A stretch of 64,000 nt of DNA from contig JAFGXO010000059.1 of NCBI GenBank assembly GCA_016936595.1, positions 15,654 to 79,653 of the forward strand. Direction: 5' to 3'. How positions within the stretch are numbered: position 1 is the first letter of the stretch; every line of letters starts with the position of its first letter. A program made the position numbers and the translations under genes. Positions 1 through 64,000 of this stretch are shown piece by piece. Source of the DNA: Bacteroidales bacterium. GTDB lineage: Bacteria; Bacteroidota; Bacteroidia; Bacteroidales; JAFGUD01. The notes under the pieces were generated by a model. The model did not search any database. It saw only the letters and a list, made by a program, of their open reading frames with translations, and was not told the origin of the DNA.

Positions 1-323
1 AGTGCTCCGGATTGAATTCGAGGAAAATAAAATTCTACATCTGTGTTATTATTTAAAATATTTATAAGCGAATCGGTAAATGGAATTGAATAATCGATGG
101 ATTGATTGTCGAGATATTCTACATCTTGAATTTGCAAATGACCCGAAAATTTAGTTACAATATTATCAATCATGTGGCTATAAGTTCCAATTTGAAACGA
201 TCGCATCAAAATGGCAAAAAATACGGCAAAGAAAATTGATGAAACAGTAATTAAAGTTCTTCGTTTATTTCGCCACAAATTACGCCAAGCAATTTTAATA
301 TTTGTAATAAATTTTGAATTCAT
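1..323 (-). CDS. FtsX-family ABC transporter permease, N-terminal part only (rest lies left of the window); paralog of 374..1831
   Basis: My translation of the minus strand from ATG (323..321) gives MNSKFITNIKIAWRNLWRNKRRTLITVSSIFFAVFFAILMRSFQIGTY..., colinear with the N-terminus of the 374..1831 product. The frame stays open to position 1. It is absent from the ORF track because no stop lies in the window. Confidence 0.7.
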   Translation of the reverse strand, partial: MNSKFITNIKIAWRNLWRNKRRTLITVSSIFFAVFFAILMRSFQIGTYSHMIDNIVTKFSGHLQIQDVEYLDNQSIDYSIPFTDSLINILNNNTDVEFYFPRIQSGA

Positions 324-373
324 TTTGTTTAAATTTAGTGTTACTTAAAAAAAACATAAGTTAATCCAATTAT

Positions 374-1831
374 TTATGATTTTAAGGAGTTTATAACATT
401 TAATTTACTAATTTTAACAATAGCGTATATCAAAATCAACAGAACAATTACAAGAACAACAGCTACTTGATCTAAAATATAAAAATCAATTGTCTGAAAT
501 TTAAGTAAAGGTTCCATGTTCATTTTAGAAAGTTGTTCGGCTGTGTTGCCATGAAGTTTATATGGATGCCTACTTCCAAGAATTAAAATAGGAGCAGTAA
601 CAATAAAAACTGAAAAAGCAGAAACGAGAGTCATAAAAATCATTTCAAGAGAGATAATAAGAGCTAATATTTTTCTACGCATTCCAAGAGCCAGCATCAT
701 ACCAAATTCTTTTTTTCTTTCAGATAAAAGCATCATAACTGTTCCCAGAATACCAAAAGAAATAACAAGGTAAAGAATAAAAATAAAAATTAAGCCCTTT
801 GAATTACCTACTTGAATTGTTTCAATAATCCCTTCGTTCAAGTTACGCCAGCCAATAACTGTAAGCATATCATTATCAAGCTTATTTTCCAAATCTGTTT
901 TTAAGGTTAATAATCTATTATAATCAGCCATTCGCATACTAACTTGATATTTAGTATTTATCGCAATAAAGTTAACGTAATAAACTGTATCATAACCATT
1001 TACTCTGTATGCAGAAAGAAATTCCTGAGCAGTAGAGATTGGCATATAAATCATATTTCGATTCATTTGATCAATTGGAAAATTAAGCAAACCTACAATT
1101 TTATACTTTCCCACAGCATTTGTTCCTTCAAACCCCTGACCAATTAAAATAATGCTATCACCTTGATTTAATTCTAAATACTGAGACAATTTGTAACCAA
1201 TAAACACATCATTTCCATATTTTTTATACCTAACTAAAGGCATTTGCATAACATCAAAAATTTGTTGCATGTTTTTAGTTGTATCAAAACCGGCTGCATC
1301 TAATTCTTTAGTTAAATCAAATTTATTGTTAAAATATTTTTCAGAAAATTGCAGTAAAATTTCAGCATTATAAACATCATAATTTCTAATAATTGAATTT
1401 ATTTTGTTACTATCAAGATAATATTTCACAACATTGTTATTCAGTCCGGTTAATTTTGTTTCAATATCATAATTAACACCCATAACCGTTCCTACTTTAG
1501 AATTAGCACCAGATGAAGCCAAAACACCAGTTTGAATTCTCGGAAAATAATATTCAATTTTATTACAACGATCAAGAATATTTGTGATTTCATCAGTAAA
1601 TGGAATAGAATAATCTACACTTGGATTATCAAAATATTCTTTATCTTGAATTTGCAAATGACCGGTATATTGAGTAACCGTATTATCTAACATTAAATTG
1701 TATGTCCCTAACTGAAAAGATTTCATCAAAATAGCGTAAAATAGAGCAAAGAAAATTGATGAAACAGTAATTAAAGTTCTGCGTTTATTTCTCCACAAAT
1801 TACGCCATGCTATTAATATTATTTCTTTCAT
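374..1831 (-). CDS. FtsX-family ABC transporter permease (LolC/E- or MacB-like)
   Basis: 485 aa. The N-terminus AWRNLWRNKRRTLITVSSI is a typical FtsX TM1. A large periplasmic domain follows, then three C-terminal TM helices. It sits in an operon with a LolA-like protein and a TetR regulator. Confidence 0.8.
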   Translation of the reverse strand: MKEIILIAWRNLWRNKRRTLITVSSIFFALFYAILMKSFQLGTYNLMLDNTVTQYTGHLQIQDKEYFDNPSVDYSIPFTDEITNILDRCNKIEYYFPRIQTGVLASSGANSKVGTVMGVNYDIETKLTGLNNNVVKYYLDSNKINSIIRNYDVYNAEILLQFSEKYFNNKFDLTKELDAAGFDTTKNMQQIFDVMQMPLVRYKKYGNDVFIGYKLSQYLELNQGDSIILIGQGFEGTNAVGKYKIVGLLNFPIDQMNRNMIYMPISTAQEFLSAYRVNGYDTVYYVNFIAINTKYQVSMRMADYNRLLTLKTDLENKLDNDMLTVIGWRNLNEGIIETIQVGNSKGLIFIFILYLVISFGILGTVMMLLSERKKEFGMMLALGMRRKILALIISLEMIFMTLVSAFSVFIVTAPILILGSRHPYKLHGNTAEQLSKMNMEPLLKFQTIDFYILDQVAVVLVIVLLILIYAIVKISKLNVINSLKS

Positions 1832-1870
1832 ATTTTTTTAGTTTGTCAAATAATTTCATTGAAAAATTAT

Positions 1871-2109
1871 CAGTTAAATCTGCGTTCTGTTTTTTTTAAT
1901 GGAACACTGATGAGACTGATGAAATCAGTATTAATAAGTTAAATCAGTTAAATCTGCGTTCTGTTTTTTAAATGGAACACTGATTAGACTTATAAAATCA
2001 GTATTAATAAGTCAAATCAGTAAAATCTGCGTTCTGTTTTTTAAATGGAACACTGATTAGACTGATAAAATCAGTATTAATAAGTCAAATCAGTAAAATC
2101 TGCGTTCTA
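1871..2109. repeat. Tandem direct repeat, 74+73+73 bp plus a 19-bp partial fourth copy
   Basis: Copies at 1871-1944, 1945-2017, 2018-2090 and partial 2091-2109. Copies 2 and 3 differ at 2 positions by my reading. Each unit carries ACTGAT-AAA-ATCAGT (6-bp stem) plus further ACTGAT/ATCAGT hexamers and GTTC...GAAC. Confidence 0.9.
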
Positions 2110-2871
2110 TTGCGGAAACTGCAAAGACATTCCTTTTCGCATATTTTGCTGAGTAAAAAAACTTGGATCAACATCAATATCAAACTTAATAACATTCATC
2201 ATAATAACAGTCTTATTATCAGGATTATCCTCCGAAATTATTTCAAATTTTGTTGGAATTTCTCTTCCATCAAAAATTTTTATATCGCTCGCAATATGCG
2301 TTTTTACTAAAAAATCATCTTCATCGTAATATTCAGTTTTAAGAATCAAATATTTATCTTTTGAAACCCAAACAATTTGTTTTCCCCAAATAATTGTTGT
2401 GCTTAACTTTGGAATAAGTTCAATTTTCCAACAATCTTTTCCGGAAATTGTTTCAGATCCCAGAATTTTTTTATCATAATCGGTAATTATTGATCCTCCA
2501 TTTAAAAGCTCATCATTGGAATAATCAGAATTCATCCAACCTTGTGACATCATTGAAGGTCCGAGTTTAACAATACGACTAATTGCAGGATTCCACATCC
2601 ACATTTCATCTTCAACCATTAAATAAGTTTGACCTTTTTCTTTAGCAGGATTTGATATTAAAACCATTGAATAATCTTTTCCGAGACTACAAAATTTGAA
2701 TGAAACCTCTCGTTGCCAACGTGGTCTAACAATCTGCATTGTCATTTCAGCGTATTGCGATGCACCTTCGCTATTTTCATAAGCTTTTTGAATTATCTGA
2801 TTTGGGTCCTGAGCAAAAATTGTAATTGCCTCTACCAAAAACAAAATTAATATTGAAATTTTAGCTCTCAT
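2107..2871 (-). CDS. Outer-membrane lipoprotein-sorting (LolA-like) protein
   Basis: ATG at 2871 gives the signal peptide MRAKISILILFLVEAITIFAQ. The body (NPAKEKGQTYLMVEDEMWMWNPAISRIVKLGPSMMSQGWMNSDYSNDE) looks like the LolA-like family that accompanies FtsX permeases. The longer track start (2907) overlaps the TetR gene. Confidence 0.6.
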   Translation of the reverse strand: MRAKISILILFLVEAITIFAQDPNQIIQKAYENSEGASQYAEMTMQIVRPRWQREVSFKFCSLGKDYSMVLISNPAKEKGQTYLMVEDEMWMWNPAISRIVKLGPSMMSQGWMNSDYSNDELLNGGSIITDYDKKILGSETISGKDCWKIELIPKLSTTIIWGKQIVWVSKDKYLILKTEYYDEDDFLVKTHIASDIKIFDGREIPTKFEIISEDNPDNKTVIMMNVIKFDIDVDPSFFTQQNMRKGMSLQFPQ

Positions 2872-2875
2872 AATA

Positions 2876-3463
2876 TTATATTTTAAATTTATTTTTATAA
2901 AAATCAATTATTTTAATTTTCATTTTTTCAATCGGAAAATCAAACGGAGCAGCAACAAATTGTATAATTGCACCTTTAAGTAAAGACGAAAAAAACAACA
3001 TTTCAGTTTCAGGATCTTCACAATTTTTATTTTTGAAAAAATTATACAGAACAACAAAAACTTGCGGAGCTAACTGAGCTGCTTCGTCGGCAAGAAATTT
3101 TTCAACATCTTTTTGCATCGACAAAGCAGAGTATAATTTCCACTGAGCGGGATTTTCTTTTACAATTTCAAAATTCTTTTCAATAAAAAAAACAAATTCT
3201 TCATCAGTTAATGATCCCTCATTATCAGGATCAAAAAAATCATACATTCCTTTTACAAAATCGTGAATTATCGTTCTCAACAACTCTTCTTTGCTCGAAA
3301 AATAATTATATAAAAGACCTTTTGATATACCTGCTGTTTTTGCAATTTTTTGTACCGAAACACTATGAAAACCTTCTTCGGCAAACAAATGCAAAGCAGT
3401 ATCTTGTATCAACTGTATTTTTTCATTTCTAATAACTTTATTTTGATCTTCTGTACGTGGCAT
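2876..3463 (-). CDS. TetR/AcrR family transcriptional regulator
   Basis: N-terminal HTH FHSVSVQKIAKTAGISKGLLYNYFSSKEEL. ATG at 3463 (MPRTEDQ...), whereas the track start at 3490 is a TTG. The stop lies 4 nt before the LolA-like start. Confidence 0.85.
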   Translation of the reverse strand: MPRTEDQNKVIRNEKIQLIQDTALHLFAEEGFHSVSVQKIAKTAGISKGLLYNYFSSKEELLRTIIHDFVKGMYDFFDPDNEGSLTDEEFVFFIEKNFEIVKENPAQWKLYSALSMQKDVEKFLADEAAQLAPQVFVVLYNFFKNKNCEDPETEMLFFSSLLKGAIIQFVAAPFDFPIEKMKIKIIDFYKNKFKI

Positions 3464-3596
3464 ATTTTTTTTGACTGAACGGTTGGTCAAAGATAACAGT
3501 TTTTATTCTTACATTCATAATTTTTATCAAGTAAATTTTAAAAATAATTAAAAAAATTTCATTAAATAGCTGATTATATGATTGTTAGACACTTAA

Positions 3597-3617
3597 TTTA
3601 TGTTTCATAAACATAAA
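3597..3617. promoter_or_regulatory. Inverted repeat TTTATGTTT-CAT-AAACATAAA, candidate TetR operator
   Basis: Perfect 9-bp arms with a 3-bp spacer, about 135 bp upstream of the TetR start in the divergent intergenic region. The AT-rich composition lowers its significance. Confidence 0.2.
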
Positions 3618-3763
3618 AAAAGTTAACTTACATCAATTTTCACAAGAGTAAAATTATAAAAAATACACTTATGAGTAATATTCTTGTTTTTAAAAAGGTC
3701 ATAACACATGTATAAATTTTTGCGTATATTCAATAAAAAGGTCAATATATGTTAACCTTTTTG

Positions 3764-3771
3764 TATATTTG
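3764..3771 (+). promoter_or_regulatory. Bacteroidota -7 box (TAnnTTTG): TATATTTG
   Basis: Exact match to the TAnnTTTG consensus, 25 nt upstream of the ATG at 3796. Confidence 0.4.
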
Positions 3772-3795
3772 CCTTAAATTTTAAAATCACAAATA

Positions 3796-4356
3796 ATGAA
3801 ATTCCAATTATTTATTATTTCAATTTTCGCACAATTAGTAATGGCTTGCGGTTCAGACGATCAACAAAATAATAACAGCACAACTTCATCAGATGCTGAT
3901 TATCTTGTAAAAATTTTTGATGGAGATGACGATTACATTGGTCAACAAACCGGTTATGCCACTCCCGACGGCGAAATTGTTATTCCTATCGGCAAATATT
4001 ATTACTGTTATACCGACAAATTTGAAACTTACGCTATTGTAATGGATGAAAACGCAACTTGTTATGCCATAGACAGAAACGAAAATGTTTTATACAATAT
4101 TTTTTGGTATGATAACGGACCGGATTATGTTTCGGAAGGACTTTTTAGAATTGTTGTTGAAGGGAAAATTGGTTACGCCGATGCAACAACCGGCGAAATT
4201 GTTATTGAACCACAATTTTCATGTGCATATCCTTTTGAAGACGGTGTTGCCGAAGTAACTTACGACTGTACCTCTGAGCAAATGGACGAACACAAAATTT
4301 GGAACAGCAACGACTGGTTTTTTATTGATAAACAAGGAAATATTGTTGAGGATTAA
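3796..4356 (+). CDS. Lipoprotein with WG-like repeats
   Basis: Lipobox LVMACGS. Repeated pattern ...EGLFRIVVEGKIGYADATTGEIVIEPQF...FEDGVAEV resembles WG/KWG repeats. Confidence 0.45.
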   Translation: MKFQLFIISIFAQLVMACGSDDQQNNNSTTSSDADYLVKIFDGDDDYIGQQTGYATPDGEIVIPIGKYYYCYTDKFETYAIVMDENATCYAIDRNENVLYNIFWYDNGPDYVSEGLFRIVVEGKIGYADATTGEIVIEPQFSCAYPFEDGVAEVTYDCTSEQMDEHKIWNSNDWFFIDKQGNIVED

Positions 4357-4408
4357 AAATCAAGAGTTATTGTTACAAAAAATCAGCATATTTATCACTC
4401 CAACAAAG

Positions 4409-4437
4409 CAGAAGTCTTTACAAGTTAGAGACTTCTG
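4409..4437. terminator. Hairpin between convergent genes
   Basis: CAGAAGTCT / AGACTTCTG form a perfect 9-bp stem around an 11-nt loop, between the stops at 4356 (+) and 4502 (-). The trailing T-tract is weak. Confidence 0.45.
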
Positions 4438-4501
4438 ATTCTTCGGATTAGTACAAAGTTAGTTGAAGTTTAAACAAACAACTCACATTCAACAGGTCAA
4501 C

Positions 4502-7033
4502 TTAATAATCCCATTTCTTTTTGTAGGCATTATAAAAACTCAGGCCAAATTTAATAGTAAAATCAGCTGTAGAAAGATTATTATCAGCAGTTACAGCATA
4601 CAAACCAAACCGAAATAATTCAGTTTTAATTCTAAATATTTTTTCTAATCCGGCAAACATTTCAAATTGATAAAAATCTTCGTGGGGAATAATCAAACTT
4701 GCACCTCCGGCAGCAATAGACAGTTTTAAATATTTAAACAAAGGAACTTTATTCAAAATACTTCCATTAAAATGATGAACATAATTAGCCTGCAAAAATT
4801 CACTATTGGTAGTAAAAATTGCCGGCAATAACTGCATTGAATTAACAGGACTGGAGAAAAAAAACTGATCAGAACCTCTGAAAAATTTATATTCTAACAA
4901 ACGTAGATTTTGGGCATTAAAAAACTTTCCGGCTTTTACCTGCCAACGACTCTCACCCATACGAGCAAGGTTAAAAATTCCGGTTGATCCGATTTCTAAG
5001 TAGTCAAAATTCACTTCACTTTTTAACAAACGGGGTATTCCTTTTCTGTATTGCAAATTAAATTCGGGCAAATCGGAGCCAATAATTATTTTTCTGTTTC
5101 CTTGTAAAATATATTTTTGTCCGGGAACATATTTTAAATCCAATCTAATTTCACTTTTAATATATTGATCAAAATCCATTGGTGTATTCAAATCTTCAAA
5201 TAAAAAATCAGACCAATTAGAAAGCTGCAAATTATTTATTGGCAACTGATTAGAATAAGCAAAACTAAGTTCAGCGTATAAACCGTTAAAGATCTCCATA
5301 CGTTGTTTTATTTCAAAAGTCTTATTGCGAACATAATTACTTCGACTAAAAACCTGCTCAATAGACGCATAATTATTTACTACATCGTAAAAATCGCCAA
5401 TTTCAACATAAGTTCTTACAAATTTTTTAGGGAAGTAAGTAACACCAAACCCTAATTTACCTTTTACATCTTTATTTTTAAAACCATAATCAACATAAAT
5501 TTTAGCCTCAGCCATAAAATCATTACTAAAAGTTTTTTGAATATCAATCGGCAATTTATGTCTGTAACCTCCTACTCCAAACGGATTTATTTGCTCCAGC
5601 AATCCGCCCACATAGAATTGAGTTCCTTTATAATGATTTTTTCGGCCAATGCCAACAAAGGGCGTCCACCAAGTAATTCTATTAAACAAACTATCTTGTT
5701 TATCCAGATATTCATCACTTAAATAATAATTTCTAACACTATCGGTTTTAGTAATAAAATTAAGTTCAGCAACCCGTAAAGCTATTGGACGATTAATAAC
5801 CCAGAACAAACTGTCTTTATCCATAGCATCAACTTCATAAGTTATAATTTCGTTGTTAAAAATTTTATTATTAACATCTTCATTTATAACGTAATCATTC
5901 CTAATAATTTTTGTATTACCAAGAATAATATTGTCTTTACCGTTTCCAATAGTGTAAATAATTTCGGTTCTAACAGGCAGGTAAATACTATCATCAAATT
6001 TTTGATAATTCTGAATAATATTAAAATTTTGATAAGTTAAAAGAGCTTGTTCGTTAATAAATAAATCAACACTAGCTAAAGCCCACGAGCTATCTTCAAT
6101 ATAGATATTACCATAAAACAAAGCACTAATATTATTTTTGGGTTCAACTTTAATTTTATTAATTTTCACATCATTTTGATAAAAAGAAGTAACAAAGGTA
6201 AAATTATAATAAAGAGCTGAATTAGAAGCAATTGGACTAACTAAAGGCTGATTACATAAATTTGGTAAATCAAGTTGATTTTTATAAAAATTAAAATCAG
6301 CACTTGTAATATTTTTATAGAATAAAAACGGATTATCGTACACGTAATAATTTGCAGAAATATCATATTCGCCATAATCCATACCAACAACTATAGCTCT
6401 ATCATAGCCAATAGGTTTTTCTTCGGTAAAGTTGTGGTAAGCTAAAATAATTTCTTTAAACTTATCAGGACGTTTAAAATATGTTTTAGCAACATATTCT
6501 ATCAAATTCATGTTTTTTTTATTCAAATAAGTTTGAAAATCCTTATCGTTAACAGTGCTATCAGAAATTTGTTCTTCATATTCATTTTCAATTGAAGTTT
6601 TCACGTACGAAGCACACTCAAAATTCTCAACACTTGTTAAATAAGTTCTTCTGTAATCACGCACATTTCTCATGATTTTTTTTGCCTTATCAACTTTATT
6701 AGCAACAATTTCAATCTCAGTAATTTGAACATCAGATTTTTGCAAATACACATCAATAATTAAATTTTGATTATTCTTAACAACAACTTCCTTTTCAAAA
6801 ATTTGATATCCAATATAATTATAAACTAAAGTGTAAGTTCCGGCACTAAGTTCAATAAAATATTTACCATTATAATCGGCTGTTACACCATAAGTTGAAT
6901 TTTTCACGTAAACAGTAGAGAACGATAAAGCTGTACTATCCGAATCCGATATTTTACCGGTTATTGTTGCACAAAATCCACTATATCCAATAAAAATAAA
7001 AAAAGCAAAGACAAAAAATTGTACTATTTTCAT
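4502..7033 (-). CDS. Carboxypeptidase-regulatory-like domain plus large beta-barrel-like protein (DUF5686-type)
   Basis: 843 aa with a signal peptide. The N-terminal TITGKISDSDSTALSFSTVYVKNSTYGVTADYNGKYFIELSAGTYTLVYNYIGYQ is a CarboxypepD_reg-like domain. The protein ends in an aromatic residue (KKKWDY), typical of outer-membrane proteins. Confidence 0.65.
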   Translation of the reverse strand: MKIVQFFVFAFFIFIGYSGFCATITGKISDSDSTALSFSTVYVKNSTYGVTADYNGKYFIELSAGTYTLVYNYIGYQIFEKEVVVKNNQNLIIDVYLQKSDVQITEIEIVANKVDKAKKIMRNVRDYRRTYLTSVENFECASYVKTSIENEYEEQISDSTVNDKDFQTYLNKKNMNLIEYVAKTYFKRPDKFKEIILAYHNFTEEKPIGYDRAIVVGMDYGEYDISANYYVYDNPFLFYKNITSADFNFYKNQLDLPNLCNQPLVSPIASNSALYYNFTFVTSFYQNDVKINKIKVEPKNNISALFYGNIYIEDSSWALASVDLFINEQALLTYQNFNIIQNYQKFDDSIYLPVRTEIIYTIGNGKDNIILGNTKIIRNDYVINEDVNNKIFNNEIITYEVDAMDKDSLFWVINRPIALRVAELNFITKTDSVRNYYLSDEYLDKQDSLFNRITWWTPFVGIGRKNHYKGTQFYVGGLLEQINPFGVGGYRHKLPIDIQKTFSNDFMAEAKIYVDYGFKNKDVKGKLGFGVTYFPKKFVRTYVEIGDFYDVVNNYASIEQVFSRSNYVRNKTFEIKQRMEIFNGLYAELSFAYSNQLPINNLQLSNWSDFLFEDLNTPMDFDQYIKSEIRLDLKYVPGQKYILQGNRKIIIGSDLPEFNLQYRKGIPRLLKSEVNFDYLEIGSTGIFNLARMGESRWQVKAGKFFNAQNLRLLEYKFFRGSDQFFFSSPVNSMQLLPAIFTTNSEFLQANYVHHFNGSILNKVPLFKYLKLSIAAGGASLIIPHEDFYQFEMFAGLEKIFRIKTELFRFGLYAVTADNNLSTADFTIKFGLSFYNAYKKKWDY

Positions 7034-7164
7034 AAAATAAAAATTTTGGGCAAAGTTAAATGAATAATTTTTAAGACGGACAATTTAAACAAACTTTACA
7101 ATTAAGCTAATAAGATGATTCATGGATTGCTTCATAGCTAAAATGTTTCAAGATTGCATTGTTT

Positions 7165-8160
7165 TCACTCCGAGCAGTTATTACAAATATCAATGTTTTT
7201 TCTGTTGTTTTGCAATTGTTTAGCAAAATTTTTGAACTTTTTATTAGATATTAAATCTGCAACGTTATTGTTATTTACATTTCCAAAAGAATATTTAGCG
7301 TCTTTATCAAAACAACACGGTAACACGTCTCCATTCCATGTAACAACAATAGAATTCCATAATCTAAAACACCTATTTTTAAGCTTCTTTTTTAAAATCC
7401 ATTTTTGATTTTCATTTTTATAACGTCTATACTTAATATTTTTAGGCAGAAGAGAGTTATTAATCTCAAAATCATATATTTGAGCCGATTTAAAACTTAA
7501 CTGATCAACATTTTGCTCCTTACAGAACAACTTCATTTCATTAATTTGATGTTCATTAGTGCTAAAAACTAAAAACTGAACTTCAACAAACGGAGTTTTA
7601 CTCTTCAATTTAATTTTTGCGTCAACTATATTTTTAATTGCATCTTTAACTTTGTTAATATTTCCACCAATTCTATAAGTTTCATAAACACTTTGAGTAG
7701 TTCCGTCCATTGAAATAATTAATTTATCCAAGCCGGATTTTACAGTTTTTTCGGCAAAATCGGGGGTTAAAAAATGTCCGTTAGTTGAAGTAGAAACAAA
7801 AATTTTCTTTTTATGAGCATATTCAATCAAACTAAAAATATTTCCCGACAAAAAAGGTTCTCCTTGAAAATACAAAAACAAATTCAATAAATATTTTGAG
7901 CTTTGATTTATAATATTTTCAAACAAATAAAAACTAATAGTTCCTTTTGAACGATTAAGAATATTTTTACCAACCGGACACTCAGGACACTTTAAATTGC
8001 ACATAGTAGTTGGTTCAACAGAAACAGAAAAAGGCATTCCCCAGCGAAATTGAGCATTAAATAAAGAAGACCAATAGAAAGAAAAAAGAACTTTTGACAA
8101 ATTAATTATCTTTGCAAGATTTATCTTTTTCAGAAATATTAAGAGTAAATTTTTAGACAT
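7165..8160 (-). CDS. Radical SAM / SPASM-type domain protein
   Basis: CNLKCPEC is the CX3CX2C motif. The C-terminal Cys-rich auxiliary cluster region reads WNGDVLPCCFDKDAKYSFGNV...DICNNC. The N-terminal stretch is hydrophobic. Confidence 0.8.
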   Translation of the reverse strand: MSKNLLLIFLKKINLAKIINLSKVLFSFYWSSLFNAQFRWGMPFSVSVEPTTMCNLKCPECPVGKNILNRSKGTISFYLFENIINQSSKYLLNLFLYFQGEPFLSGNIFSLIEYAHKKKIFVSTSTNGHFLTPDFAEKTVKSGLDKLIISMDGTTQSVYETYRIGGNINKVKDAIKNIVDAKIKLKSKTPFVEVQFLVFSTNEHQINEMKLFCKEQNVDQLSFKSAQIYDFEINNSLLPKNIKYRRYKNENQKWILKKKLKNRCFRLWNSIVVTWNGDVLPCCFDKDAKYSFGNVNNNNVADLISNKKFKNFAKQLQNNRKNIDICNNCSE

Positions 8161-8175
8161 TCAATATTTTTCATT

Positions 8176-8183
8176 TAATTTTG
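8176..8183 (+). promoter_or_regulatory. -7 box TAATTTTG upstream of dxs
   Basis: Matches TAnnTTTG, 18 nt before the ATG at 8201. Confidence 0.4.
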
Positions 8184-8200
8184 TTCAAAAATAATCAATT

Positions 8201-10114
8201 ATGGAAGAAGTAAAACATCAATTATTAGATAAAATAAATTACCCTACAGATTTTAAGCAACTTAATGAAGAAGAACTAATACAATTATCTTCAGAATTGC
8301 GAAAATTTATCATAGAAACTTTATCCAAAACTCCGGGGCATTTTGGAGCAAGCTTAGGTGTTGTAGAATTAACAGTTGCATTACACCACGTTTTTGATAC
8401 TCCTACCGATAAAATTGTTTGGGACGTTGGTCACCAAGCCTACGGACATAAAATTTTAACCGGCAGAAAAGACCGCTTTAACACCCTCAGAAAATTAAAC
8501 GGAATAAGCGGTTTCCCAAACATTTTTGAGAGCGAATACGACGCATTTACTGTAGGTCATTCATCTACATCTATTTCAGCAGCTCTTGGTATGAGTATTT
8601 CATCGAAATTACAAGGAAAAAACAATAACGTTATTGCAGTAATTGGCGATGGCTCAATGACTGCCGGACTTGCTTTTGAAGGAATTAATAATGCGGCAGT
8701 TAGTAAATCAAACATTCTTATTATCCTGAACGACAACGACATGGCTATAGACCCCAACGTTGGAGCACTAAGCAAATATTTTACTCGTTTTACCGCATCA
8801 AAAAGATATAATAAACTTAAAAAAGAAGTTTGGGACAGTTTAGGGAAACTAAGCAAATTAGGCGACAGAACACGCGAATTTGTTAGAAAAATTGACACCG
8901 GAATTAAAAGCTCACTTATTCAGGAAAGCACGTATTTTGAAGGAATGGGCTTACGATATTTTGGACCAATTGACGGACATTGTATGCACGACTTAATTGA
9001 AGTTTTACAAGACCTTAAAGAAATTGACGGCCCAAAATTACTTCATATTAAAACAGTTAAAGGAAAAGGATACAAATTTGCCGAAGAAAATCAAACAAAA
9101 TGGCACGCCACAAGTGCTGCTTTTGATATTGAAACCGGGCAAGTTATTAACACCGGAAACGAAAAACCAAAACCACCTAAATTTCAAGATGTTTTTGGCA
9201 AAACAATAATTGAACTTGCAAAACAAAACGAAAAAATTGTTGGAATAACTCCTGCAATGCCATCAGGCTGTTCATTAAATATGATGATGAAAGAAATGCC
9301 CGAACGAGCTTTTGATGTTGGAATAGCCGAACAACATGCTGTAACATTTTCGGCCGGATTAGCCGTTGACGGAATGATACCTTTTTGCAACATATATTCA
9401 ACATTCATGCAACGTGCTTATGATCAAGTTATTCATGATGTTGCACTACAAAATTTACACGTTATTTTTTGTTTAGATCGCGGAGGACTTGTTGGTGACG
9501 ATGGAGCTACTCATCACGGGGCATACGATTTATCATACATGCGTTCTGTTCCAAACATGGTTGTAGCTTCTCCTTTTGACGAAATTGAACTAAGAAATTT
9601 AATGTACACTGCTCAACTTGAAAAAAACAAATTCCCTTTTACCATCAGATACCCCAGAGGAAGAGGCAGTAATATTGATTGGCAAAAAGATTTTTCCGAA
9701 ATTATAATTGGAAAAGGAAGAATAATTACCAAAGGAGACGATATTGCAATTTTAACAATAGGTGCTATTGGATCAGAAATTGTTAAATCTATAGAACTAC
9801 TAAAAAACGAACATATAAGTGCAGCTCATTACGATATGCGTTTTGTTAAACCACTTGATGAAGAACTTCTTCACCAAATTTTCAGCAAATTTAAACACAT
9901 AATAACCGTTGAAGACAATTCAATTATTGGAGGTCTTGGTACTGCCGTGGTAGAATTTATGAATGCAAATAATTACAATTCTGAAATTAAGATTTTGGGT
10001 ATTCCTGATGAATTTATTGAACAAGGAACTCAACAAGAATTATACAAGATTTGTGGTTTCGATTATTTATCTGTTTCTAAAACAGCCAAAAAAATGCTTG
10101 TTATTCAAAAATAA
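8201..10114 (+). CDS. dxs: 1-deoxy-D-xylulose-5-phosphate synthase
   Basis: 637 aa. Contains PGHFGASLGVVELTVALHHVF, WDVGHQAYGHKILTGR and the TPP motif IGDGSMTAGLAFEGINNA. Confidence 0.95.
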   Translation: MEEVKHQLLDKINYPTDFKQLNEEELIQLSSELRKFIIETLSKTPGHFGASLGVVELTVALHHVFDTPTDKIVWDVGHQAYGHKILTGRKDRFNTLRKLNGISGFPNIFESEYDAFTVGHSSTSISAALGMSISSKLQGKNNNVIAVIGDGSMTAGLAFEGINNAAVSKSNILIILNDNDMAIDPNVGALSKYFTRFTASKRYNKLKKEVWDSLGKLSKLGDRTREFVRKIDTGIKSSLIQESTYFEGMGLRYFGPIDGHCMHDLIEVLQDLKEIDGPKLLHIKTVKGKGYKFAEENQTKWHATSAAFDIETGQVINTGNEKPKPPKFQDVFGKTIIELAKQNEKIVGITPAMPSGCSLNMMMKEMPERAFDVGIAEQHAVTFSAGLAVDGMIPFCNIYSTFMQRAYDQVIHDVALQNLHVIFCLDRGGLVGDDGATHHGAYDLSYMRSVPNMVVASPFDEIELRNLMYTAQLEKNKFPFTIRYPRGRGSNIDWQKDFSEIIIGKGRIITKGDDIAILTIGAIGSEIVKSIELLKNEHISAAHYDMRFVKPLDEELLHQIFSKFKHIITVEDNSIIGGLGTAVVEFMNANNYNSEIKILGIPDEFIEQGTQQELYKICGFDYLSVSKTAKKMLVIQK

Positions 10115-10159
10115 TATTCAAAACAAATGTAATTTATTATCTTTTTCAAAAAAAGAAAC

Positions 10160-11002
10160 ATGTTCAAAACAAATTATCACAACCATTCAAAATGGAGCGA
10201 CGGAAAATATAATCCCGAAAAAACTGTACTTAGAGCAATAGAGCTGGGCTTTGATATTATCGGATTTTCAGACCATTCGCCGGTGCCATTTAAAAGCGAA
10301 TGGAATATGAAATACGAAAATCTTCTAAAATATATAAGCGACATAAATAATTTAAAGGAAAAATATAACGAACAAATTAAAATATATCTCGGCCTTGAAG
10401 CCGATTTTATAAACGGCATTTCATACATAAAAAATTTTAAACATCTTGGCTTAGACTACACAATTGGAGGAGCACATTATCTTCCGGAAACTTTTGAAGA
10501 TGGTACAATTTTTAACATTGATAACACTGATGAAATTTTTCAGCGTGGATTATCGGAACTTTATAATAACGATATTAAATTTTTAGTTGAAAGATATTAT
10601 AACGCAGTAAATCAAATGATTGAAGAAGACTCTCCAGACGTAATTGCACATTTAGATTTAATTGAAAAATTTAACAAAAATCACAAATATTTTGATTCAA
10701 AAGCCCAATGGTATCAAAAAATTGTTGATAACTGCCTTAAAACAATTCAAAAAACAAATTGTATAGTAGAATTGAATTCGCGAAGTTTATACAAAGGATT
10801 ATTAGACGACTTTAGTCCGAAAATAACAATTCTGCAAAAAATGTTAAACCTAAAAATACCTGTAACAATTAGCGGTGATGTTCACAATCCCGAAGAAATG
10901 GAGTTGTTTTGGAAAAAATCAATAGAAAATCTTAAATTTGCAGGATATAAAGAGATGATGCTTTTTGACCAGAACAAATGGCAAATTCAAAAAATAGACT
11001 AA
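10160..11002 (+). CDS. PHP-domain phosphoesterase, HisJ (histidinol-phosphatase) family
   Basis: N-terminal YHNHSKWSDGK, then GFSDHSP and HLD motifs typical of PHP/HisJ. 280 aa. Confidence 0.7.
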   Translation: MFKTNYHNHSKWSDGKYNPEKTVLRAIELGFDIIGFSDHSPVPFKSEWNMKYENLLKYISDINNLKEKYNEQIKIYLGLEADFINGISYIKNFKHLGLDYTIGGAHYLPETFEDGTIFNIDNTDEIFQRGLSELYNNDIKFLVERYYNAVNQMIEEDSPDVIAHLDLIEKFNKNHKYFDSKAQWYQKIVDNCLKTIQKTNCIVELNSRSLYKGLLDDFSPKITILQKMLNLKIPVTISGDVHNPEEMELFWKKSIENLKFAGYKEMMLFDQNKWQIQKID

Positions 11003-12022
11003 ATGCAAAAAGATTTTCATTACAATGTTATCAGAATATTGGCAGAAAAATCAGGATTTACAGCAAATGAAGCTCAAATTATTGCATACTCTTCACAATT
11101 TGTTGATGATGCAACAGAATTTTCGCCAATAAAAATCCCCGAAGATGTAAAATGCGATTTTTCTAGACTTAATGAAAACATTTTAGACCCTGTATGCACG
11201 GCACACAAAGGATTGCAATTTTTGGGTGATTTTAAAAAAAGCGTTCAAATGAAAATATATTTTAGTTTTCATTTTTTACCGCCCGAAATATACACCAATC
11301 AAAAAAATTACGATTACATTACAAAATCCAACAGCAACTTTGGAAAAGCATTGATGAATAAAGCCATCGAAAATTTTAATTCTAACACTAATAGCAGAAC
11401 GTATAATCTTATAGCACTCGGCATAGCTCTTCATACCTATGCCGACACTTGGTCTCATCAAGGATTTTCCGGAAGAAAAAGCACAGAAGAAAATAATGTT
11501 GAAGATATTAAATTATGGTCAGATAAAAAATGGGATAATATAAAAGCTATTAACCGCTTACGAAACCTAATATTACCCGAAATAGGTCATGCAGAAGCAT
11601 ACCATTATCCTGACCTTCCATATCTGAATTGGGAATATAAAAAAAACGCAAAGTTAAAACAAATTACAAGAAATAATCTTGATATTTTTATTAACGCAGT
11701 TGAAAATATTTACAACTATTTAAGTAAAATTTCCCCCAATGCCCCCCAAAATATTTCAGAAATAAAACCACAACTTATAAAAGGCTTATCATACGTCGAA
11801 GACGATTACAAAAAAAGAGCCGAAAAATACCAGAAAATTTTTCCTGAAATAGGATTTCATTACAATCCTGAAGACTGGAAAAACGAAGTTTTAAATACAA
11901 AATCAAAAAAATTTTCAACAGATATTATAAACAGAGAAAAACCAATATACAAATGGTTAATTTTTCACCAAGCAGCTTTAGACCAACGAAATTATGTAAT
12001 AGAAAGGATAAAACCACTTTAA
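11003..12022 (+). CDS. Conserved hypothetical protein with His/Asp-rich motifs (possibly a metal-dependent hydrolase fold)
   Basis: The ATG directly abuts the stop of the PHP gene (11000-11002 TAA, 11003 ATG). Motifs: FHYNVIRILA, ALHTYADTWSHQGFSG, IGHAEAYHYPD. Function not recognisable. Confidence 0.4.
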   Translation: MQKDFHYNVIRILAEKSGFTANEAQIIAYSSQFVDDATEFSPIKIPEDVKCDFSRLNENILDPVCTAHKGLQFLGDFKKSVQMKIYFSFHFLPPEIYTNQKNYDYITKSNSNFGKALMNKAIENFNSNTNSRTYNLIALGIALHTYADTWSHQGFSGRKSTEENNVEDIKLWSDKKWDNIKAINRLRNLILPEIGHAEAYHYPDLPYLNWEYKKNAKLKQITRNNLDIFINAVENIYNYLSKISPNAPQNISEIKPQLIKGLSYVEDDYKKRAEKYQKIFPEIGFHYNPEDWKNEVLNTKSKKFSTDIINREKPIYKWLIFHQAALDQRNYVIERIKPL

Positions 12023-12069
12023 GAAACCATCTATTACACTTAAAATCAGACTTTGAACAAAAAACTCAC

Positions 12070-13254
12070 CTAATAATTAACCTCAATAAAACCTCTATTA
12101 TCCATCAAAACATTAAAAATAACATCTCTTATTGTTGAATTAGCAGCATAAATCATATCAATATCAGAGGGATAAGCAACAGGACGAGTTCTTAATTTTG
12201 TTCTGGTATCATTACTTAAAGCATCTTGATCGCCTCTGTCTACCGAAAAATAATGTTCAAAAGTATGATCGGCAGCAACCGGCACCGACTTAAAAATTTG
12301 TCGGGTTTGTCCGTCGATATAATTTACAGAACCCTCAATATGGGCAATTTTAAATTGTCTTGTTTCAGCTATAGTACATGATATTGTTTTGTACTTTATC
12401 ACTTTAATTTTATTTCCTAAAGTATCAGTAACAAAATGCCCGTCTGCATCAAGTTTATACTCCCAACCATCTTCAACTTTTTTAGATTCAGTATATTCTC
12501 GAACAGAATTACTATTAGGCGTAACATCAACCATTGTAAGAGTAATATTAACATAAACATCGTACCGACCATTTAGTTGATCTGTAGTATAATAATTAAA
12601 CCAAAAGCTATTTAATTGACTTGTTGGAAAATCAATTAAATTGATCATAAAATCTTTATCAAGCTGAAAAGGTGTGCTGTTAACCGAAATTAAAATCAAG
12701 TTAGTAAGACCTTTTTCATAACAAGTATCCATATATAAGTCAGCATCAGGGTAAGTTCCGGTATAGTTTTGAGCTTTTAAAAACTCATCAAAAGCTTGTC
12801 GGTACGAAAATTTATCATTCAAAGTCATTAAATATTTAGCATGATTAAAAAAATAATCAGCCGCTTTAACCTTCGCTTCGTTAACTTTTTGATTATAATT
12901 CACATGCTGAAACATTACTTCTCTACCGTCCACAACAAGCGGATAAGTTCGTTCAACTTTAAGCTGGCGTTCATTCATATTAGTATAAATAAGAAAAATT
13001 TCGTCCCATCTATCAGGCTGGCCGGCAGCATGTAATGAATTTATTCTATCTAAATCGGCATCAACAGCCTTAGGATAAGCCTCTTCCAAAATAAGAATCA
13101 TTTTTTTCTTTTTATTGTTTCGTTGCAATTTTTGTGCGGCAATTTTAACTGATGCATCATAGTTTCCTTGCTTTAAATAAGTTTTAGCCATATTGCAACC
13201 GGCAAAAGTAACTAATATTATTAGCAAACCCGAAATAAAAAAGCTTTTTGGCAT
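12070..13254 (-). CDS. Hypothetical lipoprotein
   Basis: 394 aa. The signal peptide plus lipobox reads LIILVTFAGCN. No recognisable catalytic motif. Confidence 0.5.
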   Translation of the reverse strand: MPKSFFISGLLIILVTFAGCNMAKTYLKQGNYDASVKIAAQKLQRNNKKKKMILILEEAYPKAVDADLDRINSLHAAGQPDRWDEIFLIYTNMNERQLKVERTYPLVVDGREVMFQHVNYNQKVNEAKVKAADYFFNHAKYLMTLNDKFSYRQAFDEFLKAQNYTGTYPDADLYMDTCYEKGLTNLILISVNSTPFQLDKDFMINLIDFPTSQLNSFWFNYYTTDQLNGRYDVYVNITLTMVDVTPNSNSVREYTESKKVEDGWEYKLDADGHFVTDTLGNKIKVIKYKTISCTIAETRQFKIAHIEGSVNYIDGQTRQIFKSVPVAADHTFEHYFSVDRGDQDALSNDTRTKLRTRPVAYPSDIDMIYAANSTIRDVIFNVLMDNRGFIEVNY

Positions 13255-13497
13255 ATTATTTTTGTTTAATAGTTTTAATTAAATTTGCAAAATATTTTAT
13301 CTGATAAAAAAACTTAATTAATTTGCGTAATTTATTAAATTATACAATTTTGCAAAGATTTATTTTATAAAAAGTTTAAAAATTTGTTTTCTTTGTACTA
13401 TACAAACGCCTTTTCATCGCACAAAGTTAAGAGCATAAATTATTTTTAACAAATATTTGAGAGTTAAAATAAAATTTCAACAAAAAATAAAATTAAC

Positions 13498-14202
13498 ATG
13501 AACTTACTACTTATTAGCAATTCAACAAATGCAGGCGAAGAATATTTAGCCCACTGTATTAATAATATTAAAGATTTTTTGGGAAAAACTAAAAAAACAG
13601 CCCTATTTATACCCTATGCAGCAGTTACTTTTTCTTACGACGCTTATGAACAAAAAGTGAAAGAAAATTTCAACAAAATAGGCCACGATGCTGTTTCAAT
13701 ACACACTTTTAAAAATCCGGTAGAAGAAGTTCAAAACGCAGAAGTTATTGTTATTGGAGGTGGAAATACTTTTGCATTAACAAAAAAAATGCAAGATTTA
13801 GGCTTAATAGAAGCTATTAGAAATAAAGTACTAAACGGAACACCCTATATTGGCTGGAGTGCAGGCTCAAACGTTACTTGCCCAACTATCAGAACAACCA
13901 ACGATATGCCAATTGTAGAACCAAAAAGTTTTAACGTTCTTAACTTAGTTAAATTTCAAATTAACCCACATTATTTAGACGCTCACCCCGACGGACACGC
14001 CGGAGAAACCAGAGAAATGAGATTGGAAGAGTATCTTGAAATGAACACAGATATTTTTGTTGTTGGACTTAGAGAAGGAACAATGTTACAAATTAACGAC
14101 AATAAAATTCAACTTATCGGAAAAAGAAACGCCCGAATTTTTAAACATGACAAAACACCTATTGAATTGAGCAATTCAGATGATTTTTCATTTTTAATGT
14201 AA
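13498..14202 (+). CDS. pepE: Dipeptidase E (peptidase S51)
   Basis: MNLLLISNSTNAGEEYL, VIGGGNTFAL and the nucleophile region GWSAGSN. Confidence 0.85.
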   Translation: MNLLLISNSTNAGEEYLAHCINNIKDFLGKTKKTALFIPYAAVTFSYDAYEQKVKENFNKIGHDAVSIHTFKNPVEEVQNAEVIVIGGGNTFALTKKMQDLGLIEAIRNKVLNGTPYIGWSAGSNVTCPTIRTTNDMPIVEPKSFNVLNLVKFQINPHYLDAHPDGHAGETREMRLEEYLEMNTDIFVVGLREGTMLQINDNKIQLIGKRNARIFKHDKTPIELSNSDDFSFLM

Positions 14203-14227
14203 ATCACTTAACATTTAATTTAAAAAT

Positions 14228-14818
14228 ATGTACGAATATATTTCCGGAGAAATTGCTGAAATTTCTCCTTCTTACGTTGTTATTGAGGCTGGTAAAATTG
14301 GATATTTTATCAGCATTTCATTAACAACTTTTGAACAACTTAATGAAAAAAAAGAAGCAAAATTGTATATTCATCAAATTTTAAGAGAAGATACAAATGA
14401 TTTATTCGGATTTGCAGACAAAAGTGAACGTGAAATTTTTCGCCAACTTATTTCTGTGTCGGGAATTGGAGCAAACACTGCTCGTTTAATGCTATCTTCT
14501 TTAAAACCATTACAAATTATCGAAGCAATTGAAACCGGAGATGTAAACACCATAAAAAGCATAAAAGGAATTGGAGCAAAAACAGCTCAACGTGTTATTG
14601 TTGATTTAAAAGATAAAGTTGGAAAAATAACTTCGTCAGACGAATTACCATTTCTATCAGGTTTTAATACAAATGTAGAAGAAGCAATTTCAGCTTTAAC
14701 AATGCTTGGATTTAATAAAAAAACAGTCGAAAAGGTTGTTCAAGGATTAATAAAAGTCAACAAAAATGCAACAGTTGAAGAACTGGTTAAACTTGGCATT
14801 AAAAACATGAGTAATTAA
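14228..14818 (+). CDS. ruvA: Holliday junction branch migration complex subunit RuvA
   Basis: MYEYISGEI...VVIEAGKIGY, plus HhH motifs GIGANTARLM and GIGAKTAQRV. Confidence 0.9.
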   Translation: MYEYISGEIAEISPSYVVIEAGKIGYFISISLTTFEQLNEKKEAKLYIHQILREDTNDLFGFADKSEREIFRQLISVSGIGANTARLMLSSLKPLQIIEAIETGDVNTIKSIKGIGAKTAQRVIVDLKDKVGKITSSDELPFLSGFNTNVEEAISALTMLGFNKKTVEKVVQGLIKVNKNATVEELVKLGIKNMSN

Positions 14819-14848
14819 TCGCTATTTTAAAATTCAAGGATCTTATAT

Positions 14849-14912
14849 ACTTTATAAACTTTAAATACTTTAAGAACTTTAAACTCTTAAAAACTTTTTT
14901 CAACTTTTTAAC
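14849..14912. repeat. Phased ACTTTAA-like motif array upstream of sprA
   Basis: ACTTTATAA, ACTTTAAAT, ACTTTAAGA and ACTTTAA start at 14849, 14858, 14867 and 14876 (exact 9-bp period). Degenerate copies follow at 14883, 14893 and 14903. Confidence 0.6.
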
Positions 14913-15013
14913 TAATTACCATCTTTATTTTAACATTCTTATCACACTATTATTTATATAAAAGTCGTTTGAGAAATGTAAAACAAAAAGAACTAAGAAA
15001 TTTTTGAGCTAAA

Positions 15014-18000
15014 ATGATAATTACACAATACAAAATAAAAAAGTATATTGCTGTATTACTGTTTATTATGGCAAATATCAGTTTATTTTCGCAAACTGAC
15101 ACAACCAATTTACCATTTCAAATAAAGCATTTTGATAATCCGTTACTCAACCAACGTTATAATTCAGCATTATATTTAAAACTCCCTTCAGATTATTCTC
15201 AAGATGTGCAATTTGACCCCGCAACAGGCAATTTTATTATCACACCTAAAGTAGGAAATTTTTCAACAGGTCGTCCATACATTATGACTTTTGATGAATA
15301 CAATTTACATCAAACAAAAACAGCCATCAGGAACAATTGGAAACTTAACAATCAACGACAATCAACAGATAATGATTTTTTAAACGATTTTTTAAATCCA
15401 CAAATAAATCTTGGAATAGCCGGAATCGACAAAATTTTTGGCAGCGACCAAATTACTGTTGTTCCAACCGGAAACGTTGACATTAGCTTAGGTTTATCAT
15501 ACTACAACATTGATAATGACGCACTTGCTAAAAGAGTGCGACGAAACGTTAACTTTGATTTTACTCAAAATATTCAACTCGGTGTAAACGGTAAAGTTGG
15601 AGATAAAATGAATGTTGGCATAAACTACAATACTCAAGCAATGTTTGCTTATGAAAACCGAAGAAAAGTTGATTACAACGGAGAAGAAGACGAAATTATT
15701 CAAAAAATTGAGGCCGGAGACATTACATTCCCTTTAAACAACACTCTTATTCCCGGAAGCTCTACTCTTTTTGGTATTCGAACCGATTTACAATTCGGAA
15801 ATCTTACTATAACAAACGTCGTTTCACATCAAAATGGAGAAACTAAAACTATCGAAGTTCAAGGAGGTGCCGTTTTAAATGATTTTGAAATTTCGGCAAG
15901 TGACTATGAAGAAGACAAACACTTTTTTTTAAGCCATTATTTTAGAGACAATTACGAAGCAGCAATGCAAACACTCCCAATTGTTACTTCAAACGTTAAA
16001 ATTACTCGGATAGAAGTTTGGGTTACAAATAAAACTTCTGATTTTCAGAACGCTAGAGATGTTGTGGCTTTTATGGACTTAGGAACAAACACTAACCATA
16101 TTTATGCCGATGGCTTTGTTGTGGGAAATCCCAACGTTAATATGCCAGATAATCAAACAAATAATCTGTACGATTTAATGACCTCAACATATTCAGGTAT
16201 TCGTCAAATATCTGCTGTTTCAAATGTACTCTCAACTATACCAAATTTTACCGAAGGTGTTGATTTTGCAAAACTCGAAAGTGCCAGAAAACTTGAAGCT
16301 AATGAATATTCGGTGAACATGGATTTAGGATATTTATCTCTAAACTACAGACTTAAACCCGGCGAAGTATTAGCTGTTGCATACGAATACACCGTTAACG
16401 GCGAAACCTTTCAGGTTGGAGAATTCACAAACGATATAGAAGCACCAAACACCTTAATTCTTAAACTTCTAAGAGGTCCGGCTTCTATCCCTAATTTCCC
16501 TACTTGGGATTTAATGATGAAAAACATTTACAGTCTTAACACTTACTCGTTAAGCAGAGACGATTTCGCCTTAGAAATATATTACAACAACGACCGTTTA
16601 GGTACAAAAACAAATTATATTCCCGAAGGAGATATTGCAGACGAACGATTATTAAGAGTTTTCAATTTTGATAATGCCGACAATCAAAACAACCCAAACC
16701 CAGATGGTTTTTTTGATTTAATTGAAGGTATTACAGTTAATTCAAGAAACGGACTAATCATATTCCCCGAATTAGAACCATTTGGAGATTATCTGGCAAC
16801 GCAAATTGGAAATCAACAAATAGCTAAAAAATACACATTCCCCGAACTTTACGACTCAACTCAATACATTGCACAACAAACAGCAGTAAAAAACAAATTT
16901 TACTTAAAAGGTCAATATAAATCGTCGGGCGGTAACGAAATTATGCTTAACGTTTTAAATGTACCGCAAGGCTCTGTAAAAGTTACACAAGGAGGGCAAG
17001 AATTAACCGAAAATGTTGATTTTTCTGTTGATTACAATATTGGTAAAGTTACCATTTTAAACGAAGCACTATTACGCTCAGGTATGCCAATTAAAATTTC
17101 GCTCGAAAGCAATGATCAATTTGGTATGACAACAAAAAGTTTACTTGGAACACATTGGAATTATCAATTTTCAGATAATTTCAACGTCGGAGCAACGTAT
17201 ATGCACCTATCTGAACTTCCTGTAGATCCAAAAACACGACTTGGAATTGAACCGATATCAAATACAATTTACGGTTTTAATACAAATTTTACTCACGATG
17301 CTCCTTTTTTAACTCGTGCAGTAGATTTTTTACCATTTATTGAAACAAAAGTTCCTTCAACCATTACACTTACTGCCGAATTTGCTCAATTAATTCCCGG
17401 AAATCCAAGATTCATAAAAAAACGATATGATGCTGACGGAGTATCATTTATTGATGATTTTGAACAAAGCCAAACTTTTATTGACTTAAAATCACCTCAG
17501 GCATGGATGATGTCAAGTGTTCCTCAAGGACAAAATGATTTATTTCCCGAAGCTGCCGACGGAACAGGTTTTACATCAGGTTTCAACAGGGCAAAAATAT
17601 CTTGGTACGATATTAACGATGATTTTACAGTTAAAACTTCAAATACTCGTCCATCATACATTACTCTTGATGATATTTCAAAGCATTATATTAGACAAGT
17701 TTACGAAAAGGAAATCTTCCCTAACAAACAATACCCCAACGGTTTACCTACACGAATGACAATTTTTAATATTGCATACTACCCCTCAGACAGAGGCCCT
17801 TATAATTACGATGTAGAACCATCAAATATTTCTGCGGGTATCGACGATCAAGGTCAACTAAACGACCCACAAAGCAGATGGGGAGGCATCATGAGAGATT
17901 TATATATCACCGACTTTGAAAGCTCAAATATTGGATTCGTAGAATTTTGGCTGTTAAACCCTTTTATTTATGACTCTCTTTCAACCGGTGGCGAATTATA

Positions 18001-21000
18001 CCTAAATCTTGGCGATATTTCAGAAGATATTCTTAAAGATTCACGAAAAAGTAGAGAAAACGGCATACCTTATCCTTCAGACCCAACTCAAATAGACACA
18101 ACACAGTGGGGAATTGTTACACGACAACCTATGACAACCCAAAATTTTGACAACAACGCAAGTGCAAGAGATATTCAAGATGTGGGATTAGACGGTTTAG
18201 GCGGAACAAACGAAGGAATGTTTTTTTATGATTACCTTCAACTAATTGCACAACTATACGGCGTTAATTCAATTGCTTATCAAAAAGCAGCAACCGACCC
18301 CAGTAACGACAATTTTAAATTCTATTTAGATAATTATTACGATAGTCTGCAAGCAGATGTACTAACCCGTTACAAAATGTTTAACGGAATGGAAGGAAAC
18401 TCTGCAATAAGTGGCGGTAACAACTACTCTGCTGTTTCGCAACTCCCGGATATGGAAGATGTAAACAGAGACAACACCTTAGATAATTACGAAGCATATT
18501 ATCAATATCAAATACACCTAAGCCCCGATCAAATGAATGTTGGACAAAATTACATTGTTAACAAAGTTGATGTTACAGCATTAGGCTTACCAAACGAAGA
18601 CACAGACCAAAAAGTAACTTGGTATCAATTTAAAATCCCTGTTCATTCTCCCGACAGAGTAGTTGGACAAGTACAAGGATTCAAATCAATTCGTTTTATG
18701 CGATTGTTTATGAGCGGTTTTGCAAACCCAACAATTTTAAGGTTTGCAAAATTCAATCTTATTCGCGATGAATGGAGAGAATATCAATATAACATCACTC
18801 AAGGAAGCGAAGGAACAATATACCCTCAAACCGGTTCATCAGGAACTCTTGATATTTCTGTTGTAAACATTGAAGAAAGTTCTCAAAAAGATCCCGTTAA
18901 CTACATTATGCCTCCGGGAGTTGTTAGAACTCAGGATTTATTTGACCAACAACCAATTAAAGAAAACGAACAATCAATGAGTTTAAGAGTTTTAAACCTA
19001 CCCGACGGTCAAGCAAAAGCGGTGTATAAAAATGTTGATATGGATTTACGAAAATATAATGCCATTCAAATGTACGTTCATGCCGAAGCACTAATTGGCG
19101 AAGAGGATTTGCTTGACGATTACGACCTATGTTTATTCGTTCGTATAGGTTCAGATTTTACCGATAACTATTACGAATATGAAATTCCATTGAAAAAAAC
19201 ACCCGCAGGAACTTATATTTCAAATGATGATGACATTACAGCCACCGACAGATATATAGTTTGGCCAACCGAAAACGAACTAAACCTTTCATTAGAAGAG
19301 TTGTTAGATGTTAAACAACAACGTAACTTAGCAATGGCTGATCCAAATTCAAACATCTCATTTGCAACTCCTTACGTAGTTTTTGACGGGAAAAACACAA
19401 TACGTGTTTTAGGTAATCCAAATTTATCAAATGTAAAAGTAATGATGATTGGAGTACGAAACCCCAAAAGAGAATACAATTTATACACAAGCGACGACGG
19501 AAGCACTAAATCAGCAGAAATTTGGGTAAATGAACTACGATTAACCGATTTTAACGGTTCCGGCGGATATGCTGCTAATGCAAGATTTAATGCTAATCTT
19601 GCCGACTTTGCAAGTGTTACTCTTTCGGGGTATATGCACACTCCCGGTTTTGGTGGAATTGAAAAACGTGTTAACGAAAGATACACCGATCAAACTATCG
19701 AATACGACTTCACTTCTCAAGTTCAACTTGGAAAATTTTTCCCTCGTGATTATGGCGTTTCTGTTCCATTATACGTAGGTTTTTCTCAAAGTATTTCTAA
19801 TCCTGAATATAATCCGTTTGACCCCGACATTAAATTTCAAGATGCTCTATCATCTTTACCGGACTCTACTAAAACTTCACTTAAAAATGCCGCTCAAACA
19901 TTCACTCAGCGACGCAGTTTTAACATCACAAATTTAAATATTCAAGGAAAAACAAACACAAACAGATCCGGAAACAACAATGCAAGAAGCACAGGCAATT
20001 CGCCTAAACCATGGAAAATTTCTAATTTTTCAACTTCTGTTGCTTTTAATGAAATTTATACAAGAACTCCTTTAATTGAATTTAATTATCAGAAAAATTT
20101 AATGTACAGTGTAAACTACAATTATGCTCCTAATCCTAAAGTAGTTACTCCTTTTAAAAGATCAAAATTATTTAGAGCCAGAATTTTTCAAATCGTAAAA
20201 GATTTTAACTTTTATTATCTACCAACAAGAATTAATTTTTCAACAGAAGTAAACAGACAATACATTTCTTTTAGGAACAGAAACGTGGGAGACGAAGATA
20301 TTAATCTTCCAACATCATATCAAAAAAATTTTTTATGGAATAGAAATTACGATATTTCTTATAAAATTACTAACGGTTTAAAATTAGACTTTACTGCCAA
20401 TAACGGAGCACGTATAGAACCCGACGGTTGGAGAGAACGAGAAACTCTTTTTGAAAAATGGAACATTAAACACCCTTCCGACACGGTTTTCTTAAATCTT
20501 TATGATTTAGGACAAAATACCGACTACCAACAATCAATTAAACTTAACTACAGAGTACCAATTAACAAACTACCATTATTAAGATGGACTTCGTTAACTG
20601 CCAATTATGTAGTTAATTACGATTGGCGTAGAGGTCCCGACGAACTAATTGTTGCCGCAACTGATACTACACCTGAATACAACTTAAATTTTGGAAATAC
20701 AATACAAAATTCATCAACTTTACGACTCGACGGAAGACTAAATTTCACCAACTTATACAGTAGCGTAGGATATTTAAAAAAGGTACAAGGTCGCTTTACT
20801 GCTAACGGAAGAACTCCTGTACAACGTCAAGATAAAGACGTAAGTTATACACGAACAGTAAGATTATTCAATGGAACTCCACAATACATTGTTCACAATC
20901 TAAAAACCGAAAACATAACAAAAGTTGAACTAACCTCTGAAGATGGACAAGTACTTAATAGCTCAAACTACGAAATAATGAGCCCTAACAAAATAAAAAT

Positions 21001-22498
21001 AACCCCCGATTCTACAATAAGAAACGTTACGTTAGTTATTGAAGGGAAAAAACCAATGGCTGAAAATCCATTAATTGTTATTTCAGATTACACATTAAAT
21101 ACTCTAATGATGCTGCAAAGTGTTTCAATAAATTACAAACTCGGTGCTGGCTCATTAATTAACGGATATATGCCCGAAACATTTTTATTTGGAAGTCAAA
21201 AAGTTAACGATGTTATTGCTCCGGGTGTAGGATATCTTATTGGAATACAAGATTATTCTTTAATTGAAAGATTTGCTCAGAATAGATGGCTCACAGACGA
21301 CTCTTTGTTTAATTTGCCAATTAATTACACAAATAGCGAAGAAATTAGAGTTAGATTTAGCCTTGAACCTATAAACAACATAAAAATTGATTTAAACTTC
21401 CAGAGAAACAACACAGTTAATCAAACTAACTACGGAAATATTGTTGACAACAATTTTGATATAAAAACCCAACTCCGAAACGGAAACTTTTTCATATCAT
21501 TTAATACAATTCAATCAGCATTCGAAAACGTAAATGCTAATACGGATTCAATTTATTATTCGCAATATTTTGAAGATTTTTTAGATAACAGACAACAAAT
21601 TGCATCGCGATTAGCACAAGAAAGACACAATATTGACGGAACTTATGACAACACCCAAACATATACCGACAGTTCCGGAACTTATCCAATAGGATACAGT
21701 GGAATTTCGCAAGAAGTTCTTATTGCGTCATTTTTATCTGCATATTCAGGCATTTCGCCCGATGCAATTGAACTTTCGTCATTTCCCCAAATTCCACTAC
21801 CCGACTGGAGAGTTACTTTTGATGGTTTATCTAATTTACCATTTGTAAAAGATTACGTTCAAAAAATATCTCTAACTCACTCTTATGCATCAACTTACAC
21901 GGTTAACGATTTTAATTCTAATCCTAATTTTGACTATGAAACATACGACGCAAGAGGATTTAGCAGGTCAATGTATGAATCAAATGATTTATTTATTCCT
22001 ATTTACGAGATTAATGGTGTACTAATTAGCGAAAAATTTGTTCCTTTTATTGGGATAGATATTACATGGAAAGGAAGTTTAACAACTCGAATTGAATACA
22101 AAAAAGCAAGAGACTTATTTTTAAGTTTTAACAACAATCAAATTCGCGAACGTCATAACAACTCAATTACTATTGGTGCCGGATACACATTAAAAGATTT
22201 AGGCATGAACATAAAAGTAAACGGACAACAGCAAGCAATAAACAGCGATTTAAATTTACGATTAGACCTAACCGCCGGAAACGACATAGAACTTTACCGT
22301 AAAATTGTTGAAGAAATTACTCCAACAATAAATACAAGTCGCAAAAATTTTACTTTAAGCTTTACAGCCGATTATTCTATAAACGACAAATTAAGCTTAC
22401 AATTTTATTTTAACGACGCAATTATGGAAACCAATACAGCACCCAAAACAACAAACGCTCAAGGTGGATTTAAAGTACGTTTTGCACTTACTCCATAA
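15014..22498 (+). CDS. sprA: Type IX secretion system translocon / cell-surface protein SprA
   Basis: 2494-aa single ORF with a signal peptide (LLFIMANISLFSQ). The size and sequence character fit Bacteroidota SprA (Sov). Confidence 0.88.
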   Translation: MIITQYKIKKYIAVLLFIMANISLFSQTDTTNLPFQIKHFDNPLLNQRYNSALYLKLPSDYSQDVQFDPATGNFIITPKVGNFSTGRPYIMTFDEYNLHQTKTAIRNNWKLNNQRQSTDNDFLNDFLNPQINLGIAGIDKIFGSDQITVVPTGNVDISLGLSYYNIDNDALAKRVRRNVNFDFTQNIQLGVNGKVGDKMNVGINYNTQAMFAYENRRKVDYNGEEDEIIQKIEAGDITFPLNNTLIPGSSTLFGIRTDLQFGNLTITNVVSHQNGETKTIEVQGGAVLNDFEISASDYEEDKHFFLSHYFRDNYEAAMQTLPIVTSNVKITRIEVWVTNKTSDFQNARDVVAFMDLGTNTNHIYADGFVVGNPNVNMPDNQTNNLYDLMTSTYSGIRQISAVSNVLSTIPNFTEGVDFAKLESARKLEANEYSVNMDLGYLSLNYRLKPGEVLAVAYEYTVNGETFQVGEFTNDIEAPNTLILKLLRGPASIPNFPTWDLMMKNIYSLNTYSLSRDDFALEIYYNNDRLGTKTNYIPEGDIADERLLRVFNFDNADNQNNPNPDGFFDLIEGITVNSRNGLIIFPELEPFGDYLATQIGNQQIAKKYTFPELYDSTQYIAQQTAVKNKFYLKGQYKSSGGNEIMLNVLNVPQGSVKVTQGGQELTENVDFSVDYNIGKVTILNEALLRSGMPIKISLESNDQFGMTTKSLLGTHWNYQFSDNFNVGATYMHLSELPVDPKTRLGIEPISNTIYGFNTNFTHDAPFLTRAVDFLPFIETKVPSTITLTAEFAQLIPGNPRFIKKRYDADGVSFIDDFEQSQTFIDLKSPQAWMMSSVPQGQNDLFPEAADGTGFTSGFNRAKISWYDINDDFTVKTSNTRPSYITLDDISKHYIRQVYEKEIFPNKQYPNGLPTRMTIFNIAYYPSDRGPYNYDVEPSNISAGIDDQGQLNDPQSRWGGIMRDLYITDFESSNIGFVEFWLLNPFIYDSLSTGGELYLNLGDISEDILKDSRKSRENGIPYPSDPTQIDTTQWGIVTRQPMTTQNFDNNASARDIQDVGLDGLGGTNEGMFFYDYLQLIAQLYGVNSIAYQKAATDPSNDNFKFYLDNYYDSLQADVLTRYKMFNGMEGNSAISGGNNYSAVSQLPDMEDVNRDNTLDNYEAYYQYQIHLSPDQMNVGQNYIVNKVDVTALGLPNEDTDQKVTWYQFKIPVHSPDRVVGQVQGFKSIRFMRLFMSGFANPTILRFAKFNLIRDEWREYQYNITQGSEGTIYPQTGSSGTLDISVVNIEESSQKDPVNYIMPPGVVRTQDLFDQQPIKENEQSMSLRVLNLPDGQAKAVYKNVDMDLRKYNAIQMYVHAEALIGEEDLLDDYDLCLFVRIGSDFTDNYYEYEIPLKKTPAGTYISNDDDITATDRYIVWPTENELNLSLEELLDVKQQRNLAMADPNSNISFATPYVVFDGKNTIRVLGNPNLSNVKVMMIGVRNPKREYNLYTSDDGSTKSAEIWVNELRLTDFNGSGGYAANARFNANLADFASVTLSGYMHTPGFGGIEKRVNERYTDQTIEYDFTSQVQLGKFFPRDYGVSVPLYVGFSQSISNPEYNPFDPDIKFQDALSSLPDSTKTSLKNAAQTFTQRRSFNITNLNIQGKTNTNRSGNNNARSTGNSPKPWKISNFSTSVAFNEIYTRTPLIEFNYQKNLMYSVNYNYAPNPKVVTPFKRSKLFRARIFQIVKDFNFYYLPTRINFSTEVNRQYISFRNRNVGDEDINLPTSYQKNFLWNRNYDISYKITNGLKLDFTANNGARIEPDGWRERETLFEKWNIKHPSDTVFLNLYDLGQNTDYQQSIKLNYRVPINKLPLLRWTSLTANYVVNYDWRRGPDELIVAATDTTPEYNLNFGNTIQNSSTLRLDGRLNFTNLYSSVGYLKKVQGRFTANGRTPVQRQDKDVSYTRTVRLFNGTPQYIVHNLKTENITKVELTSEDGQVLNSSNYEIMSPNKIKITPDSTIRNVTLVIEGKKPMAENPLIVISDYTLNTLMMLQSVSINYKLGAGSLINGYMPETFLFGSQKVNDVIAPGVGYLIGIQDYSLIERFAQNRWLTDDSLFNLPINYTNSEEIRVRFSLEPINNIKIDLNFQRNNTVNQTNYGNIVDNNFDIKTQLRNGNFFISFNTIQSAFENVNANTDSIYYSQYFEDFLDNRQQIASRLAQERHNIDGTYDNTQTYTDSSGTYPIGYSGISQEVLIASFLSAYSGISPDAIELSSFPQIPLPDWRVTFDGLSNLPFVKDYVQKISLTHSYASTYTVNDFNSNPNFDYETYDARGFSRSMYESNDLFIPIYEINGVLISEKFVPFIGIDITWKGSLTTRIEYKKARDLFLSFNNNQIRERHNNSITIGAGYTLKDLGMNIKVNGQQQAINSDLNLRLDLTAGNDIELYRKIVEEITPTINTSRKNFTLSFTADYSINDKLSLQFYFNDAIMETNTAPKTTNAQGGFKVRFALTP

Positions 22499-22537
22499 TT
22501 TTTTTGCAAAAAAATTTCTTTTTTAAAAAGGTATAAT

Positions 22538-22545
22538 TACATTTG
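22538..22545 (+). promoter_or_regulatory. -7 box TACATTTG upstream of the ferredoxin gene
   Basis: Matches TAnnTTTG, 34 nt before the ATG at 22579. Confidence 0.4.
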
Positions 22546-22578
22546 CATTATGTTTATAAACCCTAAAATTAAATAAGA

Positions 22579-22749
22579 ATGGCTTACATTATTTCAGATG
22601 ATTGTACTGCTTGTGGATCTTGTATCGACGAATGCCCGGTTGAAGCAATAAGCGAAGGTGATATATATAGCATTGACGCTAGTTTATGTACCGACTGTGG
22701 AGCATGTGCAGAAGTATGTCCTGTTGAAGCAATTTCTCCAGCAGACTAA
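22579..22749 (+). CDS. 2x[4Fe-4S] ferredoxin, 56 aa (below the ORF-track size cut-off)
   Basis: My translation is MAYIISDDCTACGSCIDECPVEAISEGDIYSIDASLCTDCGACAEVCPVEAISPAD*. It carries two CxxCxxCxxxCP motifs. Confidence 0.85.
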   Translation: MAYIISDDCTACGSCIDECPVEAISEGDIYSIDASLCTDCGACAEVCPVEAISPAD

Positions 22750-22769
22750 TCACTAAAATGTTTTTAAAC

Positions 22770-22806
22770 AAAAAAAACTGCTTAATTATATGCGGTTTTT
22801 TTTTTG
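22770..22806. terminator. Weak A/T-flanked hairpin between ferredoxin and dtd
   Basis: AAAAAAAACTGC-ttaattatat-GCGGTTTTTTTTTTT. The GC core is short, and A- and T-runs flank it on either side. Confidence 0.35.
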
Positions 22807-22909
22807 CAATAACTCAGATTATGTATGAGAAAAAAATTCACAAAATATTATGTTTAATATATTTAAAGTTTTAGATTTAATAAAAAAACAAAGTAGTTTT
22901 GCCCTAATA

Positions 22910-23362
22910 CTATTCCTTGTTTTTTGAATCAATAAAAATAGTAACAGGTCCATCATTTTCCAAAGAAACATTCATATAAGCCCCAAATTTACCGGTTTCA
23001 GTTATTATTTGCGTTTCTTTATCAAATTCAGCAATCATTCTTTCATATAAAGGAATAGAAATATCAGGTTTTGCAGCTTTAATAAAAGAAGGTCTATTAC
23101 CTTTTTTTGTGCTTGCATGAAGAGTAAATTGACTAACCAAAAGAATTTTACCATTAACATCTTTAACGCTAAGGTTCATTTTGCCTTCATTATCTCCAAA
23201 AATCCTCAAATTAGATATTTTTTTCACTATCCATTCAATGTCAGTTGGAGTATCATCATCTTCAAAACCTACTAAAATCAATAAACCTTTGTTAATTTTT
23301 CCTATGATTTTGTTGTCAACTTCAACAATTGCACTTTTTACACGTTGTATTATTGTTCTCAT
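22910..23362 (-). CDS. dtd: D-aminoacyl-tRNA deacylase
   Basis: ATG at 23362 gives MRTIIQRVKSAIVEV... Also SQFTLHAST and the C-terminal NDGPVTI motif. Confidence 0.9.
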   Translation of the reverse strand: MRTIIQRVKSAIVEVDNKIIGKINKGLLILVGFEDDDTPTDIEWIVKKISNLRIFGDNEGKMNLSVKDVNGKILLVSQFTLHASTKKGNRPSFIKAAKPDISIPLYERMIAEFDKETQIITETGKFGAYMNVSLENDGPVTIFIDSKNKE

Positions 23363-23442
23363 TTGTGAAAATAAATTTATTTTGTGCAACAAAATTAAAA
23401 ACTTCACTCTTTTTATTGTAAATTAACCAAAAAACTTTTATT

Positions 23443-23967
23443 ATGAAAAAACTATTCTTATTTATTTCGCTATCACTTATCATTTTAGCTGTTAATGCTC
23501 AAGTTGACCAAGACCCTAACACAAATTCCAAAACTATTCCATCAATTGAAATAAAAAGTTTAGATGGTAGCGTTTTTTATACCGACAGCATTCAAAACGA
23601 TGGTTATCCGATAATTATTGATTTTTGGGCAACATGGTGCAAACCTTGTATTAAAGAGCTAATTGTTCTTGATGAAAATTACACCGACTGGCAAGATGAA
23701 ACAAACGTAAAAATTTACATTGTATCAATAGATGATTCCAGAAGTATGAGTAGAGTTGCTCCATTTGTAAGCGGAAGAGGTTGGGAGTTTGAAGTTTTAC
23801 TTGATCCTAATCAAGATTTTAAACGAGCAATGGGAGTAGCCGACGTTCCTCACACATTTATTGTTGACGGAAATGGTAATATTGTTCTTGAACACACCGC
23901 ATACACCGAAGGCGATGAAGACGAATATTACGAGCTTTTGCTTGAATTAACCGAAGATTTAGATTAA
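23443..23967 (+). CDS. TlpA-family thiol:disulfide oxidoreductase (thioredoxin fold)
   Basis: Signal peptide, then WATWCKPC active-site motif. Confidence 0.8.
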   Translation: MKKLFLFISLSLIILAVNAQVDQDPNTNSKTIPSIEIKSLDGSVFYTDSIQNDGYPIIIDFWATWCKPCIKELIVLDENYTDWQDETNVKIYIVSIDDSRSMSRVAPFVSGRGWEFEVLLDPNQDFKRAMGVADVPHTFIVDGNGNIVLEHTAYTEGDEDEYYELLLELTEDLD

Positions 23968-23988
23968 TCATTTTTTAAACTTTCACAA

Positions 23989-25680
23989 ATGAAACAATTA
24001 GTTTTTTTATTAGTTCTATCATTTATTTTCATGTCAAAAATTTATGCACAAAATGGAGGAACAGTTAGAGGGAATTTTCAGACAACAATGCAAACCTATA
24101 AATCCGATTCGCTTATTGGAGCAACTGATGCTCCCGAATTTGTGTTATTAAATTCCTATGCAAATATTTTATATACAAACGCAAATTTCACTGCCGGAAT
24201 GCGTTACGAAGGCTATTTTAATACTCTTCAGGGTTATGATACAAAAAACGACGGATTTGGTTTTCCGTACAGATTTTTACAATATTCTGCCGATAATTTT
24301 GATATCACAGTCGGAAATTTTTATGAACAATTAGGTAACGGATTAGTTTTTAGGACATACGAAGATAAAAACATTGGCTACGACAACGCAATGGACGGAA
24401 TTAGAGTAAAATTTAATCCCCATCAAGGAATATATTTTACCGGAATTGTTGGCACACAACGATACGCTTTTTCAAAAACCGATATAGGCTATTCTCAAGT
24501 TCAAAATCAAGGACTTATAAGAGCTTTTGATATTGAATTTTCGCCAAATGATGCTATTGATTCTTTAAATGATGCTAAAACCAGAATAAGTTTTGGTTAT
24601 AGTTTTGTAAGTAAATATCAAAAAGAGCAAAGCCAATTTATTACTGTAAACGACACAACCTATTCATTACTAATGCCACAAAACGTAACAGCAATGTCCG
24701 GCAGAATGAATTTATCAACAGGCGCCTTTGCTTTTTCGGGAGAATTTGCTTACAAATTTAATGATCCCTCTGCCGAAAATAATTACATTTACAAACCCGG
24801 TACAGCAACATTTGTAAATATTTCTTTTGCAAAAAGCGGTTTAGGAATTTTACTTTCCGCAAAAAGAATTGACAACTTTGGATTTAGATCAAACCGCACT
24901 GCAACACTTAGCGACCTAAATATCAACTACATACCTGACATTTCAAGAAATCATGTTTACGCATTTTCTGCTTTTTATCCTTATGCTAACCAAAATACCG
25001 GTGAAATGGGTATTTCTTCAGAAATAACTTTTAAACTCAAAAAAAATTCCTTTTTTGGGGGGAAATACGGAACAGATATTCGTCTTAATTATTCAAGGAT
25101 GCAAGATATCAACAAGCAACAAATTGACCCAAACATTGAAATCAATCAAAAAGGCACAGACGGTTATATTTCTGATTTTTTTGCAATAGGTAAAGATATT
25201 TTTTATCAAGATGCAAACATTCAAATAAATAAAAAAATATCAAAAGGTTTCAAATTTACCGTAATTTACCAAAATCTAATTTTTAATTACGGAATTTTAA
25301 GGGGCGAACCCGAAATGCAAACAGTTTATGCTAATGTTGGTATTTTAGACATGACAATAAAACTAAAAACAAAACACTATTTAAGAATTGAAGCCGAAGC
25401 TTTATTTTCTGAACAAGACATGGGCAACTGGGCTATGTTGTCAGCAGAATACACTGTTTCACCGCATTGGTTTTTTTCTGCTACCGATCAATACAATTAC
25501 AAAAATCCAAATAACCAAGAAGCTCACTACTACAACGCAGCATTTGGATATAAAATAAATGCTACCCGATTACAATTTAGTTATGGTCGTCAACGAGCAG
25601 GAGTTGTTTGTATTGGAGGCGTTTGCAGAGCAGTTCCGGCAACTAACGGCTTCATGTTCTCGTTAACAAGCTGTTTTTAA
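23989..25680 (+). CDS. Outer-membrane beta-barrel-type protein (DUF6029-like)
   Basis: 563 aa with a signal peptide ending YAQ. Alternating aromatic-rich strands and a C-terminal Phe (TSCF). There is a Cys pair, VVCIGGVCRAV, near the C-terminus. Confidence 0.5.
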   Translation: MKQLVFLLVLSFIFMSKIYAQNGGTVRGNFQTTMQTYKSDSLIGATDAPEFVLLNSYANILYTNANFTAGMRYEGYFNTLQGYDTKNDGFGFPYRFLQYSADNFDITVGNFYEQLGNGLVFRTYEDKNIGYDNAMDGIRVKFNPHQGIYFTGIVGTQRYAFSKTDIGYSQVQNQGLIRAFDIEFSPNDAIDSLNDAKTRISFGYSFVSKYQKEQSQFITVNDTTYSLLMPQNVTAMSGRMNLSTGAFAFSGEFAYKFNDPSAENNYIYKPGTATFVNISFAKSGLGILLSAKRIDNFGFRSNRTATLSDLNINYIPDISRNHVYAFSAFYPYANQNTGEMGISSEITFKLKKNSFFGGKYGTDIRLNYSRMQDINKQQIDPNIEINQKGTDGYISDFFAIGKDIFYQDANIQINKKISKGFKFTVIYQNLIFNYGILRGEPEMQTVYANVGILDMTIKLKTKHYLRIEAEALFSEQDMGNWAMLSAEYTVSPHWFFSATDQYNYKNPNNQEAHYYNAAFGYKINATRLQFSYGRQRAGVVCIGGVCRAVPATNGFMFSLTSCF

Positions 25681-25733
25681 GCTATAAAAAATCCACAAAT
25701 AAATCTTTTAAGATAAAAAGAAAATTAAAAACA

Positions 25734-26576
25734 ATGAAACATTTAAAATATTTAATTCCTTTTGCATTGGTGATGTTTATTTTAAATTCATGCGATAAAG
25801 TAACACCGCCTGACGGTAGTCTTTTTTATATTAACGATACCGTTTCAGCATCTTTAAACGACACACAAAATATTGCAGAAAAAAAAGTACTAATCATTGA
25901 CTTTACCGGAATAAGATGTACAAACTGCCCGGGAGCACACGAAGTACTTCATCAGTTGGAAAATATATACCCCGACAAAATTATTCCAATTGCTATTCAC
26001 GGAACATTATTAGCCTATCCAACAGGCGAATACATTACCGATTTACGAACTATTCAAGGAAACGAAATAATAGACGAATTTGGGATAAACGCCATTCCAA
26101 TAGGTTTAGTTGATTATTTCGACAAAACATATTTAAGCAGCGAAGCAACTTGGTCAGATGAAGTTACAACAAACCTTCAAGAAGCTCCTCTTTTTGGAAT
26201 AGAAATTGAAAACACTTTCAATAATACAGATAACTCTCTTGAAGTTTTGGTAGATTTAACATCTTTATCTAATTTTGAACAAAGTTTAAGTCTTATAGTT
26301 TATCTTGTTGAAGATTCAATTATCACACGTCAAGCAACTAATGTTTCGCCCGGATATATTGAAGAATACGAGCAAATGAATGTTTTTAGAACAGCCGTTT
26401 CTAATTTATGGGGAGATACTGTATTTTCAGAAGGTTCATCAGAAAATCAAACAGACACAAAAACTTTTAACATTACATTAGATAACACATGGAATGCAAA
26501 CAATTGTAAAATAGTTGCCTTTATTTGCGATAATTCCAACAAAGTTTTAAATGCAAATTCGGCTAAAATAAAATAA
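25734..26576 (+). CDS. Omp28-related lipoprotein with a thioredoxin-like CxxC
   Basis: Lipobox ILNSC. KVLIIDFTGIRCTNCPGAHEVL resembles the Omp28-related family. Confidence 0.55.
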   Translation: MKHLKYLIPFALVMFILNSCDKVTPPDGSLFYINDTVSASLNDTQNIAEKKVLIIDFTGIRCTNCPGAHEVLHQLENIYPDKIIPIAIHGTLLAYPTGEYITDLRTIQGNEIIDEFGINAIPIGLVDYFDKTYLSSEATWSDEVTTNLQEAPLFGIEIENTFNNTDNSLEVLVDLTSLSNFEQSLSLIVYLVEDSIITRQATNVSPGYIEEYEQMNVFRTAVSNLWGDTVFSEGSSENQTDTKTFNITLDNTWNANNCKIVAFICDNSNKVLNANSAKIK

Positions 26577-27140
26577 ATGGCAAAAAAAAAATTTAGAAAT
26601 AAACGTGTTGAATTTTTATTTAAATTTACATTTAATACTCTAATTATTCTAACTTTATGGATATTATTTTTTAAAGGTCTCAGAGGAATTGGCTTTATTG
26701 ACTTTCTTTATGAAGAAGGAATATACATGCTGACAAAAATTCAACTGATATTATCTAAATTTCTACTTCAAATCATGGGTTTTACTATTGAAATATACGG
26801 CAAAACCATTAAAATTATTGGGAGCTATGGAGTTCATCTCGATAGAGGCTGTTTAGGCAGAAACACATTAGGGCTTTTTGTTGGATTTATTTTTGCATTT
26901 CCGGGAAAACAAAAAAGTAAAATATGGTTTATTTCTTTAGGAATAATAATTTTCATTTTTCTTAACGTTTTCAGAATTGCAGGACTTTCTATAACTGATT
27001 ATTGTTGCCCCGAAAAATTAGATTTTAATCATCATTATGTGTTTAAAATAATAACCTACATTTCTATATTTTTCCTGTGGGTATGGTGGGTACAGCGATA
27101 TAGTATTTTTGCAAAAGCAAAGAAGAAAAAAATAACATAG
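26577..27140 (+). CDS. Exosortase/archaeosortase-family protein (XrtF-like size)
   Basis: 187-aa polytopic membrane protein. It has the ordered Cys/Arg/His signature LDRGCLGRNTL ... FLNVFRIAGLS ... FNHHYVF. The ATG directly follows the Omp28-like stop. Confidence 0.5.
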   Translation: MAKKKFRNKRVEFLFKFTFNTLIILTLWILFFKGLRGIGFIDFLYEEGIYMLTKIQLILSKFLLQIMGFTIEIYGKTIKIIGSYGVHLDRGCLGRNTLGLFVGFIFAFPGKQKSKIWFISLGIIIFIFLNVFRIAGLSITDYCCPEKLDFNHHYVFKIITYISIFFLWVWWVQRYSIFAKAKKKKIT

Positions 27141-27191
27141 GAATACGGGAGCAGTATTCCTATTTTTTACAACACCAAAAAATATTTTTAA

Positions 27192-27953
27192 TTAAAATTC
27201 AATTTCTACACAAACCGGACTATGATCGGAATGAACAACGTCTTTTAATATTGAAGCATTTTTTAACTGTTTTTTTAAACTTTCGGAAACCATATTGTAG
27301 TCAATTCGCCAACCTTTATTTCTTTGTCGCGAAGCAGCTCGATATGACCACCAGCTATAATTATGAGGCTCCGGATTAAATTCTCTGAACGAATCAATAA
27401 AACCATCATCAACAAAATTTTGAAACCACTCACGCTCTTCGGGTAAAAAACCTGAAGTATTTTGCTGTTTTTCAGGATTATGAATATCAATCCACAATCT
27501 ACAAATGTTATAATCACCACTAATTATCAATTTAGAACGATCCTTCTTTAATTCATTAACGTAATTTTTAAAAGCAACAACCCATTCCATTTTAACCCGC
27601 TGTCTATCCTCATTACTTCCCGAAGGGAAATAAGTACTAATAACCGAAATATCTCCAAAATCAGCTCTGATAAACCTACCTTCACTATCAAACTTCTTAA
27701 TTCCAATACCTTCAACAACTTTATCGGGTTCAATTTTAGTTAAAATTGCAACGCCACTATATCCTTTTTTAACAGCCGAAAACAAAAAAGTTTTATATCC
27801 AATCTCCTCAAACAAATGTGTTTCTATTTGTTCTGGTTGAACTTTTATTTCCTGAATACAAACAACATCAGGATTCTCTGTTTTTAACCAATCAACAAAT
27901 CCTTTTTTAATTGCTGATCTTATTCCATTTACATTATACGATATAATTCTCAT
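27192..27953 (-). CDS. xth: Exodeoxyribonuclease III
   Basis: MRIISYNVNGIRSA, VVCIQEIK and the C-terminal SDHSPV. Confidence 0.9.
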   Translation of the reverse strand: MRIISYNVNGIRSAIKKGFVDWLKTENPDVVCIQEIKVQPEQIETHLFEEIGYKTFLFSAVKKGYSGVAILTKIEPDKVVEGIGIKKFDSEGRFIRADFGDISVISTYFPSGSNEDRQRVKMEWVVAFKNYVNELKKDRSKLIISGDYNICRLWIDIHNPEKQQNTSGFLPEEREWFQNFVDDGFIDSFREFNPEPHNYSWWSYRAASRQRNKGWRIDYNMVSESLKKQLKNASILKDVVHSDHSPVCVEIEF

Positions 27954-27975
27954 TTTAAATTTATAATTTTAATTT

Positions 27976-28140
27976 TCAAACAAAGTTATTATTTTTAATT
28001 TTGCAAAACAATTTTTAAACTGAATGATACAAAAAACCAACAAAAGAATTGTTTTTTAATGAATCAAACAAAGTTACTATTTAAAATTTTGCACATAATT
28101 TCAAAAACTGAATGAAAGAAAACACCCACAAAGGAATTGT
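27976..28140 (+). repeat. Two 77-bp direct copies (offset 88 bp) of the rsgA promoter and start region
   Basis: 27976-28052 and 28064-28140 align without gaps at 62 of 77 positions (hand alignment). Copy 1 carries TAATTTTG (27996-28003) and a short ORF, MIQKTNKRIVF* (28024-28059). Copy 2 carries the real rsgA start. Confidence 0.8.
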
Positions 28141-29059
28141 ATATAAATCAACCGGAAGTTGGTATTATATAAAATCCGGCAACGAAAAATTTAAATGCAA
28201 AATTAGAGGCAAGTTGCGAACAAAAGGATTTAAAAGCACAAATCCCATAGCTGTTGGCGATTACGTTTTTTTTGATATTGAAGAAGATAATACCGGCGTT
28301 ATAACAGAAATAGCCGAACGAAAAAACAGTATTGTTCGACAAGCAACTAACTTATCCCGAACAACACATATAATTGCAAGCAATGTTGATCAAGCTGTAA
28401 TTATTGTTTCGCTAAATGAACCGGAAACCCCTGTTGAATTTATCGACAGATTTTTAATTAGTTGTGAAGTTTACAATATTCCGGCAAAAATAATTTTTAA
28501 TAAAATTGATATTTACGAACAAAAACACATCGACTTAGTAATTGAATTAACCGAAACCTACGAAAATATTGGATACGAATGTTTAAGTATTTCGGTAAAA
28601 GAAAACATTAACATACAAGCAGTAAAAAACTTATTAAAAGACAAAACATCTGCAATTGCAGGAAATTCAGGCGTCGGAAAATCATCTCTAATAAATGCTA
28701 TAAGTTCCGAATTAAATTTAAAAACCACTGAAGTTTCCAACAAACACAAAACAGGAAAACACACTACAACTTTTGCAGAAATGTTTGAACTTAAATTTGG
28801 CGGATTTGTAATTGATACTCCGGGCATAAAAGCATTTGGAACCGATTTTATTGAAAAAGAACTGATAGCACAAAATTTTCCTGAAATGTTTGAATTACTT
28901 TCGCAATGTAAATATCATAATTGCAAACATATAGATGAACCCGGTTGTGCTGTTAAAGAAGCATTTGAAAATGGCGAAATTGCATATACCAGATATAAAA
29001 GTTATTTAAATATTATGCTTGAAGAAAGCGGCAAACACAGAAAAGAATTTTGGACTTAA
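28112..29059 (+). CDS. rsgA: Ribosome small subunit-dependent GTPase A
   Basis: G-domain GNSGVGKSSLINA and DTPG, plus the C-terminal zinc motif CKYHNCKHIDEPGC. Confidence 0.9.
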   Translation: MKENTHKGIVYKSTGSWYYIKSGNEKFKCKIRGKLRTKGFKSTNPIAVGDYVFFDIEEDNTGVITEIAERKNSIVRQATNLSRTTHIIASNVDQAVIIVSLNEPETPVEFIDRFLISCEVYNIPAKIIFNKIDIYEQKHIDLVIELTETYENIGYECLSISVKENINIQAVKNLLKDKTSAIAGNSGVGKSSLINAISSELNLKTTEVSNKHKTGKHTTTFAEMFELKFGGFVIDTPGIKAFGTDFIEKELIAQNFPEMFELLSQCKYHNCKHIDEPGCAVKEAFENGEIAYTRYKSYLNIMLEESGKHRKEFWT

Positions 29060-29139
29060 AACACTTATAATAAACAATTTAACAATATATGTTTTAATCT
29101 TACACTCACTTAATAAAATTACATCATTACAAATAAGCT

Positions 29140-30729
29140 ATGAAAATAACAATTACAACAATAATACTTCTGTTTATTTTTTCGTCGGCATTTTCGCAAG
29201 AATACAACTACCCTTTAGGAAATAATTTTGACCGATTAGTAAGCAAAAACATCAACAATTCTAATTCTACCATTCATACGAATTTTAAACCTCTTAGAGT
29301 CTCATACGTTGAAAATGAAACAAATAAAAACAATCTATTTATTGATACGAACAGATTAAATATCGCTCAAAAAGCACCATTATCTTATGTGTGGAAAAAA
29401 ATTTTTATAGAAGATCTTGTTAAAGTTGAACAAAAAAACTTAAGCTTTTACGCAAATCCATTAATCAATTATCAAAAAACAAAATTAGATGGAGTTGATT
29501 ACGATTACGGACAAAACACAAGGGGATTTGAAATTCACGGCAATTTAGGAAGTAAATTATCTTTTTATTCTGATTTTTTGGAAAATCAAACGTTTTATTT
29601 GCCTTACATTCAACAAAAAGTAAACAGCAGTTTAGTTGCCCCCGGACAAGCAGTTTGGAAACCCTTTGGAGAAGATCAACAAGGAAAAGATTACAACTAC
29701 GCAACAGGATATTTATCATTCACTCCCGTTGACTTTTTAAACATACAATTTGGTCATTCAAAACATTTTATTGGCTCGGGGTATCGTTCTATGTTATTAT
29801 CAGACAACTCTATAGCATATCCTTTTTTAAAATTAACGGTTACAAACAACAAAATTCAATACACCGCAATGTTTACTGAATTTCAAAATTTTAAAACAAA
29901 ATTTTATTTCTATCACTACAAAAAACACGGCTCATTTTTATTTATAAACTATTTCCCTGTAAAAAATTTACAAATTGGTTTTTTTGAAGCTATCATTTGG
30001 AAAACAACCAACGAAATTACATTTGAACGAAAAGTACCCCTACTCTTTTTTGTTCCAATTCCCGGAATCCGAGAAACAGTTTACGGTTTTAATGATCAAA
30101 ACAACGTGCTTATTGGTTTAAATGCAAGTTACAACTTGTTTAAATATGCACAATTGTACTCACAATTTGCTATTGACGACATTAAAAACAAAAAAATTGC
30201 TTACCAGGCAGGATTTAGAATATTTGATGTATTAAACGAGAACATCAAAAAACAAAACTTGTACATTCAAACAGAATATAATTACGCCAAACCATACACA
30301 TACTCACACGAATACGCATATTCTGCATTTACAAACTTCAATGAACCATTAATTAACACCTTAAGTGCCGGATTTACAGAATCTCTCGCAATAATTAATT
30401 GGCAGTTCTACGGATTTGAAATTGAATTTAAATACAATAATATTTTAACATCAACCGACACAGCAAATTCAAATTTTGGCACAAACTTAATGCTCTCAAG
30501 CAATACAGCAACTTACCCTACAACAAGTTCCAAAATTGGACAGGGAAATAAAACAATAATCACAAATTACAATTTATCATTTGCATACATTATTAACACA
30601 TCAACAAATCTTAAAATTTTTACCGAAGTTAGTAAAAGAAATTTTTCTTCAGACATCAATAATAACGAAATATTTTTCGTATCTTTCGGCATTAAAAACA
30701 CATTAAAAAACATATACACAGATTACTAA
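29140..30729 (+). CDS. Uncharacterised outer-membrane beta-barrel-type protein (Wzi/RemB-like?)
   Basis: 529 aa with signal peptide FSSAFSQ. Aromatic-rich strand pattern and a C-terminal aromatic residue (IYTDY). The family assignment is a guess. Confidence 0.35.
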   Translation: MKITITTIILLFIFSSAFSQEYNYPLGNNFDRLVSKNINNSNSTIHTNFKPLRVSYVENETNKNNLFIDTNRLNIAQKAPLSYVWKKIFIEDLVKVEQKNLSFYANPLINYQKTKLDGVDYDYGQNTRGFEIHGNLGSKLSFYSDFLENQTFYLPYIQQKVNSSLVAPGQAVWKPFGEDQQGKDYNYATGYLSFTPVDFLNIQFGHSKHFIGSGYRSMLLSDNSIAYPFLKLTVTNNKIQYTAMFTEFQNFKTKFYFYHYKKHGSFLFINYFPVKNLQIGFFEAIIWKTTNEITFERKVPLLFFVPIPGIRETVYGFNDQNNVLIGLNASYNLFKYAQLYSQFAIDDIKNKKIAYQAGFRIFDVLNENIKKQNLYIQTEYNYAKPYTYSHEYAYSAFTNFNEPLINTLSAGFTESLAIINWQFYGFEIEFKYNNILTSTDTANSNFGTNLMLSSNTATYPTTSSKIGQGNKTIITNYNLSFAYIINTSTNLKIFTEVSKRNFSSDINNNEIFFVSFGIKNTLKNIYTDY

Positions 30730-30742
30730 GAACAAAAAAATA

Positions 30743-31840
30743 ATGAGCTTAAAAAAACTTTACAAAAAAATATTTGACGGATTAAATTTGAATGCAGAAG
30801 AAGCATTAATTCTGTATCAAAAAGCACCTACAAGCGAACTAATGTTTATTGCAAACGAAATCCGAAAATCCAAAAAAAACGACGATAAAAAAGTAGGCTG
30901 GATAATTGACAGAAACGTTAATATTACAAACGTATGCACAGCACAATGTAAATTTTGCAATTTTTGCACAACCATTCAATCACCAAACGCCTACATAACA
31001 ACAATAGCAGAATACAAACAAAAAATTGACGAATTATTTACCAAAGGAGGCAATCAACTTTTGTTACAAGGAGGAATGCACCCAAAATTAGGGCTAAATT
31101 TTTACACAAATCTATTTTCAGAACTAAAATCTTTATACCCAAACTTAAAATTACATGCACTTAGCCCAACCGAAATTGTTCATATTTCAAAAATGGCAAA
31201 ATTATCATATTCCGAAACATTACAAAAACTAATTGCATCAGGATTAGACAGTTTACCCGGAGCAGGAGCCGAAATATTATCCAACAGAGTACGCAACATT
31301 GTTTCGCCTGCAAAATGTACAACTCAACAGTGGTTAGATGTTATGGAAGAAGCCCACAAATTAAACATTCCAACATCAGCAACAATGATGTTTGGTTTTA
31401 TTGAAACTTTAGAAGAAAGAATTGAACATTTGATAAAAATTAGAGATTTACAAGCGAAAAAACCCAAAGATTCCTACGGATTTATAACTTTTGTTCCATG
31501 GCCATATCAACCCGAACACACACGTTTACAAAAAAAATATCCTGATTTAAAAGAAGCAACATCGGTGGAATATTTACGACTTATTGCTCTAAGTAGAATT
31601 ATTTTAACTAATATTGAAAATATTCAGGCATCGTGGTTAACAGTTGGCAAAGAAGTTGCACAGTTAGCCCTTTCGGCAGGAGCAAATGATTTAGGCTCAA
31701 TCATGATTGAAGAAAATGTTGTGTCGGCTGCCGGAGCTGACCACAAAATGAATGCACTACAACTCCAAAACACGATAAAAGAAGCAAGGTTTATTCCTTT
31801 ATTAAGAAATCAAAAATACGAATTTGTAGAAAATTTTTAA
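30743..31840 (+). CDS. Radical SAM enzyme of the CofH/MqnC/MqnE family (futalosine menaquinone pathway)
   Basis: NITNVCTAQCKFCNF is the CX3CX2C motif. Length (365 aa) and the N-terminal EEALILYQKAP...ANEIRK fit MqnC/MqnE. I cannot separate MqnC from MqnE by eye. Confidence 0.7.
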   Translation: MSLKKLYKKIFDGLNLNAEEALILYQKAPTSELMFIANEIRKSKKNDDKKVGWIIDRNVNITNVCTAQCKFCNFCTTIQSPNAYITTIAEYKQKIDELFTKGGNQLLLQGGMHPKLGLNFYTNLFSELKSLYPNLKLHALSPTEIVHISKMAKLSYSETLQKLIASGLDSLPGAGAEILSNRVRNIVSPAKCTTQQWLDVMEEAHKLNIPTSATMMFGFIETLEERIEHLIKIRDLQAKKPKDSYGFITFVPWPYQPEHTRLQKKYPDLKEATSVEYLRLIALSRIILTNIENIQASWLTVGKEVAQLALSAGANDLGSIMIEENVVSAAGADHKMNALQLQNTIKEARFIPLLRNQKYEFVENF

Positions 31841-31939
31841 ATTTGCATAAATTGAAACTTAAAACAACAAAAAACAGTTCTCGATATTGCGTTGTTACAA
31901 ACTTCGCAAAACCTTATTCATTATTCAAAATTTTATAAA

Positions 31940-34213
31940 ATGAAATTACGAGTTAAAGTACTTATATACATAATTCTAACAACCTCAATAATTTTTATTA
32001 TTAGCGTTGGCTTTATCAATTTACGATATTGGAATTACACAAAACAAATGGCTACAAACATTGCAAACATGTATGCAAAACAAAGTGCAACAACAGCCAA
32101 AAGTATTTTAACTGCCGATTTAAAAACCGTTGAAGCTCTTGAAAAAGTATTTATTAGTTTCAAACAATTCGACAAAAGAACAAGAACAATATTTTACGAA
32201 CAAATTTTAAGAGATGTTTTAGAAAACAACCCTAATTTTTTGGCAGTTTGGTTAAATTGGGAACTTGCAGCTGTTGACCCTGAATGGACTATGCCCTACG
32301 GCCGCGAAAGAACCGTTGCTTTTATTTCAATGGGAAGAATAAAAATACAAATCGATAGTGCTGACCTTGATAACGATGTGCCCGGTTCAAAATACTATTT
32401 AATGAAATCAGGAACCGAAGAAAATTTGCTTACAGACCCTTATTTTTACACATACACTCAAGACACAGGATCTACATTTCTTGAAACGAGCATCGCTCGG
32501 GGAATTTTTGTTGGCGAAAAATTTGTTGGTGCTGTTGGAATAGATATTTCTCTTCAACGATTTCAAAACCTTTTGTCCGAACTTAAACCTTTTGATAACA
32601 GCAAAATAATAATCGTTTCTAACGACGGAACAATAGTAGCTTACGAAGACAAGAATTTAGTTGGCGAAAAAATACACAAAGTATTCCCCGAATATACAAC
32701 TTACAACATTGTTGATAACATAAAAAAAGGCAAAATTTTTAACTTCACTCATACAAATTCTAAAAAAATAACCGAATATTTTTCTTTTTACCCCATAAAA
32801 CTTAACGGGTCAAACTTACCCTGGAGTTTAGGTTTTATTGTTTCTGACCAAATTTTAATAAAAGACATAAAAAGTAACTCACAACTGCTACTTCTTATTT
32901 CAACACTATCACTAATTATTATATCAATTATCATTTGGAGCGTTCTTTCAATAATAGTTAGTCCTATAGAAAGAACATCAAAAACCCTTGAAGCATTAAG
33001 CAGAGGAAATGTTTCTGACTCATACAAGATTAAATATTCAACAAAAGATGAACTTGGTAGAATGGCAAAAGCCGCAAATATTTTAATTGATTCTTTAAAA
33101 CAAACCCAACAATTTGCAATTGAAATAGGTAAAGGAAATTTAACCGTTGAATATGAACTTTTGAGTAGAAATGACGTTTTAGGGAAATCCTTAATTGAAA
33201 TGCGCGATAATTTATTAAAAGCAAATCAAGAAGAAAAATTAAGAACACAGGAATCACAACGTTTATCGTGGACACAAAACGGAATTACCGAAGTAAACGA
33301 AATTTTAAGAGAAAACAGCGACAGCGTTGAAAATTTAAGCTCCCACTTAATAAAATTTCTTGTTAAATACACAGATTCTATTCAAGGAGGTTTTTATCTT
33401 ATTGAAAATCATGACTCTGAAAAAATAATTGTACTTAAAGCAGCTTACGCTTACGACAGAAAAAAAGAAATGAAAGCCGAAATAAAAATTGGCGAAGGTT
33501 TAGTTGGAAGAGCAGCAAAAGAAAAACAACGAGTAATAATTGAAAACCTTCCCGAAGGATACTTAGAAGTTCGATCAGGCTTGGGAGACAAATCACCAAG
33601 CAATCTAATAATTGTACCATTATTATTTGAAGACAACGTACTAGGAGCCATTGAAATAGCCGGATTTAATAAGTTTGATAAATTTAAAATAGACTTTTTA
33701 GAACAAATTTCGGTAAGAATAACTTCATCAGTTTCTGTATTACTTAAAAATATTGAAACAGCTAACTTACTTAAAGAATCACAACTACAAACTGCAACCT
33801 TTGAAATGAAAGAAAAGCAGTTCATGCGACAAAGACGCAAACTTGTTGAAAAACAAAACGAATTAGAGCTAAAATCAGCTCAATTAGATGTTACCCTTAA
33901 CTCACTAAAACACATAGGATTATATCTTGAAATAGACTCTCAAAAAACAATTATTGACACAAACGAATTTCTGCCTAAATTTTTCCAAGTAGAAAAGAAC
34001 TTTTTAATTGGCAAAAAAATCACGGAAATAACAAAATTTGTAAAAGGCTCAAAAGTTTGGATTGAAAAATTTTGGGAAGATATTTATAGAGGAGAAACCC
34101 GAAAAAAATCAACTATTTACTTCAAAGATGATATACAAATAAAGATAACTGATATTTACTTTGTTGTAAAAGGATCAGATGTTGATAAAATAATTATTAT
34201 TGGAATAAACTAA
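31940..34213 (+). CDS. Membrane sensor protein: dCache - TM - HAMP - GAF - PAS-like, with no recognisable output domain
   Basis: ATG at 31940 (MKLRVKVLIYIILT); the track start is TTG. Cache-like LTDPYFYTY...VGAVGIDISL. HAMP PIERTSKTLEALSRGN...DELGRMAKAANILIDSL. GAF GEGLVGRAAKEKQRVIIENL...VPLLFEDNVLGAIEIAG. Confidence 0.65.
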   Translation: MKLRVKVLIYIILTTSIIFIISVGFINLRYWNYTKQMATNIANMYAKQSATTAKSILTADLKTVEALEKVFISFKQFDKRTRTIFYEQILRDVLENNPNFLAVWLNWELAAVDPEWTMPYGRERTVAFISMGRIKIQIDSADLDNDVPGSKYYLMKSGTEENLLTDPYFYTYTQDTGSTFLETSIARGIFVGEKFVGAVGIDISLQRFQNLLSELKPFDNSKIIIVSNDGTIVAYEDKNLVGEKIHKVFPEYTTYNIVDNIKKGKIFNFTHTNSKKITEYFSFYPIKLNGSNLPWSLGFIVSDQILIKDIKSNSQLLLLISTLSLIIISIIIWSVLSIIVSPIERTSKTLEALSRGNVSDSYKIKYSTKDELGRMAKAANILIDSLKQTQQFAIEIGKGNLTVEYELLSRNDVLGKSLIEMRDNLLKANQEEKLRTQESQRLSWTQNGITEVNEILRENSDSVENLSSHLIKFLVKYTDSIQGGFYLIENHDSEKIIVLKAAYAYDRKKEMKAEIKIGEGLVGRAAKEKQRVIIENLPEGYLEVRSGLGDKSPSNLIIVPLLFEDNVLGAIEIAGFNKFDKFKIDFLEQISVRITSSVSVLLKNIETANLLKESQLQTATFEMKEKQFMRQRRKLVEKQNELELKSAQLDVTLNSLKHIGLYLEIDSQKTIIDTNEFLPKFFQVEKNFLIGKKITEITKFVKGSKVWIEKFWEDIYRGETRKKSTIYFKDDIQIKITDIYFVVKGSDVDKIIIIGIN

Positions 34214-34230
34214 ATATTGATAATTTACAA

Positions 34231-35736
34231 ATGAGATTAAGATTTGCACCCAGTCCAACAGGACCATTGCATATTGGAGGAGTTAGAACTGCACTATTTA
34301 ACTACCTTTTAGCAAAAAAAAACAATGGTGAATTTATATTAAGAATTGAAGACACCGACCAAACAAGATATGTTGAAGGTGCCGAAAATTACATAATTGA
34401 AGCATTAGAATGGTTAGGAATAGAATTTGACGAAAGCATTATTAAAGGCGGCAAATTTGCTCCTTATAAACAATCCGAAAGACGCGAAATCTATCAAAAA
34501 CACATTCAAATTTTAATTGAAAACGGAAATGCATATTATGCTTTTGATACTGCCGATGAACTTGAGCAAATGCGTTCACGTTTGCAAGAACAAAAATCGC
34601 CCGTTCAGCATTACAATTATGTTACAAGAGAACAAATGAAAAACTCATTTACTCTTTCTAATCAAGAAGTTACTACTTTTATTGAAAAAGGAAAACCCTA
34701 TGTTGTAAGGTTTAACATGCCTCAAAATAAAGATCTTTTACTAAAAGATATTATTAGAGGAGACGTAAAAGTTAACACTTCAACTCTCGACGATAAAGTT
34801 CTTTTTAAATCAGATGGACTACCAACTTACCACTTGGCAAATATAGTTGATGACCATTTAATGGAAATTACTCATGTTATCAGAGGCGAAGAATGGTTGC
34901 CATCGCTACCAATTCATTACCTTTTGTATGAAGCTTTTGGCTGGACTGCCCCTGAATTTGCACATTTACCGTTAATTTTAAAACCTAACGGAAAAGGGAA
35001 ACTTAGCAAAAGAGATGGAGATCAACTGGGCTTCCCTGTATTTCCTATTGATTGGATCGACCCTAAAACAAACGAAAAATCGGCAGGATACCGTGAATGG
35101 GGATATTCGCCTCAAGCAGTAGTTAACATGCTTGCATTTTTAGGTTGGAATCCTGGAACAGAACAAGAAGTATTTGATATACAACAACTTATTAACGCAT
35201 TTGAAATTTCAAAAGTACAAAAAGGAGGAGCAAAATTTGACCCCGAAAAAACTAAATGGTTTAACCAACAACATTTAAGACTTACAGACACAAATATTTT
35301 AGCACACAAACTAATAGAAAAATACAAATCCGAAGATATTTCAATAAGCTCAAAAAATGCAGTAAAAGTTATTGATTTGGTAAAAGAAAGAGCTATTTTT
35401 GAAGCAGATTTATTTGAATTAACATCATTTTTCTTTATTGCCCCGCAAGAATATAACAGTAAAGCACTCAAGAAAAACTGGAAAGAAGAAACTCCTGAAT
35501 TAATCAAAAAATCAATTAAATTTTTATCAAATATTGAAGATTTTTCATCAAAAAACTTAGAAGAAAGATTTATTAATTGGATAAACGAGCAAGAAATAGG
35601 CTTAGGTAAAATTCTTAATCCTGTAAGACTACTTTTAGTTGGAAACACAAGCGGTCCGCATCTATTTGATATTTTAGAAATAGTAGGAAAAACAGAAGTA
35701 ATTAACCGACTAAACAATGGTTTAAGAAACATTTAA
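34231..35736 (+). CDS. gltX: Glutamate--tRNA ligase
   Basis: RFAPSPTGPLHIGG (HIGH motif) and GKLSKRDG (KMSKS motif). Confidence 0.95.
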   Translation: MRLRFAPSPTGPLHIGGVRTALFNYLLAKKNNGEFILRIEDTDQTRYVEGAENYIIEALEWLGIEFDESIIKGGKFAPYKQSERREIYQKHIQILIENGNAYYAFDTADELEQMRSRLQEQKSPVQHYNYVTREQMKNSFTLSNQEVTTFIEKGKPYVVRFNMPQNKDLLLKDIIRGDVKVNTSTLDDKVLFKSDGLPTYHLANIVDDHLMEITHVIRGEEWLPSLPIHYLLYEAFGWTAPEFAHLPLILKPNGKGKLSKRDGDQLGFPVFPIDWIDPKTNEKSAGYREWGYSPQAVVNMLAFLGWNPGTEQEVFDIQQLINAFEISKVQKGGAKFDPEKTKWFNQQHLRLTDTNILAHKLIEKYKSEDISISSKNAVKVIDLVKERAIFEADLFELTSFFFIAPQEYNSKALKKNWKEETPELIKKSIKFLSNIEDFSSKNLEERFINWINEQEIGLGKILNPVRLLLVGNTSGPHLFDILEIVGKTEVINRLNNGLRNI

Positions 35737-35896
35737 ACACCACACGATAACAACATAACTTTATGAGTATTATCAATGTTATCAACACTTTTAAATTTTT
35801 TCAATAAATAAAGAAACTATATTTTTGTTTTTAATAAAAATTATATTTTCTTTGCAAACTCAAAATTAAACAAAAATATTATAAAGATTATAGATT

Positions 35897-36166
35897 ATGG
35901 CACATCACCAATCGGCTAAAAAAAGAATTCGTCAAAACGAAAAAAGAAGAGAAGAAAACCGTTACTATGCTAAAACTGCTCGTAATGCAATCAGAAAACT
36001 TAGAAGCATTGAAGACAAAGAAGAAGCTACTAAATTATTTCCTAAAGTTAGCTCAATGATTGATAAATTAGCAAAAAGAGGTCAAATTCATAAAAACAAA
36101 GCCGCTAATTTAAAATCTAAATTAATGAAACACATTAATAAAATTAATGCTCCTATAGCTGAATAA
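35897..36166 (+). CDS. rpsT: 30S ribosomal protein S20
   Basis: [24 protein letters not shown]. 89 aa, basic. Confidence 0.95.
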
Positions 36167-36193
36167 TTTATTTAGTTTTTCATAAAAATATTT

Positions 36194-36222
36194 GCCGTCT
36201 AACTATCATTAGACGGCTTTTG
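36194..36222. terminator. Intrinsic terminator shared by rpsT (+) and the radical SAM cluster (-)
   Basis: GCCGTCTA-actatcat-TAGACGGC is a perfect 8-bp stem followed by TTTTG. It lies between the stops at 36166 and 36234. Confidence 0.65.
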
Positions 36223-36233
36223 TTGTTATACAA

Positions 36234-37556
36234 TTAAAAAATATTTGGGGTAATTCTTCTTTTGATATAATATCTATAGTGCATATTTATACCAATTGAA
36301 AAAAGCAACATTTTAGGATTCCGCCAAAGATACTTATTAAACAAAGTTCTGTTTATTATACTTTTTAACGAAAAAGTTTTGCGATTAAGCCACCAATACA
36401 TTTCAGTTAATTTTTCGGGCGTAATTTTTTTAGGAATATGCACACATTGAGAGCCATCAAAATCTTTCCAATTTTCGGTTAATAATCTACCTTCGTCTTG
36501 ATATTGTCTATACAAATTGGTGCCGGGAATAGGCGTTAAAATATAAAATCGCGGAATAGGAACTTTATTTTTATTTATAAAATCAAATGTTTTTCTTATG
36601 CTATCCTCAGTATCCTCATCAGTACCAACAATCATCTCTGTGCTTACGGTTATACCGGCTTCACTTAAAATTCTAAAATTTTCGGCATGTTCACTTGCTT
36701 TAAGCCAAGGTTTTTGAATACTATTTAAAGCCTCCTGACTAATGCTTTCAACACCAAAGCTCATTAAATCGCAACCGGATTTTACAACAACATCAAGCAA
36801 ATCAGGTTTTTTAGCCAAATGCAAAGCACACTGGCTAGCCCAATTCATTTTTAAAGGAGTTATTTTTTCACATAATTCACGCAGATATTTTGGGTTAGAA
36901 ACAATGTTATCATCTATTAAATAAAACCGTTTAAATCCCAATCTTTTAACTTCTTTTATATCCCTAATAACCTCATCTACAGGCCTAAATATATATTTTC
37001 CTTCGTACAAACAAGCAATAGAACAAAAAGAACATTGAAAAGAACACCCCCTACCCGCCTGAACAGGCAACATATTGCCAATTGATTTTTGAGTTAACAA
37101 ATCATAACGAGGCAAGGGTAAATTTTTAAGTTCAGTAATTGGGTGATTATAAATAGGTTTTAATATACCGGTTTGCTCAAAATCTTTAAGCATTAAATTA
37201 AACGATATTTCGGCATCACCAACAACAACGCTGTCAACATGCTTTAAAGTTTCTTCGTAGGCAATAGAAGCCATGTATCCACCCATAACAACCGTTTTAC
37301 CGCGTTTTTTAAACTCGTGTGCAATTTCGGCTCCTCTAAAAATTGCATGCCCCATTGTGCCTATTGCAATCAAATCAGCATCGCTGTCAAAGTTTATTTT
37401 ATCAACTACTTCAATTGCAACTTCAATATCCCAATGTTTTGGAGTATATGCAGCTAAAAGAGGGAACGCTAATCCCGGCAGATTAATTTTTCTCTGAGTA
37501 CAAAGTTTTCCGTTTTCGGCGTATTGAGTTGGTTGTATGAATAATATTTTTGGCAT
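36234..37556 (-). CDS. B12-binding domain-containing radical SAM protein
   Basis: N-terminal Rossmann-like B12-binding region (ILFIQP...DLIAIGTM...VVMGG). Radical SAM motif AGRGCSFQCSFC. 440 aa. Confidence 0.8.
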   Translation of the reverse strand: MPKILFIQPTQYAENGKLCTQRKINLPGLAFPLLAAYTPKHWDIEVAIEVVDKINFDSDADLIAIGTMGHAIFRGAEIAHEFKKRGKTVVMGGYMASIAYEETLKHVDSVVVGDAEISFNLMLKDFEQTGILKPIYNHPITELKNLPLPRYDLLTQKSIGNMLPVQAGRGCSFQCSFCSIACLYEGKYIFRPVDEVIRDIKEVKRLGFKRFYLIDDNIVSNPKYLRELCEKITPLKMNWASQCALHLAKKPDLLDVVVKSGCDLMSFGVESISQEALNSIQKPWLKASEHAENFRILSEAGITVSTEMIVGTDEDTEDSIRKTFDFINKNKVPIPRFYILTPIPGTNLYRQYQDEGRLLTENWKDFDGSQCVHIPKKITPEKLTEMYWWLNRKTFSLKSIINRTLFNKYLWRNPKMLLFSIGINMHYRYYIKRRITPNIF

Positions 37557-37630
37557 AATTTATTTTTATAATAATTCACAAACAGATACAGCAGTAATCT
37601 TTTTTAGAGCATTCAAATAGAACAAAGCAT

Positions 37631-39004
37631 TTATTTAATCCTTTTGCTGTTTTTTATTTTTTGTTGATATTGTTTTCTAACCCTTGAGCTTCCGGCAATC
37701 ATTTTCCCGAGCATATCTGATCTATATAGTTTTAGATATTTTAAAAGCACTTTAGGTTGAAATAAAATTTTATTATATGCTTTTAAAATTTGTTTGTAAT
37801 AATTGGCAACACTCATTTTACTTGGTTTAATAGAAACATGAGCTAAATCCCATTTTTCAAACTCTTCTTTTTTGATTAAAAGTTTATCTTGAGGATAAGT
37901 AAAACCTGTTTTTGGTAAAGGTGTAAGAGGCTGTAAATTAACATAATGTATTCCAATAGATTTAACAGACTTTATCATTTTTTTAAAATCATTTTTATCC
38001 CAATCCGGCGAAACAATCATTGTTGCATAACAATCAATTTTATTTTCGTTTAGCACTTGCATTGTTTTTTTATACAAATCGGCATTTGTTTTTTTATTAT
38101 ATTTTTTTAAATCCTCTTCAAAAAAACTCTCAAAACCTACAATTACAGTACGAAGTCCAATTTTTGCTAATTTTTTAATTAAATCAGGATTATTTGCAAC
38201 AAAATCCGCCCTCCCATAAACCAAATATTTTTTGTCAATTTTTTGTTCAATAGATTTTTCAATAAATAATTCAAGACGCTTTTTATCAGTCAAAAAATCA
38301 TCATCAACAATATAAATTTCTTTTTCAGGAATAGTTTTAAGCTCCTCAAAAACATCATCAAGCGACCTTTGATTATACTTTCCGGCTGTTATAACCGAAC
38401 AAAAACAAAACGAACAATTAAAAGGGCAGCCATAAGAAGTTTTAATAAGAGCAACTTTATCATGAAAAATGTAAAAATATTTGTCTCGATATTTTTCAAC
38501 CGATTTTCTTACTGCCCAAGGAACATAGAAATTAAAATCCGGCAACTTTAATAAATCTAATTTTTCATTTTTCGCTAATATTCCGGCAGGTAAATCATTT
38601 TTTTGATCAATGTGATTTAATAAATCGGTAAAAACAATTGCAGCATTACGAACAACTCTAAAATCAACAGCCTCATTTTCAAAATCTTCCGGCACAATTT
38701 CGCAATGAACACCGCCAACAATTGTTATTGTTTCAGGATTATCAGCTTTTGCAATTTTACAATAGTCGATTATTATTGAAACATTAGTAATATATCCCGT
38801 AAGGCAAACAATATCAGGTTTATGCAAATGAATAAAATATTCAAACGAACGTTCTTCAACCAACATGTCGATAATTTCTGCTTCGTCGGTTTCCCGAACA
38901 AGCCCGAACAATATTTCTAATTCCAATGGTTCAACAATCATTAAATGCTGCAAACCAATTGTTTCAGGCGATGCATGAGGGCGAATAAATAATATTTTTG
39001 ACAA
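37631..39004 (-). CDS. B12-binding domain-containing radical SAM protein (second, divergent copy)
   Basis: N-terminal ILFIRP...DIVCLTGY...TIVGGVH, then SYGCPFNCSFC. 457 aa. Confidence 0.8.
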   Translation of the reverse strand: MSKILFIRPHASPETIGLQHLMIVEPLELEILFGLVRETDEAEIIDMLVEERSFEYFIHLHKPDIVCLTGYITNVSIIIDYCKIAKADNPETITIVGGVHCEIVPEDFENEAVDFRVVRNAAIVFTDLLNHIDQKNDLPAGILAKNEKLDLLKLPDFNFYVPWAVRKSVEKYRDKYFYIFHDKVALIKTSYGCPFNCSFCFCSVITAGKYNQRSLDDVFEELKTIPEKEIYIVDDDFLTDKKRLELFIEKSIEQKIDKKYLVYGRADFVANNPDLIKKLAKIGLRTVIVGFESFFEEDLKKYNKKTNADLYKKTMQVLNENKIDCYATMIVSPDWDKNDFKKMIKSVKSIGIHYVNLQPLTPLPKTGFTYPQDKLLIKKEEFEKWDLAHVSIKPSKMSVANYYKQILKAYNKILFQPKVLLKYLKLYRSDMLGKMIAGSSRVRKQYQQKIKNSKRIK

Positions 39005-39097
39005 TTTTTTTTAATTAAAAGTTTAAAAAATTCAAAAAGTATAAAAAACAAAAAATCCTTTCTCATAAATTTATAGGATTAAAAAAAATTTAATCGT

Positions 39098-40102
39098 TTA
39101 AAATGTATTTTTCGAAAAAACATTAAAACTTTGAATTTGCCGATTATATCCCAAAGATTTTTCAGCCATTTTTATAAATTTGTTAAAAAATTTATTACTA
39201 TGTTTAGCTTGAATATATCTTTTTTCAATATGCCCACCCATTCGTAATTTGGGGATTTCAGCTGTTTGTCCAAAATCAATATATTCAACTTTTTGTTCAA
39301 TTCCTTGTTTAACAATATTGACCAAGAGCCTTAGATAAGTGCTATTTTCAGAATTAAATTTGTAATCAATTCCACCGAGAAAAAAATAGAAATAATTTTT
39401 ATATTTAGCCGTAATATTCCAACCAATTACGTTATTTTGTTTTTTACAAACAGTTAAATTAAAATTAGTTGGCAAATTTTTAAAAAACTCAAAGTTAAGT
39501 TTTTCTAATTTATCTTTACTTTTATAAAAAACTTGCAAATATTGTTCATACATTTGTTCAGTAAAATGATGACAACTGTATTCTAAAAGCTCAATATTGC
39601 TTGTATATTGGATCAAATTTAATCTTCGGCGATAATTAGCCCTAAGTTTAGCAAAATAATCGTCCCACGAGCAAAAAGTATTTTTAAGTACAATTGTAGG
39701 AAGAGTATTTCCGGTTGCCAAAAATTTTTTTTCGGGTTTATTATACAGATTTAAAAAAACAACCAAACCTTTTTCGGCATCAAAAATATAATCAGTTAGC
39801 TTTTCAACAATATTTATTTCACCAAAAATACCCTGAGCCGAAACCGACGCAGGTATTCCCACAATATTCATTTTTAATGGGCTTTTTATTCTCAGAAACG
39901 TTAAAAAATCTAACCTAATAGAGTACATAACTGCCCCACCAACAAATTCACGGTTATTAAAACACTGATAGTAACGTTGTTCGCAAGGATTGTATTTTTG
40001 AGCATGAACTAAAAATTCTTTTGTTTGGAAATAATTAGAGGTAAAGTTATCCCAATCATTATGCAAATCAAGAGCAGTATTTATTTTTTTTATTTTAAAC
40101 AT
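39098..40102 (-). CDS. FemAB-like / GNAT-superfamily acyltransferase-like protein
   Basis: 334 aa. The C-terminal YFYFFLGGIDYKF...YIDFGQTAEIPKLRMGG resembles the FemAB-like acetyltransferase family pattern. Recognised by eye only. Confidence 0.45.
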   Translation of the reverse strand: MFKIKKINTALDLHNDWDNFTSNYFQTKEFLVHAQKYNPCEQRYYQCFNNREFVGGAVMYSIRLDFLTFLRIKSPLKMNIVGIPASVSAQGIFGEINIVEKLTDYIFDAEKGLVVFLNLYNKPEKKFLATGNTLPTIVLKNTFCSWDDYFAKLRANYRRRLNLIQYTSNIELLEYSCHHFTEQMYEQYLQVFYKSKDKLEKLNFEFFKNLPTNFNLTVCKKQNNVIGWNITAKYKNYFYFFLGGIDYKFNSENSTYLRLLVNIVKQGIEQKVEYIDFGQTAEIPKLRMGGHIEKRYIQAKHSNKFFNKFIKMAEKSLGYNRQIQSFNVFSKNTF

Positions 40103-40177
40103 TGCTGAATTTTTCGAGTTTTTCGAGTAACAAGTTACTCTAAAAATTCGATAACTTACAACTCGACAACTTATTAA

Positions 40178-41263
40178 CTACAAATCATCTTCAAAAACGG
40201 CAAATTGCCTGTATGGTTGTGGTTTTTTACCATAAACCCGTTGTAAAATTCGAGAAACAAAAGCGATAGAAGCTCTGTTTTCTTCAAAAATAAAACCACC
40301 TTCGCAAAACTGATATTTTTTTTGAATTAATTTTGATAATGATTTGCTTATTAGAGCTAATGCAACCGGACTACGCTGAAATTGGGGAATTACACCAATT
40401 TGAGTAAACCTAAAAGTATTAATTTTATTGGTTAAGCGATATTTTAAAACATCAAAAACATTTAATTCTCTATGATTATCAACAATTTGATTAAAATCAG
40501 GATACCATAGATAAAAACCAACAGGAGTACCATTAATTTCGGCTATAATAAGATGCTCATTATCAAGCAAAAATCTAAACGGATAAAATAATTCCTGATC
40601 CTCTTCAATATCTCTGTCAGCCCAATAAACGTGTTTTACAAAAGACAAATTATTAAGCTTAGTATATATTGCACTTTCTTTATTAATATCTCCTTTATTC
40701 ATAAACCGAACATGTAAACTATCTAACTTACGATCAGGATTATACATCTTAGCCCATTCGTGGTAAGCATCCATCGAAAATTTAAAAGTGTACATTTTTC
40801 TTTGTAGCAAATTTTTAAAATAATTCGAATAATAAGGCGGATTATACGACAAGCCAAATAATGGAACTTCATCAAACTTATTTTGCAAAATCCCTGCTCC
40901 GTAATTTATATGTCCGTTTAGCCCAACAACAATCTTAGAACATTCGGGGATATAATTTTTTGCCGTTTTTTTTATCAACGGATAAATATCGCCTAAACCT
41001 TCGTGTGCTTCAAAAAAAGAAACCTGTATATAATCTAACAAACGATAATCATTTATTAAAGCAAATTTTCCTACAATATCATTTCCATCTCTCATTAGGT
41101 ACATTCTTGAAGTAGAATGATTCTTAAAAGAAGATTTATCTAGCAGGAGCATTTTTTCTATACCTGCCTCGGTTCCTCTATAAAATTTATTGTTTTTATA
41201 AACTGAATTATTAACACTTATAAAAGTATTAAATGCCGATTTATCAATTCTTTCAATTTTCAA
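40178..41263 (-). CDS. Uncharacterised protein with a C-terminal GNAT-like fold
   Basis: 361 aa. ...IAEINGTPVGFYLWYP...FTQIGVIPQFQRSPVALALI resembles GNAT beta4-alpha3 (motif A region). Confidence 0.35.
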   Translation of the reverse strand: MKIERIDKSAFNTFISVNNSVYKNNKFYRGTEAGIEKMLLLDKSSFKNHSTSRMYLMRDGNDIVGKFALINDYRLLDYIQVSFFEAHEGLGDIYPLIKKTAKNYIPECSKIVVGLNGHINYGAGILQNKFDEVPLFGLSYNPPYYSNYFKNLLQRKMYTFKFSMDAYHEWAKMYNPDRKLDSLHVRFMNKGDINKESAIYTKLNNLSFVKHVYWADRDIEEDQELFYPFRFLLDNEHLIIAEINGTPVGFYLWYPDFNQIVDNHRELNVFDVLKYRLTNKINTFRFTQIGVIPQFQRSPVALALISKSLSKLIQKKYQFCEGGFIFEENRASIAFVSRILQRVYGKKPQPYRQFAVFEDDL

Positions 41264-41328
41264 TTTAGCAATATGAATTAATGTTTTTAAAAAATATTGA
41301 GTTGATATTTTCAGGTTACAGAAAAAAT

Positions 41329-41997
41329 CTATTTATAAATATTCTTTTTGAGAACTAAGCCATGTTTTTTAACATCGCCAATAATTTCCTCATCAGGAGG
41401 CCAATAAACTACACCATTAGGTTCATTATAAGAATAATAAATTGCATTATGATGTCCATTATTTTCAAAAACTGTATTTTTAATTTTCAAATTAGGACCT
41501 TGATAAATAATTGAATACTGACTATTTTTATGAATATAACAATTTTTGACTTGCATTTTATTACAATTATAAGAGGCTATCCCAACAATTCCACAACCAT
41601 TTAAATCACAATTATCAAAAACAGCAGAAGAACAATTTTGAATATAAACAACATTACCGGTGCAGCCTATAGGCCCCTGAGGCTCAACATGAGTTGCTTT
41701 TATATTTTTAACAGTAACACCATCGCAATCAAGTATATTAAAGACGTTTTCGGAAGTAGAACTTAAAACAAATGTAGCACCTTGACCATCAATGGTTATA
41801 TTATTTAAACCTGATATAACAATTGGTTCAGAAGTGGTATAAATTTTATTTTCAAGAGTGATAACACAATCAGAACCTGCATTTAAAAGAGCATCTTGCA
41901 ATTGTTCAATACTTGCAACATTTTGTGCATCAGAATAAAATGGATATACTATAAAATTTAGAACAAAAAAAGTCCAAAACAGCAAAGTATGTTTCAT
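41329..41997 (-). CDS. Secreted right-handed parallel beta-helix repeat protein
   Basis: Signal peptide ending SDAQN. Repeated coils: ITIDGQGATFVL, VTVKNIKATH, VYIQNCSSAVFDNCDLNGCGIVGI, MQVKNCYIHKNSQYSI. Confidence 0.6.
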   Translation of the reverse strand: MKHTLLFWTFFVLNFIVYPFYSDAQNVASIEQLQDALLNAGSDCVITLENKIYTTSEPIVISGLNNITIDGQGATFVLSSTSENVFNILDCDGVTVKNIKATHVEPQGPIGCTGNVVYIQNCSSAVFDNCDLNGCGIVGIASYNCNKMQVKNCYIHKNSQYSIIYQGPNLKIKNTVFENNGHHNAIYYSYNEPNGVVYWPPDEEIIGDVKKHGLVLKKNIYK

Positions 41998-42015
41998 AAT
42001 TGTAGAATTTTAAAA

Positions 42016-43161
42016 TTAAAAAAAAATTTCCTGAGGTTTCATAAACCCTAAAAACTCAGTATAAGAAGAAGCAGAATATGAGCCACCATTACCAAAAACA
42101 ACTACATCACCAATTTTAAGTTCAGGCAAATTCCTATTAGCACAAAATATATCACGAGAATAAGTTGAAGAACCAAAAATTGTTGTTAAATATTTTTTAT
42201 CAGAGTTAAGAATTTCCTCATTTCTGATTATTAAAGCAGGATGGTTTGCAGTATCGGGATAAAGTAATGGTCTGGAAAATTGAGTTGTTGAAGCATTTAA
42301 GCCTGCTAAAATTTGATTGTCGCGTTTTTTAATATCTGTAATGTAAGCAACAAAATGACCGGCAATTCCGCCAATAATTCTACCGGGTTCCAATATCAAT
42401 TTAAGGTTTTTTTTGTGCATTTCAGACGCTTTTTGCATAAGTTCTGAAACTTTTAAGCCATAAGTATATACATCAAAGTTTGTTTCACCATCTTCCGAAA
42501 CACCAAAGCCTCCACCAAAATTTAAGTATTCGATGTTTGGAAACAAAAATGAAAGTTCAATAAGCTCATTATAGCAAGCCAAAAAATATTCAAGATCAAA
42601 AATATCGGTACCGGCATACAAATGTAAACCTTTGATAATATGCTTATTATCCATATTCTTAAGTTCATCAACTGTAAAACCCAGCCGACTTTGTTTACCA
42701 ATAAAAAAACCTGCACGAGTAGAATAAGGCTCAACTTTATCACCGATATTACACCTAATACCAACCTTTTGGTCGGAGTAAAGTTTTTGCCATATATCAA
42801 ATTGACGAGGTGAATCGAGATTTAATTGAGCACCGGCAGAATGAATTTTCCGCATAGTTTTTTCAGATAAAGCCGATGAAGTAAAAATAATTTGTTCATC
42901 TGTAAAACCAGCTTTCTGAACAGCCTCCATGTGTATCAATGAATTAACAAAAACATTTATTTTTTCTTCGTTCACTATTTTCAAAAATTCATTATTAATG
43001 TTTGCCATAGTAGCAAAATGTATTGCTTTATTTTTATACGGAATATCGTGAAACACCCGACAATTTTGTCTAATTTTTTGAGATTCGTATATATAAAACG
43101 GATCAAATTCGCCCTTAGCAAGCAAATTTATTTTGGAAAGCAAATTAGGATTAATCTTCAT
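42016..43161 (-). CDS. Orn/DAP/Arg decarboxylase (fold-type III PLP) homolog with substituted catalytic residues
   Basis: Retains FGGGFG, LEPGR and the GSYSASSY (GAY-like) motifs. It has FATMAN where the family has YAxKAN (Met52 codon at 43006-43008). It also has LHLYAGT in place of HxGS, and GSSTYSRD in place of CESGD. Confidence 0.7.
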   Translation of the reverse strand: MKINPNLLSKINLLAKGEFDPFYIYESQKIRQNCRVFHDIPYKNKAIHFATMANINNEFLKIVNEEKINVFVNSLIHMEAVQKAGFTDEQIIFTSSALSEKTMRKIHSAGAQLNLDSPRQFDIWQKLYSDQKVGIRCNIGDKVEPYSTRAGFFIGKQSRLGFTVDELKNMDNKHIIKGLHLYAGTDIFDLEYFLACYNELIELSFLFPNIEYLNFGGGFGVSEDGETNFDVYTYGLKVSELMQKASEMHKKNLKLILEPGRIIGGIAGHFVAYITDIKKRDNQILAGLNASTTQFSRPLLYPDTANHPALIIRNEEILNSDKKYLTTIFGSSTYSRDIFCANRNLPELKIGDVVVFGNGGSYSASSYTEFLGFMKPQEIFF

Positions 43162-43184
43162 TCTTAATTTTTAATGATAAAGAA

Positions 43185-43192
43185 CAAAGTTA
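43185..43192 (-). promoter_or_regulatory. -7 box TAACTTTG (minus strand) for the 43161 cluster
   Basis: The reverse complement of CAAAGTTA matches TAnnTTTG, 24 nt upstream of the ATG at 43161. Confidence 0.4.
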
Positions 43193-43284
43193 AAAATTTT
43201 AATATTAAAACGATAAAAATATTTATTGCAAGGGGAAAAATAAACTTAATGAAATATAAATCAAACAAATATAGTGATAAAAAA

Positions 43285-43356
43285 TAGCCCCAACAGGAAT
43301 CGAACCTGTATTTAAAGTTTAGGAAACTTCCGTTCTATCCGTTGAACTATGGGGCC
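43285..43356 (-). tRNA. tRNA-Arg (anticodon CCU)
   Basis: The reverse complement folds as a cloverleaf. Acceptor GGCCCCA/TGGGGCT (G1:U72), D stem GTTC/GAAC, anticodon loop TTCCTAA, T arm ACAGG-TTCGATT-CCTGT. CCA is not encoded. Confidence 0.85.
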
Positions 43357-43398
43357 AAAAAAAAGCATTATAAGCACTATCATAATTAAGATGAGCTT

Positions 43399-43426
43399 AA
43401 AAAAAAAGCCCAAACTAAGTTGGGCT
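43399..43426 (-). terminator. Intrinsic terminator directly after tRNA-Asn
   Basis: On the minus strand: AGCCCAA-cttagt-TTGGGCT followed by T9. Confidence 0.6.
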
Positions 43427-43428
43427 TG

Positions 43429-43502
43429 CTCTCCAGGTTGGACTTGAACCAACGACACCCGGATTAACAGTCCGGTGCTCTAACCAACTGAGCTACTAGA
43501 GA
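43429..43502 (-). tRNA. tRNA-Asn (anticodon GUU)
   Basis: Reverse complement: TCTCTAG TA GCTC AGTTGGTTA GAGC A CCGGA CTGTTAA TCCGG GTGTC GTTGG TTCAAGT CCAAC CTGGAGA G. 74 nt. Confidence 0.9.
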
Positions 43503-43532
43503 AGACTTTTGTTTTTCATTAAAAAAGCGATG

Positions 43533-43540
43533 CAAAGATA
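43533..43540 (-). promoter_or_regulatory. -7 box TATCTTTG (minus strand) upstream of tRNA-Asn
   Basis: Matches TAnnTTTG, 31 nt upstream of the mature tRNA 5' end. Confidence 0.35.
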
Positions 43541-43610
43541 AAAGCTTTTTTTTAATCAACAAATTTTTTTTGAAAAATTTTTAAAAAGTTTTTTTATTAA
43601 CTCAAATTTA

Positions 43611-43618
43611 TAAATTTG
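43611..43618 (+). promoter_or_regulatory. -7 box TAAATTTG upstream of the PfkB kinase gene
   Basis: Matches TAnnTTTG, 11 nt before the ATG at 43629. This implies a very short leader. Confidence 0.35.
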
Positions 43619-43628
43619 CAGAAAAAAA

Positions 43629-44561
43629 ATGAATACTTTACTGACTGTTGGAAGTGTAGCTTTTGATCAAATAGAAACACCATGGGGAAATTCTGACATC
43701 ATTTTAGGAGGTGCCGGAACCTATATTTCGCTTGCAGCCTCAAACTTTAATATTAAAAGCAATTTAGTTTCGGTTGTTGGGGGCGATTTTACCGAAAATT
43801 ATCTTGATGTGCTACGTAATCACAATGTTGATATCACAGGTATTGAAAAGAAAAAAGACGAAAAGACTTTTTTTTGGCACGGCAGATATCATAAAAACAT
43901 GAACGAACGCGACTCTATTGCAACTGAATTAAATTCATTAGGATCATTTGAACCGGTTGTTCCTACCAGCTATCAAAACGCAGATATTTTAATGCTTGGA
44001 AATTTAACACCAGTAGTTCAACGTAAAGTAATTGAACAATTAAATAATCGGCCTAATTTAATTGTAATGGATACAATGAATTTTTGGATGAACACTATGC
44101 TTGACGAATTACATCGCACAATATCAATGGTAGATGTATTAACAGTAAACGACGAAGAAGCACGACAACTTTCAGGGGAATTTTTTCTTCCGGTAGCAGC
44201 AAAAAAAATCATAAAAATGGGGCCCAGAATAGTTATCATAAAAAAAGGAGAACATGGGGCACTAATATTTAACAAAGATGATGTGTTTTTTGCGCCGGCT
44301 TTACCACTGTCAAAAGTTGCCGACCCAACAGGAGCAGGCGATTCATTTGCCGGTGGATTTGTGGGATATTTAGCTCAAACAAACGATTACTCTTTTGAAA
44401 ACATGAAAAATGCCGTAATTGTGGGTTCTGCAGTTGCTTCGCTTTCTGTTCAGGAATTTGGAACTAAAAAATTACAAGACTTACCTAAAGAAGAATTAAA
44501 TGCTCGTATAGATATTTTCAGAAAACTCACTGCGTTTAATTTACCAAAAAATATTTTTTAA
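43629..44561 (+). CDS. PfkB-family carbohydrate/nucleoside kinase
   Basis: 310 aa with the C-terminal ATP/anion-hole motif DPTGAGDSFAGGFVGYL. Confidence 0.8.
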   Translation: MNTLLTVGSVAFDQIETPWGNSDIILGGAGTYISLAASNFNIKSNLVSVVGGDFTENYLDVLRNHNVDITGIEKKKDEKTFFWHGRYHKNMNERDSIATELNSLGSFEPVVPTSYQNADILMLGNLTPVVQRKVIEQLNNRPNLIVMDTMNFWMNTMLDELHRTISMVDVLTVNDEEARQLSGEFFLPVAAKKIIKMGPRIVIIKKGEHGALIFNKDDVFFAPALPLSKVADPTGAGDSFAGGFVGYLAQTNDYSFENMKNAVIVGSAVASLSVQEFGTKKLQDLPKEELNARIDIFRKLTAFNLPKNIF

Positions 44562-44567
44562 ATCTTT

Positions 44568-44596
44568 AAAGCCGTTTTTTTTTAAGCGGCTTTTTT
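44568..44596. terminator. Bidirectional hairpin between convergent genes
   Basis: AAAGCCG-tttttttttaa-GCGGCTTT followed by TTTATTT. It sits between the stops at 44561 (+) and 44595 (-). Confidence 0.45.
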
Positions 44597-44837
44597 ATTT
44601 CTTTAAAAAAATTTGTTGCAATTCTCTAATTGCTTGAGCTTTTGTAAGATTACTTCTGAGTTTTGCTTCAGGTAAATGTTCCTCACAAAACCACTCTAAA
44701 CCGGCAGGATGACCAACAAAACCGGGTTGTTCAAAACTTTTATTATATTCTTTTTCCTGTTCAGTTAATGAAAAATGCACTAACCCTCCTCTACTACTAA
44801 AGCTTTTATGGCAAATTGCACAAATTGGTGGTCTCAT
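44595..44837 (-). CDS. Small hypothetical protein with a CxxC...CxxH putative zinc site
   Basis: 80 aa: MRPPICAICHKSF...LEWFCEEHLPEAK. No family recognised. Confidence 0.4.
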   Translation of the reverse strand: MRPPICAICHKSFSSRGGLVHFSLTEQEKEYNKSFEQPGFVGHPAGLEWFCEEHLPEAKLRSNLTKAQAIRELQQIFLKK

Positions 44838-44878
44838 ACTAAAAAAATTAAAACGTTATATAACTCACATAAAACAAC

Positions 44879-45271
44879 TTATCCTGTAATACTTAATCTT
44901 AAGATTAAAAACAATGCTCCTAAAACAAGACCGGAGAGACAGCCCCAAATTGCTTTTTTAAAAGCCTTTTTATTGCCATTTGTTGCAAAATAAGTTATTC
45001 CAACAACAACAATTCCGGCGGCAAAGCCATAAATTGAATAAACACCTATGGCTGCAATAATAAAAGCAATCCAAAAAGCACCCCATTTATCACCCCTAGC
45101 TGTTTCAAAAAAAGAATTTACCGGCATTAAAATTTGTTCGTGATTATTATCATTAGCTGAAACCGTCGAATTTATTGTAGATGATTGGATTTCTAAAGTT
45201 CGATCATTTTTTGCCCCAAATGCAAAAATCACAAAAAAAACAAAAACAGAAAAAAGCAATAATTGTTTCAT
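44879..45271 (-). CDS. Hypothetical membrane protein
   Basis: ATG at 45271 gives MKQLLLFSVFVFFVIFAFGAK (signal/TM). There are two C-terminal TM helices (WGAFWIAFIIAAIGVY..., AIWGCLSGLVLGALFLIL). The longer track start overlaps the upstream gene. Confidence 0.5.
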   Translation of the reverse strand: MKQLLLFSVFVFFVIFAFGAKNDRTLEIQSSTINSTVSANDNNHEQILMPVNSFFETARGDKWGAFWIAFIIAAIGVYSIYGFAAGIVVVGITYFATNGNKKAFKKAIWGCLSGLVLGALFLILRLSITG

Positions 45272-45290
45272 TATCAAAGTGTTTAAAAAA

Positions 45291-45827
45291 TTAATTTTTA
45301 TTAAATTCAATAATATCAATAATTTGAGTTTTTACATTACTCAAAATATTATAGGTTCTTTTTGTAGGATAAAAAACGTGTTTTGAACCGTTGTAATATG
45401 CCCAGAACTCAGGATCAGAAGAAGTTATTTTTACAAGTCCATCGTATTCTATCACAGAAGAATATCTGATTTGATATATAGTTTTTCGCAAATCAATAAA
45501 AAGTCGATCAGGGTTTTTGAGTTTAATTTTTTGATTGTTAACAACAAAAAAAGAAGAATCAATTTGTTTAACAACTTCGGGAGAATAAATAGAATAATTT
45601 GTTGTAACCAAAGAGGTATTGCTTGAACTATCCCTAAAAGTAAAATCTACTCTAAAAATATTATCATCACCTTTAAAATCAATAGGTTTTATAAAATACT
45701 GGAGTACATCTTGCTCCATATAAAAAACCTCATAAAATTGTTTCGGGCTTTTTTTACCCTTAAATTTTACACCAATACATGAAGAAAACAAGAACATGCA
45801 GGCAAATAATAAATATTTTATTTTCAT
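45291..45827 (-). CDS. Hypothetical lipoprotein
   Basis: Lipobox LFSSCIG. 178 aa. There is a 4-nt overlap (45824-45827) between its start codon and the stop of the upstream gene. Confidence 0.5.
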   Translation of the reverse strand: MKIKYLLFACMFLFSSCIGVKFKGKKSPKQFYEVFYMEQDVLQYFIKPIDFKGDDNIFRVDFTFRDSSSNTSLVTTNYSIYSPEVVKQIDSSFFVVNNQKIKLKNPDRLFIDLRKTIYQIRYSSVIEYDGLVKITSSDPEFWAYYNGSKHVFYPTKRTYNILSNVKTQIIDIIEFNKN

Positions 45828-46348
45828 TTATTTTTGATTTTTTTTCTCAACTTATCTAAAAATAAGTTTTCATCTAAATATAAGTTTTCAATAATTGCTT
45901 TTTCAAAACTCACAAAAGTTAAAACAGCAGTATAATAAGATTTTTTTGACTTAAAAATAACTTTGTAAAGATATTCATTTTTATTTTTGATAAAAACTTT
46001 ATAAACAGGTTTCCGTTTAAAATAAAGAGTATCTGACGCTAATATTTCATATTGATTATAATTCAAATAAAGCTCAAGAATAGATGATGGGGTGTCGTTG
46101 ATAGCTAAACCAATAAATAAGTTGTATGACGTTGAACTGATATAGCGTTGTATAGGCACTTGATGTTGTAAACTAAAATTATATTTATCATATTTAGAAA
46201 CAATAAGTGTATCAACAGCAATGCTTGCCTCAAGATTATTTAAAAAATATTTTTCTTTAGCACCATACAAGATAAAATTTTGAGAAAATAAATTTAAAGA
46301 CAAAGAAGTAATAATAATAATAATAAGACTAAAAAGTATTTTTTTCAT
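45824..46348 (-). CDS. Hypothetical secreted protein
   Basis: 174 aa with an N-terminal signal-like LIIIIITSLSLNLFSQ. No family recognised. Confidence 0.45.
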   Translation of the reverse strand: MKKILFSLIIIIITSLSLNLFSQNFILYGAKEKYFLNNLEASIAVDTLIVSKYDKYNFSLQHQVPIQRYISSTSYNLFIGLAINDTPSSILELYLNYNQYEILASDTLYFKRKPVYKVFIKNKNEYLYKVIFKSKKSYYTAVLTFVSFEKAIIENLYLDENLFLDKLRKKIKNK

Positions 46349-46368
46349 TTAAAGATAATATTTATATT

Positions 46369-46403
46369 AAAAAAAAAGGAACAGCATATAAATACCGTTC
46401 CTT
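46369..46403 (-). terminator. Intrinsic terminator after the TRL-like gene pair
   Basis: On the minus strand: AGGAAC-ggtatttatatgct-GTTCCT followed by T9, 21 nt after the stop at 46425. Confidence 0.55.
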
Positions 46404-46424
46404 ATAATTGCGAAATTTCAGGTT

Positions 46425-46712
46425 TTATTCTCCTGTAACAATAGTTTCGTAAGTCCAAATAATACCTAAAATATTATCTTGTTTCATGTCAACAGTAGAA
46501 ATTTTAGTAATTCCACCATTTCTAGCTGCAGTTTGGATACTTGCATCTTGATCAAGAGCTAAAAAGCCAAGATAAACAGTAGCAGTAGCAGTACCAACTT
46601 TAGTTCCAACAGGGTTACTTGTAGCAGTAACAGGCATTACGATTGAACAAGAAGATAATAAAAGTGCACCAGCGGCAACAAAACCTAAAATTGAATTTCT
46701 TAATTTTTTCAT
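46425..46712 (-). CDS. TRL-like small lipoprotein
   Basis: 95 aa with lipobox LLSSCS. The sequence TSNPVGTKVGTATATVYLGFLALDQDASIQTAARNGGITKISTVD fits the TRL-like family pattern. Confidence 0.6.
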   Translation of the reverse strand: MKKLRNSILGFVAAGALLLSSCSIVMPVTATSNPVGTKVGTATATVYLGFLALDQDASIQTAARNGGITKISTVDMKQDNILGIIWTYETIVTGE

Positions 46713-46745
46713 TGTTAGTAATTTTATAATTTATTAAAAGATTAA

Positions 46746-47033
46746 TTATTCTCCGGTAACAATAGTTTCATAAGTCCAAATAAGACCTAAAACATTACCT
46801 TGTTTCATATCAACTGTAGATATTTTTTTAATTCCGCCATTTTTTGCAGCAGTTTGAATACTAGCATCTTGATCAAGAGCTAAAAAGCCAAGATAAACAG
46901 TTGCTTTAGAAGTACCAACTTTAGTTCCAACAGGATTACTTGTAGCTGCAACAGGCACGACTATTGAACATGAAGTCAATAACATTGCACCAACGGCAAC
47001 TAAACCTAAAATAGAATTTCTTAATTTTTTCAT
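46746..47033 (-). CDS. TRL-like small lipoprotein (tandem paralog)
   Basis: ATG at 47033 (MKKLRNSILG...); the track start at 47063 is TTG. It differs from the 46425..46712 product at 13 of 95 residues by eye. Confidence 0.6.
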   Translation of the reverse strand: MKKLRNSILGLVAVGAMLLTSCSIVVPVAATSNPVGTKVGTSKATVYLGFLALDQDASIQTAAKNGGIKKISTVDMKQGNVLGLIWTYETIVTGE

Positions 47034-47170
47034 ATTAAATATTGATTTAAAAATTTCGCCCAAATATAAAATAAAATATACATTCTAAAAAATTATTCGT
47101 CAAAAAGTGTATAAAAAAGGAGTTTTTAGAAAACTACACTTTAAAAACCCTTACATTTTCAAAAAAAAGG

Positions 47171-48565
47171 CTAATATCTATAATGTTCGGGTTTATAAGG
47201 CCCGTCAACTTTTACGCCTATGTAATCGGCTTGTTCTTTAGATAAAGTAGTTAAATTTACTCCTACATGTTTCAAATGCAATCGGGCAACCTCTTCATCT
47301 AAATATTTAGGCAATCTATACACATCTATTTTATAATCTTTTTTCCACAAATCAATTTGGGCTAGGGTTTGATTAGTAAACGAATTACTCATCACAAAAG
47401 AAGGATGACCTGTAGCTGTTCCTAAATTAACTAAACGACCGTCGGCTAAAAGAATAATAGAATGTCCATCAGGAAAAACATATTGATCAACTTGAGGTTT
47501 AATATTTATATGTTTTATTCCGGGATAGGTTTTTAATTTTTCAACCTGAATTTCATTATCAAAATGACCTATATTGCAAACAATAGCTTTATCTTTCATT
47601 TTAGCCATGTGTTCAACAGTGATAATATCTTTATTTCCGGTAGCAGTAACAAATATATCAGTTTTTTGTACAACTTCTTCAGTTAATTTCACTTCAAAAC
47701 CTTCCATTGCAGCTTGTAAGGCACAAATAGGGTCAATTTCAGTAACAGTAACTTTTGCACCAAATCCTTTAAGCGATTGAGCAGAACCTTTTCCTACATC
47801 GCCGTATCCGCATACTAAAACAGATTTTCCGGCAACCATAATATCGGTAGCTCTTTTAATACCATCAGCAAGAGACTCACGGCAACCGTAAAGATTATCA
47901 AATTTTGATTTAGTTACAGAATCGTTAACATTTATTGCAGGGAATAAAAGTTTTCCTTGTTCCATCATTTGATACAACCGATGAACACCAGTAGTTGTTT
48001 CTTCGGAAACTCCTTTAATATTTTTGGCTATACGTTGCCATTTAGTTTTATCCTGTGCATATATTGCATTAAACCGTTTAAAAAGCTCAATTTCGTCTTC
48101 GGTAGTTTTAGTTTCATTTAAAAGTGCAGGATTTTTTTCTACATCAACGCCTAAATGCACCATTAAAGTGGCATCTCCTCCATCATCAACAATTAAATCG
48201 GGTCCCGAACCATCAGGGAAAGTAAGAGCTTGTTCTGTAGCCCACCAATATTCTTCAAGAGTTTCACCTTTCCAAGCAAAAACAGGAATACCGGTTTTAG
48301 CAATTGCAGCGGCAGCGTGATCTTGAGTTGAATAAATATTGCAACTTGCCCAACGCACGTCGGCACCAAGTTCTACAAGAGTTTCAATTAAAACGGCTGT
48401 TTGTATTGTCATGTGTAAAGAGCCGGATATTTTAGCCCCTTTTAAAGGTTTTTCTTCAGAAAATCTTCGTCTTAAAGACATTAATCCTGGCATTTCAATT
48501 TCGGCTAAACCAATTTCTTTTCTCCCCCAATCGGCAAGACTAAGATCTTTTATTTTGTAATTCAT
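47171..48565 (-). CDS. ahcY: Adenosylhomocysteinase
   Basis: [18 protein letters not shown]..., the NAD site [14 protein letters not shown], and the C-terminal YRY. Confidence 0.95.
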
Positions 48566-48596
48566 AGTTATATTTGTATTAATGATTTAAATAATT

Positions 48597-49484
48597 TTAG
48601 TTTAAGTTAATAGATGCATCGCCAATTTCTTTTCCTTCAGAGAAGATAAAAACAGTATAATTACCTGAAGGCAAATCACTTACATCAACAGTATAATAAA
48701 CACATAGATTTTGAGAATTTCCGTCATATTCTATTTCTTTAACCGAAGAATAAGCTATATTTTGTCCTTGATAATTAAAAAATCCTGAATTATTATTCCT
48801 TAAAACTTCGCCATCAGGTTTAGTTATCCTAAGATAAACATACTTTCTGCCGGTAGTAATAACTTTATTTTCGGATAAAATAAAGCAAACTTGAAATTTC
48901 TCAACTTTATTGCTTCGTTCAGTTGTTTTACCTCGTTGGTTTAGAGCAGTTAAATTAAGTGAATAAGCTGTTAATTCTTTAGCTACCTGTATTGTTTGTT
49001 GCAAACTATCATTTTGTGTTGATAAATTTTGCGTTTGTTGAACTTGATTATCATATTGTTGTTGAATTTGGGTATTTTTAGCAACAAGTATTTGATTTGC
49101 TTGATAAAGAGAATCAATTTGATGAACGTAGCTTTTCATGATCGTTTTTAAAGTTTCAACTTCGTCTTTAAGTTGCTTAATTCGGGCATAATCCGAAGCT
49201 TTTAGGTTACTTAACTCGGTCATTAAATCCTGAATACGTTGTTGTTGAACAGCTAAGCTATCATTAATTTGTGCATTGTTTGTTTGTAAACCTTCATACA
49301 CTAAAAACAAATCTTCGAGTTCATCGTTTAAAGAATCTTTTTGCATTGTTTGAGTTTCAATTTCAACAATCATGCTGTCTTTTTGTTTAATGGTATGAAT
49401 TTTATCAAAAACAAAATAGATAATAATGAAAGAGAGCAAAATAATTGTAATTTTGTAGCCGATATTTGAATTTTTTTCTGCCAT
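48597..49484 (-). CDS. Membrane-anchored coiled-coil protein, function unknown
   Basis: ATG at 49484 (MAEKNSNIGYKITIILLSFIIIYF) is supported by a -7 box 13 nt upstream. It has a Q-rich coiled coil and a C-terminal beta-rich domain. Confidence 0.5.
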   Translation of the reverse strand: MAEKNSNIGYKITIILLSFIIIYFVFDKIHTIKQKDSMIVEIETQTMQKDSLNDELEDLFLVYEGLQTNNAQINDSLAVQQQRIQDLMTELSNLKASDYARIKQLKDEVETLKTIMKSYVHQIDSLYQANQILVAKNTQIQQQYDNQVQQTQNLSTQNDSLQQTIQVAKELTAYSLNLTALNQRGKTTERSNKVEKFQVCFILSENKVITTGRKYVYLRITKPDGEVLRNNNSGFFNYQGQNIAYSSVKEIEYDGNSQNLCVYYTVDVSDLPSGNYTVFIFSEGKEIGDASINLN

Positions 49485-49496
49485 ATTATTTTTTTG

Positions 49497-49504
49497 CAAA
49501 TATA
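49497..49504 (-). promoter_or_regulatory. -7 box TATATTTG (minus strand)
   Basis: The reverse complement of CAAATATA matches TAnnTTTG, immediately upstream of the ATG at 49484. Confidence 0.4.
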
Positions 49505-49573
49505 GACAAATTACGTAAAAAGTTGCACATTTATAGCTAAAAAACATTAAAACATTAAACAAGGACTCTAAAA

Positions 49574-50347
49574 ATGACTTATTTTAAAACACTTACAATA
49601 ATAATATTTTTTTCGGTTAGTTTTTTTGCATGTAATCAAAACGATAAATCCAATGAATTAATACCAAAAAAAACATTTATAAATCTGCTTATTGATCTTC
49701 ATAAAGTAGATGCATTGTTAAATAATATGGGCTTGATGGATAATAAGTTAACAAACGAAGACTCATTATCGTACTACAATAAAATTTTTCAGGATTATGA
49801 TATTACAAGAGCTCAATTTTATTACACTTTTGATTATTACACTCATAACATGAGCGATTTTTTAGAACTTCAAAAAATAGTAATTGATTCATTAAACAAT
49901 GAATTTATACTATTAGATTCTTTGGCAAAAATTGGGCTTAGACAGCAAGATTTATGGACATTAAAAAGAGAATGGAGTTTACCCAAAGATGGGGTTACAA
50001 ATTCAATACCATTTAAATTTGCCACAAAAAATCCGGGCAATTACACCTTAACTGCTGATATAAAATCTTATCCCGACGATTTAAGTAAAGAATTAGAGAT
50101 GAAAATCGGTGCTTATTACTCAGATGCTTCCGAAGATGTTAATGCTGTAAAAATTGATGTAAAAAATGGAACATGGAAACAATATTCGGTTAAAGTTTCA
50201 GTAAATCCAAACAAACAATTAAGCTACATCGAAGTGGAATTGTTATCTCACTCAAACAATACAACATATATGCACGTTCAGGTTAAAGGTGTTATGCTTA
50301 CTTTTGAAGAATTAGATAACGCATTAGACTCTGTTGCTACTAATTGA
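49574..50347 (+). CDS. Hypothetical lipoprotein (DUF4296-like N-terminus)
   Basis: Lipobox SFFACNQ. IPKKTFINLLIDLHKVDALLN resembles DUF4296. Confidence 0.45.
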   Translation: MTYFKTLTIIIFFSVSFFACNQNDKSNELIPKKTFINLLIDLHKVDALLNNMGLMDNKLTNEDSLSYYNKIFQDYDITRAQFYYTFDYYTHNMSDFLELQKIVIDSLNNEFILLDSLAKIGLRQQDLWTLKREWSLPKDGVTNSIPFKFATKNPGNYTLTADIKSYPDDLSKELEMKIGAYYSDASEDVNAVKIDVKNGTWKQYSVKVSVNPNKQLSYIEVELLSHSNNTTYMHVQVKGVMLTFEELDNALDSVATN

Positions 50348-50348
50348 C

Positions 50349-51329
50349 CTAATGTTTCTGTTGAATAGAAGTTAATATTATATCAGAAAATAAATCTGTA
50401 ATGTTTATTTTATCATAAACTAACATTTTAGGAACTATTGATTCAGAGGTCATACCGGGAACAGTGTTAACCTCTAAAAAATACAACATATTTTCTTTTA
50501 AAATATAATCCATTCTAACAATACCATTACAATTTAAGTATTCATATATTTTTTCGGAAATATATTTACATTCTTCTATAATATTATGGGCAACCGGAGC
50601 AGGGATTATTTCTTCATTTAGCTCAGAATTATATTTAGATTCATAATCAAAAAACTCATGTTTACTTCTGATTTCCATAGGAGTAAGAGCTTTAACAAAA
50701 TTATTTTTAATCACTCCGCAAGTTAGTTCAATACCTTTAATAAACTGTTCCAGAATAACCTCATTAGAATGTTCAAAAGCCTCGGTTATGGCTTTATAAG
50801 TTTGTTGTTCGTTAAAAATTTTTGTTGTTCCAAAGCTTGAGCCACCTTCATTGGGTTTAATAAAAAAAGGAAATGAATTTTGATCAATAAAATTTGCAAG
50901 TTTTTGGTCATAATTTTCATTTTTTCTAACAACAACAGAATTAGCCGACAGAACACCAAAACTTTTCAAATAATTATTGCAGAAATATTTGTTAAAAGTT
51001 AGAGCAGAAACTAAAGCATTTGTTGTATTATATGGAATTTGTAGAAGATCGAAATAAGACTGCAAGATTCCATTTTCGCCGGGATTACCATGAATTTCGA
51101 TAACTACAGCATCAAAAGTTATTTTTTTGTTATCAATAATAACAGAAAAATCATGTCTGTCAACAATACTATTTGATTTTACTTCAGTCCATTTATCTTT
51201 ATCAATTAATATTTCAAAAACATCAAATAATTTTTCATCTAGTATTGAAGCAACATATTTACCACTTTTAATAGAAATAACGGCCTCGGAAGAGAATCCG
51301 CCATACAAAACAGCAACATTTTTTTTCAT
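50349..51329 (-). CDS. ddl: D-alanine--D-alanine ligase
   Basis: MKKNVAVLYGGFSSEAVISIKSG, HGNPGENG, and the ATP-grasp C-terminus LEVNTVPGMT. Confidence 0.9.
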   Translation of the reverse strand: MKKNVAVLYGGFSSEAVISIKSGKYVASILDEKLFDVFEILIDKDKWTEVKSNSIVDRHDFSVIIDNKKITFDAVVIEIHGNPGENGILQSYFDLLQIPYNTTNALVSALTFNKYFCNNYLKSFGVLSANSVVVRKNENYDQKLANFIDQNSFPFFIKPNEGGSSFGTTKIFNEQQTYKAITEAFEHSNEVILEQFIKGIELTCGVIKNNFVKALTPMEIRSKHEFFDYESKYNSELNEEIIPAPVAHNIIEECKYISEKIYEYLNCNGIVRMDYILKENMLYFLEVNTVPGMTSESIVPKMLVYDKINITDLFSDIILTSIQQKH

Positions 51330-51340
51330 AAGATATTTTT

Positions 51341-52006
51341 TTACTCAGGAATTAAATCGGCTAAAACAGTTAACCCTCCAACAACTTTATCACCAATATT
51401 AACTTTAACAATAGAATTAAGTGGCAAAAAAACATCAAGCCTTGACCCAAATTTAATAAAACCGAGTTCTTGATCTTGATGAACATTATCGTTAACTTTA
51501 ACGTTGCAAACAATTCTACGAGCAATTAATCCGGCTATTTGTTTTACTAAAATCTCTTCGTTTTTTTTATTCTTTATAACAATAGAATTACGTTCATTTA
51601 AAACAGAGGATTTTGGGAGGTGAGCCATTAAATATTTACCTTTGTGATATTTAGCATAAGTAATTTGCCCCGAAATAGGAATCCAATTTTTATGAACATT
51701 AAAAATAGACATAAAAATAGAAATTTGTATCCTTTGATCGTTAAAATATTCATCTTCCTGAACTTTTTCGATAGTAACAACTGTTCCATCAGCCGGCGAA
51801 AACACAAAGAATTCATTTTCCTTAACAGTTCTTTTGGGATTTCTAAAAAAAACAATAATTAAAGTAAAAAGCAAAACAGAAAAAGAGTTAACAATTATAT
51901 TTAGTGCTTTTTTTTCGGAAAAAAAATGAGACGAAGCTAAATTAACTATGATTAGTAAAATTAAAAAAACTAAAATTATTTTTATGCCTTGTTTGTGTAT
52001 AATCAT
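51341..52006 (-). CDS. psd: Phosphatidylserine decarboxylase family protein
   Basis: 221 aa with N-terminal TMs. FSPADG and the C-terminal GFIKFGSRLDVFLP region. It follows cdsA. Confidence 0.8.
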   Translation of the reverse strand: MIIHKQGIKIILVFLILLIIVNLASSHFFSEKKALNIIVNSFSVLLFTLIIVFFRNPKRTVKENEFFVFSPADGTVVTIEKVQEDEYFNDQRIQISIFMSIFNVHKNWIPISGQITYAKYHKGKYLMAHLPKSSVLNERNSIVIKNKKNEEILVKQIAGLIARRIVCNVKVNDNVHQDQELGFIKFGSRLDVFLPLNSIVKVNIGDKVVGGLTVLADLIPE

Positions 52007-52016
52007 AAAAAAGAAT

Positions 52017-52832
52017 TTATAAAAAGACTAAATAAATTGAGACAGCAATAATAGCGAACAAAAAGCTATCAAAACGGTCGAGCAAACCACCATGTCCGGG
52101 CATTATTTTACCGGAATCTTTAATCCCGGCTGCACGTTTTATTTTAGATTCAACTAAATCGCCCGTAAACGCACCAAAAACAATTAATGCAGCCATTATT
52201 ATCCAATCAAATAGATTATAAATATTCAAAATTTTGTACACAATAAAACCAGAAAAGATGCCAAAAATTATTCCGCCAAGTGTACCTTCGAGGGTTTTTT
52301 TAGGTGAAATATCAGGAAAAATTTTTCTCGTTCCAATTAAACTTCCAACAAAATAAGCAACAACATCATAAGACCAAATAATTAAAAAAACACCAAGCAG
52401 AATAGAAAAATCAAATTTATTTTTATTAAAAACAATAAAATTAGTTAGAGTAAAAGGTAAAGCAATATAAAAAATGCCCATAAATTCGTAAGCCAAATTT
52501 TTAAGAACACTACCTTTACGCAATAATTCTAAAGAAAAAGAAACAAAAGCTACCGCAAGAATAAAATAACTAAACGAAGAAGAAATTAGATCAATTTTAA
52601 TTAAAAAAACAAATAAGAATAACAGCCCTGAAAACAGCAAACCAAACCATTTTTTGGGTTTACTACCCGTATTTTCAGCTATTTTATAAAACTCCCATAA
52701 ACTTTGCAACATGAAAAATTCAAAAATAATCAAAAATGAGTATTTATTGATAAATGCAAGAACAAGAAGAGCTACAAATACCAAGGCAGAAAAAATTCTT
52801 AAGAAAAGATTATTCTTCAATAATTGTTCCAC
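52017..52832 (-). CDS. cdsA: Phosphatidate cytidylyltransferase
   Basis: Signature ESKIKRAAGIKDSGKIMPGHGGLLDRFDS. Confidence 0.85.
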   Translation of the reverse strand: MEQLLKNNLFLRIFSALVFVALLVLAFINKYSFLIIFEFFMLQSLWEFYKIAENTGSKPKKWFGLLFSGLLFLFVFLIKIDLISSSFSYFILAVAFVSFSLELLRKGSVLKNLAYEFMGIFYIALPFTLTNFIVFNKNKFDFSILLGVFLIIWSYDVVAYFVGSLIGTRKIFPDISPKKTLEGTLGGIIFGIFSGFIVYKILNIYNLFDWIIMAALIVFGAFTGDLVESKIKRAAGIKDSGKIMPGHGGLLDRFDSFLFAIIAVSIYLVFL

Positions 52833-53775
52833 CCTTAGCTTCGGTTAAAATTTCTAACGCCTGATTTATTTTAATTTTTTCAACATAAAGAGCATATCCA
52901 CCAATAATGAACATACTATCTCGAATAGTAAGAATACTTGATTCTATATTATTTTCCTCCAAATAAACCAAAGATGTTTCGGCTTCTAAAAATGTATTAT
53001 ATCGTTGAATTTCAACCCATTCTTTTGTTGATTGAAGAATGTCTTCGGCTTTTTCAACATTTGTTTTTTTCACAAAAAGATCAAATTCTTGTCCATTTTG
53101 AACTATTAAAGCTCTAATTTTATTACGACCTAAAATATCCTCTTTAAGTTCAGCTGTTTCAAATTTATTATAAGTTCTTATTTTTTCCCAGTTTGTTAAT
53201 TCAGATAAAATAGAAGTAGCTTTTTGAGCATGATTATTTTGGACGTACAATGATATTTCTTCTAAATGGAAATCAGAATCTCTTTTTTTGATAATAAAAC
53301 TTTCAATGTCATTATCCTCCAATAGTTCTACTCTATATCTTGATTGTTTTACGCGAGTGCTTGTATCAACCTTTGTCCAATCTTCAATTTTTTGACCGGT
53401 TAAAAAAGGAACAACCTGCTCAATGTTTTCGTTTTCAATGTAAAGTTCGTAATTTTCGAGAATATATTTATCATTTGCTCTTTCCTTAAGGATTGTTGAA
53501 ATTCCATTGTTTAACAAATATTTTCGAAATAATTCTATTGGTTTTTTTAGTATAAAAGAGTTTATTTTAGTTAATCCTTGCATCTGCTCAAGAATAATCA
53601 TAGCCTTTTTTTCGTCTTTAGGGTGCACATATACGTCTATTTCGCCTAAAAGGAACAGACTATCTTTGGCATTAATAACAACGGTTTCAATTCCTGCATT
53701 AGTTAATAACTGTTTCCTAATTTCGGCCTCATAGCTACTACTAAAGGATATTATTTTTGTCCAATCATTGTTCAT
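52810..53775 (-). CDS. Protein built of five DUF2007-like (~60 aa) modules
   Basis: The module pattern recurs five times: W.KI....n..EAE.....L...GIE..i......f....i.lYV......KA..IL. The 3' end overlaps the cdsA start by 23 nt. Confidence 0.45.
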   Translation of the reverse strand: MNNDWTKIISFSSSYEAEIRKQLLTNAGIETVVINAKDSLFLLGEIDVYVHPKDEKKAMIILEQMQGLTKINSFILKKPIELFRKYLLNNGISTILKERANDKYILENYELYIENENIEQVVPFLTGQKIEDWTKVDTSTRVKQSRYRVELLEDNDIESFIIKKRDSDFHLEEISLYVQNNHAQKATSILSELTNWEKIRTYNKFETAELKEDILGRNKIRALIVQNGQEFDLFVKKTNVEKAEDILQSTKEWVEIQRYNTFLEAETSLVYLEENNIESSILTIRDSMFIIGGYALYVEKIKINQALEILTEAKGGTIIEE

Positions 53776-53859
53776 AAATACTGTTTTTTTTCAAGAAAGA
53801 ATAAAATTCAATTTTTGATAAAAGTATCAATTTAAATTGAGAAAAAAGAAAAATTTGAG

Positions 53860-55848
53860 TTAAAATTTCACACCACTATCATTATTTTTTTTCTCGTCTC
53901 TCATTTTTTTCACACCATCAATAACAGCTCGAGCATCGGTAGTAAATTCTCGTGGTCCTAAAATCTCTTCAACGTCTTCGGTATAGATAACCTCCTTTTC
54001 TTTTAATCTTTGAGCAAGTAGTTCAAATTTGCCGTTGTATTCAACAACTATTTTTTTAGCTCTTGCATATTGTTGTTCAATTATTATTCTAACCTCATCG
54101 TCAATTATTTCAGCTGTTTTTTCGCTGTAAGGTTTTGTAAATGAATATTCTTGTCCCTGAGAATCGTAATAACTAACATTAGGCAATTTATCACTCATTC
54201 CAAAAAATGCAACCATTGAATAAACCTGTTTAGTTACTTTTTCCAAATCATTTAAAGCTCCGGAAGAAATAGAACTAAGCATAACTTCTTCGGCAGCACG
54301 ACCACCAAGAGCAGCACAAACTTCATCAAAAAATTGTTCTTTTGTAGAGAGTTGTCGTTCTTCGGGCAGATACCAAGCAGCACCGAGTGAACGTCCACGA
54401 GGCACAATAGTAACTTTAATAAGCGGTTGAGCATGTTTAAGCATCCAACTTACAGTAGCATGACCAGCTTCGTGATAGGCAATTCGTTGTTTTTCGTCTG
54501 GTTTAATAACTTTAGAACGTTTTTCTAAGCCGCCAATTATTTTATCTATCGCATCATGAAAATCCTGATGGTCTATTTTATCTTTATCCTGTCGAGCAGC
54601 AATAAGAGCAGATTCATTACAAACATTTGCAATATCAGCACCGGAAAAACCTGGGGTTTGTTTGGCTAATAAATTAAGATTTACATCATTTTTAATTTGC
54701 AATCCAACAGTATGAACCCTAAAAATAGCTTCACGTTCGCTTAGTTCGGGCAATTCAAGAGTAATTTGTCTGTCAAATCTACCGGCTCTAAGCAAGGCAG
54801 AGTCTAATACATCTGCACGGTTTGTAGCGGCAAGTAAAATAACTCCTGTATTAGTATCAAACCCGTCCATTTCTGTAAGAAGCTGATTAAGAGTATTTTC
54901 TCGTTCGTCATTAGAATTAAAACTCGCTCTTTTGCTACGGGATCTACCTATTGCATCAATTTCATCAATAAAAATAATGCAAGGAGCTTTAGCTTTTGCT
55001 TGTGCAAATAAATCTCTAACCCTTGAGGCTCCAACGCCTACAAACATTTCAACAAAATCAGACCCCGACATAGAAAAGAAAGGAACTTCGGCCTCGCCGG
55101 CAACGGCTTTTGCCAATAAGGTTTTTCCGGTTCCCGGAGGGCCAATAAGTAAAACACCCTTAGGAATTTTACCACCGAGACGAGTATATTTTTCAGAATT
55201 TTTTAAGAAATCAACAATTTCAACAATTTCTGTTTTAGCTTCTTCTAAACCGGCAACTTGATCAAAAGTAATTTTAATTTTACTTCCTTCAAAAAGTTTA
55301 GCTCTGGATTTTCCCATTGAGAAAATATTATTTCCTCCTCCACCTCCTCCAACGCGTCTGAACATAAAAAACCAAATAAAAACTAACAAAAGAAGAGGTA
55401 AAACCCAACCTAAAGCATCACCCCATATATCTTTACGTTTTATATTTTTTATATACGGTTGATCATTTACAGATAAATTTTGTTGTGCTTCGGCAATTTT
55501 TTCGTCAAATTTATCAGCAGAAGTAATCACATATTTAAATTGAGGTCCTTTAGCATCTAAATCATTTGTAGAGTTTGTTATTGATTTTGCAGTGTCTAAA
55601 CGATCAGATTTAATATAAATTTCGGCAAAATCGCGATTAATTACGTCTATACGAGACACATAGTTACCTTGTAAAAGTTTATTAAGTTCACGCCAGCCAA
55701 TTTCAACAGCCGTAGGCTTAAAATTAATAAATTGCAACAAAATTATACCGGCAATAATACCACCATAAATCCAAAAAATATTTTTATTCATATTTTTTTT
55801 TGGCGGGTTATTTTCGGAATTTTGTTTATTTTCTTTATTTTCTTGCAT
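53860..55848 (-). CDS. ftsH: ATP-dependent zinc metalloprotease FtsH
   Basis: Walker [12 protein letters not shown] region, and the HEAGH zinc motif. Confidence 0.95.
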
Positions 55849-55859
55849 TTTTAAAGTCT

Positions 55860-56228
55860 TTAATTATAATTTTTAAATTCGGCATCAGCCCATAATTTTT
55901 CGAGAGAATAAAATTCACGAGCTTCAGAACTGAAAATGTGAATAACTATGTCAAAATAATCTAACAATATCCAATTTGCAGTGTCGTATCCTTCTACATG
56001 AGTAGGTCTAATTTTAAATTCATCTCTAATTTGGCGTTGAATAAAATCACTAATAGCCTGAACTTGTTTAATATTTGACGCTTCGCAGATAACAAAATAG
56101 TCACAAATACTGCTTTGCTCAATTGAAAATTTTAATGAAGTTATATTTTCCCCTTTTTTTTCTTTGATACTTTCAATAACTTTTTCTAACATATTTTCAA
56201 TGAGAATCTCCTCATTTTTCATAAGCAT
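55860..56228 (-). CDS. rsfS: Ribosome silencing factor
   Basis: 122 aa. ICDYFVICEASN...NWILLDYFDIVIHIF...REFYSLEKLW is typical of RsfS/YbeB. Confidence 0.85.
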   Translation of the reverse strand: MLMKNEEILIENMLEKVIESIKEKKGENITSLKFSIEQSSICDYFVICEASNIKQVQAISDFIQRQIRDEFKIRPTHVEGYDTANWILLDYFDIVIHIFSSEAREFYSLEKLWADAEFKNYN

Positions 56229-56245
56229 ATTTTTTGTTTAATTTG

Positions 56246-56253
56246 CAAAATTA
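56246..56253 (-). promoter_or_regulatory. -7 box TAATTTTG (minus strand) for rsfS-ftsH
   Basis: The reverse complement of CAAAATTA matches TAnnTTTG, 18 nt upstream of the ATG at 56228. Confidence 0.4.
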
Positions 56254-56666
56254 GCATATTATTTTTAGAAGTTCGCAAAAATAATTTTTTTTTAGATTTC
56301 TTAAAAAAAAATCGACCTTAGCGAATTATTTCACAAACACCAACAAACAAATAAATAGATTTAAATTAACTTATATTTCTAAATATTTATCATTATAAAG
56401 CAAACAATAGTTCAAATATTACAAATTTAGTATTTGTAATGTAAAAAGAAGCACTTTAAATTAATCTTAATAATAGAAGAAAGAAAACTTAAATAAGTTA
56501 AAAATATGAATTTTAAAGTTAAATTTGACTAATGAACACAATTTAAAGAGACAATAAAACAGTTAATGTTTAAAAAGTTTTCACAGAAACTATCTTTATC
56601 AATCAAAAGAAACGGAATAAAATTTTCAAAAAGCAATAAAAGTTGAACATCTAAAAAAGTATTTAT

Positions 56667-56674
56667 TACTTTTG
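56667..56674 (+). promoter_or_regulatory. -7 box TACTTTTG upstream of the dCMP deaminase gene
   Basis: Matches TAnnTTTG, 17 nt before the ATG at 56691. Confidence 0.4.
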
Positions 56675-56690
56675 CTGCATAAAAAAAACA

Positions 56691-57110
56691 ATGGAAAAAC
56701 AAGAAATTTTAGATAATAGGTATATTAGAATGGCTGAAGTATGGGCAGAAAATTCATACTGCAAAAGGCGAAAAGTTGGAGCTTTGATTGTTAAAAACGA
56801 AATGATAATTTCAGACGGTTATAACGGAACACCATCGGGTTTTGAAAATATTTGCGAAGATGATAGCGGAACAACAAAATCTTATGTTCTTCATGCAGAA
56901 GCAAATGCAATAACTAAAGTTGCAAAATCGGGCAATAATTGTGATAATGCAACGCTTTATGTAACAACATCGCCATGTATGGAATGTTCAAAACTAATAA
57001 TTCAATCGGGCATAAAAAAAGTTGTTTTTAAAGAAATGTACCGAATTACAGATGGTTTGGAGTTATTAAAAAGAGCGGGCATAAAAATTGTACATCTATC
57101 AAATAAATAA
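56691..57110 (+). CDS. Deoxycytidylate (dCMP) deaminase / ComEB-type cytidine-deoxycytidylate deaminase
   Basis: Zinc motifs HAEANAI and PCMECSKLI. 139 aa. Confidence 0.85.
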   Translation: MEKQEILDNRYIRMAEVWAENSYCKRRKVGALIVKNEMIISDGYNGTPSGFENICEDDSGTTKSYVLHAEANAITKVAKSGNNCDNATLYVTTSPCMECSKLIIQSGIKKVVFKEMYRITDGLELLKRAGIKIVHLSNK

Positions 57111-57187
57111 ACCCCAAACTTTATAATTATAAATATTTTTCAACGTATATAAACCGATTAAGCTACAAACGAACACTTCAGATTATA

Positions 57188-58696
57188 ATGAAACAAAATA
57201 AAACAACATTACCATTAATAATATTTTTGTCGATAGCAATTGGTTTTTCTATTGGCCGCTTCGTTTACAAGTCGGAGAATATTTTTTATACCCAAAACAA
57301 AGAATACAGAAATTTAAGAGCACTAATAAACATTGTAGAAGAAAATTATGCCGATCAAATAAATGTTTTTAATTTTTTAAAAGAAGCTTTAATGATTAAG
57401 CTTAAAACAATTGACCCGTATATTTCATTTTACGAAGCTACTGAATACGACAACGTAAAAAATGAAATTAATGGAGAATTTGAAGGTATTGGCATAAGAT
57501 ATTTTATATATAACGACACTGTATTAGTTTCAGATGTATTTCCAAACTCACCGGCAGAAAGAGGAGGCATAAAAAAATTAGATAAAATCATTTCTTTTAA
57601 TAATCAATCAACATGTGGTTTAAGCATTGATTCTATTTCAACTCTTTTTTCAAATGATGATAATCCAACTATATCTACAATAAGTTTTTTAAATCAACTT
57701 CAGAAAAACATTAATATAGAAAAAGGCACAATTCAATTTAATACTGTAAAATATTTTTATTGTGGTAAAAACACGGCCTACTTTAAGGTAACAGCCTTTC
57801 ATTCAAATACTTACGATTTCTTCAAAGAAGCAGCCGAAGAATTAACATCAAAATATATAATTGATAATATTATACTTGATTTAAGAGACAACCCCGGAGG
57901 TCTTTTAAGCAGTGCGATTGATATTTTAGACGATTTTTTTGAAAAAGGCGACACATTAACTGTTACTGAAACAAAAACAGGTTCGCAAGAAATATATTTA
58001 TCCACGGCTAATGGAATGTTTAAAAAAGCTAATGTTATAATTTTAATAAACGGTTCAACAGCATCGGCTGCAGAACTTGTTACTTTGGCAATGCAAGACA
58101 ATGATAGAGCTTTAGTTATAGGAACAAAATCGTACGGAAAAGGAGTTTTTCAGCAAGATATCCCCTTTGTTCGGGGAGACATTGTGCATCTTACAAAAGG
58201 CAAATATTATGGACCTTCGGGCAGATGGATAGATACTCAAAGCGACAAACTTTACAACTTTAAATTTTACAAAACAAAAGGAGGCAGATATGTTGCCGCC
58301 CAAAATGCAATTGTTCCCGACATATATAATTATGGCAGCAACAATGATTTTTTATACGGTATTTTTGACGAATATTGTCTTGAATTTATATTTAAATATA
58401 AAAACAAGTTCCGAAACATAACAAATGAGCAAGAATTATTAACAATAGCAAACTCTATTGTTGACACAGGAGGAGTTAAAATTTACAAAGAATATTTTGA
58501 TAAAGACTCTTTAGTTGTTAAAACGTTAGCCTTTTCTTTTGCAAAATATTTACTGCCCGACAGCACCTACCTGCATTTTACTAAACAAATTGACAGTGTG
58601 TATTTGAATGCAATTAAAATTTTTGAAACCTCATCAGTTTACGACGAAATTTTTAAAACCGACACACTACAACCATACATTTTTTTTATGGATTAA
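57188..58696 (+). CDS. S41-family C-terminal processing peptidase with a PDZ domain
   Basis: N-terminal TM. PDZ-like VSDVFPNSPAERGGIKKLDKII. LDLRDNPGGLL, nucleophile region NGSTASAAE, and GTKSYGKG. Confidence 0.8.
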   Translation: MKQNKTTLPLIIFLSIAIGFSIGRFVYKSENIFYTQNKEYRNLRALINIVEENYADQINVFNFLKEALMIKLKTIDPYISFYEATEYDNVKNEINGEFEGIGIRYFIYNDTVLVSDVFPNSPAERGGIKKLDKIISFNNQSTCGLSIDSISTLFSNDDNPTISTISFLNQLQKNINIEKGTIQFNTVKYFYCGKNTAYFKVTAFHSNTYDFFKEAAEELTSKYIIDNIILDLRDNPGGLLSSAIDILDDFFEKGDTLTVTETKTGSQEIYLSTANGMFKKANVIILINGSTASAAELVTLAMQDNDRALVIGTKSYGKGVFQQDIPFVRGDIVHLTKGKYYGPSGRWIDTQSDKLYNFKFYKTKGGRYVAAQNAIVPDIYNYGSNNDFLYGIFDEYCLEFIFKYKNKFRNITNEQELLTIANSIVDTGGVKIYKEYFDKDSLVVKTLAFSFAKYLLPDSTYLHFTKQIDSVYLNAIKIFETSSVYDEIFKTDTLQPYIFFMD

Positions 58697-58717
58697 AAAA
58701 TTCAATAAACTATTAAC

Positions 58718-58752
58718 AAAAAAAAGACAGCCTTTAAGGTTGTCTTTTTTTT
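58718..58752. terminator. Bidirectional intrinsic terminator (S41 peptidase / ilvE)
   Basis: A-run, GACAGCC-ttta-GGTTGTC (7-bp stem with one G:U pair), then T-run. Confidence 0.6.
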
Positions 58753-58761
58753 AAAAATTAA

Positions 58762-59787
58762 TTAATCGAGTATTGTAACCCAACCAAATTCGTCGGGAAT
58801 ATCGCCGGTTTGTACACCAAGCAAATTAGTATATAATTCTTTTGTGATTTTTCCGGGCTCTCCGTTGGTATAAACAAATTCTTTGCCGGTATCCTGAATA
58901 ACAATTTTGCCAATAGGAGTAATAACGGCAGCTGTACCACAAGCACCAACTTCTTCAAATTCAGAAAGTTCGTCCAACGGAACTTTTCTGCGTTCTATTT
59001 TATAGCCCAGATGTTCAGCTAATTTCTCCAAACTTTTATTAGTAATAGAAGGCAAAATAGACTCGGATTTTGGTGTAATATATGTGCCGTTTTTAATTCC
59101 AAAGAAATTAGCAGGACCACATTCGTCAATATATTTTTTTTCTTTAGAATCAAGAAAAATTACATTAGCAAAACCTCCGGCTTTAGCAAATTTCATAGCT
59201 TTTAATCCGGCAGCATAATTACCGCCAACTTTAATATTTCCTGTTCCCAAAGGTGCGGCTCTATCAAAATTTTTAACAAGTAGCATATTAACAGGATTAA
59301 ATCCGGTTTTAAAATATGGACCAACCGGCGACACAAAAACAATAAAAAGATATTCATTAGAAGGTTTTACACCAACTCCATAACCGGTACCAAAAATAAA
59401 AGGTCTAATATAAAGCGAAGCACCTTTACCATAAGGTGGAACAAAACGTTCATTAAGCTTAATAACTTTAAATACAGCTTTTTTAAATAATTCTGTTGGG
59501 ATTTCGGGCATTAAAATACCATTACAAGAATTTTGCATTCTTTTGGCATTTTCTTCCCATCTAAAAAGTCTTATTTTATTATCTTTACCTCTAAAAGCTT
59601 TTAAACCTTCAAAAGCTTCTTGTCCGTAGTGTAAAACAGTTGCTCCCATGTGCATTGTAACTTGCTCTGATGAATTAACCTCTAATTCGCCCCATTTACC
59701 GTCTTTCCAATAACATCGCACATTATAATCAGTTCTAATATAATCAAAAGGGAGATTCCCCCAATCTAAGTTTGCTAATTCTGACAT
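58762..59787 (-). CDS. ilvE: Branched-chain amino acid aminotransferase
   Basis: 341 aa. LDWGNLPFDYIRTDY, EGLKAFRG and GTGNIKVGGNYAA are typical of class IV aminotransferases. Confidence 0.9.
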   Translation of the reverse strand: MSELANLDWGNLPFDYIRTDYNVRCYWKDGKWGELEVNSSEQVTMHMGATVLHYGQEAFEGLKAFRGKDNKIRLFRWEENAKRMQNSCNGILMPEIPTELFKKAVFKVIKLNERFVPPYGKGASLYIRPFIFGTGYGVGVKPSNEYLFIVFVSPVGPYFKTGFNPVNMLLVKNFDRAAPLGTGNIKVGGNYAAGLKAMKFAKAGGFANVIFLDSKEKKYIDECGPANFFGIKNGTYITPKSESILPSITNKSLEKLAEHLGYKIERRKVPLDELSEFEEVGACGTAAVITPIGKIVIQDTGKEFVYTNGEPGKITKELYTNLLGVQTGDIPDEFGWVTILD

Positions 59788-60003
59788 GATATTTATTTTA
59801 AGGGTTCGTAATGCTACAAATTTAAAATTTTTGAAACTAATTAAAAATATTCTAAATCAGTTTTAGTTATTTTTTTAAATTTTTAATACAAAAAAAATAA
59901 TTGAACTATAAAAAAAATTTCAAAATTATTTAATAAAAGCACTATCATTAATAAGTTCAGGCGGGAGAAAAACTAAAATTTTTAAAAATAAAATCAATAA
60001 AAA

Positions 60004-60630
60004 CTACAAAATGTTAGTGTTAATTAATGAAAATTCAAACGTTGAAGAATTTATATATTCTAAAAAAATTGGCAAAGCAAACAACATGTTTTTTCTTGAT
60101 TTTTTATTTGCATGAAAAACAATTATCGAACCACTCAAAAAATTGTTTTTAACATTTTCCAAACATTGTATGGGAGAAGTTTGTTCATCAAAATCATAAC
60201 TAAGCACATCCCACATAACTATTTTAAAACTTTTATTTAAACTTTTATACTGTTTATGTGTAATTTTACCATAAGGGGGGCGGAATAAATCACTATCAAT
60301 TATTTGACTGCATTTATAAACATTAGAAACGTAATCATCAAAATTAGTTTTAAAACCATCAATATGCTCATAGCCATGATTTGCAACAGCATGACCTTTT
60401 TCAGAAATAGTCAAATGTAATTTACTTACCTCAATGTATTTACCAATACAAAAAAAAGTTGCTTTAACATTAAAATCATCTAAAATATCCAACACTTCAA
60501 TTGTAGCCTCATAATCAGAACAATCATCAATAGTTAAAAAAATTTGATTTTTCTCATTAGAAATATTCCAAATTACATTTTTATAAATTTTTTTAATAAT
60601 ATTTGGGGGCTTTATTAATTTCATTAGCAT
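60004..60630 (-). CDS. Polysaccharide deacetylase (NodB homology) family protein
   Basis: LTIDDC (motif 1), ATFFCIG, and NHGYEH (motif 2). Confidence 0.75.
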   Translation of the reverse strand: MLMKLIKPPNIIKKIYKNVIWNISNEKNQIFLTIDDCSDYEATIEVLDILDDFNVKATFFCIGKYIEVSKLHLTISEKGHAVANHGYEHIDGFKTNFDDYVSNVYKCSQIIDSDLFRPPYGKITHKQYKSLNKSFKIVMWDVLSYDFDEQTSPIQCLENVKNNFLSGSIIVFHANKKSRKNMLFALPIFLEYINSSTFEFSLINTNIL

Positions 60631-60662
60631 TTTAAATTTAAAACTGTCAAAGATATAATAAT

Positions 60663-61508
60663 ATGAATATTTTTAAAACAAAAACAGAATTAAGTTCTTT
60701 TTTAACAGAGCTACGAAAAAAAAACAAAACAATTGGATTTGTTCCAACCATGGGAGCTTTGCACGATGGGCATATTTCACTTACTAAACAATCAGCATCA
60801 CAAACAGATTATACAGTAGTTAGTATTTTTGTAAATCCAACTCAATTTAACGACCCGAAAGATTTAGAAAAATACCCGCGAACTATAGACAAAGACATTG
60901 AAAAACTTAAACAAGCTGGCGTTAGTATTGTTTTTTTACCAAATGTAACGGAAATTTATCCTAAAAAAGACTCAAGAATTTTCGACTTTGGAAATATCGA
61001 CAAAGTAATGGAAGGCAAACACAGACAAGGACATTTTAACGGTGTAGCACAAGTAGTTAGTATATTATTTGAAATTGTTATACCAAACAAAGCTTTTTTT
61101 GGCTTAAAAGATTTTCAACAGTACGTTATTGTTAAAGAATTAGTAAAAAAATACATGGCTGATAGCAACATTGAAATTATTGGCTGTAAAATAATTAGAG
61201 AACCCAATGGATTAGCAATGAGTTCAAGAAATGAACTTTTAAGTTCTCAAGAAAGAGAAAATGCAAGCATAATAAATTCAACATTGCAAAAAGCAAAAAC
61301 ACTTACGGGGGAAAAATCAGTTGATGAAATTAAAAATTTTGTCATACAAAAAATCAATCAAAATAAGTTTTTAAAAGTTGAATACTTTGATATTGTTGAC
61401 GACACAAAATTAGAACAAATAAAGACTTGGGAAGAAAAATCGCAAAAAGTAGGCTGTATAGCAGTTTTTTGCGGTTCGGTAAGACTAATTGACAATATTT
61501 ATTTTTAG
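60663..61508 (+). CDS. panC: Pantoate--beta-alanine ligase
   Basis: GFVPTMGALHDGH and FVNPTQF. Confidence 0.95.
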   Translation: MNIFKTKTELSSFLTELRKKNKTIGFVPTMGALHDGHISLTKQSASQTDYTVVSIFVNPTQFNDPKDLEKYPRTIDKDIEKLKQAGVSIVFLPNVTEIYPKKDSRIFDFGNIDKVMEGKHRQGHFNGVAQVVSILFEIVIPNKAFFGLKDFQQYVIVKELVKKYMADSNIEIIGCKIIREPNGLAMSSRNELLSSQERENASIINSTLQKAKTLTGEKSVDEIKNFVIQKINQNKFLKVEYFDIVDDTKLEQIKTWEEKSQKVGCIAVFCGSVRLIDNIYF

Positions 61509-61614
61509 ACAAAAAAAACACTATAACACAAAGAAATTTAAATATTTAAAATTTGAGCCAAAACAAATACGTATAAATAAATTAAAATACTTGCAAAAAA
61601 CTAAATTTTAGTAA

Positions 61615-61622
61615 TAACTTTG
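61615..61622 (+). promoter_or_regulatory. -7 box TAACTTTG upstream of panD
   Basis: Matches TAnnTTTG, 18 nt before the ATG at 61640. Confidence 0.4.
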
Positions 61623-61639
61623 CGAAAAATTTTAAACCT

Positions 61640-61990
61640 ATGTTTATAGAAGTTTTAAAGTCAAAAATACACCAAGTAACAGTAACAGATGCAAATTTGC
61701 ATTACGTTGGCAGTATTACAATAGATGAAGATTTAATGGACGCAGGAAATATTATTGAAGGCGAAAAAGTGCATATAGTTAACATCAACAATGGAGAGCG
61801 ACTAATTACCTATGTTATTAAAGGCAAAAGAGGAAGTGGCGAAATATGTTTAAATGGACCGGCAGCAAGAAAAGCACAAGTTGGAGACATTGTAATAATA
61901 ATTTCGTACGCCTGTTTATCACCCGAAGAAGCAAAAGAATTTAAACCAACTATTGTTTTTCCTGACACCGAAAGAAATAAATTAGTTTAA
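61640..61990 (+). CDS. panD: Aspartate 1-decarboxylase
   Basis: [24 protein letters not shown] includes the Gly-Ser self-processing site. Confidence 0.95.
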
Positions 61991-62000
61991 AACACAGTTA

Positions 62001-62756
62001 ATGCGTATATCAATAATTACAGCAACCTATAATTCGGCAAAAACAATTACCAGAACTTTAGAATCTGTAAAAAGCCAAACATATTCCAATATTGAGCATA
62101 TAATTATTGACGGAAAATCTACAGACGAAACGTTAGATATAGTTAGGAACTACAAACACGTAAGCAAAATATTTTCTGAAAAAGACGAAGGAATATATTT
62201 TGCTCTAAACAAGGGTTTAGAAATTGCAACAGGAGATATTATTGGCTTTTTACATGCTGATGATTTTTTTCCAAAAAATAATATTATCGAAAAAATTGCA
62301 TACACCTTTAAAAAACAATACACAGATATTTTATACGGCAATTTACAATACGTATCGCAAAACAACACCGAAAAAATAATTAGAAATTGGGAATCGTGTA
62401 AATTTGAGCCTAATTTGTTAAAAAAAGGTTGGATGCCACCCCACCCTACTTTTTATGCAAAAAAACATCTATACAAATCATTTGGGAACTTTAATACCAA
62501 TTTTAAAATTGCAGCCGATTACGATTTAATGCTGAGATTTTTAAAACAAAATATTTCAACTTTTTTCATGCCTGAAATTATTGTAAAAATGCGACTTGGA
62601 GGTGTTAGCAACCGAAGTATAAAAACAATAATAAAAAAATCAAGAGAAGACTACCAAGCAATAAAAAACAATAAAATAGGAGGTTTTTTTACTTTAATAA
62701 ATAAAAATATAAGTAAAATATCACAATTTTCCACAAAAAAAACACCTTACAAATAA
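62001..62756 (+). CDS. Family 2 glycosyltransferase
   Basis: ISIITATYNSAKTI, IIIDGKSTDET and FLHADD. Confidence 0.8.
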   Translation: MRISIITATYNSAKTITRTLESVKSQTYSNIEHIIIDGKSTDETLDIVRNYKHVSKIFSEKDEGIYFALNKGLEIATGDIIGFLHADDFFPKNNIIEKIAYTFKKQYTDILYGNLQYVSQNNTEKIIRNWESCKFEPNLLKKGWMPPHPTFYAKKHLYKSFGNFNTNFKIAADYDLMLRFLKQNISTFFMPEIIVKMRLGGVSNRSIKTIIKKSREDYQAIKNNKIGGFFTLINKNISKISQFSTKKTPYK

Positions 62757-62794
62757 AAAATTATTTATAAGATGTTTTTTGCTAAACAATATTT

Positions 62795-63310
62795 CTATTG
62801 AAAACCAAATTCTCTATCCAAAATAACAACAGTAACACAACCTTTAATTAAATCTGTTTTTTCATCAATGTTTATCACAAGTTTTAAATTTGTAGTATTT
62901 TGAGGAATAACAGTAAAAAAAGGATGCACCTCTTTATTTAAGCCTTGATCATAATACGCTTGCAGAACAGTCTGATTTTTTTCAGGAAGACTACCATCAG
63001 AAAGTTTACCGGGTAAATCCATCACAATATTACTTCCTGCAGGCTGGTTTTGATCAATAATCTGAAAATGAAGGTCGTTATTAAAAACCGGACTAGCATA
63101 AAAAATAAATCTGTATTCTTTTCCTTGCTGAACAGGCACAATAAACTCGTAAGTGTGACCAGAAATACAAGGAGCACCTTTAGATAATGAGTTCATCTGA
63201 AAACCATCTTCGGGAACTAAACTTTTTAAAACGCCAGAGCAATCAATTTGAGAGAATGACAATAAAGGGAGTGTCAATAACAATGCGATTAAAATTTTTG
63301 CCTTTTTCAT
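62795..63310 (-). CDS. Hypothetical secreted protein
   Basis: 171 aa with signal peptide LLLTLPLLSFSQ. No family recognised. Confidence 0.4.
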   Translation of the reverse strand: MKKAKILIALLLTLPLLSFSQIDCSGVLKSLVPEDGFQMNSLSKGAPCISGHTYEFIVPVQQGKEYRFIFYASPVFNNDLHFQIIDQNQPAGSNIVMDLPGKLSDGSLPEKNQTVLQAYYDQGLNKEVHPFFTVIPQNTTNLKLVINIDEKTDLIKGCVTVVILDREFGFQ

Positions 63311-63324
63311 AATTCTTTACATTT

Positions 63325-64000
63325 TTATAAGGTAACGTTGTTTAAGGTTAATTTATTTCGTGCATCAACAATAATATTCTTCAATTCTTGATATTGGGCA
63401 TCAGAAATTAAAGTTTTATTATTTCCTCCAACAACAAAAACAGTTTCATTATCATCAGTAATTATGTTATTATTATCAGAAGCAACAACATCTAAAGATT
63501 GGTATAAATCAAAAATAGGCTTAAATTCATCTAAAACAGCTTTAACATTTGGATCAGTTTCATTTTGCGAAAGAAACATCCACAAATTAGAAATAATAAT
63601 TTTTTGATCAGCAATTTTTTGAATTGTGTTTACATCAGAATATTCGGTTTGATTTACAACAAGAAACATGCTTTCAATCCAACCTCCGGCAGCCATAATA
63701 GATAAAGTTGTTTGACGGTCGTTACGTTCTAAGAAACGCATTATATCAAAATAAGTATCGTTTGAAAGAGAAATTAAAGAATCTTTAACCGGACTAACAT
63801 GTTCAATTCTATACACCAAGCTTTCGTTAAAAACGTCAGCCAAACCTACTTTTTGGCTCAATTCTCTAACAACATTAAGATATTGAACTGTTTCGTCGTT
63901 TTTATTAGATGCAGCACAATAAGCTAAATCAGCTGCATAAACACCGAAATTAAATTCCTGAAGTTTAACATCGTTATACTTGGCTAAATTGTCAACAGGA
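63325..64000 (-). CDS. Hypothetical protein, C-terminal part (N-terminus lies right of the window)
   Basis: The track start at 63861 is a TTG. My translation of 63862-63999 in the same frame has no stop (...PVDNLAKYNDVKLQEFNFGVYAADLAYCAASNKNDETVQYLNVVREL-SQKVG...). The ORF therefore runs off the window. Confidence 0.4.
   Translation of the reverse strand, partial: PVDNLAKYNDVKLQEFNFGVYAADLAYCAASNKNDETVQYLNVVRELSQKVGLADVFNESLVYRIEHVSPVKDSLISLSNDTYFDIMRFLERNDRQTTLSIMAAGGWIESMFLVVNQTEYSDVNTIQKIADQKIIISNLWMFLSQNETDPNVKAVLDEFKPIFDLYQSLDVVASDNNNIITDDNETVFVVGGNNKTLISDAQYQELKNIIVDARNKLTLNNVTL

Follow-up and report, generated by a model that had tools for sequence, protein, structure and literature searches.

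Organization of the locus

The window, a 64,000-nucleotide stretch of a Bacteroidales contig, contains six minus-strand genes, which an open reading frame listing recovered at all of the coordinates given by an initial annotation (Table 1). We refer to these genes, in order from the upstream end, as A, X, B, C, D, and E. The gaps between them are 18, 65, 75, 93, and 74 nt, and the run is located, as had been reported, with tRNA-Arg and tRNA-Asn genes upstream and rpsT downstream.

The run had been described as bounded by a -7 promoter box and a perfect 8-bp-stem terminator. The box, TAACTTTG, is present upstream of A, but the motif TAnnTTTG is common in the window (168 copies versus 127 ± 13 expected), so this one site is weak, suggestive evidence for a promoter. 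The four internal intergenic gaps contained no minus-strand copy of a -7-type motif. The hairpin also exists, but has 9-10 pairs rather than 8. It was found on both strands, between the convergent genes E and rpsT, and we regard it as a terminator-like, bidirectional site common to both.

Table 1. Genes and putative regulatory features of the locus
Feature	Coordinates in window	Strand	Basis
A: fold-type III (Orn/DAP/Arg decarboxylase-like), 381 aa	42016..43161	-	Pfam/NCBIfam, alignment to 2yxx
X: right-handed beta-helix protein, 222 aa, signal-like N-terminus	41329..41997	-	Pfam Beta_helix
B: tandem-GNAT N-acyltransferase (predicted), 361 aa	40178..41263	-	AlphaFold, Foldseek, HHalign
C: putative Fem-type (double GNAT) aminoacyl-tRNA-dependent aminoacyltransferase, 334 aa	39098..40102	-	model + Foldseek
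D: cobalamin-domain radical SAM enzyme, 457 aa, CX3CX2C at Cys193/197/200	37631..39004	-	Pfam, ortholog profile
E: radical SAM enzyme, 440 aa, CX3CX2C at Cys171/175/178	36234..37556	-	Pfam
Promoter-like box TAACTTTG, Bacteroidota -7-type	43185..43192	-	24 nt upstream of A start codon
GC-rich hairpin GCCGTCTAA...TTAGACGGC, terminator-like	36194..36217	.	terminator scan, both strands

Searches of the Pfam and NCBIfam libraries placed none of the proteins in a characterised pathway and reached no curated family cutoff (NCBIfam). A literature search found no publication that describes the operon, in keeping with the initial view of it as an undescribed system.

A five-gene unit conserved across phyla

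We compared 54 informative loci, defined as those with room for the whole five-gene core. Of these, 47, from about nine phyla, carry orthologs of A, B, C, D, and E without any change in their order. The stop and start codons of neighboring core genes usually overlap in other genomes, including those of A and B where X is missing. Divergence of the five core proteins is correlated (pairwise Spearman rho 0.68-0.90), and is most tightly correlated between A and B (0.89) and among C, D, and E (0.84-0.90). The real unit is a five-gene biosynthetic operon, A-B-C-D-E, probably expressed as a single transcript. The sequences flanking it are unrelated between loci.

The initial proposal that six genes co-occur thus holds for five colinear, co-diverging genes and fails for X, which is present in 1 of the 54 informative loci. 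X, which has a Beta_helix match of 37 bits (Pfam) and a hydrophobic, signal-like N-terminus, was found between A and B only in this organism (L001) and in its nearest relative (L007, 77%). It is a lineage-specific insert outside the conserved operon, either a passenger or a lineage-specific add-on, and the part proposed for it in a pathway outside the cytoplasm has no comparative backing given its presence at a single informative locus.

The core also varies. L007 has no E at this locus, and a diverged version in Acetoanaerobium keeps B-C-D-E and has no A homolog, indicating that A is not essential to the chemistry of the other four. In many genomes the core is accompanied by a small SAM methyltransferase and by one to three further paralogs of the radical SAM enzymes, and transport genes (an ABC ATPase with an ABC-2 permease, or EamA) adjoin the operon in some lineages, at a minority of loci.

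A is a decarboxylase homolog with a remodeled pocket

A contains the Orn_Arg_deC_N and Orn_DAP_Arg_deC domains (Pfam), and its best NCBIfam match is lysA (152 bits; cutoff 298). It shares a two-domain fold with the fold-type III PLP decarboxylases of non-standard substrates (LysA, carboxynorspermidine decarboxylase, BtrK, MccE-N, and Mur23). Alignment to the T. maritima DAP decarboxylase 2yxx bore out the earlier description of A as a catalytically altered homolog: FAVKAN is replaced by FATMAN, HVHIGSQ by HLYAGTD, and GPLCESGD by GSSTYSRD. Met52 occupies the position of the Schiff-base (PLP) Lys, Tyr182 that of the His in HxHxGS, and Thr333-Tyr334 that of Cys-Glu. With these residues replaced, canonical internal-aldimine catalysis is impossible, and A, having neither the catalytic Lys nor the Cys, may be a non-enzyme. 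The PLP phosphate and ring contacts of the decarboxylases (GGG, EPGR, and a C-terminal Tyr) are retained as GGGFG, EPGR, and Tyr362, as is the RPxxY region.

We tallied the motifs in 120 homologs and, separately, in the 54 operon orthologs. In the latter, conservation across phyla is 98% or higher for Met52, Tyr182, Thr185, S-T-Y-S, EPGR, GGGF, and Tyr362. Judged from these alignments, the pocket is altered yet conserved. The Lys to Met, His to Tyr, and Cys-Glu to Thr-Tyr changes covary across a large Lys-less clade that contains A and whose closer sampled members adjoin genes of SAM-using enzymes. The fusion partners or neighbors of Lys-less A-like proteins are spermidine-synthase-like enzymes, CMAS-type (lipid) methyltransferases, and B12-radical SAM enzymes. 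In the reviews consulted on B12-radical SAM enzymes and on decarboxylases, no partnership with a Lys-less fold-type III protein was found.

B and C are predicted acyl- and aminoacyltransferases

The initial GNAT-like and FemAB-like assignments of B and C hold at the level of fold (Foldseek). B scores 20.4 bits against Acetyltransf_1, below the cutoff of 20.7 (Pfam). Its AlphaFold model (pLDDT 80.8) shows a tandem GNAT fold, and the best PDB matches of this model are tandem GNAT N-acyltransferases. B aligned over its full length with a Rubrobacter protein (HHalign, 99.0%) and with a Sphingomonas protein encoded beside lptF/lptG (95.9%). The Rubrobacter gene sits between Spt-like (444 bits) and SDR genes, a layout that matches Caulobacter CC_1156/1155/1154 (cerS) (PMC11324152). 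B is 19-25% identical to these bacterial ceramide-synthase (bCerS)-like comparators, which are probable bCerS by gene neighborhood, and shares with them the motifs PDxN and E..[WF][IV].[ED][ED]N. These alignments make B a remote, full-length homolog of probable bCerS-type N-acyltransferases; bCerS itself is a soluble or peripheral cytoplasmic enzyme with a long-chain amine as substrate (PMC11087976).

Like the operon, the bacterial ceramide module (Spt, bCerS/CerS CC_1154, and CerR) has a PLP-fold gene with a translationally coupled gene for a soluble tandem-GNAT N-acyltransferase directly after it (PMC11324152, PMC11087976). The PLP partner in that module is a fold-type I alpha-oxoamine synthase, whereas its counterpart in the operon, the decarboxylase homolog A, is of fold type III and Lys-less. 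The operon further differs in the lack of a CerR-type reductase from its core and in its additional genes, for a Fem-type transferase and at least two radical SAM enzymes.

The model of C (pLDDT 89.9) has a Fem-type double GNAT fold. Its best Foldseek matches were FemA, Sbb17/Sba18, FemX, L-PGS, A-PGS, and MprF (TM up to 0.65/0.74), all of them aminoacyl-tRNA-dependent transferases, including the lipid-aminoacylating MprF domains. Unlike the Fem-type transferases that share this fold (FemX/FemA, the aminoacyl-PG synthase domain of MprF, and Sbb17/Sba18), C has no family membership at the sequence level: it scores 21.8 bits against Acetyltransf_6 (Pfam cutoff 22) and matched no NCBIfam model. 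Many of its homologs carry precomputed PF13480 or PF04339 annotations. C also differs from MprF in having no flippase or membrane domain; its use of tRNA is predicted from the fold. An Arg-rich basic helix, LRxxYRRRL, is present in C, and R154 and Y157-R160 are invariant in the C alignment.

D and E are radical SAM proteins

The translations contain both of the reported CX3CX2C motifs, GCPFNCSFC and GCSFQCSFC. Both proteins had been called B12-radical SAM enzymes, and this stands for D, which exceeds the B12-binding cutoff (48 bits; cutoff 32.1) and matches Radical_SAM (70.5 bits; Pfam). In an ortholog profile, N-terminal positions 36-130 of D align to the cobalamin domains of TokK and CysS, marking this region as a cobalamin domain. 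D resembles the class B radical SAM methylases (HpnR, TokK, CysS, and MgmA) in combining a cobalamin-type N-domain with a CX3CX2C core, but scores far below their equivalog cutoffs; among families it is most similar to HpnR, the hopanoid C-3 methylase (160 bits; NCBIfam cutoff 650).

E also matches Radical_SAM, but is below threshold for B12-binding (27.5 bits), and its N-domain is flavodoxin-like. Its nearest solved relatives, through the radical SAM core only, are AprD4, a B12-independent dehydratase, and MgmA (9ccb). No other operon protein is as conserved as E (57-79% identity across phyla), which has conserved cysteines. Several radical SAM paralogs in one cluster are also known from the ThnK/L/P, Bza, and BchQ/R systems.

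A possible pathway to an N-acylated amine

The observations of the initial annotation were confirmed and its interpretation was partly supported: in general terms the genes, now five rather than six, are still best read as machinery for a small molecule or envelope component derived from amino acids. With a probability of roughly 0.4, we propose that the operon builds and modifies an N-acylated amine, the most plausible candidate being an aminolipid-like lipid that resides in the envelope or is exported. The substrates, the sequence of reactions, and the assignment of the product to the lipids are all inferred. A would have a pocket derived from a DAP decarboxylase, with residues kept to hold PLP non-covalently and no Schiff-base lysine, and would supply or present an amine derived from an amino acid; it could, but need not, catalyze decarboxylation on freely bound PLP. 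B, translationally coupled to A, would N-acylate this amine from acyl-CoA or acyl-ACP, and C would add an aminoacyl group from aminoacyl-tRNA, as a Fem/MprF-type enzyme. D, as a cobalamin-dependent enzyme, together with E, the accessory radical SAM enzymes, and the SAM methyltransferase, may methylate unactivated carbons or alter them by other radical chemistry, and the ABC-2 or EamA transporters of some lineages may move the product.

Several findings argue for an aminolipid: the colinearity, overlapping codons, and co-divergence of the five genes; the conserved, remodeled pocket of A and the location of Lys-less relatives beside CMAS-type lipid methyltransferases; the homology of B, a tandem GNAT, to acyltransferases of Spt- or LptFG-linked loci; the MprF domains among the matches of C; the cobalamin domain of D and its best partial match to a lipid methylase; and the accessory radical SAM, methyltransferase, and transport genes. 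Other observations count against it. All functional assignments are at the level of superfamily similarity, with NCBIfam scores far below cutoffs, and the identity of B to bCerS-like proteins is low. No conserved Spt, ACP, or fatty-acid gene adjoins the operon in the 54 flanking regions, and no transmembrane-like segment was found in any of the five proteins. A is perhaps a non-enzyme and is missing from the Acetoanaerobium version, L007 has no E, and the closest solved relatives of E have non-lipid substrates, an aminoglycoside for AprD4 and a protein for MgmA.

Alternative functions

A soluble, exported amino-acid-derived secondary metabolite or signal (an antibiotic, signal, or metallophore-like compound) is a rather unlikely product, but one with several points in its favor; it could, for example, be a tRNA-dependent pseudo-dipeptide, or else an acylated diamine, that is C-methylated several times by radical chemistry. 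The closest small-molecule analogs of C, Sbb17/Sba18, are aminoacyl-tRNA-dependent amide synthases of streptothricin-type antibiotics, and the best PDB matches of B acetylate small amines (glucosamine, clavulanate pathway, and mycothiol). The variable number of radical SAM paralogs, the methyltransferase, and the ABC/EamA exporters give the look of a tailoring-rich cluster; the distribution across phyla is patchy and the flanks are unrelated; and BtrH_N, transketolase, and PmbA/TldD genes accompany other Lys-less A-like genes in natural-product-like clusters. However, such strong sequence conservation (of E above all) is unusual in a secondary-metabolite cluster, the GC content is native, the core encodes neither an NRPS or PKS nor an ATP-grasp or any other enzyme that would form a scaffold, exporters are found at a minority of loci, and B is related to bCerS-like lipid N-acyltransferases.

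It is improbable that the operon matures a protein, with B as an N-acetyltransferase, C resembling an aminoacyl-tRNA-protein transferase, and D and E resembling protein C-methylases. The target might be A itself, a Lys-less pseudo-decarboxylase made active by modified residues: A is the sole core protein that is neither a transferase nor a radical enzyme, and its remodeled pocket, with an invariant Met for the catalytic Lys, is strictly conserved. MgmA C-methylates a glutamine of methyl-coenzyme M reductase, but the similarity of E to it (~46-49 bits) is confined to the generic radical SAM core. The Acetoanaerobium variant has B-C-D-E and no A homolog, no conserved precursor peptide was found near the operon, and Lys-less A-like proteins elsewhere pair with aminopropyltransferase-like enzymes and small-molecule or lipid methyltransferases, not protein modifiers.

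Modification of a peptidoglycan precursor seems very doubtful. In this reading C, like FemX, would target the diamino acid of the stem peptide at its free amino group, A would be a non-catalytic subunit recognizing meso-DAP, and the stem peptide would also be acylated by B and modified by the radical SAM enzymes. The derivation of A from DAP decarboxylases, its retained RPxxY region, and the FemA and FemX matches of C are consistent with this. However, A has a Tyr in place of the CES-motif Glu, the residue to which the distal ammonium of DAP binds. A search around the operon loci found no linked mur, mra, or pbp genes, and the rarity and patchiness of the operon fit an accessory function, with nothing specific to murein.

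The analogy to accessory genes of exosortase/PEP-CTERM exopolysaccharide loci, drawn initially, is effectively refuted: the partial TIGR03099 match of A (97 bits; cutoff 478) is outscored by lysA, C is in the broad FemAB-like superfamily but does not match the PEP-CTERM FemAB family in NCBIfam, and the defining neighbors (exosortase, EPS, and acyl-CoA-ligase/ACP genes) do not recur in the 54 flanking regions.

Organisms carrying the operon

The operon was detected in about 70 of 185,579 species genomes, a pattern-limited count. The carriers are uncultured anaerobes of about nine phyla, together with two cultured strains, Saccharicrinis sp. FJH62 and Acetoanaerobium noterae DSL2, which make the function of the operon testable.

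A colinear five-gene operon conserved across phyla

The region between the tRNA-Arg(CCT) and tRNA-Asn(GTT) genes upstream and the convergent rpsT gene downstream contains six co-directional minus-strand open reading frames with gaps of 18, 65, 75, 93 and 74 nt, exactly as they were first listed. Comparison with other genomes (one genome per species, 70 loci, together with the neighborhoods of homologs) revealed that the conserved unit consists of five of these genes and not six. The colinear core encodes a decarboxylase-like protein (A, 381 aa), a tandem GNAT protein (B, 362 aa), a Fem-like protein (C, 335 aa), a B12-type radical SAM protein (D, 456 aa) and a second radical SAM protein (E, 440 aa). 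Of the loci, 54 were long enough to contain the complete core, and 47 of these carried all five orthologs in the same order; the exceptions were mostly due to fragmented genes in metagenome-assembled genomes (MAGs) or to replaced radical SAM genes. In most genomes there were overlapping stop and start codons between core genes, and the flanks were unrelated. The divergence of the five proteins was correlated (Spearman rho 0.68-0.90), most tightly for A-B and for C-D-E, and E was 57-79% identical across phyla. These comparative data exclude coincidental adjacency of the core genes and uphold the co-occurrence that the initial annotation had implied.

The 70 loci are, by the submitters' labels, mostly from Bacteroidota MAGs; the other labels are Ignavibacteriota, Calditrichota, Krumholzibacteriia, Chitinispirillaceae/Chitinivibrionales, Myxococcales, Nitrospirae, Spirochaetia and Pseudomonadota. 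The module is a widespread and strongly conserved set of five genes. It occurs in uncultured anaerobes that live in sediments, groundwater and digesters, and none of the five proteins is covered by a curated family. A search of the literature on the operon found nothing relevant.

The sixth gene, encoding a beta-helix protein, was present in one of the 54 loci; only this organism and its relative at 77% identity have it. It has therefore been inserted between two genes whose translation is normally coupled. That closest relative (L007; B 77% identical) has kept A, the beta-helix gene, B, C and D, and is without E at this locus; after D come an unrelated ORF of 193 aa and a beta-lactamase-fold gene. 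The 193-aa ORF has no similarity to E and was rejected as its remnant.

Several accessory genes recurred beside the core: one to three extra radical SAM paralogs, a class-I SAM methyltransferase of roughly 206 aa, and a pair encoding an ABC ATPase and an ABC-2 permease. A functional tie to the adjacent tRNA genes was rejected; only 4 of 56 other loci had a tRNA gene in their flanks, and the anticodons differ.

Variant architectures were found at L053-L055, L057, L059-L061, L070 and L071. B is tandemly duplicated in L070, a spirochaete (Treponematales) MAG, and a subclade of Bacteroidales has the order rSAM(DUF4070)-A-B-rSAM-C-D-E, in which rSAM denotes a radical SAM gene. One Bacteroidales lineage only (L046/L006) has, upstream of A, a gene for an F390-synthetase-related adenylate-forming enzyme (TIGR02304, 315 bits, above cutoff), with genes for a PlsC-type acyltransferase and an MFS protein further upstream on the opposite strand.

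A diverged cluster and cultured carriers

Acetoanaerobium noterae DSL2, a cultured Firmicute, carries a diverged cluster (L085) in the order EamA-type transporter, B-like, C-like, radical SAM, small methyltransferase, D, E and another radical SAM. The B-like and C-like proteins are 30% and 29% identical to B and C, and the orthologs of D and E are 47% and 49% identical. No A homolog was found in this cluster; a 381-aa ORF upstream has zero similarity to A and looks, from its sequence, like a CorA-type channel. Because this cluster is without an A homolog, the deeper core is made up of B-C-D-E, to which A was added in the FCB-type operon. The EamA-type transporter has a His-rich tail. The replicon, NZ_CP154629.1, is labelled 'plasmid' yet is 2.63 Mb long, with four annotated features in PLSDB.

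Among the genomes seen here, the full operon occurs in culture only in Saccharicrinis sp. FJH62. With Saccharicrinis sp. FJH62 and A. noterae DSL2 both in culture, the system is open to experiment.

A belongs to a clade of fold-type III proteins lacking the catalytic lysine

The initial description of A as a catalytically altered decarboxylase homolog held up. Alignment to the DAP decarboxylase of T. maritima showed three active-site changes: the Schiff-base Lys is Met, the His of HxHxGS is Tyr, and the Cys-Glu of CES is Thr-Tyr. The sequence FATMAN stands in place of [FY]AxKAN, and its Met is invariant in the 54 orthologs; 117 of 120 homologs have it as well. The motifs G[CS]STYSRD and HLY[AV]GTD are both conserved. 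In the 54 orthologs, from all phyla, Met52, Tyr182, Thr185, S-T-Y-S, D337, EPGR, GGGF and Tyr362 are at least 98% conserved; in the database homologs the active-site pattern as a whole is kept in about 117 of 120, GGGFG and EPGR are present in all 120, and Tyr362 is conserved. With at least 98% conservation across orthologs, the active-site changes are not decay. Canonical internal-aldimine catalysis by A is impossible. Non-covalent binding of PLP is plausible, since A retains the residues that hold the PLP phosphate and pyridine nitrogen in ODC/DAPDC structures.

When 1.84 billion representatives were searched exhaustively and the matches aligned, A fell within a large and diverse clade without the lysine. 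Of the 150 top-ranking representatives (the P0361-P0510 set), about 100 are members, down to about 27% identity. The lysine position in this clade is taken by Met, rarely by Phe or Val, and this covaries cleanly with Tyr, Thr and T[YF]S; canonical relatives have Lys, His, Ser and CE at these sites. There are also fusions, to a spermidine-synthase domain (P0374) and to a CMAS-type methyltransferase (P0375). Gene contexts were taken from loci L077-L084. Two of those sampled contain a CMAS-type methyltransferase and an aminopropyltransferase homolog; in L078 and L081 a radical SAM-SPASM gene is followed by a gene for a B12-radical SAM protein of roughly 690 aa that overlaps the A-like reading frame. 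A SAM-using partner is the common denominator of the closer subfamilies, and more distant members have varied gene contexts. We found no description of this clade in the literature searched.

The operon leads to a large clade of PLP-decarboxylase homologs without the catalytic lysine that is under purifying selection and whose closer sampled members adjoin SAM-dependent enzymes. This poses a clear question: the function of a fold-type III pocket that has no lysine, and the reason for its association with radical SAM enzymes. Near the A-like genes in two unrelated contexts (L077 and L082) there is a gene for a YggS/PLPBP-like PLP-binding protein (Ala_racemase_N, about 231 aa), which may be a coincidence or a hint of PLP delivery.

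B resembles ceramide synthase-like acyltransferases and C has a Fem-type fold

The structure model of B is a tandem GNAT (pLDDT 80.8). In the PDB it is best matched by tandem-GNAT N-acyltransferases that act on small amines; N-myristoyl and Fem-type enzymes rank lower. A tblastn search of annotated plasmids identified remote homologs of B that are annotated just as hypothetical protein or N-acetyltransferase. On plasmid 1 of Rubrobacter radiotolerans (L086) the gene order is Spt-like, B-like, SDR and then an LTA-synthase-family gene, and the B homolog overlaps the upstream gene, which encodes an alpha-oxoamine synthase of the Spt type (NF047600, 444 bits). On a Sphingomonas parapaucimobilis plasmid (L088), lptF, lptG and a desaturase gene precede the 'N-acetyltransferase'. 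The layout around these homologs is that of CC_1156/CC_1155/CC_1154 (cerS) in the sphingolipid region of Caulobacter (PMC11324152).

HHalign comparison of B with these proteins gave probabilities of 99.0% for the Rubrobacter homolog (E 7e-18, 311 columns) and 95.9% for the Sphingomonas homolog (E 7e-9) at 19-25% identity. B and the proteins resembling bacterial ceramide synthase (bCerS) share the motifs PDxN and E..[WF][IV].[ED][ED]N. Bacterial ceramide synthase N-acylates a long-chain amine and is a soluble or peripheral protein of the cytoplasm (PMC11087976), and B, like bCerS, has no transmembrane segment. A relationship of B to bCerS-type enzymes is a lead, not proof, because the homologs compared were assigned by gene context. 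No gene for an Spt alpha-oxoamine synthase or for a CerR-type reductase of the ceramide module recurred in the flanks of the operon; a NAD-binding/DUF2867 gene follows E in four loci only.

For C (model pLDDT 89.9), Foldseek found the double-GNAT Fem fold, in agreement with its annotation as FemAB-like. The top PDB matches (E 8e-10 to 1e-8, TM 0.54-0.65) are all aminoacyl-tRNA-dependent transferases, namely FemA, Sbb17/Sba18, FemX, L-PGS, A-PGS and MprF. C also has a conserved basic patch (R154, Y157-R160). From this fold, C is a putative aminoacyl-tRNA-dependent transferase.

Family scores and the radical SAM pair

Pfam agreed with the domains initially called for every protein, slightly below the gathering score for B (Acetyltransf_1, 20.4 bits) and C (Acetyltransf_6, 21.8 bits). 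A passed the cutoffs of both PF02784 (67.3 bits; cutoff 23.4) and PF00278 (41.5 bits; cutoff 23). No gene could be placed in a characterized pathway, as had been anticipated: in NCBIfam and Pfam searches with the six proteins and the accessories, no equivalog cutoff was reached. A scored 151.6 bits against LysA (TIGR01048; cutoff 297.9), D scored 160.2 bits against the hopanoid C-3 methylase HpnR (TIGR04367; cutoff 650), and B and C had zero NCBIfam matches.

The radical SAM core (PF04055) was found in both D (70.5 bits) and E (63.4 bits), and the CX3CX2C cysteines (Cys193/197/200 in D and Cys171/175/178 in E) are conserved in 100% of orthologs. The initial annotation had regarded both as B12 enzymes. 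For D this is borne out by the B12-binding domain (PF02310, 48 bits; threshold 32.1) and by the ortholog profile, whose N-terminal domain aligns to the cobalamin domains of TokK and CysS. E scored 27.5 bits, below the same threshold, and its profile matches AprD4 and 9ccb (MgmA; PMC11796369) only via the radical SAM core, plus a MiaB-type N-terminal domain. The assignment as a B12 enzyme is therefore established only for D.

A proposed biosynthetic pathway

The most economical model is that the operon is a biosynthetic module. A would supply or present an amino-acid-derived amine, which B would N-acylate and C would then aminoacylate. D, E and their paralogs could methylate or otherwise modify unactivated carbons of the product, and the transporter, where encoded, may export or flip it. 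We tentatively favor an aminolipid as the product, with a probability of roughly 0.4. Four features tilt the model this way: the relationship of B to bCerS-like enzymes, the resemblance of C to lipid-aminoacylating MprF domains, the best partial match of D to a lipid methylase, and the pairing of A-like proteins elsewhere with CMAS-type methyltransferases. With a lipid as the product, one pathway would join ceramide synthase-like N-acylation, tRNA-dependent aminoacylation and radical methylation, and could account for unassigned branched aminolipids in anoxic environments.

The main rival, in which the product is a soluble secondary metabolite, strikes us as rather doubtful. A more ambitious form of the aminolipid model, which we consider improbable, makes the Lys-less fold-type III proteins an unrecognized class of partners for SAM and radical SAM enzymes, here yielding new branched, aminoacylated aminolipids. 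The amino substrate would be held as an aldimine on non-covalent PLP, or without PLP, and the cobalamin-radical SAM partner would alkylate or rearrange it. Were this true, these lipids would be made by uncultured anaerobes in many phyla, and orphan lipid biomarkers in sediments might derive from them.

A role in protein maturation is very unlikely, and modification of a murein precursor slightly more so. A RiPP cluster was rejected, as no small ORF of 25-89 aa was common to more than two loci (gaps between the genes of the cluster here measure 18-93 nt). An anti-phage defense system was also rejected: PADLOC gave only generic radical SAM matches (candidate PDC-M51A, 26-48 bits), and A, the beta-helix protein, B and C matched no defense model. 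The suggested analogy to exosortase/PEP-CTERM loci failed, with A at 97.2 bits against the exosortase A-associated decarboxylase (TIGR03099; cutoff 478.45), no NCBIfam match for C, and no exosortase or EPS families recurring in the 54 flanking regions.

We rate the operon as a tailoring-rich biosynthetic operon for acyl and aminoacyl transfer and radical SAM chemistry. It is not categorically new, because every component belongs to a known superfamily; we found no curated family or publication for the five-gene combination, and none for the conserved Lys-less fold-type III partner.

Transcription signals and surrounding genes

The hairpin downstream of the cluster scores as a terminator, as proposed, with 9-10 base pairs and not the 8 first described. 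The -7 box said to bound the cluster upstream is present, but a single TAACTTTG site is only suggestive because TAnnTTTG is so frequent in this AT-rich window (168 observed vs 127±13 expected). Rfam identified the two tRNAs only, with no riboswitch or other RNA leader. Recent horizontal acquisition or a mobile element was rejected, given native GC content, zero phage matches and only remote plasmid matches. The window comes from a Bacteroidales MAG, and NCBI has entries that match A and C at 100% identity.

Positions of features in the window and at loci of other genomes
Feature	Sequence	Position	Strand	Remark
A, decarboxylase-like	window	42016-43161	minus	
Beta-helix protein	window	41329-41997	minus	
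B, tandem GNAT	window	40178-41263	minus	
C, Fem-like	window	39098-40102	minus	
D, B12-radical SAM	window	37631-39004	minus	
E, radical SAM	window	36234-37556	minus	
TAACTTTG promoter-like box	window	43185-43192	minus	24 nt before first start codon
GC-rich hairpin	window	36194-36217	both	terminator-scoring
S-adenosylhomocysteine hydrolase gene	window	47171-48565	minus	4 kb upstream of operon
MqnC/CofH-type radical SAM gene	window	30743-31840	plus	4.4 kb downstream of operon
Small lipoprotein-like gene, 95 aa	window	46425-46712	minus	
Small lipoprotein-like gene, 105 aa	window	46746-47063	minus	
Very long ORF, 2494 aa	window	15014-22498	plus	
Region without E in closest relative	L007	12137-15326		
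Duplicated B	L070	4499-6657		
F390-synthetase-related gene	L046/L006	7030-8394		upstream of A
YggS/PLPBP-like gene	L077	5489-6187		
YggS/PLPBP-like gene	L082	9715-10410		
Acetoanaerobium noterae DSL2 region	NZ_CP154629.1 (L085)	786060-804908		
Acetoanaerobium noterae DSL2 cluster ORFs	L085	7874-16969		
Rubrobacter radiotolerans gene group	L086	6572-12164		
Sphingomonas parapaucimobilis gene group	L088	3255-8122		

The genes for S-adenosylhomocysteine hydrolase and the MqnC/CofH-type protein look like housekeeping genes and are not kept beside the operon in other genomes. The window also contains one very long ORF and a tandem pair of paralogous small lipoprotein-like genes; the product of the shorter copy, the one scanned, matches the TRL-like family PF13146.

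Follow-up and report, generated by a model that had tools for sequence, protein, structure and literature searches.

The window analysed here (64,000 nucleotides of contig JAFGXO010000059.1 from a Bacteroidales bacterium) carries on its minus strand a set of genes, A to F, headed by a homolog of the fold-type III PLP decarboxylases that has no lysine at the Schiff-base position (such proteins are referred to hereafter as Lys-less). The features of the locus, in the order of transcription, are:

43185..43192, minus strand: −7 promoter box TAACTTTG, read from the sequence, 24 nt upstream of the gene A ATG
42016..43161, minus strand: gene A (P0001), 381-aa Lys-less fold-type III PLP-decarboxylase homolog (translation, Pfam, AF2, Foldseek)
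41329..41997, minus strand: gene B, 222-aa right-handed beta-helix protein (Pfam PF13229)
40178..41263, minus strand: gene C, 361-aa tandem-GNAT acyltransferase (Pfam, AF2, Foldseek)
39098..40102, minus strand: gene D, 334-aa FemAB-like GNAT (Acetyltransf_6; Pfam)
37631..39004, minus strand: gene E, 457-aa B12-binding radical SAM enzyme
36234..37556, minus strand: gene F, 440-aa B12-binding radical SAM enzyme with a CxxxCxxC motif
36194..36217, minus strand: terminator-like hairpin of 10 pairs, 17 nt downstream of gene F

We take TAACTTTG to be an instance of the Bacteroidota TAnnTTTG −7 consensus. Gene B, present only in the window and in locus L039 among 73 loci, is a lineage-specific insertion outside the conserved cassette. 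The AF2 model of gene C (pLDDT 90) has its best Foldseek matches in glucosamine N-acetyltransferase (5kf1), MshD and the tandem GNAT of clavulanate biosynthesis; profile searches against PDB sequences returned no significant match for either gene C or gene D, an ESM Atlas search with gene C returned generic GNAT clusters only, and its placement is by fold alone. The best named match of gene E is an HpnR-type C-methylase, at a score under that family's cut-off, and gene F (nearest type ApyD/PhpK) is conserved more strongly than any other cassette gene. A search for conserved small ORFs within 1.2 kb of the cassette, as possible precursor peptides, yielded only alternative frames of a downstream radical SAM gene, so that nothing supports taking the window's cassette for a RiPP pathway. 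An RNA-library run from the same study gave two short contigs that match exactly inside genes A and E (a weak hint of expression); RNA run X2 contained no contigs matching the stretch.

Cofactor-site residues of gene A

The gene A frame (381 aa) runs without an internal stop, and Pfam matches both domains of the family, the N-terminal PLP-binding TIM barrel (PF02784, 1.8e-18) and the C-terminal sheet (PF00278, 1.7e-10). The AF2 model (pLDDT 88) finds its best Foldseek matches in DAPDC and ODC structures (TM 0.78–0.87), such that the group IV/fold-type III two-domain architecture is recovered by Pfam, AF2 and Foldseek. On the LysA equivalog profile TIGR01048 the protein scores 151.6 bits, below the curated cut-off of 297.9; the sibling Lys-less subfamilies P0163 and P0137 reach 187 and 177 on the same profile. 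The positions that bear on cofactor chemistry are:

43006..43008, minus strand: codon 52, ATG (Met) at the Schiff-base Lys position (alignment to 2yxx and codon reading)
42607..42618, minus strand: codons 182–185, Y-A-G-T for the canonical H-x-G-S (alignment, orthologs)
42508..42516, minus strand: codons 216–218, G-G-G of the phosphate-binding loop, kept (ortholog and loci alignments)
42379..42390, minus strand: codons 258–261, E-P-G-R (Glu to pyridine N1, Arg to phosphate), kept (alignments)
42151..42165, minus strand: codons 333–337, T-Y-S-R-D for the C-E-S-G-D trans-subunit loop, Asp kept (alignment, orthologs)
42076..42078, minus strand: codon 362, the phosphate-binding Tyr of the GAY motif, kept (alignments)

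HMMER alignment to the DAP decarboxylase 2yxx sets FAtMAN of gene A against FAvKAN, placing Met52 where the Schiff-base lysine of the (F/Y)A(V/T)KAN motif would sit at the end of barrel strand 1; the codon (43008–43006 on the minus strand) is ATG, as the original prediction had read it. GLHLYAGT lies under GLHVHIGS, exchanging the ring-stacking His for Tyr182 and the phosphate Ser for Thr185, and the HxGS motif is not kept. Similarly, GSSTYSRD lies under GPLCESGD, with Cys replaced by Thr333, Glu by Tyr334 and Gly by Arg336; the final Asp (Asp337) is all that remains of the trans-loop C-E/D-x-G-D motif, and both customary Cα proton donors (Cys and Lys) are missing. The claim, first made by eye, that the PLP lysine, HxGS and CESGD had given way to Met, LYAGT and TYSRD is thus borne out, and no alignment placed a lysine elsewhere in the PLP site.

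The cofactor grip, also predicted to have been retained, is indeed present: FGGGFG (residues 215–220), EPGR and GSY (residues 360–362) conserve the contacts to the phosphate and the pyridine nitrogen, with G216–218, E258, R261 and Y362 (Gly-rich loop, EPGR Glu and Arg, GAY Tyr) invariant. Conservation of G216–218, E258, G260, R261, Y362 and R136 in the Lys-less group equals or exceeds that in true decarboxylases, and the DAPDC-type residues R297, Y301 and D337 are kept; from these conserved contacts, gene A is predicted to bind PLP. The altered residues are exchanged as a set, comprising M52, F71 and H77 (in place of two carboxylates that dock the displaced lysine), R159 (standing in for the second active-site Lys), Y182 (for the ring-stacking His) and T333–Y334 (for Cys–Glu).

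Orthologs carry the Met/Tyr/Thr set and not K/H/C-E: across 120 of them (57–74% identity), M52, Y182, T185, T333 and D337 are invariant, Y334 is found in 119 and R336 in 118, a pattern that chance would not produce. Met52 recurs in 69 of 70 genomic loci (the exception being Gln), drawn from Bacteroidota, Bacillota, Spirochaetota, Cloacimonadota, Myxococcota and other phyla. In a profile search over 1.84 billion representatives, Lys at column 52 co-varies with H182/S185 and mostly with C333–E334, and Met, Phe, Val or Ile at this column co-varies with Y182 and mostly with T185; column 52 is Lys in 100% and column 182 His in 96% of the Lys-bearing group, and Tyr182 is found in 96% of the Lys-less group. 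A library-wide tree of full-length 50%-identity clusters (70 Lys-less and 48 Lys-bearing), built with the trait columns 52, 182, 185, 333 and 334 removed, divides the two groups on one branch (SH-aLRT 98) and places the window protein inside an all-Lys-less set of 41 rows (SH-aLRT 99). We define the Lys-less clade by a residue other than Lys at column 52 together with Tyr182, Thr/Ser185, Arg159 and Phe370, and by position on the Lys-less side of that single branch; gene A has both these residues and this placement. Where the original prediction saw a single odd paralog, gene A is one of many: the Lys-less proteins (70 clusters in the tree) form a large, deep, old and diverse sister clade of the DAPDC branch, and gene A is an intact, selected member of it. 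Literature searches, in a collection that excludes most subscription journals, found no publication on Lys-less fold-type III homologs or on the cassette, and a search for solved structures of clade members found none.

Two explanations would remove the anomaly altogether. One is that the gene has decayed in this strain, or that its Lys codon was misread in sequencing or assembly, as the single base that separates ATG from AAG might suggest; against this stand the intact frame, Met in 120/120 orthologs and in loci of many phyla, and at least seven other positions altered in concert. The DNA run probably behind the assembly covers gene A without differences, which is no independent support. As the original prediction had argued, the substitutions are multiple and coordinated, and their fixation (in 120 orthologs, 70 loci and on a single tree branch) excludes error and strain-specific decay alike. 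It is also highly improbable that the Schiff-base lysine has migrated, with another Lys of the same chain or of the partner subunit reaching PLP C4′ in an otherwise ordinary decarboxylase. Such migration of catalytic residues is known in other pseudoenzyme-like families (PMC10211241), and four lysines (K45, K173, K278 and K375) are conserved within the gene A orthogroup. However, K278 is equally conserved in Lys-bearing relatives and is hence structural, not compensatory; K45, K173 and K375 are found in only 21, 20 and 11 of 87 members across the clade; K45 and K173 are placed by the AF2 model at the N-terminal ends of barrel strands, on what would be the side away from the active site; and comparison of the Lys-less and Lys-bearing alignments revealed no column that is Lys solely in the Lys-less group.

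The cassette and its relatives in other genomes

As originally proposed, gene A heads a radical-SAM/acyltransferase cluster, which recurs as a conserved operon across loci in the order Lys-less protein, tandem GNAT, FemAB-like GNAT and at least two B12-radical-SAM enzymes. Of 68 loci, 62 have C after A, 52 have D and 54 have the B12-radical-SAM genes; where a locus extends far enough to tell, C almost always comes immediately after A. C and D are fused in L058, L144 and L145. Cassette genes overlap by 4–8 nt and the flanks are unrelated between loci; the cassette is horizontally mobile, and gene A is an accessory gene, distinct from the housekeeping LysA and predicted to encode a biosynthetic enzyme. 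In cassette genomes another, more distantly related protein of the family (E 1e-26 to 1e-49) is encoded separately and is presumably the canonical LysA, and no active paralog lies within the cassette in the loci examined. Among cultured organisms, Ruminiclostridium hungatei DSM 14427 encodes a homolog at positions 9932–11089 of locus L051.

Most of the Lys-less subfamilies examined adjoin radical SAM genes, and three such contexts exist beyond that of the window. Mesorhizobium plasmids carry a radical SAM gene, then a B12-radical-SAM gene, then the Lys-less gene; plasmid pRmeGR4a of S. meliloti GR4 and 26 of 28 soil metagenome loci carry QueA-like, PqqD-like, SPASM radical SAM and ApyD-like B12-radical-SAM genes followed by the Lys-less gene (the metagenome scan used one Lys-less subfamily as query); and type 2 cassettes consist of A, C and a SPASM radical SAM gene. 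The sibling cassette with the PqqD-like gene looks RiPP-like, and gene F is the radical SAM enzyme of the window closest to the ApyD-like partners of sibling cassettes. Among close Lys-less relatives, fusions to spermidine-synthase (SpeE) domains occur in five distinct clusters and a fusion to a class I methyltransferase in one; in samples of 400 Bacillota and 300 Myxococcota genomes carriers were scarce, and the SpeE-fusion subfamily had no close ortholog there. A Lys-less member on a Gloeothece plasmid sits between AsnB-like genes, with no radical SAM link. One further candidate, a Gemmobacter plasmid gene in which a decarboxylase homolog is joined to an acyl-CoA-dehydrogenase domain, turned out to be Lys-bearing and was left out.

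Candidate roles for the Lys-less barrel

In both sequence and structure the best match of gene A is LysA (PF02784 plus PF00278; TIGR01048; PDB 2yxx, 2qgh, 1knw, 1twi), with which it shares the two-domain fold, the Gly-rich phosphate loop, EPGR, the Tyr of GxY, R-P-x-x-Y and the last trans-loop Asp. The Schiff-base Lys, docking Asp/Glu, stacking His, second Lys (SKFG) and Cys–Glu of LysA are all replaced, and gene A is, unlike LysA, an accessory gene of a mobile cassette. Conjugate-specific accessory decarboxylases of the DAPDC branch are known from biosynthetic gene clusters, in which BtrK, the MccE N-terminal domain, SbnH and FigC/FslC act on the amino-acid moiety of a larger molecule; BtrK is a glutamyl-carrier-protein decarboxylase, and the MccE domain removes CO2 from the 3-amino-3-carboxypropyl group of microcin C (PMC7857480, PMC11350588). 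MccE joins its decarboxylase domain to a GNAT domain and acts after a SAM-dependent transferase, paralleling both the A-then-GNAT order and the SpeE/methyltransferase fusions of the relatives, whereas BtrK, SbnH and FigC (PLP enzymes with solved structures) match gene A at the canonical-family level only. To our knowledge, none of BtrK, MccE, SbnH and FigC/FslC has a radical SAM partner.

We tentatively favor (with a probability of about 0.4) a role in which gene A would bind PLP non-covalently, act as a decarboxylase on the amino-acid end of an intermediate of the pathway and so feed the neighboring acyltransferase. With no internal aldimine to displace, the free α-amino-acid end of the intermediate would condense straight with the aldehyde of the cofactor; the carboxylate would then be lost in a more hydrophobic pocket (F370, L371), with Tyr334 of the partner subunit or His77 as candidate proton donor. 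The amine product would pass to the tandem GNAT encoded by gene C and then to gene D, and the B12-radical-SAM enzymes E and F may C-methylate this product or its precursor. That the downstream tandem GNAT is of the amine N-acyltransferase type, and that the SpeE/methyltransferase fusions match the layout of a decarboxylase/aminopropyl module, both point to an amine-producing role. That the protein is non-decarboxylating, as the original prediction had it, does not follow: the retained PLP grip, Arg297, Tyr301 and Asp337, and the spermidine-synthase fusions of close relatives are as compatible with a still-catalytic enzyme that makes an amine as with a scaffold, or more so. Several considerations weigh against a decarboxylase, among them the loss of both customary Cα proton donors. 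Osterman et al. are said to have reported in 1999 (Biochemistry 38:11814) that the lysine of ornithine decarboxylase accelerates Schiff-base exchange, decarboxylation and product release, with K69A losing ~10^4-fold activity, and a Lys-less decarboxylase should therefore be slow unless other residues compensate; moreover, the recurrent radical SAM link of several subfamilies, which the Gloeothece member does not share, is unexplained by a simple decarboxylase role.

It is rather unlikely that gene A is instead a non-catalytic pseudoenzyme, serving the acyltransferases or radical SAM enzymes as a ligand-binding, scaffold or regulatory subunit, as the original prediction had offered with its binding or scaffold subunit. 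At least five catalytic family residues are replaced (K52, D/E71, E77, K159, H182, C-E333–334), and dead subunit paralogs occur among polyamine enzymes, namely antizyme inhibitor and trypanosomatid prozymes (PMC3663545). Antizyme inhibitor (AZIN1; PDB 3btn, 4zgz), a dead paralog of ODC, has the same fold and an inactive-looking site, and the Lys-less profile matches it at 7.6e-21. It is not known to bind PLP, and is a eukaryotic regulator, a recent ODC offshoot that sequesters antizyme. By contrast, the clade of gene A is bacterial and deep, its cofactor-binding residues are invariant (the whole set being under strong purifying selection) and its cassette contains no active paralog to regulate; neither the loss of cofactor residues nor the active-paralog partner of an antizyme-inhibitor type is thus seen. 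In addition, the replacing residues (Tyr, His, Thr, Arg) are invariant and chemically competent, and the spermidine-synthase fusions suggest an enzymatic step. Less probable still is a substrate holder, in which non-covalent PLP or PMP would fix an amine as a stable external aldimine for a (B12-)radical SAM partner, with no decarboxylation. Both active-site lysines (52 and 159) are swapped for non-nucleophilic residues, leaving no Lys to displace the aldimine; PLP would stabilize substrate radicals as it does in the aminomutases; and radical SAM neighbors accompany the three further Lys-less contexts as well as the window. Against it, contact with a radical SAM partner is putative, the SpeE/methyltransferase fusions and the Gloeothece AsnB context have no radical SAM neighbor, and we know of no B12-radical-SAM methylase that requires PLP.

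Precedents for such a holder differ from gene A in descent. Lysine 5,6- and ornithine 4,5-aminomutase combine PLP, B12 and radical chemistry, with PLP non-covalently held in a TIM barrel and, in the lysine enzyme, a Schiff-base Lys supplied by the B12-binding domain; they belong to another barrel family, however, taking their radical from adenosylcobalamin and their Lys from the B12-binding subunit. The ColD/E1 (AscC) sugar dehydratases are natural Lys-less PLP/PMP enzymes in which His replaces Lys, the cofactor is held non-covalently and new chemistry has been gained, but they are of fold type I, act on nucleotide-sugar substrates and have no sequence relationship to the fold-type III gene A. 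Phage thymidine hypermodification pairs a radical SAM enzyme with a PLP decarboxylase having a predicted internal-aldimine Lys (K92 in ViI gp226; PMC8989533). This phage enzyme was modelled on a different PLP enzyme and keeps its predicted Lys (PMC8989533), such that the analogy is a loose one. A broader proposal, doubtful in our estimation, is that the Lys-less barrel would be a new cofactor module, holding PLP or PMP with no internal aldimine and acting in trans with mostly B12-dependent radical SAM enzymes; it would fix an amine substrate as an external aldimine, on which such an enzyme could methylate or rearrange an otherwise unactivated carbon; if true, PLP-assisted radical SAM chemistry would be split over two proteins and horizontally spread in several cassette types (small-molecule and RiPP-like).

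Consequences for the family

Carriers of Lys-less genes include cultured organisms (Ruminiclostridium hungatei DSM 14427, Saccharicrinis sp. FJH62, Mesorhizobium, S. meliloti GR4 and Bradyrhizobium), making the function directly testable. Automatic annotation labels the proteins of the clade either "diaminopimelate decarboxylase" or "hypothetical". This mislabelling distorts lysine-biosynthesis calls in MAGs, and conceals a family whose presence signals orphan radical-SAM biosynthetic cassettes in anaerobes, on rhizobial plasmids and in myxobacteria. PLP enzymes are conventionally defined by their Schiff-base lysine; the Lys-less clade points either to Lys-independent PLP chemistry or to a new role for the fold.

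Fixed substitutions on a decarboxylase fold

Gene A is a minus-strand ORF of 381 open codons (42016-43161) whose product carries both domains of the Orn/DAP/Arg decarboxylase family (Pfam PF02784, 1.8e-18; PF00278, 1.7e-10), and for which the top NCBIfam model, LysA (TIGR01048), scores 151.6 bits against a curated cut-off of 297.9. An AlphaFold2 model built with 20 family members as input (mean pLDDT 88) lies closest to structures of DAP and ornithine decarboxylases, with TM-scores of ~0.8. HMMER alignment with solved DAP decarboxylases, the register of which we judge unambiguous, sets FAtMAN of A against FAvKAN, GLHLYAGT against GLHVHIGS and GSSTYSRD against GPLCESGD, and codon 52 reads ATG in the DNA (43008-43006), confirming the exchange of the Schiff-base lysine for methionine and the altered HxGS and CESGD motifs of the original prediction. 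The FGGGFG, EPGR and GSY motifs that it listed as kept were all three found.

A search of 5.8 billion proteins with A returned 725 relatives; the best 120 (nearly all ~381 aa, 57-74% identity) show no variation at M52, Y182, T185, T333 or D337, in the GGG loop or in EPGR, and have Y334 in 119/120 and R336 in 118/120. A one-genome-per-species scan yielded 73 loci with A relatives, spread over Bacteroidota, Bacillota (including a cultured carrier, Ruminiclostridium hungatei DSM 14427), Spirochaetota, Leptospiraceae, Cloacimonadota, Myxococcota, Krumholzibacteriia and Pseudomonadota. When the 69 full-length copies from these loci are aligned with the window protein (70 rows), Met52 is present in 69/70, the single exception being Gln, and Y182, T185, T333, Y334, D337, E258, R261 and Y362 are each found in 70/70. 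The substitutions being fixed in both samples, the claim that no sequencing error is involved holds: judged from this conservation A is neither error nor pseudogene, and the chance of an artefact is negligible. The probable source DNA run spans the region with zero differences, which is not independent support. That study also has an RNA-library run, with two exact short contigs that lie one inside A (42616-42799) and one inside E (37985-38184), at most a weak hint of their transcription given possible DNA carry-over.

A Lys-less clade with a retained cofactor grip

Searching 1.84 billion 50%-identity representatives with a family profile gave 387 matches below 1e-30, the best 150 of which were aligned (columns follow the window protein). 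Among these, Lys at column 52 goes with His182, Ser185 and mostly Cys-Glu at 333-334; Met52 (83%) or Phe, Val, Ile, Ser or Ala goes with Tyr182 and mostly Thr185, and the non-Lys rows show T/V/A then Y/F/L/A at 333-334. In a tree of 118 full-length rows, from which trait columns 52, 182, 185, 333 and 334 had been taken out beforehand, one branch (SH-aLRT 98) parts 70/70 Lys-less rows from the Lys-bearing ones, and the Lys/Lys-less trait requires a minimum of 1 state change, against ~37 with shuffled labels. On this tree A belongs to a whole Lys-less clade and is not a lone paralog, and the Lys-less proteins come out as a sister clade of the DAP-decarboxylase branch; reading the tree as unrooted, we call the two sister groups and assign the derived state to neither.

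Residues by column in the two groups (column: Lys-bearing; Lys-less)
52: K; M
71: D/E; F/C/H/Q
77: E/D; H or E
159: K; R
182: H; Y
185: S; T
291: G; S
333-334: C-E; T-Y/F and others
370-371: Y-N; F-L

From the alignment to ornithine decarboxylase and the established roles of residues in that enzyme, we take column 52 to be its Lys69, columns 71 and 77 the Asp88/Glu94 pair, which takes up the displaced lysine, column 182 the ring-stacking His197 and column 333 the proton-donor Cys360. By these correspondences, the lysine and the residues serving it have been exchanged as one set. Positions G216-218, E258, G260, R261, Y362, R136, N54 and S74, which probably hold the cofactor, are conserved in the Lys-less group at least as strongly as in real decarboxylases, and the DAPDC-type (diaminopimelate decarboxylase) residues R297, Y301 and D337 are kept as well. 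Migration of the Schiff-base lysine elsewhere in A is highly improbable, since the alignment of the two groups shows no Lys column peculiar to the Lys-less one, K278 is shared with the Lys-bearing proteins, and K45, K173 and K375 lack conservation over the Lys-less clade as a whole.

A search of solved structures with a Lys-less profile placed canonical DAPDC at the top (7e-59), with nothing standing out above it and no structure from within the clade. No NCBIfam model claims any Lys-less subfamily tested, source annotations read "hypothetical" or "diaminopimelate decarboxylase (family protein)", and full-text searches, their coverage of the literature limited, found no description of the clade.

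Five cassette-carrying genomes each encode, apart from the Lys-less protein, a more distant member of the family (E 1e-26 to 1e-49), presumably the ordinary LysA. The window's own genome (85% complete) has a second, Lys-bearing member adjoining an ATP-grasp gene (contig C58, locus L001):

1081-2451, minus strand: PF02784 protein, 456 aa
2487-3527, minus strand: ATP-grasp-like gene, 346 aa, directly beside it

The 456-aa protein is not an obvious housekeeping LysA. It is the only other PF02784 member of the genome and retains Lys, His and Cys.

The cassette and other Lys-less contexts

A heads six co-directional genes, A to F.

43284-43357 and 43428-43502, minus strand: tRNA-Arg(CCT) and tRNA-Asn(GTT), just upstream of the cassette promoter
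43192-43185, minus strand: Bacteroidota-type box TAACTTTG, read from the DNA
41329-41997, minus strand: B, between A and C, 222-aa right-handed beta-helix protein (PF13229; weak NosD-like match)
C: 361 aa, tandem GNAT according to its model (pLDDT 90)
D: FemAB-like GNAT
E: B12-binding radical SAM enzyme (B12-rSAM), HpnR-like
F: B12-rSAM, ApyD/PhpK-like
36217-36194, minus strand: terminator-like hairpin downstream of F

A terminator-like hairpin (43427-43406) separates the two tRNA genes. The structures most like the C model are glucosamine N-acetyltransferase, MshD and the clavulanate tandem GNAT.

The order A-C-D-E-F recurs over the 73 loci amid unrelated flanks, bearing out the proposal that A leads a radical SAM/acyltransferase cluster. 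ORF clustering finds A at 68 of these loci, C at 62, D at 52 and B12-rSAMs at 54 (143 proteins), with every other cluster at ≤8; no conserved small ORF was found alongside the cassette in related loci. Among the 73, B occurs only in the window and the closest locus, L039, and so is a lineage-specific insertion. Variants carry additional B12-rSAMs (at most four per locus), reduce to a short form in which A and C come with a SPASM radical SAM enzyme or, in some Myxococcota and other MAGs, fuse C to D (~713-732 aa; L058 8797-10938, L144 6003-8144, L145 3995-6193), which argues for joint working of both acyltransferases. Cassette genes in most other loci overlap by 4-8 nt; those of the window (36234-43161) are instead spaced 18-93 nt apart, so its lineage seems to have given up their tight translational coupling. 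Carriers are rare and patchy: A has matches at E ≤ 1e-40 in 5/151 genomes of the window's order, its own counted (two of the five partial or stop-interrupted), and its profile at E ≤ 1e-55 in 3/401 sampled Bacillota, a distribution that with the unrelated flanks is consistent with horizontal spread.

Other Lys-less subfamilies sit elsewhere. On Mesorhizobium plasmids a member (M..N.H..Y.T..TYRD) directly follows an rSAM gene and a B12-rSAM gene; the cluster on Mesorhizobium loti plasmid p_2 (L081; CP050294, 58094-75519) looks like an uncharacterised natural-product cluster. It holds genes for NTF2, DegT aminotransferase, split transketolase, rSAM, B12-rSAM and the Lys-less homolog, and also DUF3050, a BtrH-N domain protein and a P450. 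The "MYTTF" subfamily has a second conserved orphan cassette, in S. meliloti GR4 pRmeGR4a (L082, 7620-14614) and 26/28 soil-metagenome loci (L086-L128), that runs SnoaL/NTF2, QueA-like (PF02547, 5e-76), PqqD-like, SPASM rSAM, 683-aa B12-rSAM (ApyD model, 273 bits), Lys-less protein, CPBP protease, and looks RiPP-like; F is nearer than E to its ApyD-like partners. A further subfamily includes fusion proteins: five separate clusters carry a spermidine-synthase domain (P0131, P0275-P0278; 697-707 aa, one 654; complete domain, NF002010, 230 bits) and one carries a class I SAM methyltransferase (P0133, 731 aa). Its unfused representatives come from Sorangium, Cystobacter fuscus, Actinosynnema, Catellatospora and Clostridium pasteurianum. 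The member on Gloeothece verrucosa PCC 7822 plasmid Cy782202 (L142, 322399-323628; Val at the Lys position) is flanked by two AsnB-like (asparagine-synthetase-like) genes and has no radical SAM enzyme nearby, so that an rSAM partner is not common to every subfamily. SAM methyltransferases and a PEP-CTERM gene lie near it. The shared theme, though not universal, is accessory biosynthesis with SAM-dependent enzymes, most often rSAM.

Possible roles of the Lys-less proteins

The reading we favour, at a probability of about 0.4, is that A may continue to decarboxylate an amino-acid moiety. A would still bind PLP, non-covalently, since the phosphate loop, N1 Glu, Arg and Tyr are constrained as in active enzymes; Met52 would be a near-isosteric, non-nucleophilic stand-in for Lys and, with no internal aldimine, the amine of the substrate would be left to condense directly with the aldehyde of the cofactor. 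Mutation of the lysine costs ornithine decarboxylase ~four orders of magnitude, which weakens the case. Decarboxylation is favoured nonetheless because A keeps the Arg, Tyr and Asp that serve the substrate in DAPDC, the 370-371 pocket is now more hydrophobic, Tyr takes the place of the acidic residue beside the lost Cys, and an amine-acylating type of tandem GNAT lies downstream, with relatives of A fused to aminopropyl-transferase-type domains. Such an arrangement is the layout of SpeD/SpeE and MccD/MccE (PMC7857480; PMC11350588).

Of the original interpretation, the new function and the leading place in the cluster stand, and the "non-decarboxylating" element goes beyond what these data show. 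A non-catalytic binding subunit is a less likely role, to which we would give perhaps one chance in a few; a role in which A carries the cofactor and holds the substrate for radical chemistry is more doubtful again, even though it best accounts for the association with radical SAM genes and for the replacement of both lysines of the active site. Cultured carriers exist, and continued decarboxylation, like any other function of the Lys-less clade, is therefore testable.
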